Assembly: GCA_963733655.1 (NCBI GenBank) | Contig: CAVTEX010000005.1 | Location: 187,834-251,833, forward strand | Direction of reading: 5' to 3' | From: an uncultured Thermoleophilaceae bacterium | Lineage (GTDB): Bacteria; Actinomycetota; Thermoleophilia; Solirubrobacterales; Thermoleophilaceae | DNA length: 64,000 nt | In this document: positions 1-64,000 of the stretch, piece by piece | Layout of the letters: each line of letters begins with the position of its first letter | How positions within the stretch are numbered: the stretch's first letter is position 1 | Position numbers and translations under genes: made by a program | The notes under the pieces: generated by a model | What the model saw: only the letters and a program-made list of their open reading frames with translations | Databases searched by the model: none | What the model was told of the DNA's origin: nothing

Positions 1-1686
1 CTCGGCCTCGGCTCCGAAGCGCTCGGCAGCGCGCTCGTTGACGAGCGCGGCGACCGCTTCGCACGCCTCCTTCACGGCACCGCCGGTGAACCAGGTCTGC
101 CGCGACGCGGAAGAGGACCCGGCGTTGCCAACGGCGGTGTCGGCGGGAAGCACGACCACCCGCTCCACACCCAGCACCTCGCGGGCGATCTGCTCCTGAA
201 CGGTCACCGAGCCCTGGCCGACCTCGCAGGCCGCGGTGTGGACCTCCACGAGCGGCTGGCCGGCCGCCAGCGAAAGCCGGACACGCGCGGTCGAGTAGTC
301 GTCGAAGCCGCCGGAGAAGCCCACGTTCTTGAAGCCGACGGTGTAGCCGACCCCGCGGCGAATCCCCTCTCCGTGCGTGGTGTTCGAGACTCCGCCGGGC
401 AGCTCCCGGACGTCGAGCTCGTCGCCGGCGGCGGCGGGATGCGGCATCGATTCGAGCTCCCCGAGCAGCCGCGCCACCGGGGCCGGGCCGTCGATCGCCT
501 GGCCGGTGGGGAGCCTGGTGCCCGTCGTCATCGCGTTGCGCCTACGAAGCTCGACCGGGTCGATCCCCGCGGCAGCCGCGAGCTTGTCCATCTGGGCCTC
601 GTAGGCGAAGCAGGTCTGCACCGCCCCGAAGCCGCGCATCGCGCCGCAGGGCGGGTTGTTGGTGTAGACGACGTAGGTGTCGATGTCGGCGTTCGGGCAG
701 CTGTAGGGACCGACGCCGGTGGTGGCGGCGTTGAGGCAGACCGCCATCGAGCTCGAGGCGTAGGCCCCGCCGTCGAGCACGATGTGCGCCTTCACGTACA
801 CGAGCTCACCGTCCCGGCGGGCACCGTGCTCGTACTGCAGGCGCGCCGGATGCCGGTGGACATGGCCGTAGAACGACTCCTCGCGCGAATAGACCATCTT
901 CACCGGCCGCCCGGTGTGCAGCGCGAGCATGCAGGCGTGGATCTGCATCGAGAGGTCCTCGCGCCCACCGAAGGCGCCGCCCACCCCGGCGTTGGTGATC
1001 CTCACCCGCTCAGGCGGCAGCCCTAAGCTGGCTGACACCTGGGCGAGATCCACATGCAGCCACTGGGTGGCCACATAGAGCTCCACGCCGCCGTCCTCGC
1101 CCGGGATCGCCAGGCCGGACTCGGGGCCGAGGAAGGCCTGATCCTGCATGCCGAGCTCGTACTCGCCCTCCACCACCAGCTCGGCGGCCGCGGGCTCCCC
1201 GCGCCGCACGTGGATGTGCCTGAGGACGTTGCCGCCGTCGTGCAGCCGCGGCCCGCCGCCCGCGGCCGCCAGGTCCATGTCCACGAGCGGCTCCAGCGGC
1301 TCGTAGTCGACGTCGACGAGCGCGGCTGCGCGGCGCGCGGTCTCCGGGTGGTCGGCGGCCACGATCGCCACCGGCTCGCCCTGGTAGCGCACCACGTCGA
1401 TCGCGAGGACGGGCTGGTCCGGCAGCTCGAGGCCGTAGGTCTTGCGACCCGGCACGTCCTCGTGGGTCAGGATGGCGCGCACACCGGGCAGCGCGAGCGC
1501 CCGCGCGAACTCGATCGAGCGCACGCGCGCGTATGGGTGTGGGCTGCGCAGGGTGGCCCCCCACAGCATCCCGTCCGCCCACAGGTCCGACGAGTAGGCG
1601 AACTCGCCCTTCACCTTGAGCCTCCCGTCGGGGCGATCCGCGCTCACGCCGATCGCCGGCGGGCGAACCCGGGTGGTGGCGGTCAC
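1..1686 (-). CDS. xanthine dehydrogenase/aldehyde oxidase-family molybdopterin-binding large subunit (N-terminal part only; runs off the window start)
   Basis: Own minus-strand translation from GTG at 1686: VTATTRVRPPAIGVSADRPDGRLKVKGEFAYSSDLWADGMLWGATLRSPHPYARVRSIEF...VPGRKTYGLELPDQPVLAIDVVRYQGEPVAIVAADHPE. This is a typical N-terminus for the family. GTGA overlap with the 2Fe-2S subunit stop. Absent from the ORF track because it has no stop in the window. Confidence 0.85.
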   Translation of the reverse strand, partial: MTATTRVRPPAIGVSADRPDGRLKVKGEFAYSSDLWADGMLWGATLRSPHPYARVRSIEFARALALPGVRAILTHEDVPGRKTYGLELPDQPVLAIDVVRYQGEPVAIVAADHPETARRAAALVDVDYEPLEPLVDMDLAAAGGGPRLHDGGNVLRHIHVRRGEPAAAELVVEGEYELGMQDQAFLGPESGLAIPGEDGGVELYVATQWLHVDLAQVSASLGLPPERVRITNAGVGGAFGGREDLSMQIHACMLALHTGRPVKMVYSREESFYGHVHRHPARLQYEHGARRDGELVYVKAHIVLDGGAYASSSMAVCLNAATTGVGPYSCPNADIDTYVVYTNNPPCGAMRGFGAVQTCFAYEAQMDKLAAAAGIDPVELRRRNAMTTGTRLPTGQAIDGPAPVARLLGELESMPHPAAAGDELDVRELPGGVSNTTHGEGIRRGVGYTVGFKNVGFSGGFDDYSTARVRLSLAAGQPLVEVHTAACEVGQGSVTVQEQIAREVLGVERVVVLPADTAVGNAGSSSASRQTWFTGGAVKEACEAVAALVNERAAERFGAEAE

Positions 1687-2138
1687 GCAATCACCCGCCG
1701 CACCGCTTCCAGGATCTTCTCGTAACCCGTGCACCGGCAGAGGTTGCCCGCCAGCGCCTCGCGGATCTCGGGCTCGCTCGGGGCGGGATTGCGCGCGAGC
1801 AGGTCGTGCGTCGCGACGATCAGGCCGGGCGTGCAGAATCCGCACTGCACCGCGCCCGCCTCGAGGTAGGCCTCCTGGATCGGATGGAGACCGTCGTCCT
1901 CCGCCAAGCCCTCGACCGTGACGATCTCGGCGCCGGCAGCCTGGCCCGCCGCCACGAGGCATGAGCACACCAGTGTCCCGTCCATGTACACCGAGCAGGA
2001 CCCGCATTCACCCTGCTCGCAGGCGTTCTTCGAGCCCGGCAGACCCATCCGCTCACGCAGCACGTAGAGCAGGCTCTCACCCTCCCAGGCGTCGTCGATC
2101 GTGCGTCGCTCGCCGTTCACCGTGCACTCGATCCGCAT
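1683..2138 (-). CDS. (2Fe-2S)-binding small subunit of a xanthine dehydrogenase/CO dehydrogenase-family enzyme
   Basis: 151-aa ORF with both cluster motifs (CEQGECGSCSV and CGFCTPG...CRCTGY). Tightly packed between the other two subunit genes. Confidence 0.95.
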   Translation of the reverse strand: MRIECTVNGERRTIDDAWEGESLLYVLRERMGLPGSKNACEQGECGSCSVYMDGTLVCSCLVAAGQAAGAEIVTVEGLAEDDGLHPIQEAYLEAGAVQCGFCTPGLIVATHDLLARNPAPSEPEIREALAGNLCRCTGYEKILEAVRRVIA

Positions 2139-2141
2139 CTC

Positions 2142-3002
2142 CTATGCGTCCCCCGACATGGCCCAGGCGAGAGTGCGACGGGCGAGCACCGCCAGCGCGT
2201 GCTGGCGGTAGGCGGCGCTGCTTCGGACGTCGTCGATCGGGCGCGCCGCCGACGCCACGAGCTCGCCGAAGCGCTCGAGCGCCGGCTCGCCGAGCGGCTG
2301 CCCGCCCTCCCACGAGTCCGCCTCGCCGAGCATGCCCGCGAGGAACTCCTCGGCCGCGGCCGCCACGAGCGGCGTGGGCCCGGCCGATCCGATGCCCGTG
2401 CCCACGCGGCGGGTGGCCGGATCGATCGAGAGCGCGAACGAACACGCGGCGATCACCATCGCGTTGCGCGTGCCGATCTTCGAGAACTGCTCGCGCCCGC
2501 CCGCCGGGACAACCCGCACGGCCGCGATCAGCTCGTCATGCGCGAGCACGCTCTCCTTCGGCCCCGTGAAGAACTCGCGCACCGCGACGCGCCGAACCCC
2601 GCGCACGGAGGCGAGCTCGACGTCAGCGTGGGCTGCGAGCAGCGGTGGATGCGCGTCGCCCGCCGGCGACGCCGATCCGAGGTTCCCGCCGATCGTGCCG
2701 CGGTTGCGAATCTGGGGCGACCCGACCGTCCGGGAGGCGAGCGCGAGGCCGGGCAGCGGGACGCCGAGCTCCGCAATAACGCGCGTATATGAGACACCGG
2801 CGCCCACGCGCAGCTCCCCGCTCTCCGGCCCCCAGTCGCGCAGCTCGCGCACGCGGGAGAGATCGAGGATCGCCCCCGGCCGCCGCCGGTCGAAGTTCAG
2901 CTCGACCATCACGTCGGTCCCGCCCGCCAGCGGCAGGCTCTCGGGGTGGGCGGCCCTCAGCGCAAGAGCGTCCTCCCAGGTTGTCGGCTGGATGAAATCC
3001 AT
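2142..3002 (-). CDS. FAD-binding medium subunit of a xanthine dehydrogenase-family enzyme
   Basis: Track ORF 2142..3380 trimmed to the ATG at 3002 (MDFIQPTTWEDALALRAAHPESLPLAGGTDVMVELNF...), a CoxM/XdhB-like FAD-binding N-terminus. Residues upstream of it look like off-frame filler. Confidence 0.9.
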   Translation of the reverse strand: MDFIQPTTWEDALALRAAHPESLPLAGGTDVMVELNFDRRRPGAILDLSRVRELRDWGPESGELRVGAGVSYTRVIAELGVPLPGLALASRTVGSPQIRNRGTIGGNLGSASPAGDAHPPLLAAHADVELASVRGVRRVAVREFFTGPKESVLAHDELIAAVRVVPAGGREQFSKIGTRNAMVIAACSFALSIDPATRRVGTGIGSAGPTPLVAAAAEEFLAGMLGEADSWEGGQPLGEPALERFGELVASAARPIDDVRSSAAYRQHALAVLARRTLAWAMSGDA

Positions 3003-3035
3003 CGTCACGGGCTCCGGCTCATAATCGTCCACAGT

Positions 3036-4754
3036 TTGACCGACCGCCGGCACCTGATCGCCGTCGCCAGGGGTGACGAGCCCGCGGACCTCGTGGTCCG
3101 CGGCGCACGCGTGTTCAGCGTCTTCACGCGGGAGTGGCTCGAGGGGGACGTGGCGGTGGCCGGCGGCCGCTTCGCCGGCGTCGGCCAGTACGACGGAGCG
3201 GAGACGGTCGACGCCGGAGGGAGCCTGGCCGTGCCCGGGTTCGTGGACGCCCACGTGCACATCGAATCGTCGATGCTCACGCTCGAGCGCTTCGCCGAGG
3301 TGGTGCTCGCCCGCGGGACCACGACCGTGGTCGCCGATCCACACGAGCTCGCCAACGTGGTGGGCGCCGACGGCGTGCAATGGCTGCTGGACGCTGCGGA
3401 GCGGGTACCGCTGAACCTGTACGTGATGGCGCCGTCGTGCGTGCCCGCGAGCCGTTTCGAATCGCCACGGGGGCCGCTCGAGGTGGACGAGATGGAGGGG
3501 ATCCTGGGCCGTGCGGGGGCACTGGGGGTGGCGGAGATGATGAACTTCCCGGCGGTCATAGCCGGCGAGCCTTCAGTGCTCGGCAGGGTCGCGGCTCGCG
3601 GGGCCACGCACGTGGACGGCCACGCCCCCGGCGTGAGCGGGCTGGCCCTCAACGCCTACCTGGCCGCCGGTATCGCGTCCGATCACGAGGCGACGACTTA
3701 CGAGGAGGCCCTCGAGAAGCGGCGCAAGGGCGCCTGGGTCCTGATCCGCGAGGCCTCGAACGCGCGCAACCTCGAGGCGCTGCTTCCCCTCGTGCGGCGC
3801 TACGGCCCCGAGCGCTGCGCGTTCTGCACGGACGACCGAGAGGCCGATGTGCTGCTCGACGAGGGCCACATCGACGGCATGTGCCGCGCCGCTGTGCGCG
3901 CCGGCCTGGCGGCCGAGGACGCCCTCGTGCTCGCAACCCACAACGCAGCCGCCTGCCACGGACTGCTCGACCTGGGGGCGATCGCCCCGGGCTACCGCGC
4001 CGATTTCGCCCTCCTCTCCGACTTGACGGAGTTCGCACCGTCGCGGGTATTCAAGGATGGCCGGCTCGTGGCCGCGGACGGTGAGGCCCTGCCGATCGCC
4101 GCGCCGGACCTTCCCGACTGGCTGACCGGCACAGTCAGGGTGGGCGAGGTCGCCGCGTCCGATCTCGCCATTCCGGCGAGCGGAGCCCCGATCAGGGTGA
4201 TCGAGCTGGTGCCCGATCAGCTCCTGACCGAGTCACGAGTGGAACCGCCCAGGATCGTGGACGGCCTGGCCGAAGCGGATCCGGACCGCGACCTGGCCAA
4301 GATCGCTGTGTTCGAGCGCCATCACGCGAGCGGGCGAGTGGGGCGCGGGTTTGTCCGCGGCTTCGGCCTGCGCGAGGGCGCGTTCGCCTCCACGGTCTCG
4401 CACGACGCCCACAACGTGATCGTCGTCGGCGCCTCCGACGACGACATGGAGCTGTGCGTTCGCCGGCTCGCCGGGCTCGGCGGCGGCATCGTGGTCGCCC
4501 GCGACGGGGTCGTGCTCGCGGAGCTGGCCCTGCCGCTCGCCGGCCTGATGTCGGACCGGCCGGGCCCCGAGGTGGCTGCCTCGCTGCGCGAGCTGAGCGC
4601 CGCGGCGGGGGCGCTCGGCGTCCGCGTGCGCGCACCGTTCATGGCGCTCAGCTTCCTCGGGCTCTCGGTGATCCCCTCTCTGAAGATCACCGACCGGGGT
4701 CTGGTCGACGTCGACCGCTTCGAGCTGGTCCCGCTGGAGGTCGGCGCGAGCTGA
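3036..4754 (+). CDS. ade: adenine deaminase
   Basis: Track ORF 2946..4754 with LVVRGARVFSV...GGRFAGVG...VPGFVDAHVHIESSML...VVADPHELANV and a conserved C-terminal domain. Start placed at in-frame TTG 3036 (LTDRRHLIAVARGDEPADLVV), just past the divergent FAD-subunit start. The start codon is uncertain. Confidence 0.85.
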   Translation: MTDRRHLIAVARGDEPADLVVRGARVFSVFTREWLEGDVAVAGGRFAGVGQYDGAETVDAGGSLAVPGFVDAHVHIESSMLTLERFAEVVLARGTTTVVADPHELANVVGADGVQWLLDAAERVPLNLYVMAPSCVPASRFESPRGPLEVDEMEGILGRAGALGVAEMMNFPAVIAGEPSVLGRVAARGATHVDGHAPGVSGLALNAYLAAGIASDHEATTYEEALEKRRKGAWVLIREASNARNLEALLPLVRRYGPERCAFCTDDREADVLLDEGHIDGMCRAAVRAGLAAEDALVLATHNAAACHGLLDLGAIAPGYRADFALLSDLTEFAPSRVFKDGRLVAADGEALPIAAPDLPDWLTGTVRVGEVAASDLAIPASGAPIRVIELVPDQLLTESRVEPPRIVDGLAEADPDRDLAKIAVFERHHASGRVGRGFVRGFGLREGAFASTVSHDAHNVIVVGASDDDMELCVRRLAGLGGGIVVARDGVVLAELALPLAGLMSDRPGPEVAASLRELSAAAGALGVRVRAPFMALSFLGLSVIPSLKITDRGLVDVDRFELVPLEVGAS

Positions 4755-4763
4755 CCGGGCGGC

Positions 4764-5225
4764 TTGACGAATGAGGAGCAAGCGGTGGATGCTTCGGGAC
4801 TAGCAATGGCCGAAAGCCCGCTCCCACGCTCGAGCGAACCGCTCGTCGAGGCGATTGCGACGCGGCTGCGCCGCGTCGACCTCGTCGGTTGGGCGCGGAT
4901 CGCCGCGTGGGCCGAGAAGCTCGAGCTGTCGTTCGAGGACCTGCGTCTGCTCCTCGCGCTGACCACCAAGGACGGGCCCAGCAGCGTAAGCGACCTCGCC
5001 GGCATCAGTGGCCTTTCGCTCGACTCGGCATATCCCACGATCCACTCTCTACGCGGGCGCGGCTACCTGCGCGAGGAACGACGTCGATACTCGCTCACAG
5101 ACGACGGCCAAGAGTTGGTGGCCATCCTGGACGGGGCCCACCGTGAGGGAATCCAGGCATACGTGGACGAACTCGATCCCCGCGAGCGACAGCGGCTCGA
5201 GGAGGCCTTCGAGATCAGCAAGTGA
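4764..5225 (+). CDS. MarR-family (winged-helix) transcriptional regulator
   Basis: 153 aa. LSFEDLRLLLALTTKDGPSSVSDLAGISGLSLDSAYPTIHSLRGRGYLREERRRYSLTDDG has the MarR-like wHTH layout. Start could instead be the ATG at 4806. Confidence 0.6.
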   Translation: MTNEEQAVDASGLAMAESPLPRSSEPLVEAIATRLRRVDLVGWARIAAWAEKLELSFEDLRLLLALTTKDGPSSVSDLAGISGLSLDSAYPTIHSLRGRGYLREERRRYSLTDDGQELVAILDGAHREGIQAYVDELDPRERQRLEEAFEISK

Positions 5226-5264
5226 TCCTGGCCGGCGCGAGGGCGAAGGCGAGCCCCTGCTTGG

Positions 5265-6647
5265 CTAGTCCTTCGCGAGCGGGATCAGCAGGTCCGTGAG
5301 CCCGAAGCGTTCTCCGCGCGCGGGCAGCGGAGGGGTCCAGTCGGGCTGGCGCGAGCGGTATGAGGCGGGGTCGGCGTCGATGATCCCGATCAATACCTCG
5401 GCCACGATCCGGCCCCCGACGGGTCCAAGCCGCTCGCCGTCGGCTCTGTGCTGGGCCTCCCTCAGAACGTACAGCCATAGCGGTGTTTCGCCGCTCCACC
5501 CAGCGGGCCCAAGGCCGGTCTGGTCAGCATCGAGCGCGGGCTCGCCCATCGCGCGCGCGACGCTCTCCCCGGAGGGCAGGCCGTACGCGTGTCCGCGTTG
5601 GAGGTCGCGGCCGGCGAGCGAGCGGTGGGCCTCGGCTTCGACCTCGCCAGTGATCGCATGCGGGAGCGCGATCAGCGAGGGCGCCAGCGTGCCGTCGATC
5701 AGCTTCGCGCGCTGCGCCGGTGGCCGGCCGGGAACGTCGAAGAGCCGGTCCCACTCGATGGCGCGCTCGGCCGCGACCGGGCGGAAGCCCAGCAGGTCCG
5801 GGAACAGGCGCAGCCGCCCCGACCGCGGGTTGAGCTCGAATTCCTCGCGAACCTGGCTGTGCCCATAACGGAAGGCGCCGTCCGCGAATTCGAGCGGGAT
5901 CCGCGGGGCGGGACCCGGCCGGTAGTGGCGTGGGCCCTCGGATTCGATCTCGCCGACGAGAGCGGGCCCCACCAGCCGCGGCAGGTAGTCGTTGATGATG
6001 ACCCACTGGTAGAGCCAGGAGACGGTGCGCCGCGCCTCGTCGAAGATCGCCGACTCCGGCACCGCGGCAGACCCCCGGAAGTGATCGACCACGCAGTTGT
6101 GCAGGCCGAGCATCGCCAAGTGCAGCTGGGAGACAAAGATATGGGTGTCATTACGCGGATCGCCAATCAGCGCGATGCCCTCACGATTGCGCGGAAGGTC
6201 GGCGTCCTCGCCCGCATCATTCACGCCGAGCAGCATCATGGCTGGGTCGTCGCGCCGGTAGAGGAACGGGTTGCCGACCGGACCGTCGCCGTAGATGCAT
6301 TCGAGGTTCGCGCGCGGAGTTCGGAAGTTCGCGGTGCGCTCACCGGCCGCTCGGTGGGCCAGCGGGCTGCGGTCGGCCGTGATGTCGTGGGCGATCAGCT
6401 GGCCGAAGAAGGGCCAGCCGGCCGCGACGTCGACGGCGTCGGGGCAGGCGTCACCCCCGTCGCAGATGCTGCCTGGACCCGCCAGCCCGAGCAGCCGCTC
6501 CTCATCTCCCTTGATCGGGGGCAGATCTGGGAAGAGCCGCTCGTACCTGTCCGCTGCGCCGTCGAGCGGCGCGTCGATGGAGCGAGACGGCGCGAGGCAG
6601 CTGCCGCGCCCGGACTCGATCGGCAGCTCCGCCGTCGGGGTGACCAT
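5265..6647 (-). CDS. animal-haem-peroxidase (peroxidase-cyclooxygenase superfamily) homologue
   Basis: 460 aa with family signatures FFGQLIAHDIT, LIGDPRNDTHIFVSQLH and FRYGHSQV. No N-terminal signal peptide visible. Confidence 0.8.
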   Translation of the reverse strand: MVTPTAELPIESGRGSCLAPSRSIDAPLDGAADRYERLFPDLPPIKGDEERLLGLAGPGSICDGGDACPDAVDVAAGWPFFGQLIAHDITADRSPLAHRAAGERTANFRTPRANLECIYGDGPVGNPFLYRRDDPAMMLLGVNDAGEDADLPRNREGIALIGDPRNDTHIFVSQLHLAMLGLHNCVVDHFRGSAAVPESAIFDEARRTVSWLYQWVIINDYLPRLVGPALVGEIESEGPRHYRPGPAPRIPLEFADGAFRYGHSQVREEFELNPRSGRLRLFPDLLGFRPVAAERAIEWDRLFDVPGRPPAQRAKLIDGTLAPSLIALPHAITGEVEAEAHRSLAGRDLQRGHAYGLPSGESVARAMGEPALDADQTGLGPAGWSGETPLWLYVLREAQHRADGERLGPVGGRIVAEVLIGIIDADPASYRSRQPDWTPPLPARGERFGLTDLLIPLAKD

Positions 6648-6706
6648 TGCCAGAGGGTACGGAGCCGCGCAGGTCTAAGCCGACATGTAACGGGATCGGC
6701 TGGTCA

Positions 6707-7054
6707 CTACCCGTGGGCCAGCACGCTGATGACGACACCCTGCGGATCGCGAACGAAGAAGCGACGGACGCCCCAGGGCTCGTCAACCGGACCGTAGATC
6801 ACCTCGTGCCCGGCGCGCACTGCCTCAGCGTGTGCCGCTTCGACGGCTTCAGGCGAATCGACGTCCACGCCCATGTCGGGCAGGACTGCCTCCACGCCTG
6901 GCGGGGCGAAGACGACCTGCGCCTGGCCGGATCCAAAGCCCACGTAGCCGCCTCCGAAAGTGCCCTCCTCGAGCCCGAGCACCTGCGTATAGAAGACACG
7001 CGTTGCCTCGAGGTCCGGTGACTCGTAGTAGGGCATGATCCGTCGGACAGCCAC
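6707..7054 (-). CDS. VOC (glyoxalase/bleomycin-resistance) family protein
   Basis: 115 aa. DLEATRVFYTQVLGLEE ... WGVRRFFVRDPQGVVISVLAH is the typical VOC beta-alpha-beta-beta-beta pattern. Alternative start ATG 7036. Confidence 0.8.
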   Translation of the reverse strand: MAVRRIMPYYESPDLEATRVFYTQVLGLEEGTFGGGYVGFGSGQAQVVFAPPGVEAVLPDMGVDVDSPEAVEAAHAEAVRAGHEVIYGPVDEPWGVRRFFVRDPQGVVISVLAHG

Positions 7055-7085
7055 ACGCAGCAGTGTCGCAGCCGCGCCTCGACTC

Positions 7086-8072
7086 TCACCCCGCCGCGGC
7101 GGTGATCAGCGCGCCGTCCTGCTCGCCGGCGGTCCTCCTGATCGCTCCCGGCGAGACGCCGATGACGCGCTTGAAGGCGCGGCTGAAGGCGGCCTCGGAC
7201 CGGTAGCCGAGCCGGTCGGCGAGCTGGCCCACCGTTGCGCCCTCCTCCTTCAGCGCAGCTACCGCGACATGCATGCGCCAGCGTGCGACGTAGCTCATCA
7301 CCGGCTCGCCGACGAGGTCGGTGAAGCGGGCGGCAAACGCCGAGCGCGACATCGCCAGCTCGTTGGCCAGGGAGGCGACGGTCCAATTCCGAGCCGGATC
7401 ACGATGGATGTTTGAGATGGCGCGGCCGATCTGGGGGTCCTGGAGAGCTCCCAGCCATCCCCTCTGAGCGGCCGGATCGCTCTCGATCCAGGCCCGGATC
7501 GCCTGAATCACGAGGATGTCCCCGAGGCGCGTGATCACCGCCTCGCCGCCGGGCCGCAGCTCGGCGGCCTCGGAGGCCATCAGGCGCAGCAGGCTCTGCA
7601 TCCACTCCAGCCGAGGCGAGCTGGACGCCTCGACGTGGATCGTCTTCGGGAGGATGTCGATGAGGTTGCCGGCTGCCGGATGCTCGAAGCGCACGGCCCC
7701 GCAGATCAGGCCGGTGGGCGCGCCACCCTCGCCGTGACGAAGGATCTCGTAGCGATCGCTGACCGCCTCACGCTCTAGGTCCAGAATCCCCGGCGCGGGA
7801 GCTCCCGGTTCGCTGCACAGGACGTGGCCGTCCCCGTGCGGCACCAGCGCGAGGTCTCCGAGCTGGATCCAGCTGTGCTCCTCCTCCCCGGTCTCAAGCC
7901 AGAGCCGGCCCGAGGTCACAACGTGAAACCAGATGTACCCCGGCGTCGGCGGCAGCGTGAGTCCCCAGGGTGCCGTGAGCTCGGAGCGGCAGTAGTACGC
8001 GCCGTTCATCCGCAGGAAGTGCAGTGCCTCGCCCAGGGGATCGGACGGCGGGAAGGGGTCGGGCGCTTCCAT
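7086..8072 (-). CDS. AraC-family transcriptional regulator with N-terminal cupin-type sensor domain
   Basis: 328 aa. C-terminal double HTH (WTVASLANELAMSRSAFAARFTDLVGEPVMSYVARWRMHVA...LADRLGYRSEAAFSRAFKRVIGVSPG). Confidence 0.9.
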   Translation of the reverse strand: MEAPDPFPPSDPLGEALHFLRMNGAYYCRSELTAPWGLTLPPTPGYIWFHVVTSGRLWLETGEEEHSWIQLGDLALVPHGDGHVLCSEPGAPAPGILDLEREAVSDRYEILRHGEGGAPTGLICGAVRFEHPAAGNLIDILPKTIHVEASSSPRLEWMQSLLRLMASEAAELRPGGEAVITRLGDILVIQAIRAWIESDPAAQRGWLGALQDPQIGRAISNIHRDPARNWTVASLANELAMSRSAFAARFTDLVGEPVMSYVARWRMHVAVAALKEEGATVGQLADRLGYRSEAAFSRAFKRVIGVSPGAIRRTAGEQDGALITAAAG

Positions 8073-8189
8073 GAGGCCAAGTATGCATGACGTGGTCTGT
8101 CTCGTCCAGCGCTATGGACGATTGAGCATGGATCTACGCGGTTTAGTCATAGACCAGCCAGGTTTTCCACGGAACACTGGACGCACTGC

Positions 8190-8783
8190 ATGAACGACCA
8201 AATCGGAGCAACCATGGCATACAGAGGACAGACACTTGAGAACCCGGCCAGCGGAGAGCGCATCACGTTCCGCCAGACATCGGCGGAGACCGGCGGCGAG
8301 CTGCTGGCGATCGACCTCGAGCTTCCCGCGAACCGGCGGGTCCCGGGTGGCCAGCACGTGCACCCGAACCAGGAGGAGCGCTTCGAGGTCGTCGAGGGCA
8401 CGATGCGCTTCAGGATGGGACGCAAGCGGGTCGTGGCGGGGCCCGGCGAGGTGGTCGTCGTCCCCGCCGGCCAGAAGCACGACTTCGCGAATATCGGCGA
8501 CGGTGACGCGCTCGTTCGCGTCGAGGTGAGCCCGGCACTGCAGATGGAACGGCTCTTCGAGACCGCCGTCGCCCTCGCTGAGCAGGGCCGCACCACGTCG
8601 GGCGGCATTCCGAAGCCGCTCGATCTCGCCCTGTTCACCGAGGAGTTCGAGGACGAGGTACAGGGAGCGTTCCCGCCCCGCTGGCTGCAGCGCATCGTTC
8701 TTGCACCGCTGGCCTGGCTTGCGAGGCGCCGCGGTCGGGCAGCCGCGACACCGTCGCCGCGGCCGCTCGAGGTTCAGGCATGA
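8190..8783 (+). CDS. cupin domain protein
   Basis: 197 aa. GGQHVHPNQEERFEVVEGTMRF...GEVVVVPAGQKHDF matches cupin motifs 1 and 2. Divergent from the AraC gene. Confidence 0.8.
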   Translation: MNDQIGATMAYRGQTLENPASGERITFRQTSAETGGELLAIDLELPANRRVPGGQHVHPNQEERFEVVEGTMRFRMGRKRVVAGPGEVVVVPAGQKHDFANIGDGDALVRVEVSPALQMERLFETAVALAEQGRTTSGGIPKPLDLALFTEEFEDEVQGAFPPRWLQRIVLAPLAWLARRRGRAAATPSPRPLEVQA

Positions 8784-9637
8784 GCGACAACTCGAGACAA
8801 GCACCCACGCTGGTGCTCGGCGGCACCGGCAAGATCGGCCGCCGAGTGGTGGAGCGCCTCACCGCCCGCGGCCTGCCCGTTCGGATCGGCTCGCGTTCGG
8901 GCGAGCCTCGTTTCGACTGGGAGGACCGCTCGACCTGGGACCCGGTTCTGGAAGAGGTTGGATCGGCCTACGTCTCCCACTACTGGGACGCGCTTCCGGG
9001 GGCCGCGGAGACGCTGGGCTCGTTCGCCCACCTGGCCGTGGAGCGCGGCGTTTCGCGTCTCGTTCTGTTGTCCGGGCGCGGCGAGAAGGAGGCCGAGCGT
9101 GGGGAGCGGGCAGTGCGCGACTCCGGCGCCGATCTGACGGTCATGCGCTCGACCTGGTTCGCCCAGAACTTCAGCGAGGACTACTGGCAGGAGCAGGTCC
9201 AGGCAGGCGAGCTGGCGCTTCCGGCCGCAGACACGCCGGAGCCGTTCGTTGACGCCGAGGACATCGCCGACGTCGCGGTCGCGGCACTGACCGACGATCG
9301 GCACGTCGGCGAGCTCTACGAGCTCACCGGGCCCCGGCTCCTCACGTTCGCGGAGGCGGTCCATGAGATCTCTCGGGCAGTCGGCCGCGAGATCCGCTAC
9401 GTGCCGATCTCGATCGAGGACTTCGCCGCCGCCGCTGGCGAGCAGGGCGTTCCGAGCGAGGTCGTCGAGATGCTGACCTTCATCTTCGGCGAGGTTCTCG
9501 ACGGCCGCAACGCCCGCCTGGCCGACGGCGTCAAACGTGCCCTCGGCCGCGAGCCGCGGGACTTCCGCGACTACGCACGCAACGTGGCCGCCACCGGTAC
9601 CTGGGACCCCAGGCCCGCATTCACACGACACAACTAA
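8780..9637 (+). CDS. NmrA-family NAD(P)-binding protein
   Basis: 285 aa. Rossmann start TLVLGGTGKIGRRVVERL and NmrA-like remainder. 4-nt overlap with the cupin gene. Confidence 0.85.
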   Translation: MSDNSRQAPTLVLGGTGKIGRRVVERLTARGLPVRIGSRSGEPRFDWEDRSTWDPVLEEVGSAYVSHYWDALPGAAETLGSFAHLAVERGVSRLVLLSGRGEKEAERGERAVRDSGADLTVMRSTWFAQNFSEDYWQEQVQAGELALPAADTPEPFVDAEDIADVAVAALTDDRHVGELYELTGPRLLTFAEAVHEISRAVGREIRYVPISIEDFAAAAGEQGVPSEVVEMLTFIFGEVLDGRNARLADGVKRALGREPRDFRDYARNVAATGTWDPRPAFTRHN

Positions 9638-9647
9638 GGAGGCCAAC

Positions 9648-10238
9648 ATGGCCAGCAGCACCACAACCCCCAAGCCCGACAACCCCACAATGACCGACCC
9701 GACGGGTGCCGACCGCAACGCGGGCATCTGGCTGGGCGCGGCCGTGATCGCCATGGGACTGCTGGCGGGGCTCGTCTACGACTGGTCGATCGCCGTCATG
9801 CCGGCCCTGACCGCGGCCGACGACCGCACGCTGGTAGATGCGGTGCAGCAGACGGTTGACAACCCGGCGTTCCCCCTGACCTTCCTCGCTGCCGGCGCGC
9901 TCGCCGTGGTCGCCCTCGTTCAGGCGCGTCGCTCCGGCTCCCCCAGGACCGCGCGCTGGATCGCCGCCGGCCTCGCCCTCTACGCGCTGGCGGTCGTCGT
10001 CACCGGCGCAATCCACATCCCGCTCAACGAGGACCTGAAGAACGCGGGTGACCCCGCCCGCATCGAGAATCTCGCCGCTGTGCGCGACGACTTCGCGGGC
10101 CCCTGGGTCGCCTGGAACATCGTCCGGGCGCTGGCAACGACGGCGGCCTTCGGCGCCCTCGTATGGGCGCTCGTCCTGCGCGGACGGATGGGGCGGGCCG
10201 AGCAGCCACAACCGACCGAGGGCCATGCGCGCGGCTGA
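9648..10238 (+). CDS. DUF1772 (anthrone-oxygenase-like) integral membrane protein
   Basis: Track ORF 9537..10238 trimmed to ATG 9648, preceded by AAGGAGG. Four predicted TM helices and PLNEDL...WVAWNIVRA, typical of DUF1772. Confidence 0.75.
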   Translation: MASSTTTPKPDNPTMTDPTGADRNAGIWLGAAVIAMGLLAGLVYDWSIAVMPALTAADDRTLVDAVQQTVDNPAFPLTFLAAGALAVVALVQARRSGSPRTARWIAAGLALYALAVVVTGAIHIPLNEDLKNAGDPARIENLAAVRDDFAGPWVAWNIVRALATTAAFGALVWALVLRGRMGRAEQPQPTEGHARG

Positions 10239-10270
10239 CGGCTCGGGCTACTCATCCGCCTGGCCCAACC

Positions 10271-10321
10271 TGTAACCGAAAGGTTGCAATCCGCCCGCGG
10301 GTGTGTAACCATTTGGTTTCA
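10271..10321 (+). promoter_or_regulatory. two tandem 18-bp imperfect palindromes (TGTAACC-N4-GGTTnCA), putative ArsR-family operator pair
   Basis: TGTAACCGAAAGGTTGCA at 10271-10288 and TGTAACCATTTGGTTTCA at 10304-10321. They lie 30-80 nt upstream of the AHSA1-ArsR operon (RBS AAGGAGG 10338-10344, ATG 10351). Confidence 0.45.
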
Positions 10322-10350
10322 GTTACTCGACTAGCTCAAGGAGGATCCAA

Positions 10351-10800
10351 ATGGACAGCATCGAGCGTGAAGTGGTGATCGACGCCCCGGTCGACCGGGT
10401 CTGGCAGCTGGTGACCGAGGCCGAGCACCTCGGGCGCTGGTTCGGAGATGCCGGGGCGGAAGTGGACCTGCGGCCGGGCGGAGCGATGGAGCTGCGCTGG
10501 ACCGAACACGGCGCCTCGCGCGGCCGGATCGAGGCGGTGGAACCGCAGCGCCTGTTCGCGTTCCGCTGGGCGCCGTTCAAGGATCCGGGCGGAATCGACC
10601 CGACCGATGACAACTCGACGCGTGTCGAGTTCACCCTCAGAGAGGAGGGCGAGGGCACGCGCCTGCGTGTGATCGAGAGCGGCTTCGCGACGCTCGCCAC
10701 CTCAGAGGAGCAGCGCCGGAAGAACCTCGACGGCAACACCGAGGGCTGGCGGATGGAGCTCGGCGAGCTGCAGGATTACGCCACCCGCGTGACGGCCTGA
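10351..10800 (+). CDS. SRPBCC/AHSA1 (Aha1-like) domain protein
   Basis: 149 aa. IEREVVIDAPVDRVWQLVTEAEHLGRWF ... RIEAVEPQRLFAFRW matches the AHSA1 family that commonly pairs with ArsR regulators. Confidence 0.85.
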   Translation: MDSIEREVVIDAPVDRVWQLVTEAEHLGRWFGDAGAEVDLRPGGAMELRWTEHGASRGRIEAVEPQRLFAFRWAPFKDPGGIDPTDDNSTRVEFTLREEGEGTRLRVIESGFATLATSEEQRRKNLDGNTEGWRMELGELQDYATRVTA

Positions 10801-10801
10801 C

Positions 10802-11128
10802 GTGAGGACGGCGTCCGTAGAGCACGGAGAGCTGTTCGCCGCGCTCTCCGACCCCACGCGGCGGCAGGTCCTCGACCTGCTCGCCGCCCGGGGCGAGGGG
10901 AGCGCGAGCGGCCTCGCCGCCGCCATGCCGGTCAGCCGTCCCGCTGTGGTCAAGCACCTCGCGGTCCTGGACCGGGCCGGCCTCGTGGAGAGCCGGCGCC
11001 AGGGCCGCGAGGTGCTCTACAGCGTGCGCTCGGAGCCGCTCGAGTCGGCGGCGCGCTGGATGGCGAGCGTGGCGGCCGACTGGGACCGGCGCCTGGCGGC
11101 GCTGAAGCGGCTGGCCGAGCAGGGCTGA
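10802..11128 (+). CDS. ArsR/SmtB-family transcriptional regulator
   Basis: 108 aa. LFAALSDPTRRQVLDLLA...SASGLAAAMPVSRPAVVKHLAVLDRAGLV is the canonical ArsR wHTH. Confidence 0.9.
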   Translation: MRTASVEHGELFAALSDPTRRQVLDLLAARGEGSASGLAAAMPVSRPAVVKHLAVLDRAGLVESRRQGREVLYSVRSEPLESAARWMASVAADWDRRLAALKRLAEQG

Positions 11129-11193
11129 GGCCGAACCGGCTGAGCCAGCGACAAGCCTTCTCCGTACCTGGCGTTCCGTTCCGGTCGCGGCCG

Positions 11194-11490
11194 GTGTCTC
11201 AACCGATCACAACGACTCGCAGAACCGTCAGCAACACCGCCTTCCAGCTCGGCGGCGCACTCGGGGTCGCCATCGTCTCGACGGTTGCGATCTCCCGCTC
11301 CGAGGACTACCTCGCGGCGAACAACGGCGCGGATCCGCTCGTCGTACTGACCGAGGGCTTCCAATCCGCCTTCGTGGCCTGCGTCGTCCTGGCCGCGATC
11401 GGGGTGGCGCTCGCGCTCCTGCTTCTCGGCCGGCCGTGCCGCGCTCCGCGGGAACGGCTCGAGGTCGCCGCCGCCACGGCCGCCGACTAA
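11194..11490 (+). pseudogene. C-terminal remnant of an MFS (DHA2/EmrB-like) transporter
   Basis: 98-aa ORF resembling only the last helices of drug-exporter MFS proteins ([18 protein letters not shown] ... FVACVVLAAIGVALALLLL). No upstream MFS body exists between it and arsR. Confidence 0.5.
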
Positions 11491-11596
11491 ATCGAACTCG
11501 CGGGGCCTGCGCAGCCCGGGCGCGCGCTTGCACAGGGCAGGGGCGGCAGCCGGGGGACCGAAAGGGGCGGGAGTGAAATCGGCTGGGGAGATCTTG

Positions 11597-12280
11597 ATGT
11601 TGCGCAGGGTTGTAAGCGGGTCGGTGGCATGCGCGATCAGCGCGACGCTGCTTTCGAGCCCCGCGGCATTCGCGGCCGTCCCGCACACGGTTCTGCCCGG
11701 GGAGTCGCTGTGGTCGATCTCCGCCGCCAACAACCTGACCACGCGCACGGTGGCCGTCTACAACGGCTTGTCCGAGACCGCCCCGCTCCTGGTGGGGACG
11801 ACCGTTTACGTGCCCACCGTCGCCGAGGGCGCTTCGGCGCTCGCCTCCGGCACAGCCGCCGTCGCGCCGCCGGCGACCGCCGGCTCCACCCCGGATCCGT
11901 CGACGGCGACCGCAGCCGCCCCGGGAATGGGAAGCGTTCCCTCCCCCTACGGCCAGCTGCCCTTGGCACCCGCCGCCGCGGACGCGTGGAATGCCATGCG
12001 TTCCGAGGCCCTGACCGGCTACGGCACGGACATCTACCCGGCCGGCCCGGCGTCGGCCTATCGCACCTACCAGCAGCAGGCCGAGCTCTACGAGGCCTAC
12101 CTGGCGGGCTACGGGGCGCCGGCCAACCCGCCCGGCACTTCCTCACACGAGCTCGGCGTCGCCGTGGATCTCCAGACGCCCCAGATGCGTTCGGTGGTCG
12201 ACCAGATCGGATGGAAGTACGGCTGGGGGAAGATCCACGCACCGGGCGAGTGGTGGCACGTGGACTACGGCGGCGGATAA
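11597..12280 (+). CDS. secreted LysM-domain / M15 (VanY-type D-Ala-D-Ala carboxypeptidase-like) peptidase
   Basis: Track ORF trimmed to ATG 11597 (signal peptide MLRRVVSGSVACAISATLLSSPAAFA). LysM HTVLPGESLWSISAANNLTTRTVAVYNGL...TVYVP. Zn motifs SSHELGVAVDL and EWWHVDY. Confidence 0.8.
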   Translation: MLRRVVSGSVACAISATLLSSPAAFAAVPHTVLPGESLWSISAANNLTTRTVAVYNGLSETAPLLVGTTVYVPTVAEGASALASGTAAVAPPATAGSTPDPSTATAAAPGMGSVPSPYGQLPLAPAAADAWNAMRSEALTGYGTDIYPAGPASAYRTYQQQAELYEAYLAGYGAPANPPGTSSHELGVAVDLQTPQMRSVVDQIGWKYGWGKIHAPGEWWHVDYGGG

Positions 12281-12394
12281 CCGATCAGCCATGCGGTCGG
12301 AACTGGCCTGAGATTGCGCGCACGTCTCCTCAGGGTGACGGGAGGGGACTCTCGCCTCGGATCGGGAGCCAGTAGAAGGCGTTGAACGCGACGA

Positions 12395-13009
12395 TCAGGG
12401 CCAGCCCAGGACAGGTAGCGCGGCGCCAAGCAGGGCGCCTGTCGCGAGCCAGGCCAGCGCGAGCTGAAAGCGCCTGCCGATGGCTGTCGCGCCGGCGGGG
12501 TCGAGCGCTTCGCTGAGCAGTCGCTGACGGCGCGCGTACTGCCAGACGGCGTTGAACGTCAGCGCCGTCACGGCGAACGCGATCGCGTAGAAGACGACGG
12601 CGGTTCGTTCGTCATGTCCGTCGCGCAGCGACTCGGCAAGCACGGAGGTCGCGAACGGAAGGAACGCCACGACCATCAGCAGCAGCGTGTTCAACAGCAG
12701 CACCACACGGTCGGCCGCACGGATGTGGTCGAACATGACGTGGTGGTTGGCCCACACCTGCCCGATGAACAGGAACGTCACGGCGTAGGCCAGATAGGAC
12801 GGCCAGAGCTCGACAAGGCCATGCAGCAAGCTCCCCTCGCCGGCCGGCGGCCTGATCTCCAGAATGAGCAAGGTGACGGTGATCGCGAACACGGCATCAC
12901 TGAACGCCACCAATCGCACGGTGTCGCGGTGAACCGAGCGGGCGTCGGCGGTCCCTGCACTTGCGTCCAGGCGCTCGACCAGCGCAGGCCAACGTAGCCA
13001 GCGCATCAC
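12395..13009 (-). CDS. TMEM175/DUF1211-family membrane protein (putative K+ channel)
   Basis: 204 aa. Hallmark RLVAFSDAVFAITVTLLILEI in helix 1 and six hydrophobic segments. Confidence 0.8.
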   Translation of the reverse strand: MMRWLRWPALVERLDASAGTADARSVHRDTVRLVAFSDAVFAITVTLLILEIRPPAGEGSLLHGLVELWPSYLAYAVTFLFIGQVWANHHVMFDHIRAADRVVLLLNTLLLMVVAFLPFATSVLAESLRDGHDERTAVVFYAIAFAVTALTFNAVWQYARRQRLLSEALDPAGATAIGRRFQLALAWLATGALLGAALPVLGWP

Positions 13010-13034
13010 CGAGGAGATCCCTGCCCGCTGCCAG

Positions 13035-14753
13035 TCACAGATCGAGCACCACGTCGTCGCGTGGCTGTGAGCAGCAGATGAGTGCGCTTCCGTCAGCGGG
13101 CGATTCGACCGGGTCGGGGCTGTAGTCGATATCGCCGGCGATGAGGGTGGTCTCGCAGTTGTGGCATACGCCGGTGCGGCACGACCAGCGGACGGGTACG
13201 TCGCATGCTTCGGCGAGTTCGAGCAGGCTCGCGTAGTCGCTGCTCCACGGGATGGCGAGGTCGCTGCGCGCGAACTCGATCATTGGGCCGTTTCCGGGTT
13301 GGCCGGCGGGTGGGTGGGGCGTCCGCGCAGGTGTTGCTGCGATGCCGGGAGTCAGACCAGGTGCGGGCCCGAACGGTTCAGTGTGGATGCGTGAGGCGTC
13401 GATCCCCATCGCTGCAAGAGCGGCGCTGATCTCCTCCATGAATGGCGTCGGCCCGCACACGTATGCCTCGCCATCGCGCGGTGGCTCGAGTTCGGCGAGC
13501 AGTGACGCAGTGAGACGGCCCGCGCTGTCGAAGTCGCGGCCTTCGAGGTCGTTCGGACCGGGACGGCTGAAGCACACGTGGGTGCGTACGTTCGGGAGCG
13601 ACGCGAGGAGAGTCCGGGTCTCCGCGGCGAACGAGTGGTCGCGGCTGCTGCGTGCGCCGTGCAGCCACCAGATCTCCCGATCCGAATGCTGCTCGGCGAG
13701 CGCCTGAAGCATGGCGAGGACCGGGGTGGCGCCGATCCCGGCGCTGATCAGCAGCACGGGAACATGCGTCCGGTCGAGGATGAAGGTGCCGCGTGGTGCT
13801 GCGATGTCGAGTTGGTCGCCGACCGACAGCCGGGTATGCAGATAGCCGCTGGCGACGCCATCGTGCTCGCGCTTGACGGTGATCCGGTAGTAGCCGGCAT
13901 CGGGCGGCCCCGAGAGGGAGTAGTTGCGGAGCACCGACCTCTGCCCGTCGTCCGGCTGGATGCGGAGCGTGAGGTACTGGCCGGGGCGCGGGGCGGGAAG
14001 CGGCTCCCCGTCAGGGTCCTCGAGGCGGATCGAGATGACGGAGTCGCATTCCCGCTCGAGCGCGGTGACGGCCAGTCGGCGGAACCCGGGCCAGGCGGGG
14101 GGCGGGCTGGCCGCGACCAGGCCGGCATTCCCGCCGCCGGGCTCTCCATCGAGCAGGGCCTGGAACGACGTCTGCCAGCCGGGGCTGAGGGCCGGGATCC
14201 GCAGCGCGCGAAGCAGCTGCTGGCGCGGGTGGCTGGGGAGATAGAGGAGCGCGCTGAGCTCGGCGACGGTCATCTGCTCCGGGCCGGCGGCGAGCTTGAC
14301 GATCTTGTCCCCCGCCTGCACCTCGCCCTCCTCGAGCACGCGGAAGTAGAAGCCGGGGCGCCGGTGTGAGACGAGCAGGGCGGGGATGCGCGGGTCCTTC
14401 ATCCGGATCCCGACGCGGTAGCAGGTCACACGAGGTTGCGTGACCTCGAAGACGGCGCTGCCGATCCGGTAGCGGTCACCGATGCAGACCTCGTCGTCGC
14501 TCAGTCCCTCGACGGTCAGGTTCTCGCCGAACTGCCCGTATACGAAGTCGTCTCGTCCTAGCTCGCGTTCCCAGTAGCGATAGGAGCCGATCTGGTAGAC
14601 GAAGACGGCGCGCTGCTCGCCACCATGCCCGGCAGGATCGCCTTGCCCGTCGCCGTCGACGTTGAGCCTGCGCACGCGGCGAGGGCCGCTGACAGGGTCC
14701 TTGAAGACGCCGGTGAAGACAGTCTTCCCCTGCCACGGCACGTCCTTCGGCAT
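13035..14753 (-). CDS. MOSC domain / FAD-NAD(P) oxidoreductase / 2Fe-2S ferredoxin three-domain protein
   Basis: 572 aa. MOSC (GDPAGHGGEQRAVFVY...VTQPRVTCYRVG), FNR-like (RNYSLSG...LISAGIGATPVLAML) and C-terminal CRTGVCHNCET...CCS. Homologue-like residues (GTLLAVSVG) continue upstream of the ATG without a canonical start codon. Confidence 0.9.
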   Translation of the reverse strand: MPKDVPWQGKTVFTGVFKDPVSGPRRVRRLNVDGDGQGDPAGHGGEQRAVFVYQIGSYRYWERELGRDDFVYGQFGENLTVEGLSDDEVCIGDRYRIGSAVFEVTQPRVTCYRVGIRMKDPRIPALLVSHRRPGFYFRVLEEGEVQAGDKIVKLAAGPEQMTVAELSALLYLPSHPRQQLLRALRIPALSPGWQTSFQALLDGEPGGGNAGLVAASPPPAWPGFRRLAVTALERECDSVISIRLEDPDGEPLPAPRPGQYLTLRIQPDDGQRSVLRNYSLSGPPDAGYYRITVKREHDGVASGYLHTRLSVGDQLDIAAPRGTFILDRTHVPVLLISAGIGATPVLAMLQALAEQHSDREIWWLHGARSSRDHSFAAETRTLLASLPNVRTHVCFSRPGPNDLEGRDFDSAGRLTASLLAELEPPRDGEAYVCGPTPFMEEISAALAAMGIDASRIHTEPFGPAPGLTPGIAATPARTPHPPAGQPGNGPMIEFARSDLAIPWSSDYASLLELAEACDVPVRWSCRTGVCHNCETTLIAGDIDYSPDPVESPADGSALICCSQPRDDVVLDL

Positions 14754-15259
14754 GCCGACACTGACCGCCAGAAGGGTGCCCGCCGGGCGGCCGGTGGCCG
14801 GAGCTGACCGGCTTGCTGGAACTTCGATCTCATCTCACGCCTCCGCGGGGTCGGCGCCGTGGAAACGACGGTGTGCCCCGGGACCGGCTCGAGCTCTTGA
14901 CCGTCGATCGTGATCGTCACCTTCTCGGGTTCGAACGAGACGAAGGTCGGCGATGCGCGTAACGCTTGCTCGAGGTGACGACCGTCGGGCAGAGCGCGGG
15001 CGCGACCACCGTCACGGCCAGGGTAGGCGACCGCGGCCGCAGCGTCAGCTGTCGGGTGCCGCGGCCTGGGCGAGCACCTCAACGGCCGAACTCACCCGAC
15101 CGACCCTCGTCCCGCGCGTTAATGTGCGACGACGGAATGTCGCCGGGATGGAGTCTTGGGTGGGTCGCGAGCCATCGGGGGGGACGTGTTCACCCGTCTT
15201 TGCGATTCCCGAAGCTCGTGGGTCGGCGGGAGGCGATCCTTGAGCGAGAGAGAGATGGC

Positions 15260-16436
15260 GTGGCGAACGTACCTGACCAGCAAGAGCGATCGGTGCTTCC
15301 GCCGCCCGACCCGCCCTTCCGCGGCGAGATCAATGTGGCCTTCGCGGACTCGACGCCCGATTTTCCCGAGCCGCTGCGAGCGCCGGAGGGCGCACCCAAT
15401 GTGCTCGTCATCGTCGGCGACGACATTGGCTTCGGGCACATGGGGGCGTTCGGCGATCATGGACCACGGCGGTATCCGCCGCCAGTTCCATCACCACATC
15501 GACATCACCCCGACCATCCTGGAGAGCGCCGGCGTGCCCGCGCCGATGCGCGTCAACGGCGTCGACCAAGAGCCGATGGAGGGCGTGAGCATGCTCTACA
15601 CCTTCGACGACGCGGAAGCGAGGGACCGCCACACGACGCAGTACTTCGAACTCACCGGCACCCGTGCCATCTACCACGACGGCTGGTGGGCCGGCACACG
15701 CCACGGCCAGGACGGCCTCACCGCCTCGGCCGGCACCGTGCCGTTCGACCAGGACGTCTGGGAGCTCTACGACATGACCACCGACTTCGGCCACGCCACC
15801 GACCTGGCCGCCGAGCACCCCCAGAAACTCGCCGACCTACAAGCCCTCTTCGACCGCGAAGCCCGCAAGTACAACGTCTACCCACTCGCCGACAACATCC
15901 TCGCGCTGCTGTCCGCCGAGCGCCCAGGACTCTTCTCCGGTAACAAGGCCAGCTACCGCCCCGGCACGGTCCGGATCCCCGAAGACGCCACCATCAACAC
16001 CAAGAACCGCTCGTTCACGCTCACCGCGGAGGTCGAGACCAACGGCAACGCGGCAGGCATCCTCGTCACCGTCGGCGGCGAGACCGGCGGCTACGCACTC
16101 GTGGTACAGAACGCCAAGCCCACCTTCCACTACAACTGGCTCGGCCGCAAGCGCTACACGATCACCTCCGCACAGCCGCTGCCGAAGGGCCAGTGCACGA
16201 TCCGCTTCGACTTCGCCTACGACGGCGGCGGTGCGGGCAAAGGCGGCACCGGGACGCTGTCGGTCAACGGCAAGCAGGTGGGCGAAGGCCGTATCGACAA
16301 GACCGTCCCCGTCGTCTTCTCAACCGACGACACCTTCGATGTCGGTGAGGACTGGGGAACGCCAGTCGCGCCGACCTACCAACCGCCGTTCAAGTTCACC
16401 GGCACACTGACCCAGGTGACGATCGAAGTCACCTGA
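15260..16436 (+). pseudogene. arylsulfatase with the catalytic core deleted (N-terminal ~65 aa joined out of frame to the C-terminal ~320 aa)
   Basis: Frame of ORF 14966 gives ...SVLPPPDPPFRGEINVAFADSTPDFPEPLRAPEGAPNVLVIVGDDIGFGHMGAFGD. At ~15455-15470 the reading switches to ORF 15156 (HGGIRRQFHHHIDITPTILESAGVP... to the end). The Cys/Ser-x-P-x-R region and most of the sulfatase fold are missing. Confidence 0.75.
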
Positions 16437-16542
16437 CCTCCGCTAATTGCGGAACCGCGGCAGCTGACTCAGAACGAGGCCGAGAGTGCCTCTTCGTAAT
16501 GCAAGGGAGCGTCTCCGCCGAGACGACTCTCGACCAAATCGT

Positions 16543-17112
16543 TCATCGCGCACGCTCGTAGACCATGACCACGACGCCGTCGCTGCCGACGATGCGCGAC
16601 TCCCTGAGCCGCATCGGCTTCTTGTCGGAGGTCGCGCCGAACACTCGCTTGCCCGTACCGAGGACGACAGGGAAGACCATCAGGTTGACCTCGTCGACGA
16701 GGTCGCTCTCGAGCAGCTCGTGGACGAGCCGGTTTGAGCCGGGCACCTGGATCGTGCCGTCAAGCTCCTGCTTCAGCTTGGCGACCTGAGTCGTGGCGTC
16801 GCCGCTGTCGAGGACCGTGGTGTTGTTCCACTCGGCGTCCCCGAGGGTCGTGGAGACGACGTACTTCGGCATCGAGTTGAACTTGTCCGCGAATTCGCCC
16901 TCGCGCTCGGGCCAGGCGCCGGCGAAGCTCTCGTAGGTGCGGCGGCCGAGGAGCAGTGCGTCGGCCTCGAGCGTCTCGTCGAGCTTGAACTGGTTGCCGT
17001 CCTCGCCTCGGTCGAACTCGAAGCTCCAGCCCGGGTACTTGAAGTCCTCCCCTCCGGGGGCCTCCATCACCCCGTCAAGAGACGAGAATTCGGTTACGAC
17101 GATCTTTGCCAT
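16543..17112 (-). CDS. dihydrofolate-reductase-family protein (RibD C-terminal domain type)
   Basis: 189 aa. MAKIVVTEFSSLDGVMEAPGGE...LLLGRRTYESFAGAWP...VPGSNRLVHELLESDLVDEVNLMVFPVVLG. Confidence 0.85.
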   Translation of the reverse strand: MAKIVVTEFSSLDGVMEAPGGEDFKYPGWSFEFDRGEDGNQFKLDETLEADALLLGRRTYESFAGAWPEREGEFADKFNSMPKYVVSTTLGDAEWNNTTVLDSGDATTQVAKLKQELDGTIQVPGSNRLVHELLESDLVDEVNLMVFPVVLGTGKRVFGATSDKKPMRLRESRIVGSDGVVVMVYERAR

Positions 17113-17274
17113 CGGATGCTCCTTTCAGCTCGGTTGCGGGTGGTGCACTCCAGACGGGTCGGAGCACCTTTCGTATATAGCGTCGAATCAGCGGTCCCGA
17201 AATCGACACGGCGCAAAGGACACTTTCGCGCCCCGAGCGGAGCGAGGGTGTGCGAAAGGAAATTTGCCGGACAG

Positions 17275-17366
17275 GACCCGCGGCCACGGCGGCGCCCGGC
17301 CACGGCGTCGTCGTCGTTGTACATGTGCGGCTCCTCGATATGTACCAGCACCTCCTTGCCCTTCCG
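17275..17366 (-). pseudogene. relic copy of the rne 3' end (direct-repeat copy A)
   Basis: 17298-17366 is ~90% identical (62/69) to 18101-18169 inside rne. Minus-strand translation ...GKEVLVHIEEPHMYNDDDAVAGRRRGRG compares with rne ...GEEVLVHIEEPHMYNDDDAVAKLDG...NGRRRRRGRRGGRG. Confidence 0.7.
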
Positions 17367-17452
17367 ATTCCCCCGGGCCGACAGGGTCGTGGGGCGCGCC
17401 AGTGGTGGGCCGGTAGCGTCCGCCGCGACATCGACGGACACCAGGAGGCCCC

Positions 17453-17800
17453 ATGCCCTACATCGAAGGCTTCGTCGCGGCCGTGCCGACCGCCAACCGC
17501 GAGATCTACATCGAGCAGGCCAAGCAGGGCGCCGAGTACTTCAAGAACCTCGGCGCCACCAAAGTGATCGAGTGCTGGGGCGACGACGTCCCGCGCGGCG
17601 AGGTAACCGACTTCTTCCGGGCCACGCAGGCCAAGGACGACGAGACCGTCATCTTCAGCTGGATCGAGTACCCGGACAAGGCGACCCGCGACGCCGCCAA
17701 CGAAAAGATGCGCGACGACCCGGAGATGATGAACATGGAGATGCCCTACGACGGCAAGCGGATGTTCTGGGGCGGCTTCGAGCAGGTGGTGAGCGGCTAG
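17453..17800 (+). CDS. DUF1428 family protein (E. coli YbaA-like)
   Basis: 115 aa. MPYIEGFVAAVP...KVIECWGDDVPRGEVTDF...VIFSWIEYPDKATRDAANEKM...PYDGKRMFWGGFE aligns along its length with YbaA as I recall it. Confidence 0.85.
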   Translation: MPYIEGFVAAVPTANREIYIEQAKQGAEYFKNLGATKVIECWGDDVPRGEVTDFFRATQAKDDETVIFSWIEYPDKATRDAANEKMRDDPEMMNMEMPYDGKRMFWGGFEQVVSG

Positions 17801-17866
17801 GCCGGCGCGTCCCCACGCCGCCCCGCCCGCCGGTGGCCGGCAAAGCACACGTTTGCGCCGAGAGCC

Positions 17867-19777
17867 CTACTCCGAAGCCGCCCCCGCCTTGCGTCTGCGG
17901 CCTCGGCCGCCGCGGCGGCCGCGCCGGCGGCGGCGGCCGTTGGAAGCGCCGTCCTCGCCGGCCGCCGTGATCAGGCCCTCGGGCGGGTCGACCATCGAGG
18001 CCTGGGCCGCGCTGCGGCCCACCTTCTCGATTCGCACGAGGGTCTTCTCCCCCACCAGCGGCGCCGCCCCGAAGACCGACACCACGTAGCCGTCCAGCTT
18101 GGCCACCGCGTCGTCGTCGTTGTACATGTGCGGCTCCTCGATGTGGACGAGCACCTCCTCGCCCTCGCGGAACGGCAGCGCCCGCTCCTCGACCTCGTCG
18201 CGCGTGCCCTCGAGCACCACGTCGAAGTAGTCGATCGGCAGCGCCTCGGTGCCCTCGAAGTGGAAGTGCTTGCCCGTCTCGGCCTCGATCTCGTGGATCG
18301 GCCCCTCCACGCCCGTGGCCGCCGACCAGGATCGAGGCCACGCTCGGGATGCACCCTGATCAGGAAGGCCGGCGGGTCGGGACGCTCGGCCAGCCAGGTC
18401 GCGCAGCCAGCGGTCGACCTCGATCGCCACCGTCTCCTCGGAGAGCACCACGCCCTCGCCCTCGCACGTCGGGCACGGCTTGGTGATGATCTCGCGCACC
18501 CCGTCGGTCACGTTCTGGCGCGTCATCTCGACCAGCCCGAGCGGGGAGATCTCGACCACGTAGGTCTTGGTGCGGTCCTCGTCGAGCGACTTGCGCAGCG
18601 TCTTGAGCACCGCGTCGCGGTTGCGCGCCCGCGACATGTCGATGAAGTCGATGACGATGATGCCGCCGATGTCGCGCAGGCGCAGCTGGCGCACGACCTC
18701 CTCGGCGGCCTCGAGGTTCGTCTTCGTGATCGTGTCCTCGAGCTTGGCGCCCTTGCCGCGCCCGGTGAACGAGCCGGAGTTCACGTCGATGACCGTCATC
18801 GCCTCGGCGTAGTCGATCATCAGGTAGCCGCCGCTCGGCAGGTCCACTCGCCGCTTGAGCACCGAGAGGATCGCCTCCTCCACGCCGTAGCGCTCGAACA
18901 GCGGCTCGTCGCTGTCGTCGTAGAACTCGAGCCGGTCGAGCAGCTCGGGCGCGGTGCGGTTGAAGAAGGACTGCAGGCGGTGGTGCTGCTTCTCGTCGTC
19001 GACGATCGCCTTCTCGAACTCGCCCGAGAAGATGTCGCGCGCGACACGCACCGACAGGTCGGCCTCCTGGAAGGCCATCGCCGGCGCCTGCGTTTCCTTC
19101 GCGCGCTGCTGCAGCACGTCGTGCAGCTTGTGGAGGTACTTGATCTCGCGCTCGAAGTCCTCGCGCGTGGCGCCCTGCGCAGCGGTGCGGACGATCACGC
19201 CGCCCTCGCCGAGATCGGCCTTGGCCGCGGCGCGCCGCACGCGGTCGCGCTCCTTGTCGTCCAGCCGGCGTGACACTCCCACGCCCTCGCCCTGCGGGAC
19301 GTAGACCAGGTAGCGCCCGGCGATCGAGATCTGCATGGACAGCCGCGGCCCCTTGGTCTTGAGCGGGTCCTTGACCGCCTGGACGAGGATCTCCTGGCCG
19401 GGCTTGAGCAGCTCGGTGATGCGCTTGCCCTTCTGCCCGCGGCCACCGCGGCCGCGGCGGGCCACCTCCACGCCCGGGAAGACGATGTCGTCCGCGTGCA
19501 GGAAGCCGTTCTTGTCCAGGCCGATGTCGACGAACGCCGCCTCCAGCCCGGGCAGGACGTTGTCGACCTTGCCCTTGTAGACGTTGCCGACTATGGAGCG
19601 GTTGCCCTTGCGCTCGATATAGAGCTCGGCTACCCGCCAGTCGTCCTGTTTCTGATTGCTCTGGTTTTTCTTACTGCCGCGCCCCCGGCGCTGGGCGCCC
19701 TGCGGGCTGCCCTCCGATTCCAGGATCGCGACTCTTGTTTCGCCTCGGTCTACCGAGACGAGCAACTGCTTTCTCAA
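17867..19777 (-). CDS. rne: Rne/Rng-family ribonuclease (RNase E/G); three closely spaced apparent frameshifts at ~18300-18390
   Basis: 636-aa ORF. S1 domain (IVGNVYKGKVDNVLPGLEAAFVDIG), catalytic core (GGYLMIDYAEAMTVIDVNSG...IGGIIVIDFIDM), CPxCxGxG zinc link and an RG-rich tail. TTG start 22 nt after the rodA stop. Confidence 0.9.
   Translation of the reverse strand: MRKQLLVSVDRGETRVAILESEGSPQGAQRRGRGSKKNQSNQKQDDWRVAELYIERKGNRSIVGNVYKGKVDNVLPGLEAAFVDIGLDKNGFLHADDIVFPGVEVARRGRGGRGQKGKRITELLKPGQEILVQAVKDPLKTKGPRLSMQISIAGRYLVYVPQGEGVGVSRRLDDKERDRVRRAAAKADLGEGGVIVRTAAQGATREDFEREIKYLHKLHDVLQQRAKETQAPAMAFQEADLSVRVARDIFSGEFEKAIVDDEKQHHRLQSFFNRTAPELLDRLEFYDDSDEPLFERYGVEEAILSVLKRRVDLPSGGYLMIDYAEAMTVIDVNSGSFTGRGKGAKLEDTITKTNLEAAEEVVRQLRLRDIGGIIVIDFIDMSRARNRDAVLKTLRKSLDEDRTKTYVVEISPLGLVEMTRQNVTDGVREIITKPCPTCEGEGVVLSEETVAIEVDRWLRDLAGRASRPAGLPDQGASRAWPRSWSAATGVEGPIHEIEAETGKHFHFEGTEALPIDYFDVVLEGTRDEVEERALPFREGEEVLVHIEEPHMYNDDDAVAKLDGYVVSVFGAAPLVGEKTLVRIEKVGRSAAQASMVDPPEGLITAAGEDGASNGRRRRRGRRGGRGRRRKAGAASE
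18101..18169 (-). repeat. direct-repeat copy B (within the rne coding sequence), partner of 17298-17366
   Basis: GGCCACCGCGTCGTCGTCGTTGTACATGTGCGGCTCCTCGATGTGGACGAGCACCTCCTCGCCCTCGCG, with 7 mismatches to copy A. Confidence 0.8.
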
Positions 19778-19798
19778 AGCTTTTTCCCTTCATATCTT

Positions 19799-20974
19799 TC
19801 ATAGGGCCTTGGCCGCAGCGGTTTCGCGCGCCTGCGCGTGTATCGACTGCAGCACCCCTATGGCCATCAGTGTCGTTATCACCGACGAGCCGCCATAACT
19901 CATGAGCGGCAGGGGAATGCCGGTGATGGGCATGATTCCGATCGTCATGCCCACGTTGACGAAGACCTGGAACATCAACATAGCGGTGATGCCCCCGGCG
20001 ACCAGTGCGCCGTAGAAGTTCTTGGCCATCGTCAATGTCTTCAAAGCTCGCCATATCAGGAGGGCGAAGAGGGACAACACGAGGGCTGCCCCGACGAAAC
20101 CGAACTCCTCGCCCACTACCGAGAATACGAAGTCGGTGTGATGTTCCGGCAGGAAGTCGAGTTTGGTCTGTGTTGCTTCGTCGCCGCGACCGGTCTTCCC
20201 CCCGGAGCCGATCGCCGTCAATGACTGGTTTATCTGGTAGCCCTCCTCGCGAGGATCCGAGGTCGGATTGAGGAAGGCCGTGAGGCGGTCCATCTGGTAC
20301 GGCTTGAGCAACTGGACCCCCGCTGCGGGCGCCGCGACCACCACGACCACGATCGCCACGGCGGCGATGCCGGCCAGGCCCGCGAAGTGGGTCCACGGGG
20401 TGCCGGCCACGAACAGCACGGCCAGCAGGATCGCCAGGTACACGAGCCCCGAGCCGAGGTCCGGCTGGGCGATCACGAGCATCGCCGGCACGAGCGCGAG
20501 CAGGACAATCCGGCTGGTGGTCTCGCGCTCGTTCAGCCGCCGCATGCGGTCGACCATGAAGGCCGACAGCGTCACCACCAGCAGCAGCTTGCCGAGCTCC
20601 GACGCCTGGAAGTTGAAGAACGGGAACTCGATCGCGCGCCGCGAGCCGCGGGCCGAGAAGCCCAGGGCGTACACGAGCAGGATCGACGCGATCAGGAAGG
20701 CGTAGATCCCGAGCTTCCACTCCCGCAGGCGCGAGTAGTCGAAGCGCGAGATCAGCAACATGAACACGATCCCGACAGCCGCATAGGCGGCCTGGCGAAC
20801 GACGAAGTAGTTGGGGTCGCCGGCGATGTCGTCGCCGGTGGCGGTGGCGACGGTGTAGAGGCTGGCCGCCACCAGCCCGAGCGTGGCCAGCAGCATCAGC
20901 GGATCGATCCGCAGGACGCGCACGCCCGCGTCGCGGAAGTCACGCACCGGAGAGGAGGAGGCCGACGCGTTCAT
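19799..20974 (-). CDS. rodA: rod-shape-determining SEDS glycosyltransferase RodA
   Basis: 391 aa, FtsW/RodA/SpoVE family (FQASELGKLLLV...PEHHTDFVFSVVGEEFGFVG...GIPLPLMSYGGSS). Follows pbp2 with a 1-nt stop/start overlap. Confidence 0.95.
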   Translation of the reverse strand: MNASASSSPVRDFRDAGVRVLRIDPLMLLATLGLVAASLYTVATATGDDIAGDPNYFVVRQAAYAAVGIVFMLLISRFDYSRLREWKLGIYAFLIASILLVYALGFSARGSRRAIEFPFFNFQASELGKLLLVVTLSAFMVDRMRRLNERETTSRIVLLALVPAMLVIAQPDLGSGLVYLAILLAVLFVAGTPWTHFAGLAGIAAVAIVVVVVAAPAAGVQLLKPYQMDRLTAFLNPTSDPREEGYQINQSLTAIGSGGKTGRGDEATQTKLDFLPEHHTDFVFSVVGEEFGFVGAALVLSLFALLIWRALKTLTMAKNFYGALVAGGITAMLMFQVFVNVGMTIGIMPITGIPLPLMSYGGSSVITTLMAIGVLQSIHAQARETAAAKAL

Positions 20975-22887
20975 CAGTCGGGAGCCCCTCCCCCCTCCAC
21001 GAGCTGGTTCTCGTTCACGTTGAACAGCTCGGAGAGGATGAGCCGGGCCATCGGCGCAGCCGTGTCGGCGCCGAAGCCGCCGGCCTCATCGGTGACGGCC
21101 ACCACGTACTTGGGATTCGGATAGGGAGCGAGCGCCAGGTACCAGGACTGGTCCGCGCGGCCCGCGCCCTTCTCCGCGGTGCCGGTCTTGCCGGCGATCT
21201 CGATCGGGAAGCCTTCGAAGACGGGGGTCGAGGTGCCGCCGGGCGAGTTGGCCGCGCCATAGAGGCCGTCGAGGATGGCCTGGCGGTAGGACTCGTCGAT
21301 GTTGACCCGGCGCGCGGTGGGGGCCTCGAGCTGCTGCAGCGCCCGCCCCGTGGAGTCCTCGATCCGCAGTCCCAGCCGCGGGCGCAGCACCTTGCCGCCG
21401 TTGGCCACCGCCGCGTAGGCGACGGCCATCTGGAGCGGGTTGGCGGCGATGTCGCCCTGGCCCACGGAGAGGTTGATGTTGTCGCCGACGGCCCAGGGCC
21501 GGTCGAAGAAGCCACACCTGCCCGCCTGGATCTCGATGATCGACGGCTTCTGCTTGTCCACGCAGCGCTGGTACTGCTTGTAGCCGCGGTTGCGCCAGGC
21601 CGGCGTGGGGATGCGGCCGGGAAGCTCCTCCGGCAGGTCGATGCCGGTCTGGCGGCCCACGCCGAGGCGCCTGGACCAGCGCTGCAGCCCGAGGCCGTCG
21701 TCCTTCGCGTTGAGCTGCTGGCCGAGTTGGTAGAAGAAGACGTCGCTCGACACCGTGAGGGCCTGCCTCAGCGCGAGCGGGCCGTTGACAGCGTCGCCGG
21801 CGTTCTTGAACGTCACGCCGCCTACGGTGATCGAGCCGGAGTCGTTGAGCACGGTGTCGGGACCGATCACGCCGCTCTCCATGGCCGCCACGGCCGTCAC
21901 GAGCTTGAAGGTCGAGCCGGTGGGATAGCCGCCCTGGATCGCGCGATTGGAGAGCGGCGCGTTCTCGTCCTTGGCGAGCCGCTTGTAGTCCTTCGTGAAC
22001 CGGTTGGCGTCGAAGGAGGGCGTGGAGCCGAGCGCGACCACCTCGCCCGAGTTCACATCCAGGACCGCGAACGCACCCTTGCCGGTCCCGTTCGAGAGCG
22101 CCTCCTGTCCGGTGCGCTGGACATCGAGGTCGACCGAGAGTCGTAGCTGACGTCCCTGCTGTGGCCGCCGCTGGTTGAGCCGCTCCGAGATGTTCCCCAG
22201 CGCATCGACCTCCACCCGCGCGGCGCCGTTGCGCCCCCGCAGGAAGCGGTCGTACTCGGACTCGATTCCGGTCTGACCGATTCGATCGCCGAGCTCCACG
22301 CCGTTGTAGCGCTCGTCCTCCAGCTGCTCCTTGTTGATCTCGCCGACGGTGCCGAACAGGTGCGCGCCGATCTCGCCGTGGGGATACCGCCGCACGAACT
22401 GGCGCTCAACCTCCACCCCGGGGAACTGCTCCTGGCGCTCGAGCACGTAGGCGGCCACCTCGTCCGGGACGTCGGATTTGACCGTCGCCGCCGAGAAGGG
22501 CACGGCCTTCAGATCGCGCTCGGCGCGGCGCTCGATGCGTCGCGGACTTCATCCGAAGCAGCTCGCCGAGCCGCCCGTAGACCTGGCGCCGCTCGTCAAG
22601 ATCCTCGGACACCTTGTCCGGACTGACCACGAGCGCCAGTCCGCTGCGGTTGACCACCAGGGCGTGCCGTTGACGTCGACGATCTCCCCGCGGGGCGCCT
22701 GCACCTTGATCTCGCGCACCCGGTTGTCGGAGGCCTCGGCCAGGTAGCGGTCGCCGGACAGAACCTGCAGGTACCAGAGACGGAAGAAGATGATCGCGAA
22801 GGCCATCAGCGCGATACCGCCGATCACGGCGACGCGGAAGGCGAGCTGCGGAGTGAGGGTCGGGCGGCGCTCGTTGTCGAGGTACAT
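20974..22887 (-). CDS. mrdA: penicillin-binding protein 2 (elongasome transpeptidase), with two apparent frameshifts (~22666 and ~22550)
   Basis: N-terminus in ORF 22549..22887 (TM anchor, RGEIVDVNG), continuation in ORF 22406..22657 (ALVVNRSGLALVVSPDK...), body in ORF 20974..22503 (STFK, SxN-type and KTGTA motifs). Confidence 0.9.
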
Positions 22888-22891
22888 CAGC

Positions 22892-23479
22892 TCACTGCCC
22901 CGGGCTTCCCAGACCGCGCAAGCCGAGTGGGCCGGCCTCTCGATAGGGACGGCGGCGGGCGCGCGCCGCCAACGGGTCGACGGCCAGCACCGGCCGCAGC
23001 ACGCGGCGGCAGAGCGCGAACACCGGCAACGCGATCAGCGTGTTGAGCAGCACCGTGACGACCATCTCGCGGAGCACGAGAGGGCTGACCGTCGCGCCCA
23101 CGTCGAGCATGAACGACACACCGGCGAAGGCGACCACCCAGGCGGCCGTGGCCAGCGCCCCCACTGCCAGCGGCATCAGCCCGTGGCTGCGGTCGCGCAT
23201 CTCCCCGAAGCGCCCCACCCCGTAGCCGACCGCCGTGAGCACGAGCGACGAGGCGCCCATGGTCGCTCCGCTGAGCAGGTCGAGCAGGAAGCCGGCGGCG
23301 AAGCCGACGGCGCAGCCGGACAGAGAGCCTCCGTAGAAAGCGGAGGCGGCGACCACGAGGACCACCACATCGAAGCCGCCGCCGAGGATGGTCATCTGGC
23401 TGAGCGTGGAGAGCTGGAGCACGACAGCCAGCACCAGCAGCAGGCCGACGCGCACGAAGGTGCCGGGAACGAGCCTCAC
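22892..23479 (-). CDS. mreD: rod-shape-determining protein MreD
   Basis: C-terminal 195 aa of track ORF 22892..24019, starting at in-frame GTG 23479 (VRLVPGTFVRVGLLLVLAVVLQLS...). Five hydrophobic helices, positioned between mreC and pbp2. Confidence 0.75.
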   Translation of the reverse strand: MRLVPGTFVRVGLLLVLAVVLQLSTLSQMTILGGGFDVVVLVVAASAFYGGSLSGCAVGFAAGFLLDLLSGATMGASSLVLTAVGYGVGRFGEMRDRSHGLMPLAVGALATAAWVVAFAGVSFMLDVGATVSPLVLREMVVTVLLNTLIALPVFALCRRVLRPVLAVDPLAARARRRPYREAGPLGLRGLGSPGQ

Positions 23480-24392
23480 GGCGTGACCACTCCGGCGGTC
23501 TGTTCGTTGCGCGGCCTTGCGCGTGAGCACCTGCACGATGTCCAGGCGGCGCAGGTCGGCGAATGGCTTGAGGTGCACGCGCTGGTAGATGTCGACCTCG
23601 TCGAGGTCCACCTCGCTCACCCGGCCGATCGGGATGCCGCGCGGGAACAGCGAGTCGATCCGGTTCGTCCTGAAGCCCGACGTCACGACCACGGCGTTCT
23701 CGGTCACGCGGCCGCCGTGGACGAGGTCGAGGAGCAGGTCGCGCGGATCTCCCACCTCGGGGCGCACCACTCCGGCGGCGCCGGCGGGCATCACCTGGGC
23801 GCCGACTCCGACCGAGGCGTCGGTGATCAGAGTGACCGTCGCGTTTCCGCCGGTCACGCTCGTGACCTTGCCGGCCAGGCCTCCGGTGGCCGGACCGGAA
23901 TCGTCAGCGGCGGCCGCGATCACCGGCTGGTTGACCCGCAGCCCGTCGTCGGAGCCCTTGTCGATCTTGACCGCCGAGTACCAGACGTTGGGCGAGCGGG
24001 CGATCACGCGTGCCGCCACCGGCTCGGTGCCCTGCGGGAAGCCCTCCTCCTTCGACGAGCCCCACGAGACCCTTGAGCTGGCTGGCGTCGCGCTGGGCGG
24101 TGCGAGCCTCGGCGACCTCCTTGGTCAGGCGGTCGACCTCCTGCCTCAGGGCCTCGTTCTGGTCCTTGGCGTCGACCGTGTCGCCGACCCAGCCCACCAG
24201 GTCGCGCGCGGGCTTGAGCGCCCGGCTCGCGCCGGTCTCGATCGGTGCGAAGGTCTCCTGGGCGCCGCGCTGGAGCGCGTGGAAGAAGCCGCCGCCGGAC
24301 TCGCCGAAGTAGGCGGTCAGGATCGCGATCGAGAGCGCGACGAATACGGCGAGGGCGGCTCGCCTCCTGCGGATCGTCTTGCGGTCGTACAT
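23476..24392 (-). CDS. mreC: rod-shape-determining protein MreC (apparent frameshift ~24055; 3' end uncertain)
   Basis: ORF 23904..24392 gives the TM anchor plus coiled coil (ENEALRQEVDRLTKEVAEAR...QLKGLVGL). After a 1-nt slip it continues as SSKEEGFPQGTEPVAARVIARSPNVWYSAVKIDKGSDDG... in ORF 22892..24019. Confidence 0.8.
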
Positions 24393-24423
24393 CTAAGGGG
24401 TGCCGGCCTGGGGCCGCTCCCGA

Positions 24424-25623
<1,200 letters not shown>

Positions 25624-25712
25624 TCAGACGGCACAAAAAGGCTGCAAAGAGCGGGGTCGGCTACCGGGGCGCCGCCGCAGGCGGCCCGAGACTCGGCTTA
25701 GTCGGTCGACCA

Positions 25713-25749
25713 AGTGACATCGACCATGAGATAGATGGTCGATGTCACT
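25713..25749 (-). terminator. perfect 15-bp stem / 7-nt loop hairpin overlapping the maf stop codon (no U-tract)
   Basis: AGTGACATCGACCAT-gagatag-ATGGTCGATGTCACT. A locally AT-rich element in the maf-mreB spacer. The TGA of maf (25745-25747) lies in the 3' arm. Confidence 0.45.
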
Positions 25750-26296
25750 CGGTCGGAAACAACAGCGTGGGCTCGAGCTTCAGCAGCGCGGCCACCGGTA
25801 GGCCGACCACGTTGAGGTAATCGCCCTCGATCGCCTCCACCAGCGCCGCGCCCTTCAGCTGGATGGCGTAGCCGCCGGCGCGTCCATCCCACTCGCCCGT
25901 GCTCAGATACCAGGCGATCTCGTGCTCCTCGAGCGCCCGGAAGCGAACCCGTGTCACCGCGACATCCGTGCGCTCCCTCTTTGCCTCGTCCCTCAGCGCG
26001 ATCCCGCTCATCACCTCGTGAACCGCGCCGGACAGGGTCCGCAGCTCGCGCTCGGCCTCCGCCAGGTCGCGCGGCTTGCCGAGGACGCGCGTGCGTTCGA
26101 GGGCAACCACCACCGTGTCCACCCCCAGCACCAGATCCCCCTCCACCGCACGCGCCTTGCGCAGCGCGTTCTCCACCACCACGTCCCGCGGATCGCCCTC
26201 GGTGACCTCCTCCACCTCCGGCACCTCCACGCGAAACTCGACCCCGAGCTGCTCGAGGATCGCCCTCCTCTGTGGAGAGCCCGAGGCGAGGATCAA
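25745..26296 (-). CDS. maf: Maf-like nucleoside-triphosphate pyrophosphatase
   Basis: 183 aa. [17 protein letters not shown]...GVDTVVV...GKP...GGYAIQ. TTGA overlap with the ndk stop. Confidence 0.9.
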
Positions 26297-26697
26297 AGCT
26301 CGGGGAAGAAGAGCGCGCTCTCGCGGGCGGCCGACTCGGCGGAGTCCGAGCCGTGCACCAGGTTGGTCTGGACCTCGAGGCCGTAGTCGCCCCGGATCGA
26401 GCCCGGCGCGGCCTCGAGCGGGTTGGTGGCGCCGATCACCTGGCGCGCCGCCGTCACCGCCTCGTGGCCCTCGAGCACCATCGCAACCAGCGGACCGCCG
26501 GTGATGAAGTCGACGAGGTCGCCGAAGAACGGCTTGCCCTGGTGCTCGGCGTAGTGCTCCTCGGCCAGCTCGCGCGTGACGGTCATGTGCTTCATCGCCA
26601 CGATGCCAAGGCCCTTGCGCTCGAAGCGTGCGATGACCTCCCCGGTCAAGCCGCGGCTGAATGCGTCGGGCTTCACCAGGATCAGGGTCCGGTCCAT
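26293..26697 (-). CDS. ndk: nucleoside-diphosphate kinase
   Basis: 134 aa. [27 protein letters not shown]...NLVHGSDS (active-site His). Confidence 0.97.
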
Positions 26698-26722
26698 TGA
26701 TTCTCCTCTCGGTTAGGTGGAG

Positions 26723-27370
26723 TCAGCCCGCGGACTGGGGCCGGTCGCGGCGGGCTCGCGCCGGCCGCTCCGCGGGAGCTTCCTCGGCCGGCCTGGGCTG
26801 CCGGGCCGCCTGGGCGGGGCGGGCCGCACGCGGCGCCGCGGCGCCCGCGGCTGCGGCGGGGGCCGCTCGGCGCGGCCGGGTGCGACGCGCCTCCGGCGGG
26901 GCCTGCCCGACCTCCGCCTCGCAATAGGGGCAGATCTTCCAGCGCGGATCGAGCGGCTTGCCGCAGACGGTGCAGGGCTCCTTCAGGCGGCGCAGGCAGC
27001 TGGGACAGCGCAGGAACGCGGCCTCCACCTCGAACCCGCAGTACTGGCAGTGCGGATGCTCGAGGTTCTGCAGGCGCGCCTGTGCCGCGGCGATCTCGAG
27101 GTCACGCTCGCGCACGTCCTCCAGATACTCCGGCGGGCGGACGATCAGGTAGACGATGGTTCCGATGAAGGGGAACAGCGACGCCGCCGTGGCGCAGCCC
27201 ACCAACATGGGGTCGGCGATACGCCGCCGTGCGTCCGCGAAGGTCCAGTAGACCAGCGCGAGCCAGATCACGACGAGGAAGAGAAGGAGCAGGTTGACCG
27301 CGAGGTTCAGCCCGTCGTTCTCGATGCCGAAGATGGCGAGGAGCGCCATTGAAGGGGCGAGTGTAGCCAC
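26723..27370 (-). CDS. membrane protein with PLDc_N-like N-terminal domain and double zinc-ribbon, Pro/Ala/Arg-rich tail
   Basis: 215 aa. VVIWLALVYWTFADARRRI...FPFIGTIVYLIVRPP (PLDc_N-like), then CQYCG...CPSC...CTVCG...CPYC. Confidence 0.7.
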   Translation of the reverse strand: MATLAPSMALLAIFGIENDGLNLAVNLLLLFLVVIWLALVYWTFADARRRIADPMLVGCATAASLFPFIGTIVYLIVRPPEYLEDVRERDLEIAAAQARLQNLEHPHCQYCGFEVEAAFLRCPSCLRRLKEPCTVCGKPLDPRWKICPYCEAEVGQAPPEARRTRPRRAAPAAAAGAAAPRAARPAQAARQPRPAEEAPAERPARARRDRPQSAG

Positions 27371-27397
27371 CGTCCCGTACGGAACCGCCAGGCCGCG

Positions 27398-27484
27398 TCA
27401 GAGAAACAGGCGGCCCAGCGCGTAGCCGATCCCGAAGAACACCAGGATCACGGTCGCCACCACCACCGCGACCAGCGCGATCAT
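27398..27484 (-). CDS. possible 28-aa hydrophobic mini-protein
   Basis: Own translation: MIALVAVVVATVILVFFGIGYALGRLFL*. One TM helix, between the GNAT and zinc-ribbon genes. Only a weak GGAG very close to the ATG. Below the ORF-track size cutoff. Confidence 0.3.
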   Translation of the reverse strand: MIALVAVVVATVILVFFGIGYALGRLFL

Positions 27485-27548
27485 GGCTCCAAAGCGGGGT
27501 CCGTCGCCGTCCATGCCCGTGAATCCTGGCAGCCGCCCGGGAGCGGCG

Positions 27549-28139
27549 CTACCTCGTCCAGCGCGGACGCAGCGAAAGCTCTCCGCGCGCGGCGGCTCGG
27601 ATCGTCCGTCGAAGCGCGGCGGCCACGCCCTCGGCGGGCAGGTCCACCTCGACCTCCACCGTCCCGAATTCCTCGTTGGTGAAGCGGACCACGCCGAGGT
27701 CGTCGATCAGCTCGAGCATGGGCCGATTGTCGGAGAGGATGGAGGCGCTGAAGCGGCGCACGCCCTCCTCGCGCGCACGGTCGCTCAGCCGCGCCAGCAG
27801 CGCGCCACCGACGCCGCGCCGCTGCCAGTCGTCGGCCACCGCCACCGCGAACTCCGCCTTGTCGGGCTCGTCCGGAAAGCGAACGAAGCGGGCCACGCCG
27901 ACCCCCATCCCGGTTTGCGGGTCCCGCGCGACCAGCGCCTCGTGGTCGTGATGGTCGACCTGAGTGAGGTAGTCGAGCTCCGCGTCCGACAGCTCGTTGG
28001 TGGGCGCCAGGAAGCGCCGGTAGCGCGACTCCGGACTCAGCCGCCGCAGCCCGGCGGCGAGCTCATCGCGGTCCTCGGCCTCGATGGGACGGATCTGGAT
28101 CTCGGACCCGTCGCTCAACGACACCGGGCCGGCCGTCAC
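27549..28139 (-). CDS. GNAT-family N-acetyltransferase (Pat/protein-acetyltransferase-like domain)
   Basis: C-terminal 196 aa of track ORF 27549..28724 from GTG 28139 (VTAGPVSLSDGSEIQIRPIEAEDRDELAAGLRRLSPESRYRRF...VADDWQRRGVGGALL). GTGA overlap with the folC stop. Confidence 0.8.
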   Translation of the reverse strand: MTAGPVSLSDGSEIQIRPIEAEDRDELAAGLRRLSPESRYRRFLAPTNELSDAELDYLTQVDHHDHEALVARDPQTGMGVGVARFVRFPDEPDKAEFAVAVADDWQRRGVGGALLARLSDRAREEGVRRFSASILSDNRPMLELIDDLGVVRFTNEEFGTVEVEVDLPAEGVAAALRRTIRAAARGELSLRPRWTR

Positions 28140-29382
28140 AGCATCGACGCGCGCGCAGCGGCTTCGTCGCGCACCAGGTCCGCCACCAGGTAGATCGAGC
28201 CCGTGGCGAGGACGCTCCCGTCGCGACCGGCCAGCTCCCGCGCACGCTCGAGAGCCGCGCGTGGCTCCGCCACGGTTTCTGAAGGCGGGCCGGAAAGCTG
28301 CTCCTCGAGCGAGGCCAGGGTCGCGGGCGAGAGTGAGCGGGGGTTGCGCGAGCGGGTGAAGACCACGCGATCGATGTGCGGCAGCAGCACGTCGAGCATT
28401 CCGGCCGCGTCCTTGTCGTCGAGCACGCCGATCACGGCGACGCGCGGCCGGCGCTCGCCGAGCACGTCGTCGAGCGAGGCGGCGAGCGCGAGCGAAGCCC
28501 GACGGGTTGTGAGCGCCGTCGAGCACGGTGAGCGGGCGATCGGCCACGATCTCCAGCCGCCCGGGCACGATCGTCTCCGCCGCAGCTCGCTCGACCGCCC
28601 GGCGATCCAGGGGCCGGTCGAGCATCGCCTCGGCCGCGGCCGCCGCGAGCGCGAAGTTGCCGCGCTGGAAGCGCCCGGCCGCACGCAGGTGCACGGCTCG
28701 GCGTCGCCGTCCGACGCGTACCAACCGCGCGTGGCGCTCGGCCGACGACGCGTTCGGCCACCGCGAGCGACTCGGGGTCGAGGTCGCCGACGACCAGCGT
28801 GGCGTGATCGGTGACCACGTCGAGCTTCTCCTCGGCGATGTCGGTCAAGGTCGGGCCGAGCCAGCGCGTGTGCTCCAGGCTGACCGAGGTGAGCACCTGG
28901 ACCTTCGACGGGATCACGTTGGTGGCGTCGAAGCGGCCACCCAGCCCGGCCTCGATCACGGCCACCTCCACCCCACGCCGGGCGAGCTCGTGGTAGGCCG
29001 CCGCCGTGAGCGCCTCGAACTGGGTCACGTGGTCGTCGGGCTCGGCGTTGCGGTTGACGAGCTCCGCCGCATGAGCGGCTCGCTCCACCGCAGCGGCGAA
29101 ATCGGCCTCGGAGACCGGCTCCTCCCCCACCTCGATTCGCTCCCGGAACGAGGCCAGGTGCGGCGACGTGTAGCTGCCCGTACCCAGCCCGTGGCGCTCG
29201 AGGATCGCCGCGAGGAAACGGACGGTCGACGACTTGCCATTGGAGCCCACCACGTGGACGGAGGCGAAGCGGCGTTGCGGCAGGCCCAGCACGGTCATCA
29301 GCCGGTGCATGCGGTCGAGCCCGAAGCGCATGCCGAACAGCTCCAGGCCGAGCAGGTACTCCTCGGCCTGGCGAAAGGTCAA
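28136..29382 (-). CDS. folC: bifunctional folylpolyglutamate synthase / dihydrofolate synthase, two apparent frameshifts (~28750, ~28505)
   Basis: Three frames join: [25 protein letters not shown]...VVGSNGKSST...LEHTRWLG (ORF 28432..29826); LVRVG...GRFQRGNFALAAAAAEAML...LDGAHNP (ORF 27549..28724); ASLALAASL...VIGVLDDKD...GSIYLVADL (ORF 28136..29656). TTG start overlaps the valS stop (TTGA). Confidence 0.85.
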
Positions 29383-32008
29383 GGCGAGCCCTCCAGGCGC
29401 CGCAGTGCCTCGCGGTACTCGTCGAGCTTGCGGCGCTCCTCGTCCACCACCTCGGGCGGGGCCTTGGCCACGAAGCCCTCGTTGGCGAGCTTGCGCTCGG
29501 CGCGCTGGATCTCGGCGCGGAGCTGCTCGCGCTTCTTGTCGATGCGGCGCAGAGCCTCGTCGGCGTCGAAGGCCTCGGAGGGCAGCACCTGCACCGCCCC
29601 GCCGGGGATCGGGACGCGTGGCAAGCACGTCGCCGTTCTGGGAGGCGTCCACCCACACGAAGCGGGCCAGCCGCGCGAGCTGATCACGCAGTGCGTCGTA
29701 GCCCTCTGCGGCCAGGCGCCCGCGCACCGGTGCGCTTGGCTTGGCGCTCACCTCGTCGCGGTAGCGCCGCAGCGCGGTGACCGCCTCGATCAGGCGGCTC
29801 GACCTCGGCTTCGGCCGGCTCGTCAAAGCGCGAGGGGTCGGCCTCGGGCCAGTCCGCCACCGCCAGCAGGCCGCGCTCGCCCGGCATCAGGCCCCAGATC
29901 TCCTCGGTCACGAAGGGCATCACGGGGTGGAGCAGGCGCAGCGTGCGCTCGAGAGCCCACAGCAGCACCGCCGAGACCTCGGCGTTGTCCTCCTCGTAGA
30001 GACGGGGCTTGGCCAGCTCGAGGTACCAGTCGCACAGCTCCGACCAGAACGCGGCGTAGAGCTCGAGCGTCGCGGCAGAGAAGCGAAAACCGTCGAGCAT
30101 CTCGGTGGCGCGCTCGGTGTGGCGCTCCAGGCGGGAGACGATCCAGCGATCCTCGACACTGCGCCCGGCCCGCGGATCGGGCTCCACGTCGGCTGCGCGC
30201 AGCAGGATCAGGCGCGAGGCGTTCCACAGCTTGTTGGCCAGGTCGCGGCCCTGCTTGACGCGCTCCTCGTTGAAGCGCACGTCCTGCGACGAGGACATCG
30301 CGAGCAGCCCGAAGCGCAGCGCATCCGCGCCGTAGGCCGGGAACTCGCCGCCCTGTTCGAATACCGGCGGTCGCGGCCCGCCGTGGATCAGCTCAGAGGG
30401 GTCGATGCCCGTGCCGAGTGACTTGGACATGCGCCGCCCGTCCGGCGCCTGGATCACCGAGTGGATGTTCACGTCCGAGAACGGGATCTCGCCGGTGAGC
30501 TCGACGCCGAACATGACCATGCGAGCCACCCAGAGGAAGATGATGTCGCGCGCCGTGGAGTTGACGTCCGTGGGATAGAACGCCCGCAGCTGCGGCGTTT
30601 CGGCGGGCCAGCCGAGCGTGGCGAACGGCCACAGTCCCGACGAGAACCAGGTGTCCAGCACGTCGGGGTCGCGCTCCCAGCCCTCTCCCTCCGGCGCGCG
30701 TCTCGGCCACGTGGGTCTCGTCACCGCGGTACCAGACGGGCAGCTGATGCCCCCACCACAGCTGGCGGGAGATGCACCAGGGACGGATGTTCTCGAGCCA
30801 GTTGAGGTAGACGCCGGTCCACGGCTTGCCGGGGTGGAACTCGATCGCCCGTCCTTCACCACCTCGATCGCCGGCGGGGCGAGTTGGTTCATGTCGCAGA
30901 ACCACTGGAGGGAGATGAGCGGCTCGATCCGGCGGCCGGAGCGATGCGAGTGAGGGACGTCGTGCTCGAAGGGCTGCGTCCCGGAGATCAGGCCCTCCGA
31001 ACGGAGGTCGGCGACCACCGCCCGCAGCGCCTCGTCCACCTCCATCCCGCGATAGCGCTCGGGCGCGGAGTCCGTGATGAGTCCGTCCTCCCCGATCACC
31101 GTGACCTCGTCGAGCCCGTGCGAGCGGCCGACCTCGAAGTCCGCCGGGTCGTGGCCGGGGGTGATCTTCAGAGCGCCGGTGCCGAACTCCGGATCCACAT
31201 GGTCGTCGGCGATGATCGGGAGCCGCCGGCCCACGAGCGGCAGGATCGCCGTCTCGCCGATCAGCCGTGAGTAGCGCTCGTCGCCGGGGTTCACCGCGAT
31301 GGCGGTGTCGGCGAGCATCGTCTCCGGGCGGACGGTCGCCACCGTGACCGAGCCCGAGCCCGACTCGAGCGGGTAGTCGAGCATGTAGAGCGTGTCCTCG
31401 ACCGTCCGCTGCTCGACCTCGAGGTCCGAGATCGCGGTGCGCAGGCCGGGATCCCAGTTGACCAGGTAGTTGTCGCGGTAGATCAGGCCCTTCTCGTACA
31501 GGCGGACGAACACGTGCGTCACGGCTCGCACGTACTCGTCGTCCATCGTGAAGCGCTCGTCCTCGTAGTCCAGCGAGGCGCCGAGCGCCTTGAACTGGCT
31601 CACGATCGTGTCTCCATACTCCTCGCGCCAGCGCCAGACGCGGCGGATGAACTCCTCGCGGCCGATCTCCTGCCGGCTCGTGCCCTGGGCCTCGAGCTGC
31701 TTCTCGACCTGGCGCTGGGTCGCGATCCCGGCGTGGTCGGTGCCGAAGATCCACTTGGCGCGCCGGCCGCGCATGCGGGCCACGCGAATTAGGGCGTCCT
31801 GGATCGAGGCGTTGAGCGCATGCCCCATATGGAGGTTGCCGGTCACGTTGGGCGGCGGAACGGCGATCGAGTAGTTCTCGTCGGCGGTGCCCTCCGGCTC
31901 CGGGTCGAAAATGCCCGCCTCCTCCCAGCGCGCAAAGACCCGGCCCTCCACCTCGGCGGGCTCGTAACGGGTGCGCTCCTCGAGCGTCTTCAGACGATCG
32001 TCGGCCAT
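29379..32008 (-). CDS. valS: valine--tRNA ligase, four apparent frameshifts (~30855, ~30703, ~29795, ~29625)
   Basis: [15 protein letters not shown] (HIGH) and MSKSLGT (KMSKS) in ORF 29684..32008. The missing segment [40 protein letters not shown] is in ORF 30393..32018. The C-terminal coiled coil [34 protein letters not shown] is in ORF 29379..29687. Confidence 0.95.
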
Positions 32009-32097
32009 GTCGCGCCAAGTGTGTCAGCCTCGCCGCGGCGCGCTAGTGAACCCCCGGGTTTGGCGCCGGGCGGGGCAGGCGCCCGCATCGGCTTCGG

Positions 32098-32766
32098 TTA
32101 CGCCGGAAGCCCCTCGATGAACTCCACGAAGCGGCGCGGGTCCCGCAGCGGCGGTCCATGGCCGAAGCAGACGAGCTCCGGCTCGAGCGGTGCCAGTTTC
32201 CGCGCCGAGCGCCGGTTCTCCTCCGGGTCGGCGGTGAAGTAGGTCTTGGGCTCGTTGAGGCCGCGGACGCCCGTGACCACGTTGATTGCGTTGAGCACGT
32301 CGCCGATGATCAGCACGCGGTCCGACTCACGCCAGAAGACCACGTGGCCCGGCGAATGGCCCGGGGTCTCGATCACTCGGAACCCGGCCACCTCGTCACC
32401 CTCGCGGAGCACGCGATCGACGTTGCGGCCCGGACCGACCCAGTAGCGCATCGCCAGGCGGTTGAAGGGATGCGGAGCCTGGCTTTCGGCGATCGCCTCG
32501 GGACGCTCCGCCAGCTCCACGTCTCCCCGGCCGACCCAGAACGGGATCCGAAGCTTGCCGCAGACCTCGTCCGATGCGCCCTGATGATCGGGATGCGCAT
32601 GGGTGAGCGCGTGGGCGTTCACGGCTCTGCCCTTCAGCTGGCCGAGGATCCGCCGCCCGGCCCGCCGGGTGGCGGCGTCGATCAGCACGTCCTCGACGAG
32701 GTAGACATTGATGGCGTCCGGAGGAAAACCGCGTAGCTGCCACACCCCGTCGGCCAGCTGCTTCAT
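32098..32766 (-). CDS. MBL-fold metallo-hydrolase
   Basis: 222 aa. LTHAHPDHQG motif, ...TPGHSPGH..., ...GHG. Sits 16 nt downstream of the recombinase-like gene. Confidence 0.9.
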   Translation of the reverse strand: MKQLADGVWQLRGFPPDAINVYLVEDVLIDAATRRAGRRILGQLKGRAVNAHALTHAHPDHQGASDEVCGKLRIPFWVGRGDVELAERPEAIAESQAPHPFNRLAMRYWVGPGRNVDRVLREGDEVAGFRVIETPGHSPGHVVFWRESDRVLIIGDVLNAINVVTGVRGLNEPKTYFTADPEENRRSARKLAPLEPELVCFGHGPPLRDPRRFVEFIEGLPA

Positions 32767-32782
32767 GGGTTGCGACCCTAGA

Positions 32783-34181
32783 TCATCGCTTCGGCCTCCG
32801 GTAGCCCGCGGCCGACTGGACGCTCGAGGGACGCCACTTCTGTCCTCCCCGCAGGGTGGGTACGCCTTCCTCGTTGAGTGCGTCGGCGATGGCCTGGAGG
32901 GTCATCCCCTCGGCCCGCATCTCCGCGATTTGCTCCTTCAGTGGTGGAACGTCCCGGACCGAGGGACGGCTGATCGAGCCCCCCTTCGCGCGTGCGGCCG
33001 CGAGACCCTTGCGCGTCCGCTCGCCGAGCCGCTGGTGCTCCCAGCCGCTCACCGAGACGATCACGTTGGCCGCCTTGCGTCCGGCCGGCTCGGCGGTGTC
33101 GATCCGATCCTGCAGCGAGACGAACCGCCCCCCGATTCGGCCGATCGACCTCAGGGCGCTGCCGAGTCCCGTCACCACCGGACTCAACTGCGGCAACGAC
33201 CACACGATCACGCACGAGGCCTCACCCGATTCCACGCGCTGCAGCGTGTGAGCCAAGCCCGGGGGGTTGGCCCGTGCGAGACGTTGCCCTTCGGCTTCGG
33301 TGACCATCTCAACCAACTGCCAGCCCCGCTCCTCGCATGCGGCGGAAATGGCCTCGCATCTGCTGCCAGACGTCCGGCCGCCCGCCCAGTCCGGAGCTCA
33401 CGTAGCCGATCGCCTTCACCATCTCCCGCTGCTTCGGCTTCTCGGGTACCCGGCGGCGTGGGTGACCGCTGGTCACCTGAGCCCGCCGTCGAACGGGCGC
33501 CGGAACCTCGGCGCCTCGATGTAGCGAGCGGTTCGTCTTGCCCTTGCTCAGCGGCGTCGCCCGGCCTCGAAGCGCTCCCACGAGCGCTGATCCCAGCAGC
33601 AGCGGCAGCACCAGCGCCAGCATCAGCTCCGGTTCAACCTCCTCCTCCTGTCCAGGCGCGGCCGCATCGGCGATCGAGGCACCAACGCCGGCCGGCTGCC
33701 GGCTGCGCTTGATCTCGACGGTCGGCCTGTCCGGCTTGCTGTTTGTGCTCCGGACCGGCTGCAACGCGGGCCGGCGAGCGGCGGCCATGAGACGACCCGC
33801 GGTCTGACGTCCGACGATCCCGTCGGCCGCGACGCCCGCGGCCCGCTGGAATCGAATGACGCCGGCCTCGGTGAGAGGCCCGTACAGGCCGTCGATGGGT
33901 CCCGGGCGCTTGCCGAGCCGGGTCAGCAGCCGTTGAAGCGCGGCCACGCGCCGTTTCTCGACCCCGACTTTTCTCGGCGCGGCCGCCGGGATCCAGTAGC
34001 CGGCGCCACGCGCGAGCGGCGGGATCGCATCCCGCGTGATCGGGGCGAGGGCGGTGCGGAACTCGGCTGTGTCGCCGGCAGTGGCCGCGAAGCCGCTGGC
34101 CGGCAGCAGAGTCAGGACCAGCACGGCCATCAGGGCCACCAGTCCGGCCCGGGCGAGGCCCAAGCCATATTTCCTTTGCAT
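32783..34181 (-). CDS. signal/anchor + PG_binding_1 domain + TM helix + catalytically degenerate serine-recombinase (resolvase)-like domain with C-terminal HTH; one apparent frameshift ~33375
   Basis: ORF 33309..34181 carries a hydrophobic N-terminus, VAALQRLLTRLGKRPGPIDGLYGPLTEAGVIRFQRAAGVAADGIVGRQTAGRL and TM LMLALVLPLLLGSALVGAL. It then runs in frame, with no stop, into MVKAIGYVSSG... Continuation EAISAACEERGWQLVEMV...DRIDTAEPAGR...ERTRKGLAAARAKG...MTLQAIADALNEEGVPTLRGGQKW is in ORF 32783..33316. Confidence 0.6.
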
Positions 34182-34252
34182 GGTTACTCCTCATCGAGCG
34201 ATTGGCCCGTGTGCGTCCGGCACACGGGCAGGCGTGGTCGAGCCCGGTGGGG

Positions 34253-36373
34253 CTAGCCAGGCCGCTCGATGACGGCGACGAACGCCGTGGGGCGCCAGGG
34301 CGCCGGCGCGTAACGCAGGCGCCGGCTGTGGCGCAGGGCGGCGAGGGCCGCCAATGAGGCGAGAAGCGCGAAGAGGGTGCTGAAGCCGACGCCGGATCCG
34401 CCGGCGGACGCGCCGCCGGAGCTGGGCGCCGGAGTCGGCGGGCTCTGCGGGCCGCCGGCCGTGGGAGCCGATGATCCCCCGCGGTGCGGCAGGATCTCCG
34501 GCCAGCGTTGCGAACGGATGTGCGGCGTTCGGCGCAGCGAAGGGCGATGCGGGGGCCGTGTCGGGGCTGGCGGTGGCGCCCGAGGGGTTCACGGGATCCG
34601 CGGCGTTCGGGACGCCCGCGGCGGACCTGGGGTCGGCCGGAGCCGTGAGCGGGCCGGGAGCTGCGACGCCCGCTTCACCGGGAGAGGGCGCTGTGCCCAG
34701 GGGCGGAGACCGGCGCCGCCGCGTCGCCGCGCGAAGCCGGAGCTGCACTGCCGCCGGGGCCCTCGCCGCTGGGATCGCCCGTCGAGGGGAGCAATGACGG
34801 AAGCGATTCCGTGGCCGGCGTGAGGATGGTGCCCAGCGGCGGCAGCGCCTGTCCGATGCCGCCCGCGATCGGTGCGACCGACATCGAGAACGGGCGCCAG
34901 GGCTCCGCTGACGGGCTGCAGCACCGGCCCGATGAGACCACCCGTCTGTTGGAGCACGGGGCTGAGCAGCCCGCCGGCGGCGCCCGTCACGGGGGCCAGA
35001 AGATCATCGGCAGTGTCGGCGACCGGCGCCAGCAGGCCGCCCGCCGTGTCGGCCACCGGGGCCAACAGCTCGTCCGGCGCGTGTCGAGCGACCGGCGCGA
35101 GCAGGTCACCGGCCGGTGTCGGCCACCGGCGCCAACAGCTCGCCCGCCGCGTCCGCGACCGGGGCGAGCAGGTCGCCGGCGGTGTCGGCCACCGGCGCCA
35201 ACAGCTCGCCCGCCGCGTCGGCACCGGGGCCAGCAGGTCGCCGGCGGTATCGGCCACCGGCGCCAACAGCTCGTCCGTCGCGTCCGCGACCGGGGTGAGC
35301 AGGTCACCGGCGGTATCGGCCACCGGGGTGAGCAGCTCGTCCGCCGCATCGGCCACCGGGCTGAGCAGCTCGTCCGCCGCATCGGCCACCGGCGCCAGCA
35401 GCTCGTCCGTCGCGTCGGCCACCGGGCTGAGCAGCTCGTCGGTCGCGTCGCTCAGCGGCGCGACCAGGTCGTCCGAGGCATCGGCCGCGGGCGTGAGAAC
35501 GTCGTTTGCGGTCTCGGCAAGAGGAGCGAGGAGGTCGTCAGTCGCGTCGGTCACCGGTCCCAGCGCCTGGTCAGCGACGTCGGTCAGGGGGGTCAGGGTC
35601 TCATCGACCGACTCGGCGACGGGCGTCAGGACCGGGGCGGTGGCCTCGGTGAGCGGCGCCAGCAGCTCGCCGGTGGCCTCCGTTGCCGGGGCGACGAGGT
35701 CTGCGGCCGGCTCCGTCAGCGGAGTCACGACGTCCTCGGCGGTGTTGGCCAGGGGCGCTGTGACGTCATCGGCGGCCTCGGTCGCGGGCACCACGAGCTC
35801 GGTTGCCGTATCGACGAGCGGAGCGACCGGCAGGTCGGGGGTCGCGATTGGGGCCGCGGGGACCTCGGCGGTTTCCTCGGCGATGGCCGCGGGCGGCTCG
35901 TCGCCGGCGCCGGTAACCGGGGTGAGCGCGTCCAGGGCGTCGGCGGCCGTCTCGGTGACCGCGGCCGGTGGGGGAGCGGGCGGCTCAGCTGGCGTGGGCA
36001 GCTCAACGGGCGCTGCCGGCTCAACGGGAGCCGGGGGCTCAACGGGAGTGGGCGGCGCCGGCTCGGCGGTGGGCGTTGGCGGGGCCGGGGCGGCCGGGGC
36101 GGGCGCCGGGGTCGCCGGCGGCGGCGCGGGTGCGGGCGGCTCTGCCGGCGGTGGCGCCGGCAGAGCCTGGGTGGCCTGCTGGACGACCTCCGGGACGACC
36201 CCCACCGGGTCCGGCAGCGAGGGCGTCGACACCCCGGGAAGTTGTGCCGCGGCAGTTGGGGCCCAGGCCGCCAGCGCTGCGCCCGTGACGGCGGCGACGG
36301 CGGCCACCCGTCGGAGGCCGGTCTCCCGGCCGCGGGGTCTGCGGCGAACGATGCTGAGGGCTCCCTGGTTCAT
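34253..36373 (-). CDS. secreted, C-terminally anchored repeat protein: signal peptide, Pro/Ala linker, ~30 acidic 11-residue repeats (PVADxxDELLx), Gly/Pro/Ser region, TM helix and short basic tail; several apparent frameshifts
   Basis: ORF 34589..36373 (MNQGALSIVRRRPRGRETGLRRVAAVAAVTGAALAAWAPTAAAQ..., then repeats). Tail reconstructed from ORFs 34675..34941 and 34191..34748 plus own translation ending ...GGSGVGFSTLFALLASLAALAALRHSRRLRYAPAPWRPTAFVAVIERPG* (stop 34253-34255). Confidence 0.7.
34890..35820 (-). repeat. 33-bp in-frame tandem repeat array (coding the 11-residue repeats)
   Basis: Plus-strand unit about GTCGGCCACCGGCGCCAACAGCTCGTCCGTCGC. It is most regular at 35000-35450 and degenerates toward 35820. 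Local 1-nt indels turn some units into RRASCWRRWPTP-type off-frame copies. Confidence 0.85.
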
Positions 36374-36542
36374 GGTGCCTATCGGTGATCGACTCTCGAC
36401 CTACCCGGACCGGCCCTCGCTCGGGCACGCGTACGCAACTAACTTGAATCAGTTTCCCGCAATTTGCGACTTTTGGGCGCCTCGTAAGCTGTGCAGATAT
36501 ACGCAACTCGTCACCGCCAGCCCGACCTCGATAATCCACGAG

Positions 36543-36903
36543 GTGTCCCCGGCGACCGAGGCCGAGCTGCTCCGAAGGGCGAAGACCCGCCTGGACCGGC
36601 TGGACTTCTATCCCGAGCCCGTGCGCATCGACGGCGTCCGGATACGGGTCACCCCGTGGCTCTTCCGCATCCCCGGCTTTAAACGCTTTCGCGGGTACGC
36701 CACCCGCCAGAACATCTGGCTCAAGCACAGTCCGCCCGGACGAACGTCTGATCGCGCACGAGCTGTGCCACGTCTGGCAGCTCCAGCACCGCCCGCTGCG
36801 AGTCTGGCTCTCGTACGCCCGGCCCTCGACCTTCAGCGCCGACAGGACGGCGTACCGCGCCAACCGCTACGAGATCGAGGCGCGCCGCGCGGCGGACTCG
36901 TGA
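36543..36903 (+). CDS. small HExxH protein (DUF4157-like zinc-metallopeptidase-fold motif), one apparent frameshift ~36729
   Basis: GTG 36543: VSPATEAELLRRAKTRLDRLDFYPEPVRIDGVRIRVTPWLFRIPGFKRFRGYATRQNIWLKH. After a 1-nt slip: VRPDERLIAHELCHVWQLQHRPLRVWLSYARPSTFSADRTAYRANRYEIEARRAADS* (HELCH at 36757-36771). Divergent from the repeat-protein gene. Confidence 0.55.
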
Positions 36904-36912
36904 AACCGCCGC

Positions 36913-38199
<1,287 letters not shown>

Positions 38200-38316
38200 G
38201 GGGTCTCTCCTCGAAGGCCGAGGGTATCAGTGAGGCTTCGCCCAGGTAGATACTCGACCGATGTCCGGCTCCCTGCAAGCGGGCGCTGATTCGCAGACGA
38301 CGATTAGGCTGCCGCC

Positions 38317-39669
38317 ATGCGCAAGGTTCGCCTGCTGCCGGTCGCCGCCGTCGCATTGCTGCTCGTGGGGTGTGTGGGCGAGCGCCCGGAGGACCCGGTC
38401 GTGCTGACCGGCGCCGAGCTGCCCCGGCTGGCCGGCGCCGCGCCGGACAAGGTGATCGCCTTCCGCTGGCTGGGCGACCGCTGGGACCAGGTGCCGGTGC
38501 AGGTCGACGAGCGCGCGCGGGTCGACCTCGCCAAGCCGAAGAACGCGGCGGCGGTGGGCCAGACGTTCGTCACCTACACCGATCCCGCCACCTTCACCGG
38601 CCCCGACCCCAACCCCGGCGTCGACGCAGACGACGAGGTGGTCTTCATGGGCATCGACGGCGCCCTCGAGGCTCCCGCTGGCCAGTCACCACCGGGCGTG
38701 GCCGCCGGGACCGGCACGAAGGTCAGGATCTTCGACCGCGCCGGCGAGCCCACGCCGGCCTGGATCTACCTGTTTCGCCAGACCGGCAACCTCGATCAGG
38801 CGGCCGGGCGGCCATATGTGGACTACGACTTCAACCTGCTCTCGGGGGACTACAAGACCACCTACCGGCTCGGCGCCGGGCCGAATCCGGAGAACTCAAC
38901 CGCGAGCACCGCGTTCTACTCGCACCACTTCTCCGACCGCTGGGTGGACGACTCGCTGCGGATCACTGCGGGCACGGCCACGGGCGTGGACATCCTCGAC
39001 CGCCACAAGAACCTGTTCGCACCCGGCACCTGCGTGCGCACCGAAACCACGTTCTCGAACGGCGCCGGGGCGATGATCGCGAACAAGAGCGGCCCGGTGC
39101 GGGCGATCCGGTCCTACATCGGAGCCAACTCCGGCGTCTACACGCACCGCGAGCACCTGTTCTACGAGCGCCGGCAGGACATCACCACCTTCCTGCGCGT
39201 CCACGCCATCCCCGGAGTGATGGACTTCTTCGACTACTCCCCGGCCGCCTCCGGGATGACCTACCGCCACGACAGCGACTCCCGCTCCTTCCCGGTTGAC
39301 GGCGTGCCTGACTCCCCCACGGCCGGTCCGATCCGTTGGGAGACGATGAACGGCCCCCAGGGCTCGCTCGGGATCGCCCACACCGTGACCTCCGATGTGC
39401 CCGGGCTCACCTCCACCTCCTACTACCTCGACAAGCAGACGCCCGCGGGCGGCGCCGAGACCCAGTGCACCGGCGACGGCTCGGCCTACGGATCAAGCGG
39501 CCCGCGCATCGCCCAGGCGCTCCCCAACACCGATCCCACGATCGGGGCGGCCAACAGCCTGTCGACCACACGCCACCTGTTCTACGGCGCCCCCGGGAAG
39601 GCCGTGGGGCCGGACGAACTGGAACAGGTCACGGTGCCGCTCCAGACGACACAGACGCCCTGGCCCTGA
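38317..39669 (+). CDS. lipoprotein of unknown function
   Basis: 450 aa, intact. Lipobox signal MRKVRLLPVAAVALLLVGC. The remainder has no motif I recognise. Lies between clpX and clpP on the opposite strand. Confidence 0.75.
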   Translation: MRKVRLLPVAAVALLLVGCVGERPEDPVVLTGAELPRLAGAAPDKVIAFRWLGDRWDQVPVQVDERARVDLAKPKNAAAVGQTFVTYTDPATFTGPDPNPGVDADDEVVFMGIDGALEAPAGQSPPGVAAGTGTKVRIFDRAGEPTPAWIYLFRQTGNLDQAAGRPYVDYDFNLLSGDYKTTYRLGAGPNPENSTASTAFYSHHFSDRWVDDSLRITAGTATGVDILDRHKNLFAPGTCVRTETTFSNGAGAMIANKSGPVRAIRSYIGANSGVYTHREHLFYERRQDITTFLRVHAIPGVMDFFDYSPAASGMTYRHDSDSRSFPVDGVPDSPTAGPIRWETMNGPQGSLGIAHTVTSDVPGLTSTSYYLDKQTPAGGAETQCTGDGSAYGSSGPRIAQALPNTDPTIGAANSLSTTRHLFYGAPGKAVGPDELEQVTVPLQTTQTPWP

Positions 39670-39737
39670 GAGCCACGTCTCGCAGCACGCCCTTCGAGAA
39701 GCAGTAGCCGAGCGAAAACCAAGCAGTCCAAGGAAGA

Positions 39738-39771
39738 GGGGTCGGGATAGTGCTCTGCACATCCCGACCCC
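39738..39771. terminator. 11-bp perfect GC-rich hairpin between the convergent lipoprotein and clpP genes
   Basis: GGGGTCGGGAT-agtgctctgcac-ATCCCGACCCC, 69 nt after the lipoprotein stop and 33 nt after the clpP stop. No clear U-tract. Confidence 0.5.
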
Positions 39772-39803
39772 GATGACGCCGGAATGCGCCGGTTTGCAGC
39801 CGG

Positions 39804-40388
39804 CTAATGCTTATCGATGACGCGGTCGATGAGGTTGTACTCAGTGGCCTCTTCGGCGCTCATGAAGTAGTCGCGCTCGGTGTCGCGCGTGACCTTCTCG
39901 AAGTCCTGCCCGGTGTGCAGGGCGAGGATCTTGTCGAGGCGCTGGCGCACGTCGATGATCTCGCGAGCGTGGATCTCGATGTCGGTGGCCTGGCCCTGGA
40001 ACCCGGAGCTGACCTGGTGGATGAGGATCTTCGCGTTGGGCAGCGCCATGCGCTTGCCCCCGGCGCCTCCGGCGAGGAGCAGGGCGCCCATCGACATCGC
40101 GATCCCGACGCAGATCGTCTGCACGTCGGGCTTGATGAACTGCATCGTGTCGTAGATCGCGAGGCCCGCGTACACCGACCCGCCGGGCGAGTTGATGTAC
40201 AGCGAGATGTCCTTGTCGGGGTCCTCCGACTCGAGATGGAGGAGCTGGGCGACGATCAGGTTGGCGATGTCGTCGGTGACGGGCGTGCCGAGGAAGACGA
40301 TTCGCTCGTTGAGGAGGCGCGAGTAGATGTCGAACGCACGCTCTCCGCGAGAGGTCTGTTCGACGACCATTGGAACCAGAGGACTCAT
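39804..40388 (-). CDS. clpP: ATP-dependent Clp protease proteolytic subunit ClpP
   Basis: 194 aa, intact. [20 protein letters not shown]...[11 protein letters not shown]...IHQ catalytic Ser-His-Asp context. It is the only clpP in the window. Confidence 0.97.
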
Positions 40389-40422
40389 AGGCGGGCGAGT
40401 CTAGCGGTCGGGAGGGGGCCGC

Positions 40423-41831
40423 TCAGGAGCCTGGAGTCCAGATCTCGCCGGAGCTTTGGGCCGCTCCCTCCTCCTCCTTGTCCGGCGTCCAGAGCTTGTC
40501 CCGTGCGGCGGCCTTCTCGGCCGCGATGGGCTTGGCGTGCTCCACCAGCAGGTCCACGGCCTTGCGCATCGCGATGTCCTCGCGCAGCGCCTCGTCGGCC
40601 CCCTGGGAGCGCGCTCGCTTCAGGGCGCGCTTGAGCTGCTTCTCGGACGCGTCGGGGGGAGCGGCGGCTCGCAGCGCCTCGTTGACCTCTTCGTCGGAGA
40701 CCTCGATCCCCTCCGCATCGACGATCGCCGACAGCACCGCCTCGCGCTTGAGGGCCAGCTCGGCGTCGGGCTCCGACTCCGTGGCGAGCTCCTCCTCGGT
40801 CTTTCCGGTCATCTCGAGGTAGCGCGCCGGATCCACGCCCTGCGCCTCGAGCCGGCGTGCGGTCCGGTGCCACATCTCGTGAGCCTTCGAATGGACGAGA
40901 TCGTGGGGCACCTCCACGGTGGCCTGGGCCACCACGGCGTCCACCGCCGCCTCGCGGAACTCGCTCTCGATCGAGCGCTCCTCTGCTTCCGCGAGCCGCT
41001 GCTCGATATCGGAGCGCAGCTCGTCGAGCGAGTCGTAGCCGCCGGCCTGCTCGGCCAGCTCGTCGTCGAGCTCCGGCAGGGCCTTCTCCTTGACCTCCTT
41101 GACGTCCACGTCGAAGACCGCTTCTCGGCCCGCCAGATGCTCGGCCTGGTAGTCGTCGGGGAAGGTCACGGTCACCGCGCGCGACTCGCCCGCGCGAGCG
41201 CCCTGGAGCTGCTCCTCGAAGCCAGGGATCAGCCGGTCCGGAGCCCAGCTCGGCCACGTGCCCCCGCGCCTCGCCGCCGGCGAAAGCCTCGCCGTCGAGA
41301 CGGCCCACGAAGTCCATGACGAGGAAGTCTCCTTCGCCGGCCTCGCGGTCGACGTTCTCGAGCGAGGCGAGGGACTCGCGCACGCGCTCCAGCTCGGCCT
41401 GCACCTCGTTCGGGTCGGGCGACGGCTCGCGGCGCCCGACCTCCACGCCCTTGTACTCGGCCAGGCGCGCCGGGGGCACGATCCCGACCTCGATCGAGAA
41501 GCCGAGCGAGGCGCCCTGCTCGGGCAGGTCGGTGAGATCGATCTTGGGATCGCCGACGGTGGTGATCCCGGCCTCGTGGATCGCCTGCTCGTACCAGCCC
41601 GGGAAGCCCGCGGCGCACCGCCTCGTCGAGCACGGCCTCGCGGCCCACCTGGCGGATCACGACCTGGGCCGGCACCTTGCCCTTTCGAAAGCCGGGCACG
41701 CGCATCTCGCGGCCGAGTTCGGAGGCGGCGGTCTCGAGTTCGCGCTCGAGCGCGGCACTCGGCACCTCGACCTCCAACCGGACACGCGAGTCTCCGAGTT
41801 CCGTGGTCTTCGTGGTCACTGCTGCGGCCAT
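40423..41831 (-). CDS. tig: trigger factor, two apparent frameshifts (~41612, ~41238)
   Basis: N-terminus MAAAVTTKTTELGDSRVRLEVEVP...MRVPGFRKGKVP (ORF 41229..41966 from ATG 41831). PPIase part ...LAEYKGVEVGRREP...DFLVMDFVGRLDGEAFAGGEA (ORF 40385..41479). C-terminal part in ORF 40423..41175. Confidence 0.9.
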
Positions 41832-41990
41832 GAGGGAAATGACGATAGCTTGGCCGCGCGTGAACTCCCTGCGCCGCTCACACGCCGAACGCCTCCAGGC
41901 CTGGGTGGTCACCGGACCGCTCGGGCATCTGTGGAGCGTGCTGGCCGACGTGACGATCCTGCTCACGCGCTACGCGGCGCAACAGCTGCG

Positions 41991-43284
41991 TCAGCGCATG
42001 CTCGCCGGAGCGGGCAGCCGGCCCAGCAGCCGCCGGTAGCCGTCCATCACCGGCCTGGGGAAGTCGCCGTGGGTCTGCGCTGCGCAGCCGCGGCACGCGC
42101 TCGCGGTGGAACGGGCTGTCGCGGTTCTCGTTGTGGCCGATCACGTTCCGGGTGGCGATCCCGTGGCGCCCCTGGAGCATCCGCGTCAGTCGCAGGGAGG
42201 CGGCGCGCTGGCGCCGGTTGCCCATCACCTGGGCGTCGCTCTGCCCGACGTGCTCGATGCCGATCGCGGTGTAGTTGAGACCGACCGTATGGCGGCACAT
42301 GATCGTGGTCGGGACCAGCCCGTAGACCTTGCCGTCGCGGTCGATCACGTAGTGGGCGCACACTCCGGGGAGCTCGCCGAGCTCGGGATCCGGGGCGTCG
42401 GTGGCGAAGTAGTTGTAGACCGGCTGGAAGGTGTCGGTGACGGTGTAATGCTGGACGATCACCTTCGGGGAGCGCAGCCGCCAGTCGTCGATGCCGTAGT
42501 GGCGCCGCGCGTAGCCACGCATCTCCTCACGGCGCTTGGCCGGGAACGGAATCGGCTTGGCCCGCACCCGCTGCGGCGCGATCGCCCGCGCCAACGACAG
42601 CACCGCGCGCGTTTGGCGGCGCACCCCCGCCGCGCCGAGTGCCCCGCCGGGCAGCTCCACGACGAACGCGGAGTCATCCTCGAACTCGTGGTTCTGCCAA
42701 GAGGTCGCGGTTCCGTTGTACGCGGGCAGGCGCCTGCGCGGCAGGCCGCTGCGGCGTGAGTACAGACGCTCGAGCACCGGATCTCCGGCGCTCCTCACCA
42801 CCATCGTGAGCGCCTGGTGGTACCAGAGGGTCACCCGCGGGCGCTCGCGCTCGATGAAGCGCTGCATCACCTCGGTCTCAGGCTCGGATGCCGGGCCCGG
42901 CCCGGATTCGTACACACCGTCCTGCGGGCGCCAGCGGTAGGGGAAGTTGCGATTCAGGTCCACCCCGGCCGCGTTGTGGCGGCTGCCGGCGGCGGCACCG
43001 TCCGGGTTGGCGTCTTCCACGAGCCAGAGCGCCGTCCCGCGTGGAGGCCTGGCCCCGCGCAGCCGCGTGATCACGGCCTTGCCTGCGAGCTCGTTGCCGT
43101 GCACCGCGCCCACCACCATCACCTTCGTGCGGGCGCGCGGGCTGCCCACCCGCAGGGCGCGGATCGGCCGGCCCTGGCCCGAGCGGCCGATCACCTCCCA
43201 GGACGCCTGCGACGCTGTCGCGGGCGCGCCAGGCCCGAGCGAGGCGGCAAGGCTCATGAACAGGGTGCCGAGGAGCACGGTCAC
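41991..43284 (-). CDS. secreted fusion of M14 zinc carboxypeptidase and N-acetylmuramoyl-L-alanine amidase (Amidase_2/PGRP) domains; one apparent frameshift ~42075
   Basis: Signal peptide, VGAVHGNELAG...DANPDG...NRNFP (M14), then CAHYVIDRDGKVYGLVP...VGLNYTAIGIEHVG...VIGHNE (Amidase_2). True C-terminus AQTHGDFPRPVMDGYRRLLGRLPAPASMR* by own translation (stop 41991-41993). Confidence 0.8.
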
Positions 43285-43318
43285 TGAGACTACGGCCGGG
43301 TACTAACGTCCGGTCGCA

Positions 43319-44536
43319 GTGATCAACGATCTGGCCGAGCGCGCCGTCGCCGGAGGACGGCTGGCGATAGACACCGAATTCGTCTCCGAGCGCCGTTACC
43401 AGGCGCTGCTCTGCCTCGCTCAGGTGGCCGTACCGGACCCGGATGCGCCCGAGGGGGTGCGCACCGAGGTGCTCGATCCGATCGCCGACGAGTTCGACCC
43501 GGCGCCACTCGCCCGCGTGCTGGCCGACCCCGACATCGAGATCGTGGTTCACGCCGGGCGCCAGGACGTTGCGATCCTGAGGCGCACCTGGCAAACCGAG
43601 GTCACGAACGTCTTCGACACCCAGGTGGCGGCGGGCTTTGTGGGCCACGGCAACCAGGAGGGCTACGAGTCGCTGGTCCGCAAGGTTCTCAAGGTCAAGC
43701 TCCACGGCAGCGAGGGCTTCACCCGCTGGGACAAGCGCCCGCTCACCGCCAAGCAGCTCGAGTACGCCGCTGACGATGCGCGCCTGCTGCTCGAGCTGGG
43801 CACGGTGCTGGAACGGCGCCTGGAGGAGCGCGGCAGGCTTGCGTGGGCGCGCGAGGAATGCCGCGCGGTGGCGCAGTCCACGGACGAGCGCAGCGCGGAG
43901 CGCGCGTACGAGCGGCTCCCTCGGCTGGGGCGCCTGAACGACTCCACACGAGCGATCGCGCGCGAGCTGGCCGAGTGGCGCGAGGACGCGGCGCGTTCCG
44001 TGGACCGGGCGCCGGGCTCGATCCTGCCCGACCAGGCCCTGATCGAGATCGCGCGGCGCACGCCCGCGGACCGCAACGGGCTCGAGCAGATCCGCGGCCT
44101 GCCGCCGCAGACGCTCCACCGCCGCACCGACTCTCTCCTCGAGGCGATCGAGCGCGGCCGGACGCGCACCCCTCCCCCACCCCCGCCCGAGCCTCCGGCG
44201 CGAGACTCGGCCGACGCCCCGCTCGTTTCGCTCGCCCAGGCGCTGGTGCGCCACCGGTCGATGGAGTCGCAGGTGGCGGTCGAGGTGATCGCCACGCAGT
44301 CGGAGCTCGCCGCGCTCATGTCGGCGCTGCGCCGAGGCGACGACGGTGACCACCTGCGCGTCAACCAGGGCTGGCGCCGCGAGCTCGTGGGTCAGGAGCT
44401 GGAGGAACTGGCCGCGGGGCGGCGCAGCCTCAGCGTGGGTGAGGACGGCCGGCTGCGGGTCATGGCAGGGCCAGACCCGCGGGCACGTCTCCCTGGTCGA
44501 TCAGGCGGCGAATCTCGTTGCTCTTCTTCGGATTGA
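43319..44536 (+). CDS. rnd: ribonuclease D (DEDD 3'-5' exonuclease + HRDC)
   Basis: 405 aa. LAIDTEFVSERRYQALLCLAQV...HAGRQDVAIL...YAADDARLLLEL and an HRDC-like region. The last ~25 codons overlap the convergent gene and may be read-through. Confidence 0.85.
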   Translation: MINDLAERAVAGGRLAIDTEFVSERRYQALLCLAQVAVPDPDAPEGVRTEVLDPIADEFDPAPLARVLADPDIEIVVHAGRQDVAILRRTWQTEVTNVFDTQVAAGFVGHGNQEGYESLVRKVLKVKLHGSEGFTRWDKRPLTAKQLEYAADDARLLLELGTVLERRLEERGRLAWAREECRAVAQSTDERSAERAYERLPRLGRLNDSTRAIARELAEWREDAARSVDRAPGSILPDQALIEIARRTPADRNGLEQIRGLPPQTLHRRTDSLLEAIERGRTRTPPPPPPEPPARDSADAPLVSLAQALVRHRSMESQVAVEVIATQSELAALMSALRRGDDGDHLRVNQGWRRELVGQELEELAAGRRSLSVGEDGRLRVMAGPDPRARLPGRSGGESRCSSSD

Positions 44537-45416
44537 GGCACACATGCCGCTGGCCGACGCTCGGCTTCTCCGCCAGCAGTCCCGCTTCCACCAGCGCCTC
44601 GCCAACCTCGTAGGCCAGCGCTCGCTCGTTGCCGGCGAAGCCCCGGGCCAGGTGGTCGAAGGCCGTGTGGTAGCCGCCCCACTTGCCCATGCCGTCGAGC
44701 CGCTGAAGGATGCGCCGCGTGACACGCCGCGACGGGTCCGGATCCTCGTGCGCGCGCGCGACCGAGCCGGCGGGCTCGAGCAGCTGAAGCAGCTGGGCCT
44801 CCAGGACGTCGACCGCGTCCTCGTCGAGCGGCGATGCGCCGAGGCGGGTGATGGCCTCCGCCACGCGCAGCGGATGCGTGGCCCCGATCGGGGGGCGCAG
44901 GTCGTCGGCGCCCTCGAGCACGTGCCCCGGCACGAGCAGCGCCCGCGCGCGCAGCCGGTCGATGCGCCGGCTCTCGAACTCGCTGTTGAGCCCCTCTTCC
45001 GCATACTCGGCCGCTTCCAGCGCGGCGGCCGCCGGATACGAGAGCACGAGCGCGTCGCCGAGCGAGCCCAGCTCGAGGCTCAGGTCCTCGACGGCCGACG
45101 GCGGGCCGGGTGAGGCGCCCTCCACCACCTGCTCGACGACCGCGATGGCCAGGGCGGCCGCCCGGTCGCCCACCGCGCCGGTGTCGGCGCGAAGCTCCTT
45201 GACCACGGGGAGGGCCGTCAGCAGGGCGCCGTCGGTGGCGGCGATGGCCACCACGATCGGCGTCTCGTAGCCGGTACGGGGCTGTTCGAGCTCGCCGAGT
45301 CCACGCCGAAGCTCGGCGTCCAGCAGCGTTCTCAGGCGTGCCGACCACTCGCGGGCGGCGTGCGCGCCACCGGCGTCCGCGAGAGCGCGCTGAAACTCGC
45401 TGGGGCTGTCGCCCAT
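44460..45416 (-). CDS. hypothetical protein with C-terminal winged-helix-like domain
   Basis: Track ORF 44460..45482 trimmed to ATG 45416 (MGDSPSEFQRAL...). C-terminus GKWGGYHTAFDHLARGFAGNERALAYEVGEALVEAGLLAEKPSVGQRHVCLNPKKSNEIRRLI looks wHTH-like. No family name recognised. Confidence 0.5.
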   Translation of the reverse strand: MGDSPSEFQRALADAGGAHAAREWSARLRTLLDAELRRGLGELEQPRTGYETPIVVAIAATDGALLTALPVVKELRADTGAVGDRAAALAIAVVEQVVEGASPGPPSAVEDLSLELGSLGDALVLSYPAAAALEAAEYAEEGLNSEFESRRIDRLRARALLVPGHVLEGADDLRPPIGATHPLRVAEAITRLGASPLDEDAVDVLEAQLLQLLEPAGSVARAHEDPDPSRRVTRRILQRLDGMGKWGGYHTAFDHLARGFAGNERALAYEVGEALVEAGLLAEKPSVGQRHVCLNPKKSNEIRRLIDQGDVPAGLALP

Positions 45417-45459
45417 AACGGCAGCGTACGGGGCGGCCCAACCGGGTATCGCGGTCCCG

Positions 45460-45939
45460 ATGAACCGCAAGCTGCTCGGCATCTACCTCAACGACCACCT
45501 CGGGGGCTCGACCGTCGGCGTCGAGCTCGCCAGGCGCACCGCCCGGGAGAACGAACACTCGGAATTCGGTGACTTTCTCGCCAGTCTGGTCGACGAGATC
45601 GAGAGCGATCGAGATGCGCTGATGGCGATCATGGACGACCTCGGCATCCGCAAGGACCCCGTGCGGCGAGCGGCCGGCTGGGCGGCCGAGAAGGCGGGGC
45701 GCCTGAAGCCCAACGGACAGCTGCGCGGCTACTCGCCCCTGAGCCTGCTCGTGGAGCTCGAGGGGCTGGCGCTGGGGGTGACCGGCAAGCTCGCGCTCTG
45801 GAAGGCCCTGCGCCTGGTTGCCGAAGAAGAGGCGCGGCTCGCCGCCCATCCTCTCGACCGCCTCGTCGAGCGGGCGGAGACCCAGCAGCGGCAGATCGAA
45901 GAGCGCCGCCTCAAGGCCGCTCACCTTGCCTTCGCGTAG
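45460..45939 (+). CDS. hypothetical protein (helical, no recognised family)
   Basis: 159 aa, coding-like composition (MNRKLLGIYLNDHLGGSTVGVELARRTARENEHSEFGDFLASLVDEIESDRDALMAIM...). Divergent from 44460..45416. Confidence 0.5.
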   Translation: MNRKLLGIYLNDHLGGSTVGVELARRTARENEHSEFGDFLASLVDEIESDRDALMAIMDDLGIRKDPVRRAAGWAAEKAGRLKPNGQLRGYSPLSLLVELEGLALGVTGKLALWKALRLVAEEEARLAAHPLDRLVERAETQQRQIEERRLKAAHLAFA

Positions 45940-45951
45940 CCTGCCCCGCCG

Positions 45952-47517
45952 ATGGTCTGGGAGCCGGAGCTCGACGAGCTGCGCCGGCGCGAGGAGCTCG
46001 CCCGCCGTATGGGGGGCGAGGAACGCGTCGCGCGCCAGCACGCCTCCGGCCGGCTGACCGTCCGCGAGCGGATCGACCGGCTGCTCGACCCAGACAGCTT
46101 CCACGAGACCGGCGCCCTGGCCGGGCGCGCCACCTACGGCGCCGACGGGCAGATCGAGGACTTCCTGCCCGCCAACACCGTGGTGGGACAGGGCCGGATC
46201 GACGGCCGGCGCGTGGCGGTCCAGGGCGACGACTTCACCGTTCGCGGGGGCGCGGCCGACGCCGCCATCTGGGAGAAGGCGGTTTTCGCCGAGCGTCTTG
46301 CCCACGACCTGCGGCTGCCGCTGGTCCGGCTGGTGGACGGCACCGGCGGCGGGGGCTCGGTGAAGACGCTCGAGCAGATGGGGTTCTCCTACGTGCCGCC
46401 GCTGCCGGGCTTCGACCTCGTGGTCGAGAACCTGTCGATCGTGCCGGTGGTCGCGGCGGCGCTCGGGCCGGTGGCGGGCCTCGGGGCGGCGCGGGTGGTG
46501 TGCTCGCACTTCTCGGTGATCGTGCGCGGGAGCGCTCAGCTGTTCGTGGCCGGGCCGCCGGTCGTGGCGATGGCCGGCATGGGCGAGGCGCCCGGCAAGG
46601 AGGAGCTCGGCGGCGCCCGTCTTCAGGCCCGTGCCGGCGCGGTTGACAACGTGGCCGCCGACGAGGACGAGGCGCTCGACCAGCTCAAGCGCTTTCTCTC
46701 GTACATGCCCGAGAACGTCTGGGAGGCCCCACCGCCGGCGCCTTCGAGCGATCCGAGCGACCGGCGCGAGGAGGAGCTTCTCTCGATCGTCCCGCGCGAT
46801 CCACGACAGCCGTACAAGGTGCGGCGGATCCTCGAACACGTGCTCGACCGGGACTCGCTGTTCGAGCTCGGCGCGGCGTTCGGGCGCCCGACGGTGACCG
46901 CCCTCGCCCGCCTGGGCGGCCGGCCGGTGGGTGTGCTGGCGTCGGATCCCGAGCAATACGGAGGCGGCGTCAACGCCGATGCGGCGGAGAAGACCGCACG
47001 CTTCGTCGACCTCTGCGACCAGTTCCACCTGCCGGTGGTGAACTTCGTCGACGTGCCCGGTTTCCTGATCGGCACCGACGCCGAGCGGGCGGGCACGATC
47101 CGGCGCGGAGCACGCGGCCTGTTCGCGGTGGTGCAAGCGACCGTGCCGTGGGTGTCTGTGCTCATCCGTAAGGTCTACGGCGTGGCGGGTGCCGGACACG
47201 GCGACGGCTCGCGGCTGAACCTGCGTTTCGCATGGCCGTCGGGCAACTGGGGATCGCTTCCACTGGCCGGCGGGCTGGAGGCGGCCTACCGGCGCGAGCT
47301 CGAGGCCGCGGAGGATCCCGAGACGCTGCGCAACCAGATCGCGGCGCGGCTCGAAGCTGTCACGTCGCCGTTCCGCAGCGCCGAGCGCTTCAGCGTCGAG
47401 GAGATCATCGACCCGCGCGACACGCGGCCGATTCTCTGCGACTGGGCCGAGCGCGCCCACGAGCTGGTGCGCCACGATCTGCACGCGGGCCCCAAGGCGA
47501 GAGGGCCGCGGCCCTGA
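45952..47517 (+). CDS. acyl-CoA carboxylase carboxyltransferase (beta) subunit family protein
   Basis: 521 aa, intact. GRLTVRERIDRLLDPDSF, ...GDDFTVRGGA..., ...VNFVDVPGFLIG...ERAGTIRRGA... Confidence 0.9.
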   Translation: MVWEPELDELRRREELARRMGGEERVARQHASGRLTVRERIDRLLDPDSFHETGALAGRATYGADGQIEDFLPANTVVGQGRIDGRRVAVQGDDFTVRGGAADAAIWEKAVFAERLAHDLRLPLVRLVDGTGGGGSVKTLEQMGFSYVPPLPGFDLVVENLSIVPVVAAALGPVAGLGAARVVCSHFSVIVRGSAQLFVAGPPVVAMAGMGEAPGKEELGGARLQARAGAVDNVAADEDEALDQLKRFLSYMPENVWEAPPPAPSSDPSDRREEELLSIVPRDPRQPYKVRRILEHVLDRDSLFELGAAFGRPTVTALARLGGRPVGVLASDPEQYGGGVNADAAEKTARFVDLCDQFHLPVVNFVDVPGFLIGTDAERAGTIRRGARGLFAVVQATVPWVSVLIRKVYGVAGAGHGDGSRLNLRFAWPSGNWGSLPLAGGLEAAYRRELEAAEDPETLRNQIAARLEAVTSPFRSAERFSVEEIIDPRDTRPILCDWAERAHELVRHDLHAGPKARGPRP

Positions 47518-47540
47518 GCGCGCCCACGCAGACTGGCGCG

Positions 47541-48921
47541 GTGGCCGAGGCCGCCGCGCGCAGACGCAGGCGCCGTCGCGGCCGCGCCGACGGCTGGACC
47601 CCGGCGCACGTGCGTCGCCTCTTCTGGCGGGCAGGCTTCGGGGCGACGCCCCGGGAGGCCCGCCACTGGGCCCGGCGCGGCAAGCCGGCCACTGTCCGCT
47701 GGATCCTCAACGGCGGGCCGGCGCCGAACCCGCGCATAGCGGCGGCGACGGTCGACGGCAGGCCGCTCGATCCGGTCAACGAGTGGAGTCACGACGTGCT
47801 CTGGTGGCTCGACCGCATGGTCCGTTCGCCGCGCCCGCTGAAGGAGAAGATGACCTTCTTCTGGCACGACCACTTCGCCACGTCGGACCAGGACACGCCG
47901 ATGATGCTCGCGCAGAACCGCACCTTCCGCCGCAACGCGCTGGGCAGCTTCCCCGACCTGCTGCGGGCCGTGACCACCGATCCGGCGATGCTGCTGCACC
48001 TCTCGCTGGCGAACTCCGATCCGGAGGAGCCGAACGAGAACTTCGCCCGGGAGCTGATGGAGCTCTACACGCTCGGCCGCGGCTACAGCGAGCGCGACAT
48101 CCGCCAGGCTTCCCAGGCGCTCACCGGCTTCCGCGCCGACTGGCGCGACGACGGCAACCTGCGCACCTACTACGACCCCGAGTTCCACGCCAAGGGCCGC
48201 ACGGTCATCTTTGGCAAGAAGGGTCGTCACGACTGGAAGGACGTGCTCAGGCTCTGCGTCAACCACCCGGCGCACGCGGGCTTCATGGTCGACAAGCTGT
48301 GGGACTTCTTCGTCGGCGCGCCGCTGCCGCGGCCCACTCGGCGCGGCGCTGGCGGCGACCTACCGCCGCTCGGGTCACCGCATCAAGCCCGTGGTGGCGG
48401 ACATCCTCGCCCACCCCGCGCTGTACCGCAGCTTGACGCCCCAACATGGTCAAGTCGCCGGTGGTGTTCGTCGCCGGCGCGCTGCGCAGCTCGCGGCCAG
48501 GGCATCGAGCGCGAAGCCTGGGGCTGGCTGCTGAGCGGCATGGGCCAGGAGCCCTTCAGCCCCCCGTCGGTGGCCGGCTGGGACTGGGGCACCGCGTGGC
48601 TCTCGTCGAACTCGATGCACTAGCGCTTCGACGCCGCCAACTACCTGCTCGACACGCCGCGCGTGCGCGTGGAGGACGACTCCACGCCGCCGGGCCTGGG
48701 CCCCGCCAAGGCCGTGGCGCCGGGCCCGACGCGCGGTGGGCGACCCATGGACCTCGCGCCAGACCGACCGCGAGCTGCTGCGCATCGCCCGGCGGCTGCT
48801 CGACGACCGCGAGAAACGCCGCGACGGCGGCTGGCGCCAGCCCAAGCAGCAGCGGGCCGACATGTGCCAGCGCGTGCTGCGCCAGCTGCTCGTCTGCGGA
48901 CCCGACGCCCAGGTGCACTGA
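47541..48921 (+). pseudogene. DUF1800 family protein, disrupted by at least 4 apparent frameshifts and an in-frame TAG (48621-48623)
   Basis: VRRLFWRAGFGATPRE...MTFFWHDHFATS...NENFARELMELYTLGRGYSERDIRQASQALTG (ORF 47232..48623). Pieces also in ORFs 48211..48534, 48446..48943 and 48736..48921. ...WLSSNSMH-TAG-RFDAANYLLD continues in the same frame. Confidence 0.75.
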
Positions 48922-50264
48922 TGAACCGCCACCGCGCATGTGACGACTTCCACCGCACGCCGAGGGCAGCCGCCGCGACTACCTCGGCGGCCACGGGCTC
49001 ACCCGCCGCCAGGCGCTCGGGGCGGGGCTCGGCGCCGGCCTGGCGCTCTACACGGCCAAGGCGATGCCGCTCGACGCGGGTGTTCGAGGCGGCCGCCGCC
49101 GACGCCGCGGCTGCGCCCAACGCGCCCGGTGCTCGTCTCGGTCTTCCTGCCCGGGTGGCGTCGACCTGCTCGACACGCTGGTGCCGCTGCACGACTACGG
49201 GCGCTACGCCGACCTGCATCCGAAGCTGAAGGTGGCCGGGCTGCCGTTGCCGGGCGCGGGCTTCGGCATCAACCCGCGCCTCGCCGAGGGCGTCGGCGGC
49301 GGCATCAAGGGCCTCTTCGAGCGCGGCAAGATCGGCTTCCTGCCGGGCATCGACTACGCCAACCCCGACCTCTCCCACTTCCATTCGCGGCACTTCTGGG
49401 AGACGGGCCTGATCACCGACAAGACCGCCCCCGGCTGGCTCGGGCGCTGGCTCGACCGCTCCGGCGGCCGCGACAACCCGCTTCAGGGCGTGTCGATGAG
49501 CTGGGGGCTCTCGCCGGTGATGCGCTCGGGCCGCGCGCCGGTGGCCGCGGTGGCGTCGCCCGGCGACGCCGGCTTCTGGATCCGCGACACCTGGGGCGAG
49601 CCCTACGACGAGGCGATGGCCGCCTACGGGCGTCTCGGGCGCGACCCGCGGCGGCGGGCGCGCGCTGCAGGCGTCGCGCACAGCGGCGCGGCTGGCCAAG
49701 CAGGTGGCCGACCGCCTCGAGCCCTACAAGGAGCGCGACGGCGTCGATCCGCTGGCCTCGACGATCGCCTACCCGGCCGAGAGCGACTTCGGCGAGCGGC
49801 TGCGCTATCTGGCCGCGATGATCCAACAGCCGCTCGGCATCCGTGTGGCGGACGTGCACGCCGACGGCGACTTCGACACGCACGACAACCAAGTCGAGCT
49901 GGGGCCGCTCCTGGCCGAGGTGAGCCAATGCCTGGCCGCCTTCCAGGCGGACCTGCAGGCCCGAGGCGTGTCGAACCGTGTCCTCACATTCGTGTGGTCG
50001 GAGTTCGGTCGGCGTCCGGAGGAGAACGACACCGGCACCGACCACGGCGCCGGCGGGCTCGCCTGGGTCCAGGGCGACCGCGCCATCGGGGGCGTCCACA
50101 GCGAGTACCCCAACCTCAGCCAGCTCGACGACGAGGACAACCTGCGGGTGACGATCGACTTCCGGCGTGTCTACTCGAGCCTGCTCGAGCAGTGGCTGGG
50201 CACCGACGCAAGCGCGGTGATCCCGCGCGCCGGGGCCTTCGGGCGCGTCGCGCTCGTGCGGTGA
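48921..50264 (+). CDS. DUF1501 family protein (sulfatase/alkaline-phosphatase-like fold), at least 5 apparent frameshifts
   Basis: MNRHRACDDFHRT..., twin-Arg-like GSRRDYLGGHGLTRRQALGAGLGAGLALY, VLVSVFLPGGVDLLDTLVP..., GIDYANPDLSHFHSRHFWETG (ORF 49064..50638), ...VHADGDFDTHDNQ...WSEFGRRPEENDTGTDHG (ORF 49704..50264). 1-nt overlap with the DUF1800 stop. Confidence 0.75.
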
Positions 50265-50638
50265 AGCGACTCGCGCTCCCCGTCGTGTCGGCGGCGCTTC
50301 TGGCGTGCGCTGCCATGCCGGCGGTCGCGGCCGGCGCCCGCCCGACCGCCGTGGGCGTTGGCGAGCGCGAGTGGCGGGTGGCGCTCTACCGCTCCGCGGT
50401 CCCGGTGGGTCTCGTGAAGTTCAACGTGCGCAACTTCGGCGAGGACGGCCACGATCTCGCTGTTCGCAACCGCAAGGGGCGCCTGCGCGGACGAATGCCG
50501 GAGATCCGCCCCGGCACCCGCGGAAGCCTCACCGTCCGCCTGCGCCGCCCGGGCCGCTTCGTGGTGTTCTGCTCACTGGCCGGGCACGAGGAGCTCGGCA
50601 TGCGAGCCGTGCTGCGAGCGAAGAAGCGGCGCCGCTAG
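50261..50638 (+). CDS. secreted cupredoxin-like small protein
   Basis: GTG 50261 overlapping the DUF1501 stop (GTGA). Signal VKRLALPVVSAALLACAAMPAVAA. Putative type-1 Cu ligands ...EDGHDL... and FCSLAGHEELGM (C-x4-H-x4-M). Confidence 0.6.
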   Translation: MKRLALPVVSAALLACAAMPAVAAGARPTAVGVGEREWRVALYRSAVPVGLVKFNVRNFGEDGHDLAVRNRKGRLRGRMPEIRPGTRGSLTVRLRRPGRFVVFCSLAGHEELGMRAVLRAKKRRR

Positions 50639-50744
50639 CCGAGCGGGAATAACTCCCAACCGGTGCGGGTCCTTTCTGCGGGCCCCGAGAACGAGGGGCC
50701 GCGCACGGGAAAGCCCCCTGCGCTCAGATCAGAAAGGACTCACG

Positions 50745-51287
50745 ATGACGCGGCTCACCTCCGCCATCGCCGCGCTGTTCCTGGCGCTCGCCCTACTTGT
50801 CTCCTCCGGGGCGTTCGCGGGATCGGCGGCAACCGCCGACTCTCCACGCCATGCCGGCCACGGCTGGCATGCATACGACTTCGATCGCTTCCTGAAGCGC
50901 TACGAAGCCGCCAACACCGCCTTCGTAAACGGCGATCCGGCGCCGTGGTTGTCGATCACCGCCGAGAAGGATCCCCAGTCGATCTTCGGCGGCTTCGGCG
51001 GGCTCGGCGAAACGGGCGCCGAAGAAGTCCACCGGCGCTATCTGCTCGCGGCGGCCGCGTTCCGCTACGGCGGCGACAGGGTGGACTTCGAGTACTTGGT
51101 CAAGGACGTGCGCGGCAAGCTGGCCTACACCGTGGCCATCGAGAGCGCCGACGTCCTGTACGCAGGGCAGACCGAGACACAGGAGCAGGTCCTGCGCTCC
51201 ACGATGATCTTCCGTTTCGAGAAGGGTGCCTGGAAGATCGTCCACCGGCACGCCGACATGATGGTCGACCTGCAGCTGCCTGGATAA
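50745..51287 (+). CDS. secreted NTF2-like (SnoaL/DUF4440-type) protein
   Basis: 180 aa. Signal peptide MTRLTSAIAALFLALALLVSSGAFAGSAA. C-terminal ...RSTMIFRFEKGAWKIVHRHAD, typical of SnoaL-like folds. Confidence 0.55.
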   Translation: MTRLTSAIAALFLALALLVSSGAFAGSAATADSPRHAGHGWHAYDFDRFLKRYEAANTAFVNGDPAPWLSITAEKDPQSIFGGFGGLGETGAEEVHRRYLLAAAAFRYGGDRVDFEYLVKDVRGKLAYTVAIESADVLYAGQTETQEQVLRSTMIFRFEKGAWKIVHRHADMMVDLQLPG

Positions 51288-51311
51288 CCGCGCTTTGCCG
51301 ATGCCGTTGAT

Positions 51312-51365
51312 CCCCTCGGGTCTCGGGTGATATAGTTGCACATGCAATCACCTGAGCCCGAGGGG
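51312..51365. promoter_or_regulatory. long imperfect inverted repeat with a palindromic loop, immediately upstream of the dioxygenase gene
   Basis: CCCCTCGGGTCTCGGGTGA - tatagTTGCACATGCAA - TCACCTGAGCCCGAGGGG. It ends 10 nt before ATG 51376. Could be a terminator for the upstream gene and/or an operator. Confidence 0.35.
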
Positions 51366-51375
51366 AGCAGTACCG

Positions 51376-52300
51376 ATGAAGCTCAACGGCATCCACCACA
51401 TCACCGCGATCACCGGCGACGCGCAGGCCAACGTCGACTTCTACACGCGCGTGCTCGGCCTGCGGATGGTCAAGAAGTCCGTCAACCAGGACGACCCGAG
51501 CGTCTACCACCTCTTCTACGGCGACGAGCACGCCAAGCCGGGGCTGGACCTCACCTTCTTCGAGTATCCGGGCGCCGCGCCCGGCCGCGCCGGCGAGGGC
51601 ATGGTCCACCGGATCCTGTGGCGGGTGGGCTCGCCCGCCGCGCTCGACTTCTGGGCGGAGCGGCTGGCCGACGAGGGCATCGAGTCGGAGCGCGAGGCCG
51701 ACCGGCTCTCGCTTCCGCGATCCCGAGGGCCTGGAGCACGAGCTTGGTGTTCACGACGTGACCGACGAGCCGCTGATCGCCGAGCACCCCGAGGTTCCCG
51801 CCGAGCACGCGCTGCAGGGCTTCCACGGCGTGCGCGCCTACGGGTCGGATCCGGAGCGCAGCCGCGACCTGCTCGAAGCCGGCATGGGATTCACCGGCGT
51901 CGATGACGGCTGGGAGACCCGCGGCGACAGCCGCGGCGGCACCTACGCGTACGACGAGCCCCCCGCCCAGCGGCCGATTCAGGGCGCGGGCACGGTCCAC
52001 CACATCGCGTGGGCCACCACCGACGAGGAGCATGCCGACTGGCGCGCCCAGGTACGCGGACACGGGGCCCACCCCACCGAGGTGATCGACCGGCACTACT
52101 TCCGCTCGATCTACTTCCGCGAGCCGAGCGGCGTGCTGTTCGAGCTGGCCACGCCGAGTCCCGGGTTCACGATCGACGAGCCGCTCGAGACGCTCGGCGA
52201 GAAGCTCTCGATTCCGCCCTTCCTCGAGTCCCGGCGCCCGGAGATCGAGGCGATCGTCAAGCCACTCGACTACCGGCGGGCCGTGTCCAGCGAGGGCTGA
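51376..52300 (+). CDS. ring-cleaving (extradiol-type, VOC superfamily) dioxygenase, two apparent frameshifts (~51705, ~51750)
   Basis: MKLNGIHHITAITGDAQANVDFYTRVLGLRMVKKSVNQDDPSVYHLFYGDE... (ORF 51376..51906). Second half ...GTVHHIAWATTDEEH...YFRSIYFREPSGVLFELAT in ORF 51758..52300. Confidence 0.8.
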
Positions 52301-52372
52301 ATTTCGGTGAGCGACGCTGCGGCGCGGCGTCGGACGACCCAAGGCCCCGCATACTCGCGATGATGCCCGGCC

Positions 52373-53910
52373 GTGGATCTCGTCTTCGATCGAGGGAACA
52401 TCCGAACGCTCGACCCGGCCCGCCCCGAAGCGACACTGCTGGCGGTTTCCGGGGAGCTGGTCGCGGATAGCCCATGCCTGGAGCGCGCCGCATCGACCTC
52501 GACGGCCGCTGCGTCGTGCCCGGCTTCGCGGACTCCCACGTGCACTTCCCCACCTGGTCGCTCGGACTACGCCAGGCAAGGCTGGACGGCGCGCGCTCGC
52601 TGGACGAGGCGCTCGATCGGGTGGCCCAGGCGCGGCCGGCGGTCGCGGCCGGCGGCTGGCTGCGCGGGCTCGGCTGGCGTGACGGCGACTGGCCCGACCC
52701 GCCCACCCGCTGGGCCCTGGACCGGGTGGCCGGCGACGTTCCGGTGGCGCTGATGGCCAAGGACTACCACTCGCTCTGGCTCAACAGCGCCGCTCTGGCG
52801 CGAGCCGACCTGCCGCTCGAGCGCCCGGGTGGCGTGGTCGAGCGCGACGAGCGCGGTGAGCCCACCGGCGTACTGCGCGAGAACTCGGCCTGGGCCTTTC
52901 GCGACCGCTACGTCCGGCCCACGCTCGAGGAGATGGTCGAGGCTTCGCGCGAGGGAATGCGGATCGCGCGGCGTCTCGCGGGGTCACCGCGATTCACGAC
53001 AAGGACGGCTGGCTCGGCTCGCTCGAGGTGCATCAGCGACTGCTCGCGGACGAGGACCTGCTGGTACGGGTGTGGCAGTCGCTGCCCTGGGAGCGCCTCG
53101 ACGAGCTGGAGGCGCTCGGTCTGCGCTCCGGGCTATCGGCGACCCGCTGCTGAGGCTCGGCTACCTGAAGGGCTTCATGGACGGCACGCTGGGGTCGGCC
53201 ACCGCGCGCCTGCTCGACGGCTCCGGCGTGGAGATCACGAGCAGCGAGGGCCTCGAGGCCGTGGTTCGCCGCGCGGCGGCCGCGGGCTGGCCGGTGGCGG
53301 TCCACGCAATCGGCGACGCCGCCAACCGGGCGGCACTGGATGCCTTCGAGCGTTCGCGGGACGCCTGGCGGGCGGCGGGCCTGCGGCCCCGCATCGAGCA
53401 TGCCCAGCTGCTGGCGCCGGAGGAGTTCGCGCGCTTCGCCGCTCTCGGGCGTGGCCGCCTCCGTCCAGTTCAGCCACGCCCCCTCCGACCGCGACCTCGC
53501 CGACCGCGTGTGGGAGGGCAACCCCGGCGCGTACGCGTACCGCTCGCTGCTCGACGCCGGCGCGCTGCTGGCCAACGGCTCCGACGCCCCGGTGGAGGAG
53601 CTCGACCCGCTGGCGGGAATCGCCGCGGGTGTCCATCGCACCCTCGACGAGCCGCCCACCGTGGCGGCCCGAGCAGGCGCTGACGGTCGAGCGAGGCGTT
53701 GCGCGCCACCTGCGTGGCTCCGGCCTGGCTCGAGGGCGAGGAGCGCCGGCGTGGCATGCTGTCGCCCGGAATGCTGGCCGATCTGGTGGTGCTCGACCGC
53801 GACCCGTTCACCTGCCCGCCCGACGAGCTGGGCGGAGATCGGTGTCGAGGCGACGATGGTCGGCGGGCGCTTCACCCACGTAGCGGGCCACTGGGCGCGT
53901 GGTCGAGTGA
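52373..53910 (+). CDS. amidohydrolase-family metal-dependent hydrolase (YtcJ-like), about 8 apparent frameshifts
   Basis: Fragments across all three frames: MDLVFDRGNIRTLDP..., VVPGFADSHVHFPTWSL..., VTAIHDKDGW..., LGYLKGFMDGTLGS...AVHAIGDAANR...RIEHAQLL, ASVQFSHAPSD...ANGSDAPVEELDP, MLADLVVLDRDPF, EATMVGGRF. Confidence 0.75.
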
Positions 53911-54419
53911 GCGAGCTGAGCGACGCGCCCGTCGTCGACGACGAGCTCGAGCGCCAGGTCGAGCGCCTGGCCGGAGCGATCTACGGCACGATCCTGGTGG
54001 CGGGGGTGCTGGCGGCCACCTCCGCGGACGACGACCGGAGGTCGCGGACAGCGCCATCTACGTGTTCTCCACGGTCTTCGTGTTCTGGCTGGCCCACGCC
54101 TGGGCCGATTCACTCGCCCGTCGCGTGGCTCGCACCCGCGCAGGCCTGAAGCGGCTTTCGCACCACCCTGGCCAACCAGTGGCCGCTCGTCCAGTCGGCC
54201 TTTCCGCCGATCGTCGTGATGCTGGTGGCCAGCGCGCTCGGCGCCGACGACGAGGCAGCGATCAATTGGGGGGCCTGGAGCTGTGTGGTGCTGCTGGCGG
54301 GTTGGGGCGTCGTGGTGGGGCGCAAGGAAAGGGGGTCCACGGGCGGAGTCATCGTTACCTCCGTGGCCTGCGCCGGGCTGGGAATCCTGATGATCGGCCT
54401 CAAGGCACTGCTCAACTGA
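53907..54419 (+). CDS. hypothetical membrane protein, two apparent frameshifts
   Basis: GTG 53907 (GTGA with the amidohydrolase stop frame): VSELSDAPVVDDELERQVERLAGAIYGTILVAGVLAATS... ...SAIYVFSTVFVFWLAHAWADSLARRV ... VVMLVASALGADDEAAINWGAWSCVVLLAGWGVVVG...VACAGLGILMIGLKALLN* (ORF 54216..54419). Confidence 0.45.
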
Positions 54420-54468
54420 CGGTTGCCAGGTGTGGCTTCGGACTCCGGCGGGCATACCGCGAACCGTC

Positions 54469-54885
54469 ATGAAGCGGGAGTCATGGCTACCGGCCACGCC
54501 GGAGAGCGTGGGTAGTGCCCGAGCGGCTGTGCTCGAGGCGGGCCGCGGACTGCGCGGCCTCGACGAGGACGCCCTCTGGGAGCTAGATGCTCGCGACCTC
54601 GGAGGCGGTGGCCAATGCGGTGCGGCACGGAGAGGGCTGTCGTGACCCCGGGCACGCCTGCGGCCCGGAGGGCGCGATCCTGCTCGCCATCGAGACCACC
54701 GAGGAGGGCTGTTCGTGGAAGTGTGCGACTGCGGGCGCTTCGGCGGCGGCGTGCAGGCGCCCGACCTCGAGTCGGTGGGCGGGCGCGGCATCCCGATCAT
54801 CGCCGCCGTGGTGGACCACCTCGAGCTGCTGCCGGCGGCGGACCGAACGCGGATCCGCTTCGGCAAGCGCGTGCTGGTGGCCTAG
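54469..54885 (+). CDS. HATPase_c-type ATP-binding protein (RsbW/SpoIIAB-like anti-sigma kinase family), two apparent frameshifts
   Basis: MKRESWLPATPESVGSARAAVLEAGRGL..., N-box LATSEAVANAVRHG, ...VCDCGRFGGG...GGRGIPIIAAVVDHLELL...RIRFGKRVLVA* assembled from three frames. Confidence 0.6.
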
Positions 54886-55321
54886 CCGGCGGGCGTCGCC
54901 AACTCGAACCAGACCCGCGTGCGCCGTCGCGGACGACGCCCCAGCGGTCGGCGAGCTGATCGACCAGGACGAGACCCCAGCCGCCCGGCTCGTCGAGCGG
55001 TGCGTCGCGCTCGCTCGGGGCAAACCCGGGCCCGGATCGGTGACGGTGACGCCAATGCCCTTCTCGAGTCGTCCGCAGCTCCAGCTCGATCAGGTCCTCG
55101 CTTCCGGCTCCCCCGTGCCTCACGGCGTTGGTGATCAGCTCCGAGACCAGCAGGGTCAGGGTGATCTCCGTGTCCTCGGGCAGCCACGCCGTGACGTTGC
55201 GCAACCAGGCCCGTGCGCGCTCGGGAGCCTGAGCGCCGCTGGCGACCGCCAGCTTGAAGCGTCCGCCGTTGATGCCGTCTGCGACGTGCATCTCTGGCGC
55301 GGGAGCGGTGGAATAAGCCAT
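54882..55321 (-). CDS. HATPase_c-type ATP-binding protein (anti-sigma kinase-like), two apparent frameshifts
   Basis: ORF 54797..55321: MAYSTAPAPEMHVADGINGGRFKLAVASGAQAPERARAWLRNV...LLVSELITNAVRHGGAGS...LELRTT. Then ...DPGPGFAPS...GGWGLVLVDQLADRWGVV...TRVWFELATPAG* (end of ORF 54882..55409). Confidence 0.65.
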
Positions 55322-55438
55322 CGGGAACTAGGCCCTCCGGGGATCGGCCTACGGTACGGGTCCTTGGCCACTTTCGGCATTCGCGGGCGTGCCCTTTAGC
55401 CCTCTGCACGAGATCTTGACCAGGTTAGGGGGAGCAGC

Positions 55439-56236
55439 CTACGCGTTTCCTCGGACATTGGCCAGAGGGATGCGTTCGGCGTGCGTGTAGACGTTCACGC
55501 TGCCCTGCCGCGCGAAACCGGCCAGCGTAAGCCCGCGGTCGTCCGCCAGCTCCACCGCCAGCGAGGTGGGCGCCCCGACGCCCACCAGAATCGGGCAGCC
55601 CGCCCGGGCGGCCTTCTGCACCAGCTCGAAGCCGAGGCGCCCACTCACGCACAGCACGCTGCTCGGACAGCGGCAGGCGGCCGTCCAGGAGTGCCCGCCC
55701 GATCACCTTGTCCATCGCGTTGTGGCGACCCACGTCCTCGCGTACCAGCAGCGGCTCTCCCCCGCCCGCCGGCGAAGAGCCCGGTGGCGTGCAGGCCGCC
55801 CGTGCGGTCGAACACCGGCTGGCGCAGGCGGTCGGGCAACGCGGCCAGTTCCTGCCGCGAAATGGTGGGGCCGCCCTCGACCCGCGGCGGCGTGCACCGC
55901 CACCTCCTCGAGCGCTCCCTTGCCGCAGATCCCGCAGGAGGAGGTGGTGTAGAAGCGGCGGTTCGCCGGCGCGGCGGCGCCCGGGGCCCGCACCTCGACG
56001 GTGTTGGCCGCGAGGTCGTCGGGCAGGGTCACCTCGGGCGGGTCGTCGACGATGCCCTCGCCGTAGAGGAAGCCGGCGGCCAGCTCCAGGTCGTGACCGG
56101 GAGTGCGCATCGTCACCGCGACGGGCTCGCCGTTGAGCCTGATCTCCAGCGGCAGCTCCACGGCCACCTCGTCGGTGCCGCCGTCTCGCTCGACGCGAGC
56201 GAGCATCCCGGTGGCGACACCCTCGAGCGAGGCCAT
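55439..56236 (-). CDS. fdhD: formate dehydrogenase accessory sulfurtransferase FdhD, three apparent frameshifts
   Basis: [19 protein letters not shown]...[19 protein letters not shown]...[16 protein letters not shown] (ORF 55703..56296 from ATG 56236), [67 protein letters not shown] (ORF 55439..55657). Confidence 0.8.
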
Positions 56237-56240
56237 GTGA

Positions 56241-58340
56241 CTAGCCGCTGAGCGCGGGCTCCGCCAACTCGCGCGGCGGCCGCCTGTCCACGGCACCGGC
56301 GGGCTCCACCGACACTGCCACGACCTTGTACTCGGGGCACGAGGTGTTGATGTCGGCCGACGGGCCGATCAGCAGGTTGGTGCGCACCTCCGGGAAGTGG
56401 AAGGCGGTGAACACGTGCCCCACCTCGATCCGCTCGGTGAGCCTGACCGGCAGCACGATCTCGCCCCGCCGGCTGCGTACCCGGACCTCGGCGCCCTCCT
56501 CGAGACCCAGCGACGCGGCGTCGTCCGGATGGATCTCGAGCCAGTCGGACGGCATCAGGTCGAGGTTGCCGGTGCGACGGGTCATCGTGCCGGCGTTGTA
56601 GTGCTCGAGGCGTCGTCCGGTGACCAGGATCAGCGGGAACTCGTCGTCGGCGGCGTCGCCGGGTGGCTTGTAGGGCAGCGGTGCGAACTGGGCCCGGCCG
56701 CCGGGCAGCGCGAACTCGTCCTCGTAGAGAATCGGCGTGTCCGTGCCGTCGGGGGCCACCGGCCACTGCAGCCCGCCGCGGCCCAGGCGCTCGTGGCTGA
56801 TGCCGGCGTAGCGGGGCGTGAGGTCGGCGATCTCGTCCATCACGTCGGCCGGCTCCGAGTAGCCCATGTCGTGGCCGAGGGCGCGCGACACGGTGGTGAG
56901 GATGTCGAAGTCCGTCCGGGCGGCACCGGGCGGGTCGACCGCGGCCTCCACCAGCTGGACCCTGCGCTCGGCGTTCGTGAAGGTTCCGGTCTTCTCCAGG
57001 AAGGCGGAGGCGGGCAGAACCACGTCGGCGTGCCGGGTGGTCTCGTTCTCGAAGATGTCCTGGCAGACCAGGAAGTCGAGCGAGTCGAGCGCCTTGATCA
57101 CGTGCTCGGTGTTGGGGTCGGTCTGGGCGACGTCCTCGCCGAAGATGTACATCGCCTTGAGCCGTCCCTCGACGGCGGCGTCGAACATCTCGGGGATCTT
57201 CATCCCCTTCTCGCGCTTCATCTGGACGCCCCAGCGCTCCTCGAAGCTGCGCGCGACCTCGTCGTCCTCCACGCTGTCGGTAGTCGGTGAAGGTGTCGGG
57301 CAGCGCGCCGTGGTCGGACGAGCCCTGCACGTTGTTCTGGCCGCGCAGCGGCAGCAGGGCGGCGCCCGGCCGGCCGACGTTGCCGGTCATCAGGGCGAGG
57401 TTGCAGATCAGGCGCACGCACTCCGAGCCGTAGCGGTGCTCGGTCACGCCGAGGCCCCACAGGATCGATCCGCGCTCGGCCTCCGCGTACAGGTGGGCCG
57501 CGCGCACGAGGTCGTCCGCCGGCACGGAGGTGATCTCCTCCACCGCCTCGGGCGTGTACGGCCCGACGAGCTCCTCGACCGACTCGAAGCCCTCGGTGCG
57601 CTCGGCGATGAAGCGCGGATCGGTCAGGCCGTCGCGGATGACCACGTGGGCCAGCCCGTTGAGCAGGGCCGCGTTGGTGCCCGGACGGGTGCCGAGGTGC
57701 AGCTGGCCGTAGTCGGCCAGCTCGATGCGGCGCGGATCGGCGGTGATGAGCTTGAGCCCCTTGATGGCGGCCTGCTTGATCCGCGCGCCCACCACGGGAT
57801 GGCCGGCGGTGGGGTTGGCGCCGATGATCAGCGCGACCTCGGCGGCCTCGATGTCGTTGAAGGAGCCGGTGGCGCCCGACATCCCGAACGACTTGCGCAG
57901 CGCGAACGAGGTGGGCGAGTGGCAGACCCGCGAGCAGTTGTCGATGTTGTGCGTGCCGATCGCCGCGCGCATCAGGCGCTGCATCACGTAGCAGTCCTCG
58001 TTGGTCGCGCGCGAGGAGGCGAGACCGGCGATCGCGTCGGGGCCGTGCTCGTCGCGGATGCCCCCGAGGGCGTCCGCCACGCGGCGCGATGGCCTCCTCC
58101 CAGGAGGCGAGCCGGAAGCCGTCGCCCTCGCGCACGAGCGGCGCGGTGAGACGGTCCCGCGAGCGGGCGAACTGGTGGGCGAAGCGGCCCTTGACGCAGG
58201 TGTGGCCCTTGTTGGCCGGGCCCGTCCATGGCAGGGCTGATCGAGCGGATCCGCCCATCCACCCGGTGCGCCTCCAGCCGGCATCCCACCCCGCAGTAGC
58301 CGCAGGTGGTGGTGGTGGTGGCTTCGAACCGGGTGCTCAT
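56241..58340 (-). CDS. formate dehydrogenase alpha, molybdopterin (bis-MGD) catalytic part, Cys-type; three apparent frameshifts (~58230, ~58095, ~57275)
   Basis: [20 protein letters not shown] (4Fe-4S), [13 protein letters not shown], ...[14 protein letters not shown] (Cys at the Sec/Cys position), large middle in ORF 56113..58284, C-terminal barrel in ORF 56241..57272. Confidence 0.9.
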
Positions 58341-58996
58341 GTCAGTCCCCCTTCTTCATTGCCACTAGACGGTAGCGCGAGTTCCAGCAGCAGATGCTCG
58401 GTTATCGCGTCGGTGGGGCAGGTGTCGGCGCAGGCGCCGCAGGACACGCAGGTCGACTCGGTGAAGCCCGAGTCGAGCCCGGCGGTGATGCCCGAGTCGA
58501 ATCCGCGCCCGGTGGCGGTGAGCGCGAACGCGCCCTGGACCTCGTCGCAGGCTCGCACGCAGCGCCCGCACGAGATGCACAGCTCGTGCTGGAGGACGAG
58601 GTAGGGATGGCGCTGGTCGTGCGCGGGGCGGCGTTGCTCTCCCTGCCAGCGCGGCTCCTCGATGCCGAAGATGCCGCGCCACCTCGGCCAGCTCGGTGTG
58701 CTCGCCGGGGTCGTCCGGCAGTTCGGACATCACGAGCTCGACGGTTGCACCCGCGATGCGCCGCGAGGTCTCGTCCTCGGTGTCCACCACCATCCCGTCG
58801 CGGCAGGGCGTGGTGCAGGCGGCGAGCGGCCCCGGGGCGCCCTCCACGCCAACCATGCACACCCGGCAGGCGCCGAAGGGATCCATCCGCTCGTCGAAGC
58901 AGAGCGTGGGCACGTAGCGGCCCGCCGCCTGGGCGGCCTCGAGGATGGTGGTGCCGGGCTCGACCTCGAGCTCGTGCCGTCGATCGTGACCTTCAC
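58337..58996 (-). CDS. formate dehydrogenase alpha, NuoG-like Fe-S N-terminal part encoded as a separate ORF; two apparent frameshifts
   Basis: VKVTIDGTELEVEPGTTILEAAQAAGRYVPTLCFDERMDPFGACRVCMVGVEG (2Fe-2S), CISCGRCVRAC and CVSCGACADTCP (4Fe-4S). Ends ...EEGGLT* with an ATGA overlap onto the Mo-subunit ATG. Confidence 0.8.
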
Positions 58997-60737
58997 CACT
59001 GCACTGGCCTTCCGTCCTCGTCAGGCTCGGCCGGTCGGCGCATGTAAGGATCGCCGGGACCCGTCGGGCTCGCCGGCTCGGCCGAGCCGTTGACCCCGAG
59101 CTCATCCGGGAAGTGCGCGATCAAGCTGCGGATCGGCGCGGGCATGCCGCCGCCGTGCGCGCACAGCGAGGCCAGCTCGAGCGTCTCCAGCAGCGCCTCG
59201 AGCCGGTCGCGGTCGACCGGCCCCGGGCGCTCGACCATCTCGAAGCCGCGCTGGAGCCCGATGCGGCAGGGGAAGCACTTGCCACAGCTCTCGTGGGCGC
59301 CGAACTCGAGCAGGTGACTGGCCAGCGCGCGCATGTGAGTGCGCTCGTCGAAGGCCAGGATGCTGCCGTGGCCGACCATGCAGCCCTCGGCGGCCAGCTC
59401 GTCGAAGTCGAAGGGGGTGTCGAGCTTCCACCCCGGCAGGATGCCGCCCAGCGGGCCACCGATCTGCACCGCCTTGATCTCGTGCCCGTCGCGCATGCCC
59501 CCGCCGAGCTCGTCGCAGATCCGCGCGATCGGCGTGCCGAAGCGGACCTCGTGGACCCCGGGTGAGTTGAAGCGCTCGTTGAGGCACACGAGCTTGGTGC
59601 CGGGCGTGGCCCCGGGACTGAGGGCGGCATAGGCCTCGGCCCCCTCACGCGCGACGAAGGGGACGTTGCACAGGGTCTCCACGTTGTTCACGACCGTCGG
59701 CTTGCCGTGCCAGCCGCGTTCGGCTGGGAACGGCGGCCGGGCCGAAACGGTGCCGCGCAGCCCCTGCGCCGACGCCAGCAGGGCGGTCTCCTCCCCCACC
59801 ACGTACGAGCCCGCGCCCTCCAGGACCTCGATGTCGAAGTCGAGGCCGCTGCCGTGGATGTCCGTGCCGAGGTGCCCCTCGGCGCGAGCCCGTTCGACCG
59901 CCGCCTGGAGGATCGGCAGCGAACGCGGGTACTCGGAGCGAACGAAGACGATGCCGTGGCGCGCCGCCACCGCCCAGGCCGCGAGCGCCATGCCCTCGAG
60001 CAGGAGGTCGGGGCTCTGCTCCATGAGGTACTTGTCGATGTAGGAGCCGGGGTCGCCCTCGTCGCCGTTGACCACGATCGCCTTGTCGGTACCCGGCGCC
60101 TTCGCCACGAACTCCCACTTGACCCCCGCCGGGAAGCCGGCGCCGCCGCGCCCGCGCAGGTTGGCCTCCTTGACCTCGGCCAGGAGCTGCTCGGGGCTCA
60201 GGTCGCGCAGCGCCCGCTCGAGGCCCGACCAGTCTCCGGGCTGCAGCATCACGGACTCGTCGAGCATGCTCGTGCCGCCGGGCTCGGGCGCCTCGCGAAG
60301 CGCGCCGGACACCGCGCGCTCGGCGCTCCCTCGCCGGCGTCCACCACGCCGCCCTCGCGGACCGCGGCTCCCGTGTGGCAGAAGCCCAGGCAGACCGTCT
60401 GGCCGAGCGAGACCTCGGCGTCGGGCGAGCGCTCGCCGAGGCCGAGCCCGAGGCCCGCCTCCACCTCGCGCACGTGCTCGCCGAAGTCACGGGCCCAGCA
60501 GGCCGTGCCGGTGCAGACGCAGACGTGCCGGCGTCCGCGCGGCTGCAGCAGGTCGTCGTAGAAGCTCGAGATCCCGTAGACGGTGGCCTCGGGCAGGCCC
60601 GAGACCGCAGCGGCGAGCCGGCGGTCGTCGTCCGAGATCTCGCCGCGCTCGTCCATCGCCTCCTTGAGCACGGTCAGAGCCGTGGCCGGCGCCTCTCCCT
60701 CGCGCGCGCGAAGCATCTCGATGAGGTTGCGAGACAT
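58993..60737 (-). CDS. NAD-reducing diaphorase part of formate dehydrogenase: NuoE-like 2Fe-2S domain apparently fused to a NuoF-like FMN/NAD/4Fe-4S domain (one frameshift ~60320, or two overlapping genes)
   Basis: ORF 60249..60737 (SSFYDDL...CTGTAC...CLGFCHTGAA). ORF 58993..60312 (RGRGGAGFPAGVKW...NGDEGDPGSY...ESCGKCFPCR). The two reading frames overlap by 64 nt without an obvious stop/start junction. Confidence 0.8.
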
Positions 60738-60788
60738 GCGCAGCCCGCATCATACGGGCTCTTTGAGCAAATTGGTACAGCGGAGCCG

Positions 60789-61716
60789 CTAGGCCGGCAC
60801 CGGCTCGATCCTCACGCCCGTGAGCTCCTCCGACACCTCCCAGAGCCGCCGCGCCAGCGCTTCGTCACGGGCGGTCCCGTTGGGCGCCACGGGCCTGGGA
60901 TAGCCGCGCATCTCCCCGACTCCGTCCGGTCCGATGTAGGTGCCGCCCTCGAGCCCCGAGACCGTGGCCGCGTAGAGCGTCGGTAGCGCGCCCATCTCGT
61001 CGCTCTGGGCGTAGAACCGGTTGACGGGGGCCATGAGCAGCGCGTCGACAGTGGGCGGCCCGCTCGACTGGAGGTTGGTGGCCGAGTAGCCCGGGTGGGC
61101 GGCCAGGCTCTTGACCGACGAGCCCGCCGCGCGCAGCCGCCGGTCGAGCTCGAGGGCAAACAGGAGATTCGCCAGCTTCGACTGCGCGTAGGCCCGCCAG
61201 CGGAAGTAGCGCCGCTCGCCGCCGAGGTTGTCGAACGCGATCCGCCCACCCTTGTGGGCTCCGCTCGACAGCGTGACCACGCGAGCGTCCTCGCGTCCCT
61301 CCATCTCAGGCAGCAGCAGGCCGGTGAGCGCGAAGTGCCCGAGGTGGTTCGTCCCGAACTGGAGCTCGAACCCGTCGGCGGTCTCACGCCGCGGGGTGGC
61401 CATCACGCCCGCGTTGTTGATGAGGAGGTCGATGCCGTCGTGGCGGTCCTTGATCCGCTCCGCGCACTCCCGCACGGAGCCCAGGTCGGCCAGGTCGAGC
61501 TGCTCGAGCTCGACCTCGGAGTTGGGCACCCGCTCGCTGGACCGCCCGCAGCGCCTCCTCGCCCTTTTCCTGGTTGCGGCAGGCCATCACCACCGTCGCC
61601 CCGGCACGGGCGAGCTCCCGGGCCGTGACGAGGCCGAGCCCGCTGTTTGCTCCGGTGACCACGGCGACACGGCCGCCGAGAGGAGGGATCTGCGCTGCTG
61701 TCCACTTTTCGTTCAT
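60789..61716 (-). CDS. SDR-family oxidoreductase, one apparent frameshift (~61535)
   Basis: [48 protein letters not shown] (ORF 61384..61761 from ATG 61716). Then ...LDLADLGSV...LINNAGVM...YAQSKLANL in ORF 60789..61529. Confidence 0.85.
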
Positions 61717-61781
61717 CGCAACTGGGGATTCAATCGGGTTGAGCAACCCGCATGCGGGCATAGACTCCCGTGGAGACAGCG

Positions 61782-64000
61782 GTGAGCGTCAAGGAAGCTG
61801 ACGAGGCACTGATCGAAGAGGTCTGCTCGCGCGTGCGCGAGCACCTGGCCGATGACGGTGCGCAGGACGCCGAGGCCTTCGTCCGTCAGTTCTACCGCTG
61901 GGTCTCGCCGGACGACATCGCCGAACGCGACCCGCTCGACCTCTACGGCCTGGCGGTCGGTCAGCTCGCCTTCAGCCGCCGGCGCCGGCCCGGCGAGACC
62001 AAGGTCCGCGTCTACAACCCGCAGTTCGAGACCCACGGCTGGCAGTCGACCCACACCGCCGTGGAGATCGTGACCGACGACCGGCCCTTCCTGATCGACT
62101 CGATCGGGATGGAGCTCAACCGGCGCGGCTACGGCGTCCATCTGATCATCCACCCGGTCATCGACGTTCGCCGTGACTCGGAGGGCAACCTCTCAGAGCT
62201 GCTGCCCCCGCCCACGGCCGATGGCGCCGAGGACGACCGGTCGGTCGCGGAATCGGTGATCCATGCCGAGGTCGACCGCCAGACCGACCCGGCTCGGCTC
62301 GAGGAGCTGCGGGCTCATGTGCTGCGCGTGATCGGCGAGGTCACGGCTGCCGTCGAGGACTGGCGGGCGATGCGCGGCCGTGCCCTGGAGATCGCCGCCG
62401 AGCTCGCTGAGACGCCGCCGCCCGGCCTCGACGACGAGGAGGTCGGCGAGTCGCGTGCCTTCCTCGAGTGGCTCGAGGACCACAACTTCACCTTCCTCGG
62501 CTACCGCGACTACGAGCTGGTGCACGACGACGGCGAGCTGTCCCTGCGGGCAGTGGCCGGGTCGGGCCTCGGCATCCTGCGCCAGTCGGGTGCCGAACCG
62601 CGCTCACGCTCGTTCGACAAGCTTCCCCCGGAGGTGCGCGCCCTCGCGCTGGAGCCGCACCTGCTCAACCTCACCAAGGCCAACTCGCGGGCCACCGTCC
62701 ACCGCCCGTCGTACCTCGACTACGTAGGCGTCAAGCGCTTCGACGCCGATGGCAACGTGATCGGCGAGCGGCGCTTCCTCGGGCTGTACACCCACACCGC
62801 GTACGAGTCGCACCTGCACGAGATCCCCATCCTGAGACGCACGTTCGCCTCGGTGCTCGAGCGGGCTGCGTTTCCTCACGGGAGCCACAACGAGAAGGCG
62901 CTGATCGAGCTGCTCGAGGCTCATCCACGCGACGAGCTCTTCCAGGTGTCGCCCGACGAGCTGTTCGAGACCGCGATCGGGATCCTGCACCTGGGCGAGC
63001 GGCAGCGGCTGCGCCTGTTCGTGCGCCGCGACCGCTTCGGCCGCTTCTACTCGTGTCTCGTGTTCGTGCCGCGAGACCGCTTCAACACCGAGAACCGGCG
63101 CCGCATCGAGTCGATCCTGCGCGACGTCACCGACGCCAGGGCGCTCGACTACACCACGCGCGTATCCGAGTCCGTGCTCGTGCGCCTGCACTACATGGTC
63201 TACACCGAGCCGGGGCATCGCCCGGACGTCGACGCCCGGGAGGTCGAGACCTTGCTCGTGGCCGCCACCCGCTCGTGGGCCGACGACTTCGCGCAGGCGC
63301 TGCTCGAAGAGGAGGGCGAGGAGCGCGGCACCCAGCTCTTCCGGCGCTACGGCAACGCCTTCCCCACCGCCTACCGGGCCGACTGGGTGGCGCGTTCGGC
63401 GCTCGCCGACATCCGCCACCTGGAGGAGCTGCCCGAGAGCGATGGCCTCGAGATCAGCCTCTACCGGCCGCTGGAAGCGGGGCCGGGAGTGCTCCGGGCG
63501 AAGCTCTATCGCTCGGGCAGGCCGCTCGCGCTGTCCGACGTGCTCCCGCTGTTCGAGAACATGGGCGTGCAGGTGGCCGACGAGCGGCCATACCCGATCA
63601 AGCCGCGTGACCGCGAGGCCGCCTGGATCTACGACTTCGGCCTGGTCCGCCGGGGCGACGACGACGCTGACGGCGGGCGGGTGAAGGAAGCGTTCCAGGA
63701 CGCCTTCATACGCGCCTGGCGCGGAGACGTCGAGAACGACGGCTACAACCGGCTCGTCCTCGGCGCCGGGCTGGCCTGGCGGGAGGTGACCGTCCTGCGC
63801 GCGGTGGCGCGCTACCTGCGCCAGACCGGGTCGACCTACTCAGACCGCTACGTGGAGGAAGTGCTGGCCCTCCACTGCGACATCGCGCGGATGCTGGTGG
63901 AGCTGTTCTACACCCGCTTCGGGCACGACCGGGCCGACCCGGAGGGGTCCGAGGAGGTGGCGCGGCGCATCGAGAAGGCGATCGACGCCGTCGAGAGCCT
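61782..64000 (+). CDS. large NAD-specific glutamate dehydrogenase (Bac_GDH family), N-terminal ~740 codons; runs off the window end
   Basis: Own translation from GTG 61782: [25 protein letters not shown]...[51 protein letters not shown]...[20 protein letters not shown]...[27 protein letters not shown]... The frame stays open to 64000. Not in the ORF track (no stop). Confidence 0.9.

Follow-up and report, generated by a model that had tools for sequence, protein, structure and literature searches.

The clpX/valS interval

The window analysed here is a stretch of 64,000 nucleotides from an uncultured Thermoleophilaceae bacterium. Between its clpX and valS genes lie four reading frames, all present where the initial annotation had placed them, and every one of its domain calls for these genes was reproduced (Table 1). 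They encode an MBL-fold hydrolase; a fusion protein, here PGres, that joins a peptidoglycan-binding domain to a resolvase-like domain across a transmembrane (TM) helix; a long repeat-bearing surface protein, here Rep; and a mini-protein with an HExxH motif. The gene order described for the surrounding backbone was recovered in part: Pfam searches identified clpP, a Trigger_C fragment, clpX, valS, a Mur-ligase (folC-like) ORF, mreB, mreC/D and pbp2, and also detected Maf among the context genes.

Table 1. Features of the clpX/valS interval, in window coordinates
Feature	Position	Strand	Basis or remark
MBL-fold hydrolase	32098..32766	-	intact, 222 aa; Pfam Lactamase_B E=8e-25
PGres	32783..34181	-	one frameshift near 33380 in assembly
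PGres C-terminal HTH	32786..32908	-	Pfam, family alignments
PGres inactivated serine-recombinase domain	~32978..33419	-	Pfam, family alignments, AF2, PDB fold matches
PGres TM helix	33570..33626	-	residues 185-207
PGres PG_binding_1	33789..33950	-	Pfam
PGres signal peptide	34083..34181	-	
Three-way-junction RNA, 93 nt	34178..34270	-	bridges Rep stop codon and PGres ribosome-binding site
Rep, secreted, C-terminally membrane-anchored, ~706 codons	34253..36373	-	at least 4 compensating frame slips in assembly
Rep cytoplasmic tail, 26 aa, RHSRRLRYAPAPWRPTAFVAVIERPG-COOH	34256..34333	-	conserved across cassettes
Rep TM helix	34334..34384	-	within TM + tail block 34256..34384
Acidic 11-residue repeats xPVADxTDELL, ~26, 33-bp tandem array	34990..35824	-	TRF period 33; repeat count
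Rep signal peptide, end ...AAWAPTAAA/Q (cleavage before Q)	36242..36373	-	sequence
Third TTGCGTAC half-site copy, downstream of palindrome	36431..36438	-	Rep upstream alignment and sequence
Palindrome CGCAAnTTGCG, candidate operator/promoter element	36458..36468	.	~85 nt upstream of Rep ATG
Upstream motif 1, TTGCGTATATCTGCAC, candidate operator	36491..36506	-	conserved block, Rep upstream alignment, 15 cassettes
HExxH mini-protein, ~120 aa	36543..36903	+	one correction/frameshift near 36730

Three of the four genes (PGres, Rep and HExxH) are open only after frame correction. With at least six frame disruptions in 4.8 kb, these could be genuine frameshifts in a decaying module, making the three genes pseudogenes, but we consider this improbable. 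The essential valS gene in the same window also carries two frameshifts relative to an intact 877-aa orthologue, so the disruptions are window-wide rather than a sign of decay specific to the module. The slips coincide with short G/C runs. Many related loci from MFD-labelled MAGs likewise flip frame in the repeats, yet the Rep ORF is intact in locus L060, on a contig whose name (k141) suggests short-read assembly; Rep orthologues are intact in L004, L006 and L041 as well. The most likely explanation is a sequence-quality problem originating in long-read MAG assembly.

Rep and PGres form a two-gene cassette

The initial annotation treated the four genes as one accessory system wedged into the clpX/valS junction. 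In its favour are the close spacing of the three codirectional genes (gaps of 71 nt and 16 nt, as first reported), the presence of all four genes in the five closest relatives (L001, L003, L005, L008 and L009), and the sharing of the Rep upstream region, with its conserved motifs, by the divergent HExxH gene. Comparison across genomes nevertheless leaves only Rep and PGres co-localised. In essentially every locus PGres is immediately preceded by a gene for a Rep-type protein with the ending ...[RH]PG*, and this tight linkage, which had been suspected, recurs in paralogous copies amid unrelated housekeeping genes. The pair was found in more than 50 cassettes, with 2-4 copies in each genome, and a single genome may carry at least four; the loci were retrieved through PGres homology, and the counts cover PGres-bearing loci.

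The other two genes do not keep this company. The MBL protein is a confident member of its fold family (PF00753, 88.4 bits against a gathering score of 22.7) with an HxHxDH-type motif, THAHPDH, and no NCBIfam equivalog reaches its cut-off, with only weak GloB- or lactonase-like matches. Its gene adjoins valS in 10 loci and clpX in 7, does not occur in the interval in 8, and was never seen beside paralogous cassettes; given this shifting position and these absences, MBL is best regarded as an unrelated neighbour outside the cassette. The HExxH mini-protein has the motif HELCH and a match to Pfam eCIS_core/DUF4157 (PF13699) that stays below threshold (15.9-17.6 bits against 22; E=0.004 at 17.6 bits). 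Its 593 homologues are all without an assigned name, and an NCBIfam search returned no named family. Three homologues at 72-76% identity sit in unrelated neighbourhoods without clpX, Rep or PGres, which points to an unrelated neighbour here too; the divergent intergenic region is common to HExxH and Rep in the closest relatives only.

Nor does the cassette look like a recent insertion. It occupies the same clpX/valS junction in 24 distinct Thermoleophilaceae species (in a sample drawn from PGres homologues only), where PGres identity is 32-68% while ClpX identity is 94-99%. Occupancy with such deep divergence speaks against a recent island, and the pattern is that expected of an old, vertically inherited trait of Thermoleophilaceae. 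The idea of a co-transcribed four-gene accessory island is thus largely refuted, and we hold it to be very unlikely. What remains is an envelope cassette of two genes, Rep plus PGres with its own cis elements, conserved and multi-copy in Thermoleophilia bacteria.

As the initial annotation had supposed, no described system matches. The PADLOC anti-phage defence models matched none of the four proteins, Pfam and NCBIfam hold no family model for Rep, and no description of the Rep-PGres pair was found among the family models or the literature searched. The cassette appears to be previously undescribed.

Rep: a hypervariable rod with a constant tail

The early description of Rep as a secreted, C-terminally anchored protein of ~700 aa with acidic 11-mers stands, with ~26 repeats rather than the ~30 first estimated. 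An A-x-A/Q(L/V)P cleavage-type motif at the end of the signal peptide is conserved across cassettes. The repeats are predicted to form one long continuous alpha-helix; a single-sequence AF2 model has helix over residues 81-212 at pLDDT 75-89. This rod is hypervariable and of low complexity, strongly acidic in the present clade and basic, Thr-rich or Pro-rich in paralogues. Its match to Pfam Apolipoprotein is weak (E=4.6e-6) and far below threshold. Rep GC content is high, at 0.75-0.80; we dropped this as a sign of horizontal transfer, since the Ala/Pro/Asp-rich repeats account for it.

The C-terminus is constant. Across cassettes it consists of a TM helix and a conserved tail, ...WRxxAFVAVIERPG-COOH, with ERPG, DRPG, DHPG or ARPG preceding the stop codon and the distance from TM helix to C-terminus kept at 23-28 aa. 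Among 49 cassettes the tail residues are 84-100% conserved while their codons vary synonymously, and R(-13), E, R, P and G are conserved in all, a pattern that indicates selection at the peptide level. A homologue search with the last 98 aa of Rep gave 2 short matches only, with a word index that is coarse for so low-complexity a query.

Long helical surface proteins are familiar from the hendecad stalk of tetrabrachion, the streptococcal M proteins and apolipoprotein-type 11-mers. Rep resembles these in its predicted alpha-helical rod, its 11-residue period, its C-terminal anchor and its length variation through tandem DNA repeats. It differs in having one proline per 11 residues, and in being anchored by a TM helix and the conserved cytoplasmic ERPG tail rather than by LPXTG.

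PGres: a membrane protein with an inactivated recombinase domain

In the present assembly PGres is split between two ORFs in different frames, joined by a 1-nt correction. The upstream ORF (33309..34181) matches PG_binding_1 (E=8e-16) and the downstream one (32783..33316) matches Resolvase (E=4e-15) and Recombinase (E=2.5e-6). The fusion is real, as first proposed: the family counts more than 1285 homologues, whose full-length members are 450-480 aa or ~600 aa long. The score to PF01471 (58.5 bits, cut-off 23) and PDB sequence matches to PG-binding domains predict wall binding. A single TM helix separates the signal peptide and PG_binding domain from the recombinase-like domain and HTH; from the signal peptide and the positive-inside rule we infer that the former side faces the wall and the latter the cytoplasm.

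The catalytic residues of the resolvase-like domain have been lost, in agreement with the initial annotation. The Pfam Resolvase match begins at profile position 15-19, leaving the Ser-nucleophile motif unmatched. In the family alignment 'IGYVSxx' stands in place of GYxRVS, the Ser position is G, T, A, S or P, and Gin 'LDRLGR' aligns to 'LAQLSP' or 'LPRLSP'. The equivalents of R8, D67 and R71 (gamma-delta numbering) are not conserved in the PGres family, and the R68 position is sometimes Arg. The fold itself is kept: the domain is modelled by AF2 at pLDDT >90, and Foldseek gives a TM-score of 0.82 to the TP901-1 catalytic domain (3bvp), with further matches to 9iu2, 1gdt and 2gm4; TP901-1, Bxb1 and gamma-delta are among the fold matches. 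The dimerising alpha-E helix is retained. The C-terminal HTH is nearly invariant, which makes a DNA-binding output plausible.

PGres therefore shares with serine recombinases (the TP901-1 and Bxb1 integrases, gamma-delta/Tn3 resolvase, Gin/Hin) the catalytic-domain fold, the alpha-E helix and the HTH that follows. Beyond its lost residues it differs from them in being truncated past the first HTH of the recombinase domain and in having a PG-binding ectodomain and a TM helix ahead of the recombinase part. Searches of plasmid and phage collections did not recover the full architecture; they matched the recombinase domain alone, to ordinary recombinases at 27-38% identity. Homologues are named 'DNA invertase Pin-like' or 'recombinase family protein' in databases, names that are probably wrong for PGres. 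These labels, the Resolvase and Recombinase matches, the several cassette copies per genome and the palindromic sites upstream could together suggest an active enzyme that mobilises the cassette or acts by inversion or excision on DNA such as the Rep promoter or the repeat array. We find this extremely unlikely for a membrane-tethered protein whose nucleophile and R8, D67 and R71 equivalents are unconserved, whose full architecture is missing from mobile-element collections, and whose two upstream palindromes lie just ~35 bp apart.

In distant relatives the resolvase module is swapped for a LuxR HTH, TPR repeats (TPR/Sel1) or TrkA_C; a Gaiellaceae cassette carries a LuxR/GerE HTH at the same position as the PGres HTH.

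Cis elements upstream of rep and between the genes

Two candidate operators and a further half-site lie ahead of rep (Table 1). At the position of motif 1, other cassettes have a perfect palindrome, TTGCGTATACGCAA or GCGTATACGC. The palindrome CGCAAnTTGCG has a single match in the window, where 0.11 are expected by chance; it is exact in 29 of 56 cassettes and within one mismatch in 48, always just upstream of Rep, and exact copies are absent from 10 loci in which the partner protein has no resolvase module. At 11 bp it is short for a resolvase-type dimer and could be recognised by a different factor. We did not count CGCAACCTGCG, found in three TPR-type loci, which lies outside the Rep promoter context. 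An ECF-type promoter (GGGAAAC-N16-CGT) upstream of Rep was also set aside, since it fits the closest group only and fails in other groups.

Between the two genes lies a structured RNA, modelled from an alignment (A2) with RNAalifold. Helix P1 (AUCGAGCG/CGCUCGAU), whose 5' strand is made of the last rep codons, closes a three-way junction with one arm that contains the Rep stop codon and one GC-rich hairpin; the element ends 2 nt ahead of the PGres Shine-Dalgarno (SD) sequence. In the alignment 89% of cells at the proposed pairs are paired, and 13 pairs have changed on both sides, including a synonymous GAG>GAA offset by C>U. None of 500 shuffles scored as high and slid controls gave 31-42%. 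The minimum free energy is -48 kcal/mol (z = -3.9), with a G-U excess on the sense strand. A covariance model (R1) finds 56 matches, one per cassette, and a single match in the window. Rfam 15 holds no family for it, giving one sub-threshold, unrelated match elsewhere in the region.

Intercistronic stem-loops are known to set differential expression within operons such as pap, puf and mal. The present element is like these in being a stable GC-rich structure directly 3' of the gene for what would be an abundant structural protein and ahead of a putative regulator gene. It differs in its conserved three-way junction, in a closing helix formed from the last codons of the upstream gene, and in being family-specific.

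A model for the Rep-PGres cassette

We propose that PGres is a membrane-tethered, wall-sensing regulator of its partner fibril, with the palindromes and the RNA as its cis control, and we give this model about an even chance of being correct. Rep would be exported through its signal peptide and held in the membrane by its TM helix and 26-aa cytoplasmic ERPG tail, projecting a long hypervariable rod. PGres would act as a one-component regulator of the ToxR/CadC type with an exapted serine recombinase inside: its wall-facing domain would report the status of peptidoglycan or of Rep, and its dead-recombinase module would bind the TTGCG-based palindromes just upstream of rep, leading to autoregulation of the rep-PGres operon. 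The intercistronic RNA may set how much Rep is made relative to PGres, through protection of the 3' end or partial termination, without closing off the PGres ribosome-binding site.

ToxR, CadC and TcpP are one-component transcription regulators that sit in the membrane and often have a second membrane protein as partner (ToxS, TcpH). PGres has the same predicted single-pass combination of extracytoplasmic sensor and cytoplasmic DNA-binding domain, is encoded beside a partner membrane protein, and presumably acts on a nearby promoter. Its topology is reversed relative to ToxR/CadC, with the signal peptide first and the DNA-binding module C-terminal. A dead serine recombinase, with the HTH of the recombinase domain, takes the place of the OmpR-type winged helix, for which PGres has no Pfam match. 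The sensor of PGres is PG_binding_1, and the upstream gene specifies its partner, a giant repetitive surface protein.

This simple regulator model does not explain the strongly conserved Rep tail. Moreover, since some cassettes have TPR/Sel1 or TrkA_C on the cytoplasmic side, DNA binding is not the output of every cassette, and the variability of this module means that the shared core function may be structural or protein-protein. Rep and PGres might then form a purely structural trans-membrane assembly in which the fibril base is clamped to peptidoglycan and the dead recombinase provides a scaffold for oligomerisation or for binding the tail, or else a non-specific tether to the nucleoid, with no transcriptional control. 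The constant parts, namely the Rep tail, the TM helix and the PG_binding domains, are those that such an assembly would use; TPR/Sel1 repeats are peptide-binding modules; and the pairing of the genes with a structured RNA is compatible with stoichiometric co-production. We nonetheless regard this reading as a minority possibility, because the LuxR-HTH variant, the near-invariance of the recombinase-type HTH and the restriction of the palindrome to resolvase-type cassettes all indicate sequence-specific DNA binding.

The tail could alternatively be an arrest peptide. Here the Rep C-terminus (...W-x12-P-G-stop, ending [R/H]PG) would stall the ribosome until the nearby TM helix inserts, coupling PGres translation to Rep insertion via the RNA. 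The arrest peptides SecM, ApcA and ApdA/ApdP carry RAGP, RAPG and RAPP, respectively, and in known monitors a localisation signal lies >30 aa upstream and the target is a stem-loop further downstream (PMC10987492). Rep is comparable in its C-terminal [R/H]-P-G (close to, though not the same as, RAPG, RAPP, HAPP and RAGP), its hydrophobic localisation element upstream, and the structured RNA that separates the end of its ORF from the ribosome-binding site that follows; selection on the tail peptide, its fixed distance from the TM helix and the contribution of the last rep codons to P1 also fit. It departs from these Sec/YidC monitors in being a structural protein of 700-1100 aa rather than a short leader, in having no Ala or Gly between Arg and Pro, and in preceding PGres rather than a Sec or YidC component. 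In a thermodynamic model of 44 cassettes, the SD is unpaired with a median probability of 0.76 when the RNA is folded and of 0.58 once the 5' ribosome-covered 28 nt are masked. The site is thus already open and masking does not open it further, so we rejected a SecM-like unmasking of the PGres ribosome-binding site, and we consider a nascent-chain monitor unlikely.

A bolder form of the regulator model would make the cassette an envelope-to-chromosome module of Thermoleophilia, with more than 1000 dead-recombinase TM DNA-binding proteins reading the wall via PG_binding, coupled genetically and translationally to a hypervariable stalk protein through the new RNA and an [R/H]PG-stop motif that acts co-translationally, as an arrest or insertion checkpoint. 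We offer this only tentatively and think it probably goes too far.

If the regulator model is true, PGres would clearly exemplify the exaptation of a site-specific recombinase as a membrane-tethered DNA-binding module, and would bring a new output domain to the transmembrane one-component regulators. The cassette supplies two testable cis elements, the 93-nt three-way-junction RNA with its covariation and the cassette-specific palindrome, and a candidate C-terminal peptide motif of Rep that may act on the ribosome or on a partner protein. It also draws attention to the envelope of Thermoleophilia, an abundant and almost unstudied class of soil Actinomycetota, in which every genome has several copies of a long, rapidly evolving surface rod and its wall-binding partner.

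The Rep–PGres pair at the clpX–valS junction

Searches with the frame-corrected product of PGres, a PG_binding_1/TM/resolvase-like fusion gene, returned more than 1285 homologues, which come from Thermoleophilaceae in the few cases where the source names an organism. Full-length members have 450–480 aa or, where a second PG-binding domain is present, ~600 aa, and at the sequence level the fusion is genuine despite the split ORFs in the window. Scanning a single genome for each species yielded 78 loci; almost all belong to MAGs of Thermoleophilaceae or Solirubrobacterales, and genomes have several paralogues each. In essentially every cassette compared, the gene immediately upstream of PGres encodes a Rep-type protein, that is, a repetitive secreted surface protein.

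When the window proteins were compared with these loci, Rep and PGres were found between clpX and valS in 24 distinct species, across which ClpX identity is 94–99% versus only 32–68% for PGres. The initial annotation had proposed an accessory four-gene module (HExxH, Rep, PGres, MBL) wedged into this junction; judged by its occupancy and divergence across these species, whose loci were retrieved through PGres homology, the cassette is instead probably an old conserved feature of the junction in Thermoleophilaceae rather than a recent insertion. Nor did the proposed composition survive the comparison. The MBL-fold hydrolase gene lies on the valS side at 10 loci and on the clpX side at 7, and is missing from the interval at 8. 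The HExxH mini-protein gene is present in the five closest loci only; its family numbers at least 593 homologues (~120 aa, 67–95% identity, none annotated, Thermoleophilaceae in the few cases where an organism is given), and three homologues on long contigs (L080, L081, L082) have wholly different neighbours. Many paralogous loci hold Rep and PGres without clpX, valS or MBL, and one paralogous cassette sits amid unrelated housekeeping genes. Because of this synteny comparison and the HExxH contexts, we take the unit to be Rep plus PGres, with MBL and HExxH merely neighbours; a true four-gene island is very improbable.

Genes of the HExxH family are dispersed over unrelated loci. One locus, L014, has a second complete cassette at 16327..18295, ~8 kb downstream of the first, with its own palindrome (at 16327) and RNA element (18203..18295), so tandem duplication of cassettes is possible.

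Features of the window (window positions)
Feature	Position	Strand	Remarks
MBL ORF	32098..32766	-	intact, 222 aa; Lactamase_B (Pfam, E=8e-25)
PGres ORFs	32783..33316 and 33309..34181	-	two ORFs, different frames; Pfam PG_binding_1 (E=8e-16), Resolvase (E=4e-15), Recombinase/HTH (short match, E=2.5e-6)
Rep ORF	34589..36373	-	594 aa
HExxH gene	36543..36903	+	eCIS_core/DUF4157 (Pfam, sub-threshold, E=0.004)
Structured RNA	34178..34270	-	93 nt; 71-nt gap plus last six Rep codons
Upstream motif 1, TTGCGTATA..GCAC	36506..36491	-	perfect TTGCGTATACGCAA in other cassettes
Palindrome CGCAAnTTGCG	36458..36468		upstream of Rep
Sigma-70-like promoter match	36508..36535	+	TCGTCA-16-GATAAT
valS	29391..32008	-	three frames at 3' end, breaks near 29800 and 29640
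MreC/MreD ORF	22892..24019	-	375 aa, both Pfam domains
Lipoprotein-type ORF	38317..39669	+	450 aa, flanked by clpP and clpX and oriented against them
Trigger_C ORF	40423..41175
Peptidase_M14/Amidase_2 ORF	41878..43284	-	just past tig

Reading frames and sequence quality

The earlier description of 32098..36903 (GC content ~70%) was essentially right and all of its domain calls were reproduced by Pfam, with frame corrections required in three of the four genes. The 594-aa Rep ORF contains arginine-rich nonsense near its end and within the repeats, PGres is split, and the HExxH reading frame switches near 36730. These breaks are probably assembly artefacts, because the essential valS is broken as well while its orthologue in L001 reads through intact for 877 aa, which points to indel errors window-wide; because the PGres and HExxH slips fall on short G/C runs; and because related loci from MFD-labelled MAGs often flip frame within repeats, while L060, a short-read assembly to judge from its contig name, retains an intact Rep ORF. 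Real pseudogenisation of the cassette genes in this organism is accordingly improbable.

Elsewhere in the window, tig may also be frame-split, its ORF holding only the Trigger_C part, and the single MreC/MreD ORF reflects a natural fusion or else one more indel artefact. A lipoprotein-type signal (LLVGC) is present in the 450-aa ORF, which matches nothing in Pfam at 1e-5; strand skews shift across it. The ORF combining Peptidase_M14 with Amidase_2 (N-acetylmuramoyl-L-alanine amidase) is a wall-related fusion.

PGres resembles a recombinase that has lost its active site

In family alignments, PGres starts with a stretch like a signal peptide and continues with PG_binding_1, present once or twice, and with a TM helix that has basic residues behind it; then come a disordered linker, a recombinase-like domain and a nearly invariant C-terminus (...GMTLQAIADxLNxEGVPTLRGGQKWRPSSVQAAAGYRRPKR). 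The cytoplasmic domain was modelled with pLDDT >90 (AF2, 44 sequences), and Foldseek matched it to the TP901-1 integrase catalytic domain (TM-score 0.82) and further to Bxb1, gamma-delta, Tn3, Gin and Sin. IGYVSxx stands where the GYxRVS nucleophile motif is expected, with the Ser position variable; the Pfam Resolvase match begins only at profile position 15–19; and LAQLSP or LPRLSP aligns to Gin LDRLGR. The full architecture was not found in plasmid and phage collections. The fold, the lost catalytic residues and this absence from mobile elements lead us to regard PGres, on alignment and model, as an exapted, membrane-tethered recombinase without catalytic activity. Active recombination by PGres is scarcely credible, and the database label 'DNA invertase Pin-like recombinase' is probably a misnomer.

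Rep is variable in its array and conserved at its C-terminus

Rep proteins begin with a signal peptide, as a rule with AxA|Q(L/V)P at its end, and a Pro/Ala-rich spacer. A low-complexity array comes next and is hypervariable; behind it are a Gly-rich segment, a TM helix and a 23–28-aa tail. The array is of acidic 11-mers in the window's clade and basic, Thr-rich or Pro-rich elsewhere. The acidic 11-mers described initially in the window Rep are there, in about 26 copies (33-bp period) rather than ~30, and the N-terminus is in the same frame as the C-terminal TM helix and tail. Single-sequence AF2 renders the window repeats as one continuous helix (132 residues, pLDDT 75–89); with ~26 x 11 residues and a rise of 0.15 nm per helical residue, the rod would be ~40 nm long.

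The tail (consensus RL.L.P..WR..AFVAVIERPG) is exactly C-terminal. Across 49 cassettes conservation reaches 100% at R(-13), E, R, P and G, and each of these residues is encoded by 2–3 synonymous codons; the codon pattern indicates that the tail is under peptide-level selection. A second paralogue class (L045, L030, L031, L035, L049) has the tail ...VAIVALNERPG and Pro-rich PEPV-type repeats (28–37% Pro) in place of helical 11-mers; the two classes are found together in the same genomes.

An intercistronic RNA and upstream palindromes

Helix P1 (AUCGAGCG/CGCUCGAU) of the structured RNA closes a three-way junction, one arm of which holds the Rep stop codon while the other is a 9-bp GC-rich hairpin; the GAGGAG ribosome-binding site starts 2 nt past the P1 3' strand. 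Across 53 distinct sequences, in an alignment fitted to the model's structure and so biased towards it, 89% of cells are paired and 13 pairs changed on both sides; an unfitted MAFFT alignment gives 86%. None of 500 shuffles reached the observed value, and slid controls are 31–42% paired. A synonymous GAG>GAA change is offset by C>U in the opposite strand. G-U pairs exceed all other non-standard pairs in both segments of this hairpin, which points to an RNA of the sense strand. Covariance model R1 gave 56 hits, exactly one per cassette, of which 13 come from beyond the seed. The window has one copy only, and it folds at -48 kcal/mol (z = -3.9). In the TPR-type cassette L051 (9537..9660) the GC-rich hairpin between the genes occurs as two tandem copies of GCACGCGGCGCG..GCGCCCCGTGC.

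We rejected a SecM-like mechanism in which a ribosome on the Rep stop codon unmasks the ribosome-binding site of PGres: in the folded RNA this site is open to begin with (median unpaired probability 0.76 in 44 cassettes), and masking the 28 nt that the ribosome covers lowers this to 0.58.

Conserved palindromes built on TTGCG precede Rep. CGCAAnTTGCG occurs once in the 64 kb versus 0.11 expected, is exact in 29/56 cassettes and within one mismatch in 48/56, always just upstream of Rep, and was not found in 10 loci whose partner is without the recombinase module. Only one sequence in the region matches a sigma-70-like promoter. It is located immediately before the HExxH start and adjoins upstream motif 1; the divergent HExxH and Rep genes may share regulatory DNA in the window's subclade.

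Distant variants and the role of the cassette

The ...[RH]PG* ending of the upstream protein persists in Solirubrobacterales and Gaiellaceae, and the partner retains two PG_binding domains and the TM helix, with a LuxR/GerE HTH, Sel1/TPR repeats or a TrkA_C-like domain as cytoplasmic module (L063, L051, L058, L059). That LuxR can take this place argues for an output of resolvase-type PGres at the level of DNA binding or transcription, and we give about even chances to PGres being a membrane-tethered regulator of the ToxR/CadC type that binds the palindromes upstream of rep, with the RNA junction tuning the Rep:PGres ratio. Its ectodomain would report the status of the wall or of Rep, its dead-recombinase/HTH module would bind the candidate palindromes, and the RNA junction would set how much PGres is made relative to Rep. 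The TPR swap calls for caution, as the shared core of the cassettes may be a protein complex; a purely structural complex is nonetheless the less likely reading, at perhaps one chance in five. An arrest-peptide monitor is less likely again: the [R/H]PG-stop tail of Rep resembles the published arrest motifs RAPG, RAPP and HAPP (PMC10987492), yet is a different motif, and its similarity is only a lead.

The initial annotation knew of no described system of this kind, and our searches agree: neither Pfam nor NCBIfam offers a model for the HExxH protein or for Rep, searches of PADLOC and Rfam came up empty (for the RNA too), and literature searches found no description of the cassette. The core is a two-gene cassette that is widespread and has an RNA element and a DNA motif of its own; we found no earlier description of it and would class it as a candidate one-component regulator bound to the membrane and paired with a surface protein.

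Follow-up and report, generated by a model that had tools for sequence, protein, structure and literature searches.

A wall-binding membrane protein with a serine-recombinase fold predicted to be catalytically inactive in Thermoleophilia

Serine recombinases are familiar as mobile-element enzymes and as phase-variation switches. Bitopic proteins of the ToxR, TcpP and CadC type combine, in one chain, a sensor-like domain outside the cytoplasm with a DNA-binding domain inside it and, in the case of ToxR, a second bitopic protein, ToxS, is encoded alongside. RodZ joins a cytoplasmic HTH, which binds MreB, to a periplasmic domain through a transmembrane (TM) helix. The gene considered here occupies the minus strand at 32783..34181 of a 64-kb window (the whole stretch of DNA analysed) and, once one base is removed, its about 466 codons encode a signal peptide, a PG_binding_1 domain, a TM helix, a basic linker, a predicted dead serine-recombinase fold and an HTH, in this order. 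The sequence-only reading knew of no described example, and our literature search for a PG-binding or membrane-anchored dead serine recombinase likewise found no published description. Among the exapted prokaryotic mobile-element genes listed in one review are active serine invertases, but no inactivated serine recombinase (PMC8987985).

With the serine recombinases (gamma-delta/Tn3, Gin/Hin, TP901-1, Bxb1, SPbeta, phiC31) this protein has in common the catalytic fold with its long E-helix and the conserved Gly5, Tyr6, Asp36, Glu118, Glu124 and Arg125, and its C-terminal helical DNA-binding unit is homologous to the start of the recombinase domain of the large members. It differs from them in lacking Ser10, Arg8, Asp67 and, mostly, Arg71, in ending about 40 residues into the recombinase domain of the large enzymes, without zinc ribbon or coiled coil, in being preceded, within the chain, by a signal peptide, a PG-binding domain and a TM helix, and in residing at a stable core chromosomal locus without a mobile element or recombination sites. 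The bitopic plan is that of ToxR, TcpP and CadC, with a partner encoded alongside as ToxS is, DNA binding being predicted here from sequence. The orientation is reversed, however, with the DNA-binding module C-terminal and the sensor N-terminal behind the signal peptide, and a dead recombinase with HTH stands in place of the OmpR-type winged helix. RodZ is likewise a bitopic envelope protein with a cytoplasmic HTH, and the primary locus here lies near mreBCD-PBP2, but the two are unrelated in sequence and opposite in orientation, RodZ has neither a recombinase-like domain nor PG_binding_1, and the MreB link here is positional only. Noc/ParB tethers share the concept of plasmid or mobile-element machinery redeployed to keep DNA at the membrane, whereas their fold is unrelated, Noc uses an amphipathic helix rather than being integral or wall-binding, and tethering by the present protein is hypothetical.

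Domain architecture

The first 33 residues (34083..34181, minus strand, MQRKYGLGLARAGLVALMAVLVLTLLPASGFAA) form a signal peptide or anchor with a hydrophobic peak of KD 2.3, and the AlphaFold model of the homolog P0002 has a helix at 11-24 in this segment; cleavage would be expected at an AxA-like 'GFA-A' site read off the sequence. The extracytoplasmic PG_binding_1 domain (33789..33950, minus strand, aa 78-131) matches Pfam PF01471 with E 7.7e-16 and 58.5 bits against a gathering cut-off of 23, which places it in the family, peptidoglycan binding itself being predicted. It has columns invariant across the homologs and pLDDT >90 in the P0002 model, and Foldseek matched the modeled domain to the PG-binding protein 5tv7. 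The TM helix (33567..33626, minus strand, aa 186-205, LMLALVLPLLLGSALVGALR; Kyte-Doolittle 19-mer peak 2.46) is flanked in the window protein by acidic residues outside (charge -6) and basic residues inside (charge +4), and lies at 185-207 in the P0002 model. A hydrophobic 19-mer is present in 116/116 members, 111 of which keep the positive-inside rule, and the protein is predicted to be bitopic, N-out/C-in. A basic, disordered cytoplasmic linker (33423..33566, minus strand), 29-160 aa long within the family and with pLDDT <50 over P0002 residues 208-251, leads into the recombinase part.

The serine-recombinase catalytic-domain fold (32999..33422, minus strand; Pfam PF00239) is recognizable in both sequence and predicted structure. 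ORF 33316..32783 alone matches positions 49-144 of the 145 in Resolvase PF00239 (E 1.1e-11), phmmer against the PDB returned Gin (4m6f, E 1e-12) along with gamma-delta resolvase, and the AlphaFold core of P0002 has pLDDT >90. Foldseek returned TP901-1 (3bvp, TM 0.83, 2.9 A), as well as Bxb1, SPbeta integrase and the gamma-delta/Tn3/Sin resolvases. As a fold and homologous family this is PF00239, an alpha/beta domain followed by a long E-helix (33046..33002, minus strand, GWEHQRLGERTRKGL) in which Glu118, Glu124 and Arg125 are retained.

In Tn3 resolvase Y6, R8, S10, D36, R68 and R71 are crucial to catalysis, and site binding survived every mutation (PMC2794168). The Ser10 nucleophile and the complete Arg8/Arg68/Arg71/Asp67 set were found neither in the window protein nor as a feature of the 119 family members counted. 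GYVSSG stands where GYxRVS is expected, and SLPQLSP (33199..33179, minus strand) takes the place of LDRLxR in HMMER alignments to PDB chains, LPQLSP falling opposite the LDRLGR of Gin invertase and gamma-delta resolvase. Both MAFFT and hhalign set GYVS opposite GYARVS, and in the latter (probability 96.9) the GYVSVP of the family faces GYARVS with Ser10 paired with Pro. Arg8 and Asp67 occur in 0/119 members each, the Ser10 column holds Ser in 13/119 and Pro in 75/119 (the nucleophile is missing in about 90%), Arg71 is kept in 31/119 and Arg68 in 103/119. Gly5, Tyr6 and Glu118 are present in all 119, and position 36 is Asp in 114 and Glu in 5. The window copy has Ser at Arg8, Gln at Arg68 and Pro at each of Arg45, Asp67 and Arg71, and lacks Ser10. 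A Ser/Thr two residues after Gly-Tyr, found in 116/119, could be matched with Ser10 by allowing a two-residue deletion. Judged from these counts, the recombinase domain is a pseudo-enzyme whose catalytic loss is family-wide.

Beyond the E-helix lie an arm (SRPSV) and a three-helix HTH (32801..32971, minus strand; PPLKEQIAEMRAEG, MTLQAIADALNEEG and WRPSSVQSAAGY), together the best conserved block of the family, with the invariant columns concentrated in the HTH; its helices span 415-426, 431-440 and 454-460 in the P0002 model. Recombinase PF07508 matched over its positions 8-46 of 102 (E 2e-6), the protein stopping about 10 residues later, and this match ruled out a resolvase-type HTH_7. By homology the HTH corresponds to the helices at the N-terminus of the 'recombinase domain' of large serine recombinases; with PF07508 only partial, the full recombinase domain, zinc ribbon and coiled coil that mark such enzymes are not there.

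The sequence-only reading had listed these same elements, and all were found, each on the minus strand. Its PG_binding_1 domain and second TM helix are borne out by the profile match and the hydrophobic helix, and its topology, wall-binding domain outside and pseudo-recombinase inside, by the charge bias across the family. It had also described the catalytic residues as lost, with YxRVS replaced by YVSSG and DRLGR by LPQLSP, and the E-helix as retained; the HMMER alignments to Gin and gamma-delta resolvase, the MAFFT and hhalign alignments and the family counts say the same, and to the losses it named (Arg8, Ser10, Asp67, Arg68 and Arg71) the window protein adds Arg45. A C-terminal HTH is retained as it stated, but of the large-serine-recombinase type and not HTH_7.

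Family, partner gene and promoter palindrome

Judged by its homologs, the family is large, Thermoleophilia-specific and drawn from soil members of the class. The operon occupies a fixed clpX ... valS position in about 30 Thermoleophilaceae genomes, a synteny that marks the locus as core and vertically inherited; its primary copy is part of the clpX-valS-folC-ndk-maf-mreBCD-PBP2 region. Paralogs occupy at least five loci in the MAG MFD09212.bin.1.240, and elsewhere in Thermoleophilia the dead-recombinase module occurs in several further architectures, including forms with different membrane anchors, soluble forms and tandem ones. Two associations were rejected. A functional tie to clpXP or mreBCD was set aside given that those genes keep their order in any case and that paralogous operons are located elsewhere, and a defence island given that PADLOC models gave no match to the fusion protein, to its partner or to the MBL hydrolase nearby, and that the locus is core and syntenic.

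The partner gene lies immediately upstream (34253..36373, minus strand; located by tblastn with the partners from loci L001/L002 and frameshifted in the window), and comparison across loci indicates that the dead recombinase is gene 2, and the partner gene 1, of a conserved two-gene operon. The partner protein has a signal peptide, Ala/Asp/Thr/Leu/Pro repeats of about 11 aa, a Gly/Ser/Pro-rich region, a C-terminal TM helix and a cytoplasmic tail. This tail (34300..34253, minus strand, APWRPTAFVAVIERPG) is near-invariant in the tail alignment, with the consensus APWRPxAFVAVIERPG (tail peptide RRLRYAPAPWRPTAFVAVIERPG). Pfam gave only a weak Apolipoprotein repeat match to the partner, and a homolog search with its TM helix and tail (73 aa) returned zero matches, for which low complexity and fragmented gene calls are likely causes. 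Distribution was scored by tblastn inside the retrieved loci, where the partner is upstream in 48/50 PG-binding-type loci, the remaining two being at contig ends (48/48 evaluable). The soluble pseudo-recombinases at L068 and L084 are also preceded by a partner gene, and 32 loci carry the dead-recombinase module with no partner gene nearby.

Between the two genes lies a conserved spacer of about 72 nt (34182..34252, minus strand; 22-locus alignment). In order, its elements are a stop-codon hairpin (34254..34241, minus strand), the near-invariant GACCAGGAC, a covarying 9-bp hairpin (34228..34206, minus strand) and CGCTCGATGAGGAG with the RBS (about 34192..34187, minus strand). For the 9-bp hairpin RNAalifold reports, over the 22 loci, compensatory changes at 5 pairs along with G-U pairs on the sense strand. 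An Rfam scan of this intercistronic leader found no family, the best hit being a sub-threshold gyrA RNA (E 0.9).

The operon promoter region contains the palindrome CGCAAWTTGCG (36458..36468, CGCAAATTGCG), which lies some 90 nt upstream of where the partner gene starts and is flanked by TTGCGTA half-sites (36496-36507 and 36429-36439), with a conserved GGGTA box beyond (36397-36408). The palindrome has no other exact match within the window. It occurs once per locus in about 30 partner-containing loci, including paralogs and two soluble-pseudo-recombinase loci, and 33 times in 1.14 Mb against an estimated one to two expected from base composition. The TTGCGTA half-sites cluster near some operons, and their overall excess over an estimated 49 or so expected in 1.14 Mb is unconvincing. 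A sigma-70 scan returned a lone promoter-like site on the plus strand (36508-36535), which plausibly serves the divergent small gene and not the operon. The palindrome is compact, 11 bp with half-site centres about 6 bp apart, compared with 25-34 bp for the sites of serine-recombinase dimers, and because of this unlike spacing another factor may bind it.

Proposed role

Taken as a whole, we consider it probable, with some reserve, that the protein is a membrane-bound pseudo-recombinase linking the state of the wall or surface to DNA, most likely as a transcription regulator. The cytoplasmic module would be kept at the membrane and would still bind DNA in dimeric form, leaving it uncut, thereby coupling cell wall or surface state to DNA. 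Sensing would take place through the PG-binding domain, the partner or both, and the partner tail probably touches the pseudo-recombinase. In the likeliest mode, a membrane-tethered regulator would act on a CGCAAWTTGCG operator common to all paralogous operons, its own included, and so would be autoregulated; the palindrome at each operon promoter and the invariant HTH are indirect evidence for DNA binding and control of this kind. In this sense we infer, as the sequence-only reading did, a 'one-component transmembrane regulator'. What makes the case unusual is a fold apparently preserved for a non-catalytic job, behind a wall-binding ectodomain and TM helix at a core chromosomal locus, with paralogs multiplied across a class of soil Actinomycetota that is abundant but poorly cultured.

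The palindrome also bears on a structural tether, which we regard as unlikely, in which the dead recombinase would keep DNA binding and dimer/tetramer synapsis and would anchor the chromosome to membrane and wall, serving nucleoid organisation, segregation or division-site control by analogy with Noc or RacA. Paralogs that differ in N-terminal module and membrane anchor share an almost unchanged HTH, which suggests one DNA target or general binding; this invariance appears unusual for diversified specific regulators and, judged from the alignment, is at least as compatible with a common DNA motif or a tether as with a specific regulator. The retained E-helix residues, the multiple paralogs per genome (at least five loci in MFD09212.bin.1.240) and the position of the primary copy within the clpX-to-PBP2 region would also suit a tether. 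However, the palindrome appears once per operon and at the promoter, as an operator would and unlike scattered tethering sites, with a single exact copy in the 64-kb window, and mreBCD is nearby by virtue of a gene order whose conservation does not depend on the dead-recombinase gene.

Loss of DNA binding altogether seems improbable. On that account the module would have become a protein-interaction domain that, by analogy with the RodZ HTH and MreB, binds the partner tail, a cytoskeletal or wall-synthesis protein, or both, within a trans-envelope complex. The absolute linkage to a partner with a near-invariant tail speaks for it, the soluble pseudo-recombinases behind a partner gene at L068 and L084 are consistent with recruitment through that tail, and the HTH invariance over paralogs would suit a conserved protein partner. 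Against this, the DNA-contacting features of serine recombinases are kept, namely Arg125, the GRP/SRP arm that follows the E-helix and a C-terminus of basic character (RGGQKWRPSS...YRRPKR), and the module is present at 32 loci where the partner gene is not nearby.

We tentatively propose a broader reading, itself doubtful, in which Thermoleophilia would have made a large serine recombinase into a lineage-specific, non-catalytic output module, multiplied into wall-binding bitopic, otherwise membrane-anchored, soluble and tandem paralogs. With the repeat-rich surface partner the module would make up a trans-envelope system of a kind not described before, linking wall or surface to the shared motif CGCAAWTTGCG and relying on the parts of a recombinase that bind DNA and carry out synapsis, with strand cleavage left out. 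Such a system would be a new type of device for signalling or tethering between envelope and chromosome, and the first example of a serine recombinase inactivated and domesticated for a cellular role. With its parts defined (partner gene, RNA hairpin and candidate operator) the case is directly testable; it could reveal how envelope state is coupled to DNA in Thermoleophilia and would offer recombinase research a natural 'binding and synapsis only' variant.

Reading frame and recombinase activity

In the window the gene is split into an upstream half, ORF 34181..33309 (290 aa), and a downstream half, ORF 33316..32783 (177 aa), both on the minus strand. PF01471 and PF00239 co-occur in one polypeptide in more than 100 homologs; dozens with an unbroken frame (P0001-P0019 among them) span 100% of the frame-corrected query, the top ones, 450-480 aa long, at 59-81% identity. 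From this end-to-end coverage the two ORFs are a single gene, as the sequence-only reading had supposed. That reading also recognized the frameshift; three-frame translation and comparison with P0001/P0002 locate one additional base at about 33353..33356 (minus strand, CAGCAGATG-C-GAGGCC), so that the frame switches not at the stop/TTG overlap (33309-33316) but about 45 nt upstream of it. Past the break the frame of the second ORF reads (C)EAISAACEERGWQLVEMV, a typical serine-recombinase helix A/strand 2. Two outcomes that would have undone the one-gene view did not materialize, for no stop lies between the linker and MVKAIGY (from 33422), and the Met of MVKAIGY, a potential independent start, occurs in only 1/117 homologs, so a conserved internal start is absent. 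Nor did frame correction restore an intact Ser/Arg set.

An assembly indel is the likeliest source of the extra base, since four other genes of the window (tig, valS, folC and mreC) are each split across two to three frames while their orthologs are intact at L002, the locus of a syntenic MAG. A genuine frameshift, which would leave either a pseudogene or a PG-binding membrane protein and a separate, N-terminally truncated recombinase-like protein, is very unlikely. The base lies outside any homopolymer run, and a deposited protein (P0007) equals the 290-aa ORF. Yet the partner gene is frameshifted as well, in addition to these four housekeeping genes at least, relative to intact orthologs, and the related MAGs are 'MFD' assemblies made from long reads. 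Signs of decay confined to this gene, as in a pseudogene, were not seen: apart from the single frameshift both halves are stop-free and every family-invariant residue is present, and omega is 0.17-0.26 against the closest orthologs (105/105 pairs <0.66), values to be taken qualitatively only with dS near saturation. Indels of this kind in long-read MAGs break such genes into misleading fragments, and their annotation as 'DNA invertase' or 'recombinase family protein' is a mislabel.

Around the operon and promoter, a search for inverted repeats marking an invertible segment returned merely GC-rich noise of 71-81% complementarity, and with no credible repeats and a collinear locus there is no sign of recombination sites or of a mobile or invertible segment. 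A still-active recombinase or invertase that would use the Ser/Thr two residues past Gly-Tyr (116/119) as nucleophile for phase variation of its variable, repeat-rich surface partner has hardly any likelihood, even with Tyr6 and Asp36 kept and Arg45 and Arg68 present in most members, since Arg8 and Asp67 are gone from all members and Arg71 from most, the window copy lacks Arg45, Arg68 and Arg71, in Tn3 resolvase R8, S10, R68 and R71 are each crucial (PMC2794168), the candidate nucleophile position takes Ser or Thr interchangeably, pointing to a structural role, and the locus is collinear and stable over about 30 genomes.

Reading frame of the fusion gene

The sequence-only reading had placed a peptidoglycan-binding (PG-binding) domain, a transmembrane (TM) helix and a catalytically dead serine recombinase in one frame, and every element it named (ORFs, Pfam domains, hydrophobic helices) was found, on the minus strand. 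ORF1 (34181..33309, 290 aa) starts with a signal-like hydrophobic segment, followed by a PG_binding_1 domain (PF01471, aa 78-131, E 7.7e-16), a second hydrophobic helix (aa 186-205) and a basic stretch that continues into MVKAIGYVSSG with no stop codon between. ORF2 (33316..32783, 177 aa) matches positions 49-144 of the 145 in Pfam Resolvase (E 1.1e-11), and a second match (E 2e-6) covers about 40 positions at the start of the 'Recombinase' domain found in large serine recombinases; similarity to XisF and CcrB is weak and sub-threshold (NCBIfam). In a three-frame translation, the frame of ORF2 is open already 5′ of its TTG, where it reads (C)EAISAACEERGWQLVEMV, typical of helix A / strand 2 in serine recombinases, and the frame of ORF1 degenerates to RGHFRRMRGAGLAVG and a stop. 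The switch amounts to one extra base in CAGCAGATG-C-GAGGCC (~33353-33356).

Used as query, the frame-corrected fusion protein (466 aa) matched 1306 proteins, the top homologs by identity including P0001 (81%), P0002 (75%), P0003 (74%) and P0004 (70%) at 100% query coverage. The best homologs are single 450-480-aa polypeptides carrying both PF01471 and PF00239, and there is no conserved internal start, because the Met of MVKAIGY occurs in one of 117 homologs only. With such intact full-length homologs and no stop before MVKAIGY, the two halves indeed form one frame.

The window is collinear over ~22 genes with L002, a 1.24-Mb contig from a Thermoleophilaceae MAG; the related genomes are 'MFD' MAGs, which we take to be long-read assemblies. 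Four housekeeping genes, mreC (23516-24392), folC (28139-29382), valS (29382-32008) and tig (40426-41831), are each spread over 2-3 reading frames in the window and intact in L002, which points to frequent indel errors in this assembly and means that ORFs must be read with caution throughout the window. The fusion gene and the gene upstream of it are likewise split here and intact there. A genuine pseudogene in this organism would be the rival explanation, but it is opposed by these split housekeeping genes as well as by the fusion-gene halves themselves, which are free of stop codons, retain every family-invariant residue and give a dN/dS of 0.17-0.26 against the closest orthologs (a qualitative value, dS being near saturation). 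An indel artefact of assembly, rather than a biological frameshift, is the simplest and most likely reading of the frame break.

A recombinase fold without its chemistry

In HMMER alignments to PDB chains, SLPQLSP of the window stands opposite LDRLGR of Gin invertase (4m6f, E 1e-12) and gamma-delta resolvase. Residues were counted in 119 family members aligned to gamma-delta resolvase, whose reference sequence was checked over residues 47-144 against PDB-chain alignments. Arg8 is never Arg (Ser in 65, Thr in 51; Ser in the window) and Asp67 never Asp (Pro in the window), Ser10 is Pro in 75 members and Ser in 13 (Gly in the window), and Arg71 is Pro in 57, Arg in 31 and His in 12 (Pro in the window). 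Asp36 is Asp in 114 and Glu in 5 (window Glu), Arg45 is Arg in 114 (window Pro), Arg68 is Arg in 103 and Gln in 11 (window Gln), and Arg119 is mostly kept (Arg in 101, His in 14; window His). Gly5, Tyr6 and Glu118 are invariant and Glu124 and Arg125 mostly kept, all five being present in the window. Compared independently as a profile (hhalign, probability 96.9), the family consensus GYVSVP falls opposite GYARVS. The claimed loss of catalytic residues is thus borne out well beyond the window. Cleavage and recombination by Tn3 resolvase depend critically on each of Y6, R8, S10, D36, R68 and R71, and site binding was abolished by none of those mutations (PMC2794168).

Residual recombinase activity could be envisaged from a conserved Ser/Thr two residues past Gly-Tyr, which would match Ser10 if a two-residue deletion is assumed; however, Ser and Thr interchange freely there and Arg8 and Asp67 are lost in all members, which argues for a structural residue. 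An inverted-repeat search around the operon returned no recombination sites at the locus. Judged by its residues, the domain is a pseudo-enzyme across the family, with the fold and ancestry of a serine recombinase, probably a large one. Given the failed enzymatic hallmarks and the lack of sites at the locus, the fusion protein should not be classed among recombinases or invertases, contrary to current database names.

An AlphaFold2 model of the intact homolog P0002 (alignment of 51 sequences) is confident for the PG-binding domain, the TM helix (185-207), the recombinase core with its long E-helix (257-401) and three C-terminal helices, with pLDDT >90 in the cores and both linkers disordered. 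Foldseek against the PDB returned the TP901-1 integrase catalytic domain (TM 0.83, 2.9 A), the Bxb1 and SPbeta integrases over ~240 aligned columns extending into the recombinase domain, and gamma-delta, Tn3 and Sin resolvases; the ectodomain matches a PG-binding protein. In all 116 members examined, the stretch separating the two domains contains a strongly hydrophobic 19-mer, with a mean charge of -2.4 in the 15 residues before it and +1.9 in the 15 after, and 111 of the 116 satisfy the positive-inside rule. The topology proposed earlier, PG-binding domain outside and pseudo-recombinase inside, is accordingly the predicted one.

Distribution and architectures of the family

A scan of species-representative genomes gave 325 loci, the best 80 of which all belong to Thermoleophilia (Thermoleophilaceae, Solirubrobacterales, Baekduia), and an exhaustive profile search gave 2633 representative clusters at E <= 1e-30. 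The same site, between clpX and valS and upstream of folC-ndk-maf-mreBCD-PBP2, is occupied in ~30 genomes, which marks the fusion gene as a vertically inherited core gene and not a mobile element. Additional copies lie elsewhere, with at least 5 loci in one MAG.

At loci matching the pseudo-recombinase part only, this dead module is built into other architectures: soluble proteins of 220-280 aa; a signal peptide, short ectodomain, TM helix and long low-complexity linker before the module; tandem copies; and a variant that has two TM helices at its N-terminus. Across all of them the HTH block G-M-T-L-Q-A-I-A-D-x-L-N-x-x-G-V-P-T-x-R-G-G-x-x-W-R-x-S-S-V-Q is nearly invariant. This spread points to a lineage-specific expansion in Thermoleophilia.

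Soluble, membrane-anchored or tandem forms were seen at L036, L045, L048, L050-L054, L056-L058, L061-L063, L073, L074 and L079, the tandem duplications at L052 (Baekduia) and L073; other membrane-anchored forms have long AAAREEK- or Pro-rich linkers, and at several loci two dead-module genes lie 1-4 kb apart. Two loci (L004, 11714-12079, minus; L020, ~9772, minus) hold a short 121-aa ORF with weak Resolvase and Recombinase matches and the WRxSSVQ motif, convergent to the fusion gene and ~2 kb downstream, which could represent a fragment or else a minimal paralog.

The operon and its proposed role

Directly upstream, at a constant spacing of ~72 nt, lies the partner gene (34253-36373, minus), which has no significant Pfam domain and a weak Apolipoprotein-like match. 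Its product, predicted to be secreted, consists of a signal peptide, repeat arrays, a stretch rich in Gly, Ser and Pro, a TM helix and a cytoplasmic tail. The long arrays are locus-specific, with units of 11-16 aa (~11 aa, ADATDELLAPV, in the window) that differ wholly between loci (e.g., PPVGQILTPVVEVL in L004); the tail is near-invariant (APWRPxAFVAVIERPG). Of the 50 PG-binding-type loci, 48 have the tail gene upstream and the remaining two are contig ends; two soluble pseudo-recombinases are likewise preceded by it.

Aligned over 22 loci (alignment A2), the intercistronic element (34182-34254, minus) comprises a hairpin over the stop codon, an invariant GACCAGGAC, a 9-bp hairpin (34228-34206) and CGCTCGATGAGGAG with the RBS. 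Five compensatory pairs and sense-strand G-U pairs in the 9-bp hairpin indicate an RNA structure. The spacer matched no Rfam family and may act in mRNA processing, stability or translational coupling.

The palindrome CGCAAATTGCG (36458-36468), which precedes the start codon of the partner gene by ~90 nt, is its sole exact copy in the window and sits in a block that is AT-rich against a window GC of 70.6%. It occurs once per locus in ~30 partner-containing loci, non-syntenic paralogs included (33 matches in 1.14 Mb vs ~1-2 expected from base composition, by our estimate), within a conserved AAAAGT-palindrome-GGAAAA frame. TTGCGTA half-sites flank it (36429-36439, 36496-36507), and ~50 nt further on follows a GGGTA box (36397-36408) reminiscent of -10 elements of the SigB/SigF type. 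We regard the palindrome as a candidate operator.

Since constraint acts on the structural core, the E-helix, the arm (GRP/SRP) and the HTH and the chemistry is gone, the cytoplasmic module, as a dimer, would most likely still bind DNA but leave it uncut. Anchored in the membrane and linked to both an ectodomain that binds the wall and a partner at the surface, it could couple envelope state to DNA; the near-invariant HTH across paralogs and the invariant palindrome at each paralogous operon promoter suggest autoregulation of a small regulon. A regulator role is thus plausible, and a membrane regulator is the likeliest single mechanism, tentative as that choice is; the protein could instead be a DNA-envelope tether, or the pseudo-recombinase a pure protein-interaction module binding the partner tail. 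We are highly confident of the architecture, and architecture and mechanism taken together seem rather probable.

The closest functional likeness of this putative regulator is to ToxR-type bitopic one-component regulators, from which the fusion protein differs in its opposite orientation and unrelated DNA-binding module. No defence-system model matches, and our literature searches gave no account of a dead serine recombinase that is membrane-anchored or PG-binding; the serine invertases named in a review of mobile-element exaptation are active ones only (PMC8987985). Pseudo-enzymes and membrane-tethered DNA-binding proteins are the known kinds concerned; what is new is a large and so far undescribed family that is specific to one lineage and has a defined operon.

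Among neighbouring genes, an MBL-fold (Lactamase_B) hydrolase gene (32098-32766, minus) separates the fusion gene from valS. Its place in other genomes is on the opposite side of the gene pair, adjoining clpX, so that it is linked to the locus without a fixed order. Divergent from the operon, a small gene (~36560-36989, plus) with an HExxH motif (HELCHVWQ) probably encodes a small zinc metallopeptidase; it accompanies the operon in the window's subgroup only (L002, L006, L008, L014, L016), other subgroups having different genes at that position.

Follow-up and report, generated by a model that had tools for sequence, protein, structure and literature searches.

The locus at positions 34253..36373 of the window (the whole stretch of 64,000 nucleotides analyzed here, from an uncultured Thermoleophilaceae bacterium) raises the question of whether a repeat-rich minus-strand sequence that changes frame several times is a gene at all and, if so, what kind of protein it encodes. 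We identify it as a genuine gene; its product, which belongs to an undescribed family, is a very acidic cell-surface protein that is exported and anchored in the membrane. The longest ORF at the locus (34589..36373, minus strand) comprises 594 amino acids. Reading the whole minus-strand gene from the ATG at 36373 to the stop codon TAG (34255-34253) requires at least five frame changes, all of which lie inside 34465-35227. This reconstruction is based on three-frame translation, a GC3 frame plot, and the conserved C-terminal end, which is common to an intact paralog (P0001) and more than 20 relatives and is found in the same frame as the 594-amino acid ORF, down to the TAG at 34253-34255. The protein is composed, in this order, of a Sec-type signal peptide, a Pro/Ala linker, ∼28 acidic repeats, a spacer, a transmembrane helix, and a tail; an intact protein of ∼700 residues is probably made by the organism. 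Taken jointly, the best explanation, which we consider probable, is a surface protein with a helical polyanionic rod and a partner protein, the frame changes being assembly errors.

Rfam returned no RNA family for positions 32000-39000, and no terminator-like sites were found in 34000-37000. A small ORF with an HExxH motif is located upstream of the gene on the plus strand (36491-36989). It was left out of the system because it has no counterpart among seven related loci.

The signal peptide comprises residues 1–43 (36245..36373, minus strand). Its translation features an Arg-rich n-region, an Ala/Val h-region, and a cleavage site at the end (…PTAAA/QLP), and the AxA/QLP junction is also found in P0001, L018, L033, and P0031. 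The following Pro/Ala/Glu-rich linker (35822..36244, minus strand) is defined by its composition; residues 1–181 of the protein contain 46 prolines, and the matching region of P0001 is predicted to be disordered (pLDDT below 50). Signal peptide and linker had both been recognized in the initial annotation, which described the protein as secreted. This description is right in that the protein carries an export signal, but the protein is not simply secreted, because a transmembrane helix and a cytoplasmic tail anchor it.

The repeat array (34895..35821, minus strand) consists of 28 phased units of 33 bp or 11 residues, as delineated by Tandem Repeats Finder, a unit table, and position frequencies. 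One or two degenerate 11-residue units precede them at the end of the linker, in good agreement with an earlier count of ∼30 tandem repeats, and dissection of the units bears out an uninterrupted acidic 11-residue array. Tandem Repeats Finder assigns the 33-bp period, which had also been noted before, to positions 35015-35493 and detects a 66-bp super-period (22-residue super-unit) with 86% matches in the array center. The length is exactly 33 bp in 25 of the 28 units, and the others are 32, 34, and 36 bp long. Proline at unit position 1 is invariant (24/24 units scored), and leucines at positions 9 and 10, Val at position 2, Asp at position 4, and Asp or Glu at position 8 dominate among the scored units. 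Asp and Glu account for ∼22% of the repeats. Lys and Arg are absent from the array except in one irregular 12-residue unit, and neither occurs among the 201 repeat residues counted for the window gene or the 376 counted for P0001.

The central units, which have many glycines at positions 7–8, are the most similar, with 25–30 of 33 bases matching the consensus and neighbors agreeing in up to 32 of 33. The homogenization of the center that had been proposed, and that is typical of tandem arrays, is present. Divergence from the consensus, however, rises on both flanks of the array and not on the N-terminal side alone, as had been thought. The array may have evolved by in-frame gain, loss, and homogenization of units.

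Off-frame units had been reported in the array center, and the present sequence indeed contains them. The 32-bp unit (35196..35227, minus strand) lacks one base (GTGGCC read as GTGCC), which shifts the frame from 0 to 2; the sister unit at a distance of 66 bp is of full length (33 bp). The 34-bp unit (35096..35129, minus strand) contains an extra G (ACCGCC read as ACCGGCC), which restores frame 0 after an off-frame stretch of ∼98 nt. The irregular 36-bp unit (35060..35095, minus strand; PVARHAPDELLA) is the sole unit with basic residues and, by comparison with neighboring units, looks like a consensus unit with three extra single bases. Three more shifts downstream of the array had gone uncounted.

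These three shifts, all +1, are located at about 34880-34893, 34677-34700, and 34465-34480 within a Ser/Pro/Gly/Ala-rich spacer (34421..34894, minus strand), which is probably wall-spanning. The frame path 0>1>2>0 is imposed by stop codons at 34675 in frame 1 and at 34589 in frame 0, and the GC3 frame plot agrees with it. Frame assignment by homology mostly found no support from relatives, because the spacer is too diverged; only the frame-1 segment matches a relative (L019, E = 5e-10).

The spacer is followed by the transmembrane helix (34334..34390, minus strand; VGFSTLFALLASLAALAAL), an invariant block in alignment A1 and in 16 relatives that is also helical in the P0001 model. The exact C terminus is formed by a basic tail of 26 residues (34256..34333, minus strand; RHSRRLRYAPAPWRPTAFVAVIERPG) that ends in …AFVAVIERPG. 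Because it ends in a transmembrane helix followed by a conserved tail on the cytoplasmic side, the protein is membrane-anchored, and it would be oriented with the N terminus outside the cell and the tail in the cytoplasm. The tail is the sole part of the gene with DNA-level conservation across the genus. The frame-0 end of the window gene aligns with P0001 and L033 at 71–73% identity with every conserved residue present, and the window copy reaches 89 bits against an HMM built on 16 members. The complete C-terminal module comprises a Gly/Ser-rich stretch, the transmembrane segment, a basic cluster, and the motif PxWRxxAF[VI]AV[IL]ERPG at the exact C terminus. A HMMER search with the tail profile yielded 173 representative clusters, with the match at the extreme C terminus in 150 of the 150 listed.

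The tail occurs twice in this genome, the second copy belonging to the intact paralog P0001 on contig C17, which has 785 amino acids and the same architecture. Among same-genus genomes, the family was detected in 16 of 24 and then in 60 of 80. A member often adjoins clpX, as in G002, G010, G014, and G016; the clpX–valS junction of G024 contains none. The best repeat period is 11 or a multiple thereof in 13 of the 16 relatives tabulated, and the window protein likewise joins a signal peptide to an acidic passenger of low-complexity repeats that recur every 11 residues. Conservation extends to the family, the tail, and the position of a resolvase-like gene downstream. This ERPG-tail family of soil Thermoleophilia-type actinobacteria is undescribed and fits no Pfam or NCBIfam family. 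A search with the whole protein found repeat-level look-alikes only, and a sequence search of the PDB gave only marginal matches (best E about 0.01). When the last 166 residues of P0001 served as the query of a word-indexed protein search, low-complexity words swamped it and no matches were returned, whereas the full HMMER profile search succeeded. Nothing relevant was found in a literature search for hendecad or 11-residue surface repeats in actinobacteria.

The partner gene (32783..34181, minus strand) starts with an ATG at 34181, 72 bp behind the tail gene and on the same strand. According to Pfam matches, it encodes a signal or transmembrane segment, a PG_binding_1 domain, a further transmembrane segment, and a resolvase-like domain; in this assembly, a single +1 shift splits it. 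At all 24 tail-bearing loci where enough downstream DNA is available, the tail gene is succeeded on the same strand by a resolvase-like gene, and 23 of these 24 genes contain PG_binding_1 (L022 is without it). An additional metagenome contig (L044) also features a PG_binding_1 gene downstream of its tail gene. In this genome, two resolvase-like copies directly follow tails and three more have no preceding tail gene. The surface protein may act jointly with the downstream partner protein.

In its overall organization, the window protein resembles the M-protein type fibrillar wall proteins of Gram-positive bacteria. Both possess a signal peptide, long (here putatively) helical repeats, a wall-spanning spacer rich in Pro, Gly, and Ser, and a hydrophobic C-terminal segment with a basic tail, and repeat number and sequence vary between strains in both. 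Whereas the M-protein type has heptad (7-residue) repeats, those of the window protein are hendecads (11 residues).

The three-part extreme C terminus (Gly/Ser-rich stretch, hydrophobic helix, and basic cluster) and the varied low-complexity passengers are also known from sorting signals (LPXTG/sortase, PEP-CTERM/exosortase, and GlyGly-CTERM/rhombosortase). In contrast to sorting signals, which have many substrates, the ERPG tail is present in only two copies per genome, continues beyond the basic cluster in a conserved 20-residue extension (PxWRxxAFVAVIERPG), and has no sortase-like gene next to it, the constant neighbor being the peptidoglycan-binding, resolvase-like membrane protein. No NCBIfam family, including the sorting-signal models, matched the 70-residue C terminus at E up to 1. 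Because the conserved motif lies beyond the transmembrane helix, on the side of the cytoplasm, cleavage by a sortase-type enzyme would not be expected. A sortase-anchored LPXTG protein was considered and rejected, since no LPXTG directly precedes the hydrophobic segment: P0001 contains none, and the window has only an LPSTG ∼130 codons before the transmembrane helix, in one frame and not conserved, which we attribute to chance.

The best database matches of the paralog are OmpA-family proteins of Zhongshania/Spongiibacteraceae (P0002–P0010), with about 31% identity over about 40% of the query and E-values down to 2e-21 that are inflated because of the repeats. These proteins are also acidic, V/L/D/P-rich, and Pro-punctuated, with an 11-residue sub-period and a link to a peptidoglycan-binding domain. 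They differ in their unit of ∼110 residues, their OmpA_C domain, and their Gram-negative origin, and an ERPG tail is missing from them. Shared composition or convergence probably accounts for the similarity.

The initial annotation could name no repeat family, and none emerged here: NCBIfam gave nothing, and the sole Pfam match is Apolipoprotein (PF01442), with 26.9 bits for the window ORF and 28.9 for P0001 against a cut-off of 90. The 11-residue unit, the 22-residue super-unit, the prolines at unit boundaries, and the peak of the hydrophobic moment at 98° liken the window protein to the exchangeable apolipoproteins ApoA-I, A-IV, and E and to other 11/3 amphipathic-helix repeats, such as those of group 3 LEA proteins and α-synuclein. 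Lipid-binding class A amphipathic helices need Lys or Arg. In contrast to the apolipoproteins, the window protein is bacterial, exported, and membrane-anchored, and its repeats are without Lys and Arg. We rejected an Apolipoprotein A1/A4/E domain on account of the score below the curated cut-off and the missing basic interface residues; the likeness is one of periodicity, not of homology.

The 11/3 harmonic dominates the hydrophobicity profile of the window gene (1.5 versus at most 0.46) and of 12/12 relatives with differing unit sequences. The repeats would form a long polyanionic rod or fiber that is held off the membrane by the spacer, most likely an amphipathic helix that is kinked at the prolines and has 3.67 residues per turn. 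AF2 predicts helices through the whole array in both the window protein (pLDDT about 75) and P0001 (70–80 for the repeats of the two), with linker and spacer disordered, in a single-sequence model of moderate confidence (pTM 0.3). Alternatively, the repeat region could be a polyanionic brush that is intrinsically disordered, or it could adopt a Pro-rich structure other than a helix; either would leave the gene and the location of its product unchanged. This reading is in line with a proline every 11 residues, the many glycines of the central units, the only moderate confidence of the AF2 model, and the result of Foldseek against the PDB, in which even the best match (E 1.2), among generic long helices, was not significant. 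It also accommodates relatives with two or three prolines per 11 residues (e.g. PVVDPVDPVVD); such units can hardly form a continuous α-helix, which leaves the fold of the family unsettled. However, a purely disordered spacer needs no 11/3 hydrophobic periodicity, which is strong across 12 divergent arrays, and the AF2 helices along the entire array in both proteins as well as the sub-threshold Apolipoprotein matches also argue against disorder. We consider the disordered or non-helical alternative plausible but unlikely and favor the kinked amphipathic rod.

The frame-breaking indels are most likely consensus errors of a long-read metagenome assembly and not an on/off switch. The assembly has a completeness of 65%, with only 18 contigs and 4.1 Mb. 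In the window, valS, folC, and tig show two frame shifts each compared with five relatives, whose copies are single-frame except for valS in G016; elsewhere in the assembly, uvrA has two shifts and secA and ileS one each. Insertions (+1) make up 10 of the 12 essential-gene shifts and 4 of 5 in the repeat gene. The repeat gene has a GC content of 77%, and G/C runs of at least 4 bases are 2–3 times commoner than in its neighbors.

The patch of shifts in the repeat gene is unusual even for this assembly. With at least five events in 760 bp, or eight when the 36-bp unit is counted, shifts are roughly 10 times denser than the 0.3–0.8 per kb of other genes, and rpoB and rpoC (7.6 kb) have none. An indel density above that of other genes raises the possibility of a true pseudogene, in which real single-base indels inactivated the clpX-linked copy while the paralog on contig C17 is functional. 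The intact paralog in the same genome would allow such decay, and the cassette is dispensable, because a 99%-complete relative is without it at this locus. Nevertheless, there are no nonsense substitutions, stops arising through shifts alone, and the GC3 signal is retained in each local frame. The tail and the transmembrane helix are fully intact with all conserved motif residues, the second array indel cancels the first after 98 nt, and the +1 bias equals that of the essential-gene indels, which cannot be real. A true pseudogene is, in our view, doubtful, and we retain assembly errors as the explanation. An exact look-up of the window ClpX turned up no second assembly of this strain, and a gapped DNA pattern spanning one shift site had no match in the JGI metagenomes.

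Very improbable is the proposal of the initial annotation that array slippage turns translation on and off, as in a phase-variable contingency gene: two indels of opposite sign do lie within the most homogeneous part of the array, but gain or loss of 33-bp units keeps the frame, no mono- to octanucleotide tract of at least four copies is present, the longest homopolymer (C6 at 35592) is away from the shift sites, so that the gene has neither an in-frame tract with a unit that is not a multiple of three nor a long homopolymer, three shifts fall in the unique DNA of the spacer and not in the array, essential genes show single-base shifts of a like kind, and the long-read MAG relatives L033, L035, and L038 are broken similarly at other positions, as errors predict. 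Indels of long-read MAGs in GC-rich repeats can mimic phase variation.

The Thermoleophilia, actinobacteria that abound in soil, have hardly been studied, and to our knowledge nothing is known of their envelope proteins. The family described here is defined by a conserved C-terminal module, a turning-over passenger, and a constant partner gene. The unit sequence of the passenger turns over completely, and only the 11-residue period, the acidity, and the 11/3 hydrophobic stripe are kept. The tail gene and its partner represent a concrete two-protein system open to testing. From the gene order, the tail might dock on the cytoplasmic domain of the partner. More speculatively, and at present only as a tentative proposal to which we give little weight, the transmembrane helix, the basic cluster, and PxWRxxAFVAVIERPG-COOH could constitute a new cytoplasm-facing docking peptide that couples a polyanionic fiber to the partner, a membrane protein from the same cassette that would bind peptidoglycan and carry an inactive resolvase domain; this cassette would then be an unknown trans-envelope device, possibly with a new repeat fold. 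If this were true, the Thermoleophilia cassette could, for example, relay the state of the surface or the wall to DNA, and an 11/3 repeat with up to three prolines per unit may have a fold not yet described.

The repeat gene occupies positions 36373 to 34253 of the window on the minus strand and encodes a signal peptide, a Pro/Ala linker, an array of 11-residue repeats, a spacer, a transmembrane helix, and a conserved C-terminal tail. It stops at a TAG codon (34255–34253), directly after the transmembrane helix and ...WRPTAFVAVIERPG. The longest ORF (34589..36373, minus strand) comprises 594 amino acids, and three-frame translation reveals that the coding path exits and re-enters its frame. 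At 35015–35493, Tandem Repeats Finder detects a period of 33 bp and, with better matches, one of 66 bp. By cutting the DNA at every Pro codon, we divided the array, which runs from 35821 to 34895 (minus strand), into 28 phased units, 25 of which are exactly 33 bp long (one each has 32, 34, and 36 bp). ORF, period, and phased units together confirm the tandem array proposed in the initial annotation. Pro-1 is present in 24 of 24 scored units, and Leu-9/Leu-10, Val-2, Asp-4, and Asp/Glu-8 predominate. At the center of the array, two unit types alternate and so form a super-unit of 22 residues; units at distance two share up to 31 of 33 bases. Both flanks are more diverged than the center; the divergence described earlier for the N-terminal side is real, but it rises at both ends.

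The same genome possesses an intact paralog of 785 amino acids (P0001, contig C17) with the same layout: a signal peptide ending in ASA/QLP is followed by a Pro/Glu/Ala linker and acidic repeats of 11 residues, then by a Ser/Pro/Gly spacer, and a transmembrane helix precedes the C-terminal end ...WRQAAFVAVIERPG. An HMM of 16 tails detects exactly two copies in this genome. When 1.84 billion representatives were searched with a profile of three sequences, 173 clusters matched, and in all 150 matches listed of these, the tail lies at the extreme end of the protein and closes in [LIP]ERPG. The passengers of this tail have a signal peptide and repeats that are Pro-rich or acidic. NCBIfam sorting-signal models did not match the tail. 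Whereas the motif of sortase-type signals lies outside, the ERPG motif follows a transmembrane helix and a basic cluster, which places it on the predicted cytoplasmic side. Members of a sister subfamily (metagenome proteins P0083, P0088, P0098, P0120, and P0158; locus L042) terminate in ...RRLRLSCQPWRTAFFVLIPERPG, and their anchor is preceded by a conserved motif with a Cys, ELSGMAGS.TNNC.AGWL.

The tail gene is paired with a downstream partner. Downstream DNA of at least 800 nt is available for 24 tail-bearing loci, which include the C17 paralog and a Thermoleophilaceae MAG. All 24 have a resolvase-like gene next on the same strand, and in 23 a PG_binding_1 match starts about 160–420 nt past the tail-gene stop. 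At L022, from another genus, the resolvase-like match occurs without PG_binding_1. A PG_binding_1 gene also follows the distant member P0052 on a metagenome contig; for the more distant, “...PERPG” sister subfamily, the downstream neighbor on the one contig examined is a STAS-domain protein, not a resolvase-like one. The two genes are 72 bp apart in the window, where the partner, whose Pfam domains were confirmed, carries a single +1 shift. Five resolvase-like copies exist in this genome. Two lie directly 3′ of tail genes and would be the pair partners; three (C16:96628–97996, C13:295753–296838, and C13:299327–300139) have no preceding tail gene and are about 50% identical to the window's copy.

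The second copy of the two-gene cassette, P0001 with its PG-binding/resolvase-like gene, is intact and lies at C17:207854–211730 (loci L003, L007, and L027), 2.2 kb from the contig end and away from clpX. The repeat gene adjoins clpX in four related genomes (G002, G010, G014, and G016), as in the window. The clpX-linked copy of G014 is nearer to the C17 paralog (72% identity) than the window's clpX-linked copy is, which hints at cassette exchange or conversion. Among 40 relatives searched, the family occurs in 16 of the 24 from the same genus and in two further genera of the order; a DNA search finds it in 60 of 80 genus genomes. Across these 80, DNA conservation is limited to the last 230 nt or so (transmembrane helix, tail, and a short intergenic stretch; 70–81% identity). 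The cassette can be regarded as accessory, because the clpX–valS gap of the 99% complete genome G024 spans only 626 bp and lacks it. A small HExxH-type ORF (36491–36989, plus strand) lies between the repeat gene and clpX. In seven related loci, the C17 cassette among them, tblastn detected no counterpart, and the ORF probably does not belong to the conserved module.

The single-base frame changes noted earlier in the array center were found, but there are more shifts than first counted. The frame is lost at a 32-bp unit (35227–35196, minus strand) and regained at one of 34 bp (35129–35096, minus strand); the 36-bp unit that follows on the same strand is the only array unit with basic residues. 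3′ of the array, frame 1 is closed by a stop at 34675 and frame 0 by one at 34589, so the path must run through frames 0, 1, 2, and 0. The GC3 profile favors frame 1 near 34915–34870, frame 2 near 34645–34600, and frame 0 from 34465 onwards, and one relative, L019, matches the frame-1 stretch (E = 5e-10). In total, at least five shifts are therefore required, four of them +1, all within 34465–35227.

Indirect evidence points to assembly error as the probable source of these indels. The genome (4.14 Mb, 18 contigs) has a marker completeness of only 65%, and similar-sized genomes of the genus reach 92–99%, as would be expected if genes are broken rather than DNA missing. Compared with five syntenic relatives, the window's essential genes valS, folC, and tig (trigger factor) run through three frames each, with two shifts per gene; they are single-frame in these relatives, except valS of G016, which is split near the C terminus. 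Elsewhere in the genome (contigs C3, C5, and C7), the likewise essential uvrA carries two shifts, and secA and ileS carry one each. An M14 gene is also broken by one single-base shift; the broken genes of the window lie at 28139–32008, 40426–41831, and about 42080. Of 12 shifts in other genes, 10 are +1, a bias shared with the repeat gene, and shifts often come in close pairs, 200–370 bp apart, which suggests patchy consensus quality. The repeat gene has a GC content of 77% and two to three times its neighbors' count of G/C runs of four or more bases; no short tandem tract and no homopolymer longer than C6 was found in it. A simple error model does not account for the intact rpoB and rpoC, nor for the shift density of the repeat gene (at least five per 760 bp), which exceeds that of other genes about tenfold. 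The stretch is either a poorly polished patch around the repeat or a real pseudogene. We consider a pseudogene unlikely, as shifts with the same +1 bias also break essential genes in this assembly. The slippage on/off switch, the striking part of the initial annotation, does not hold, because slippage by 33-bp units preserves the reading frame, and three of the shifts are located in unique DNA. Orthologous repeat genes of few-contig MAGs (L033, 1459–4279; L035; L038) are also frame-split in or beside their arrays, at differing positions, as expected if long-read consensus errors concentrate in GC-rich repeats.

Lys and Arg are absent from the repeats, and Asp + Glu make up about 22%. Their hydrophobic-moment spectrum features one dominant peak at 98°, the 11/3 harmonic (1.5 versus at most 0.46 for others), which also dominates in 12 of 12 relatives with quite different units (e.g. 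PVVEDLTAPLA, PLVPVVEGLVD, and PILESLTEPLT). Selection preserves the period and the hydrophobic stripe. AlphaFold2 predicts long helices throughout the window array (single sequence; pLDDT about 75, pTM 0.32) and over residues 256–605 of P0001, whose linker and spacer are predicted to be disordered. From the 11/3 peak, these helices, the acidic composition, and a sub-threshold Apolipoprotein match (the only one in Pfam), we infer that the repeats may form a Pro-kinked amphipathic 11/3 helix that, singly or in a coiled coil, makes up a polyanionic rod. The rod fold is only predicted, and the two or three prolines per unit in some relatives would rule out a continuous α-helix there. The spacer would keep the rod away from the membrane, the C-terminal helix would serve as membrane anchor, and the protein may act together with its wall-binding partner.

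Foldseek and PDB sequence searches with the repeat protein returned nothing significant. Its layout resembles fibrillar wall proteins of Gram-positive bacteria and its periodicity apolipoprotein- and LEA-type 11-mers, but membership in either group was rejected, as LPXTG and basic residues in the repeats are absent and the score is sub-threshold; the absence of a named repeat family, as initially annotated, stands. The nearest sequence matches are acidic Pro-punctuated repeats of gammaproteobacterial OmpA-family proteins (P0002–P0010; Zhongshania/Spongiibacteraceae). These large proteins feature acidic units of about 110 residues, within which Pro punctuates a sub-period of 11 residues (Pro spacing 7+4) and whose composition is similar to the window repeats, and they, too, are joined to a peptidoglycan-binding domain. 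The likeness is probably convergent. The repeat protein belongs among repetitive anchored surface proteins, with an undescribed tail and an unusual partner.
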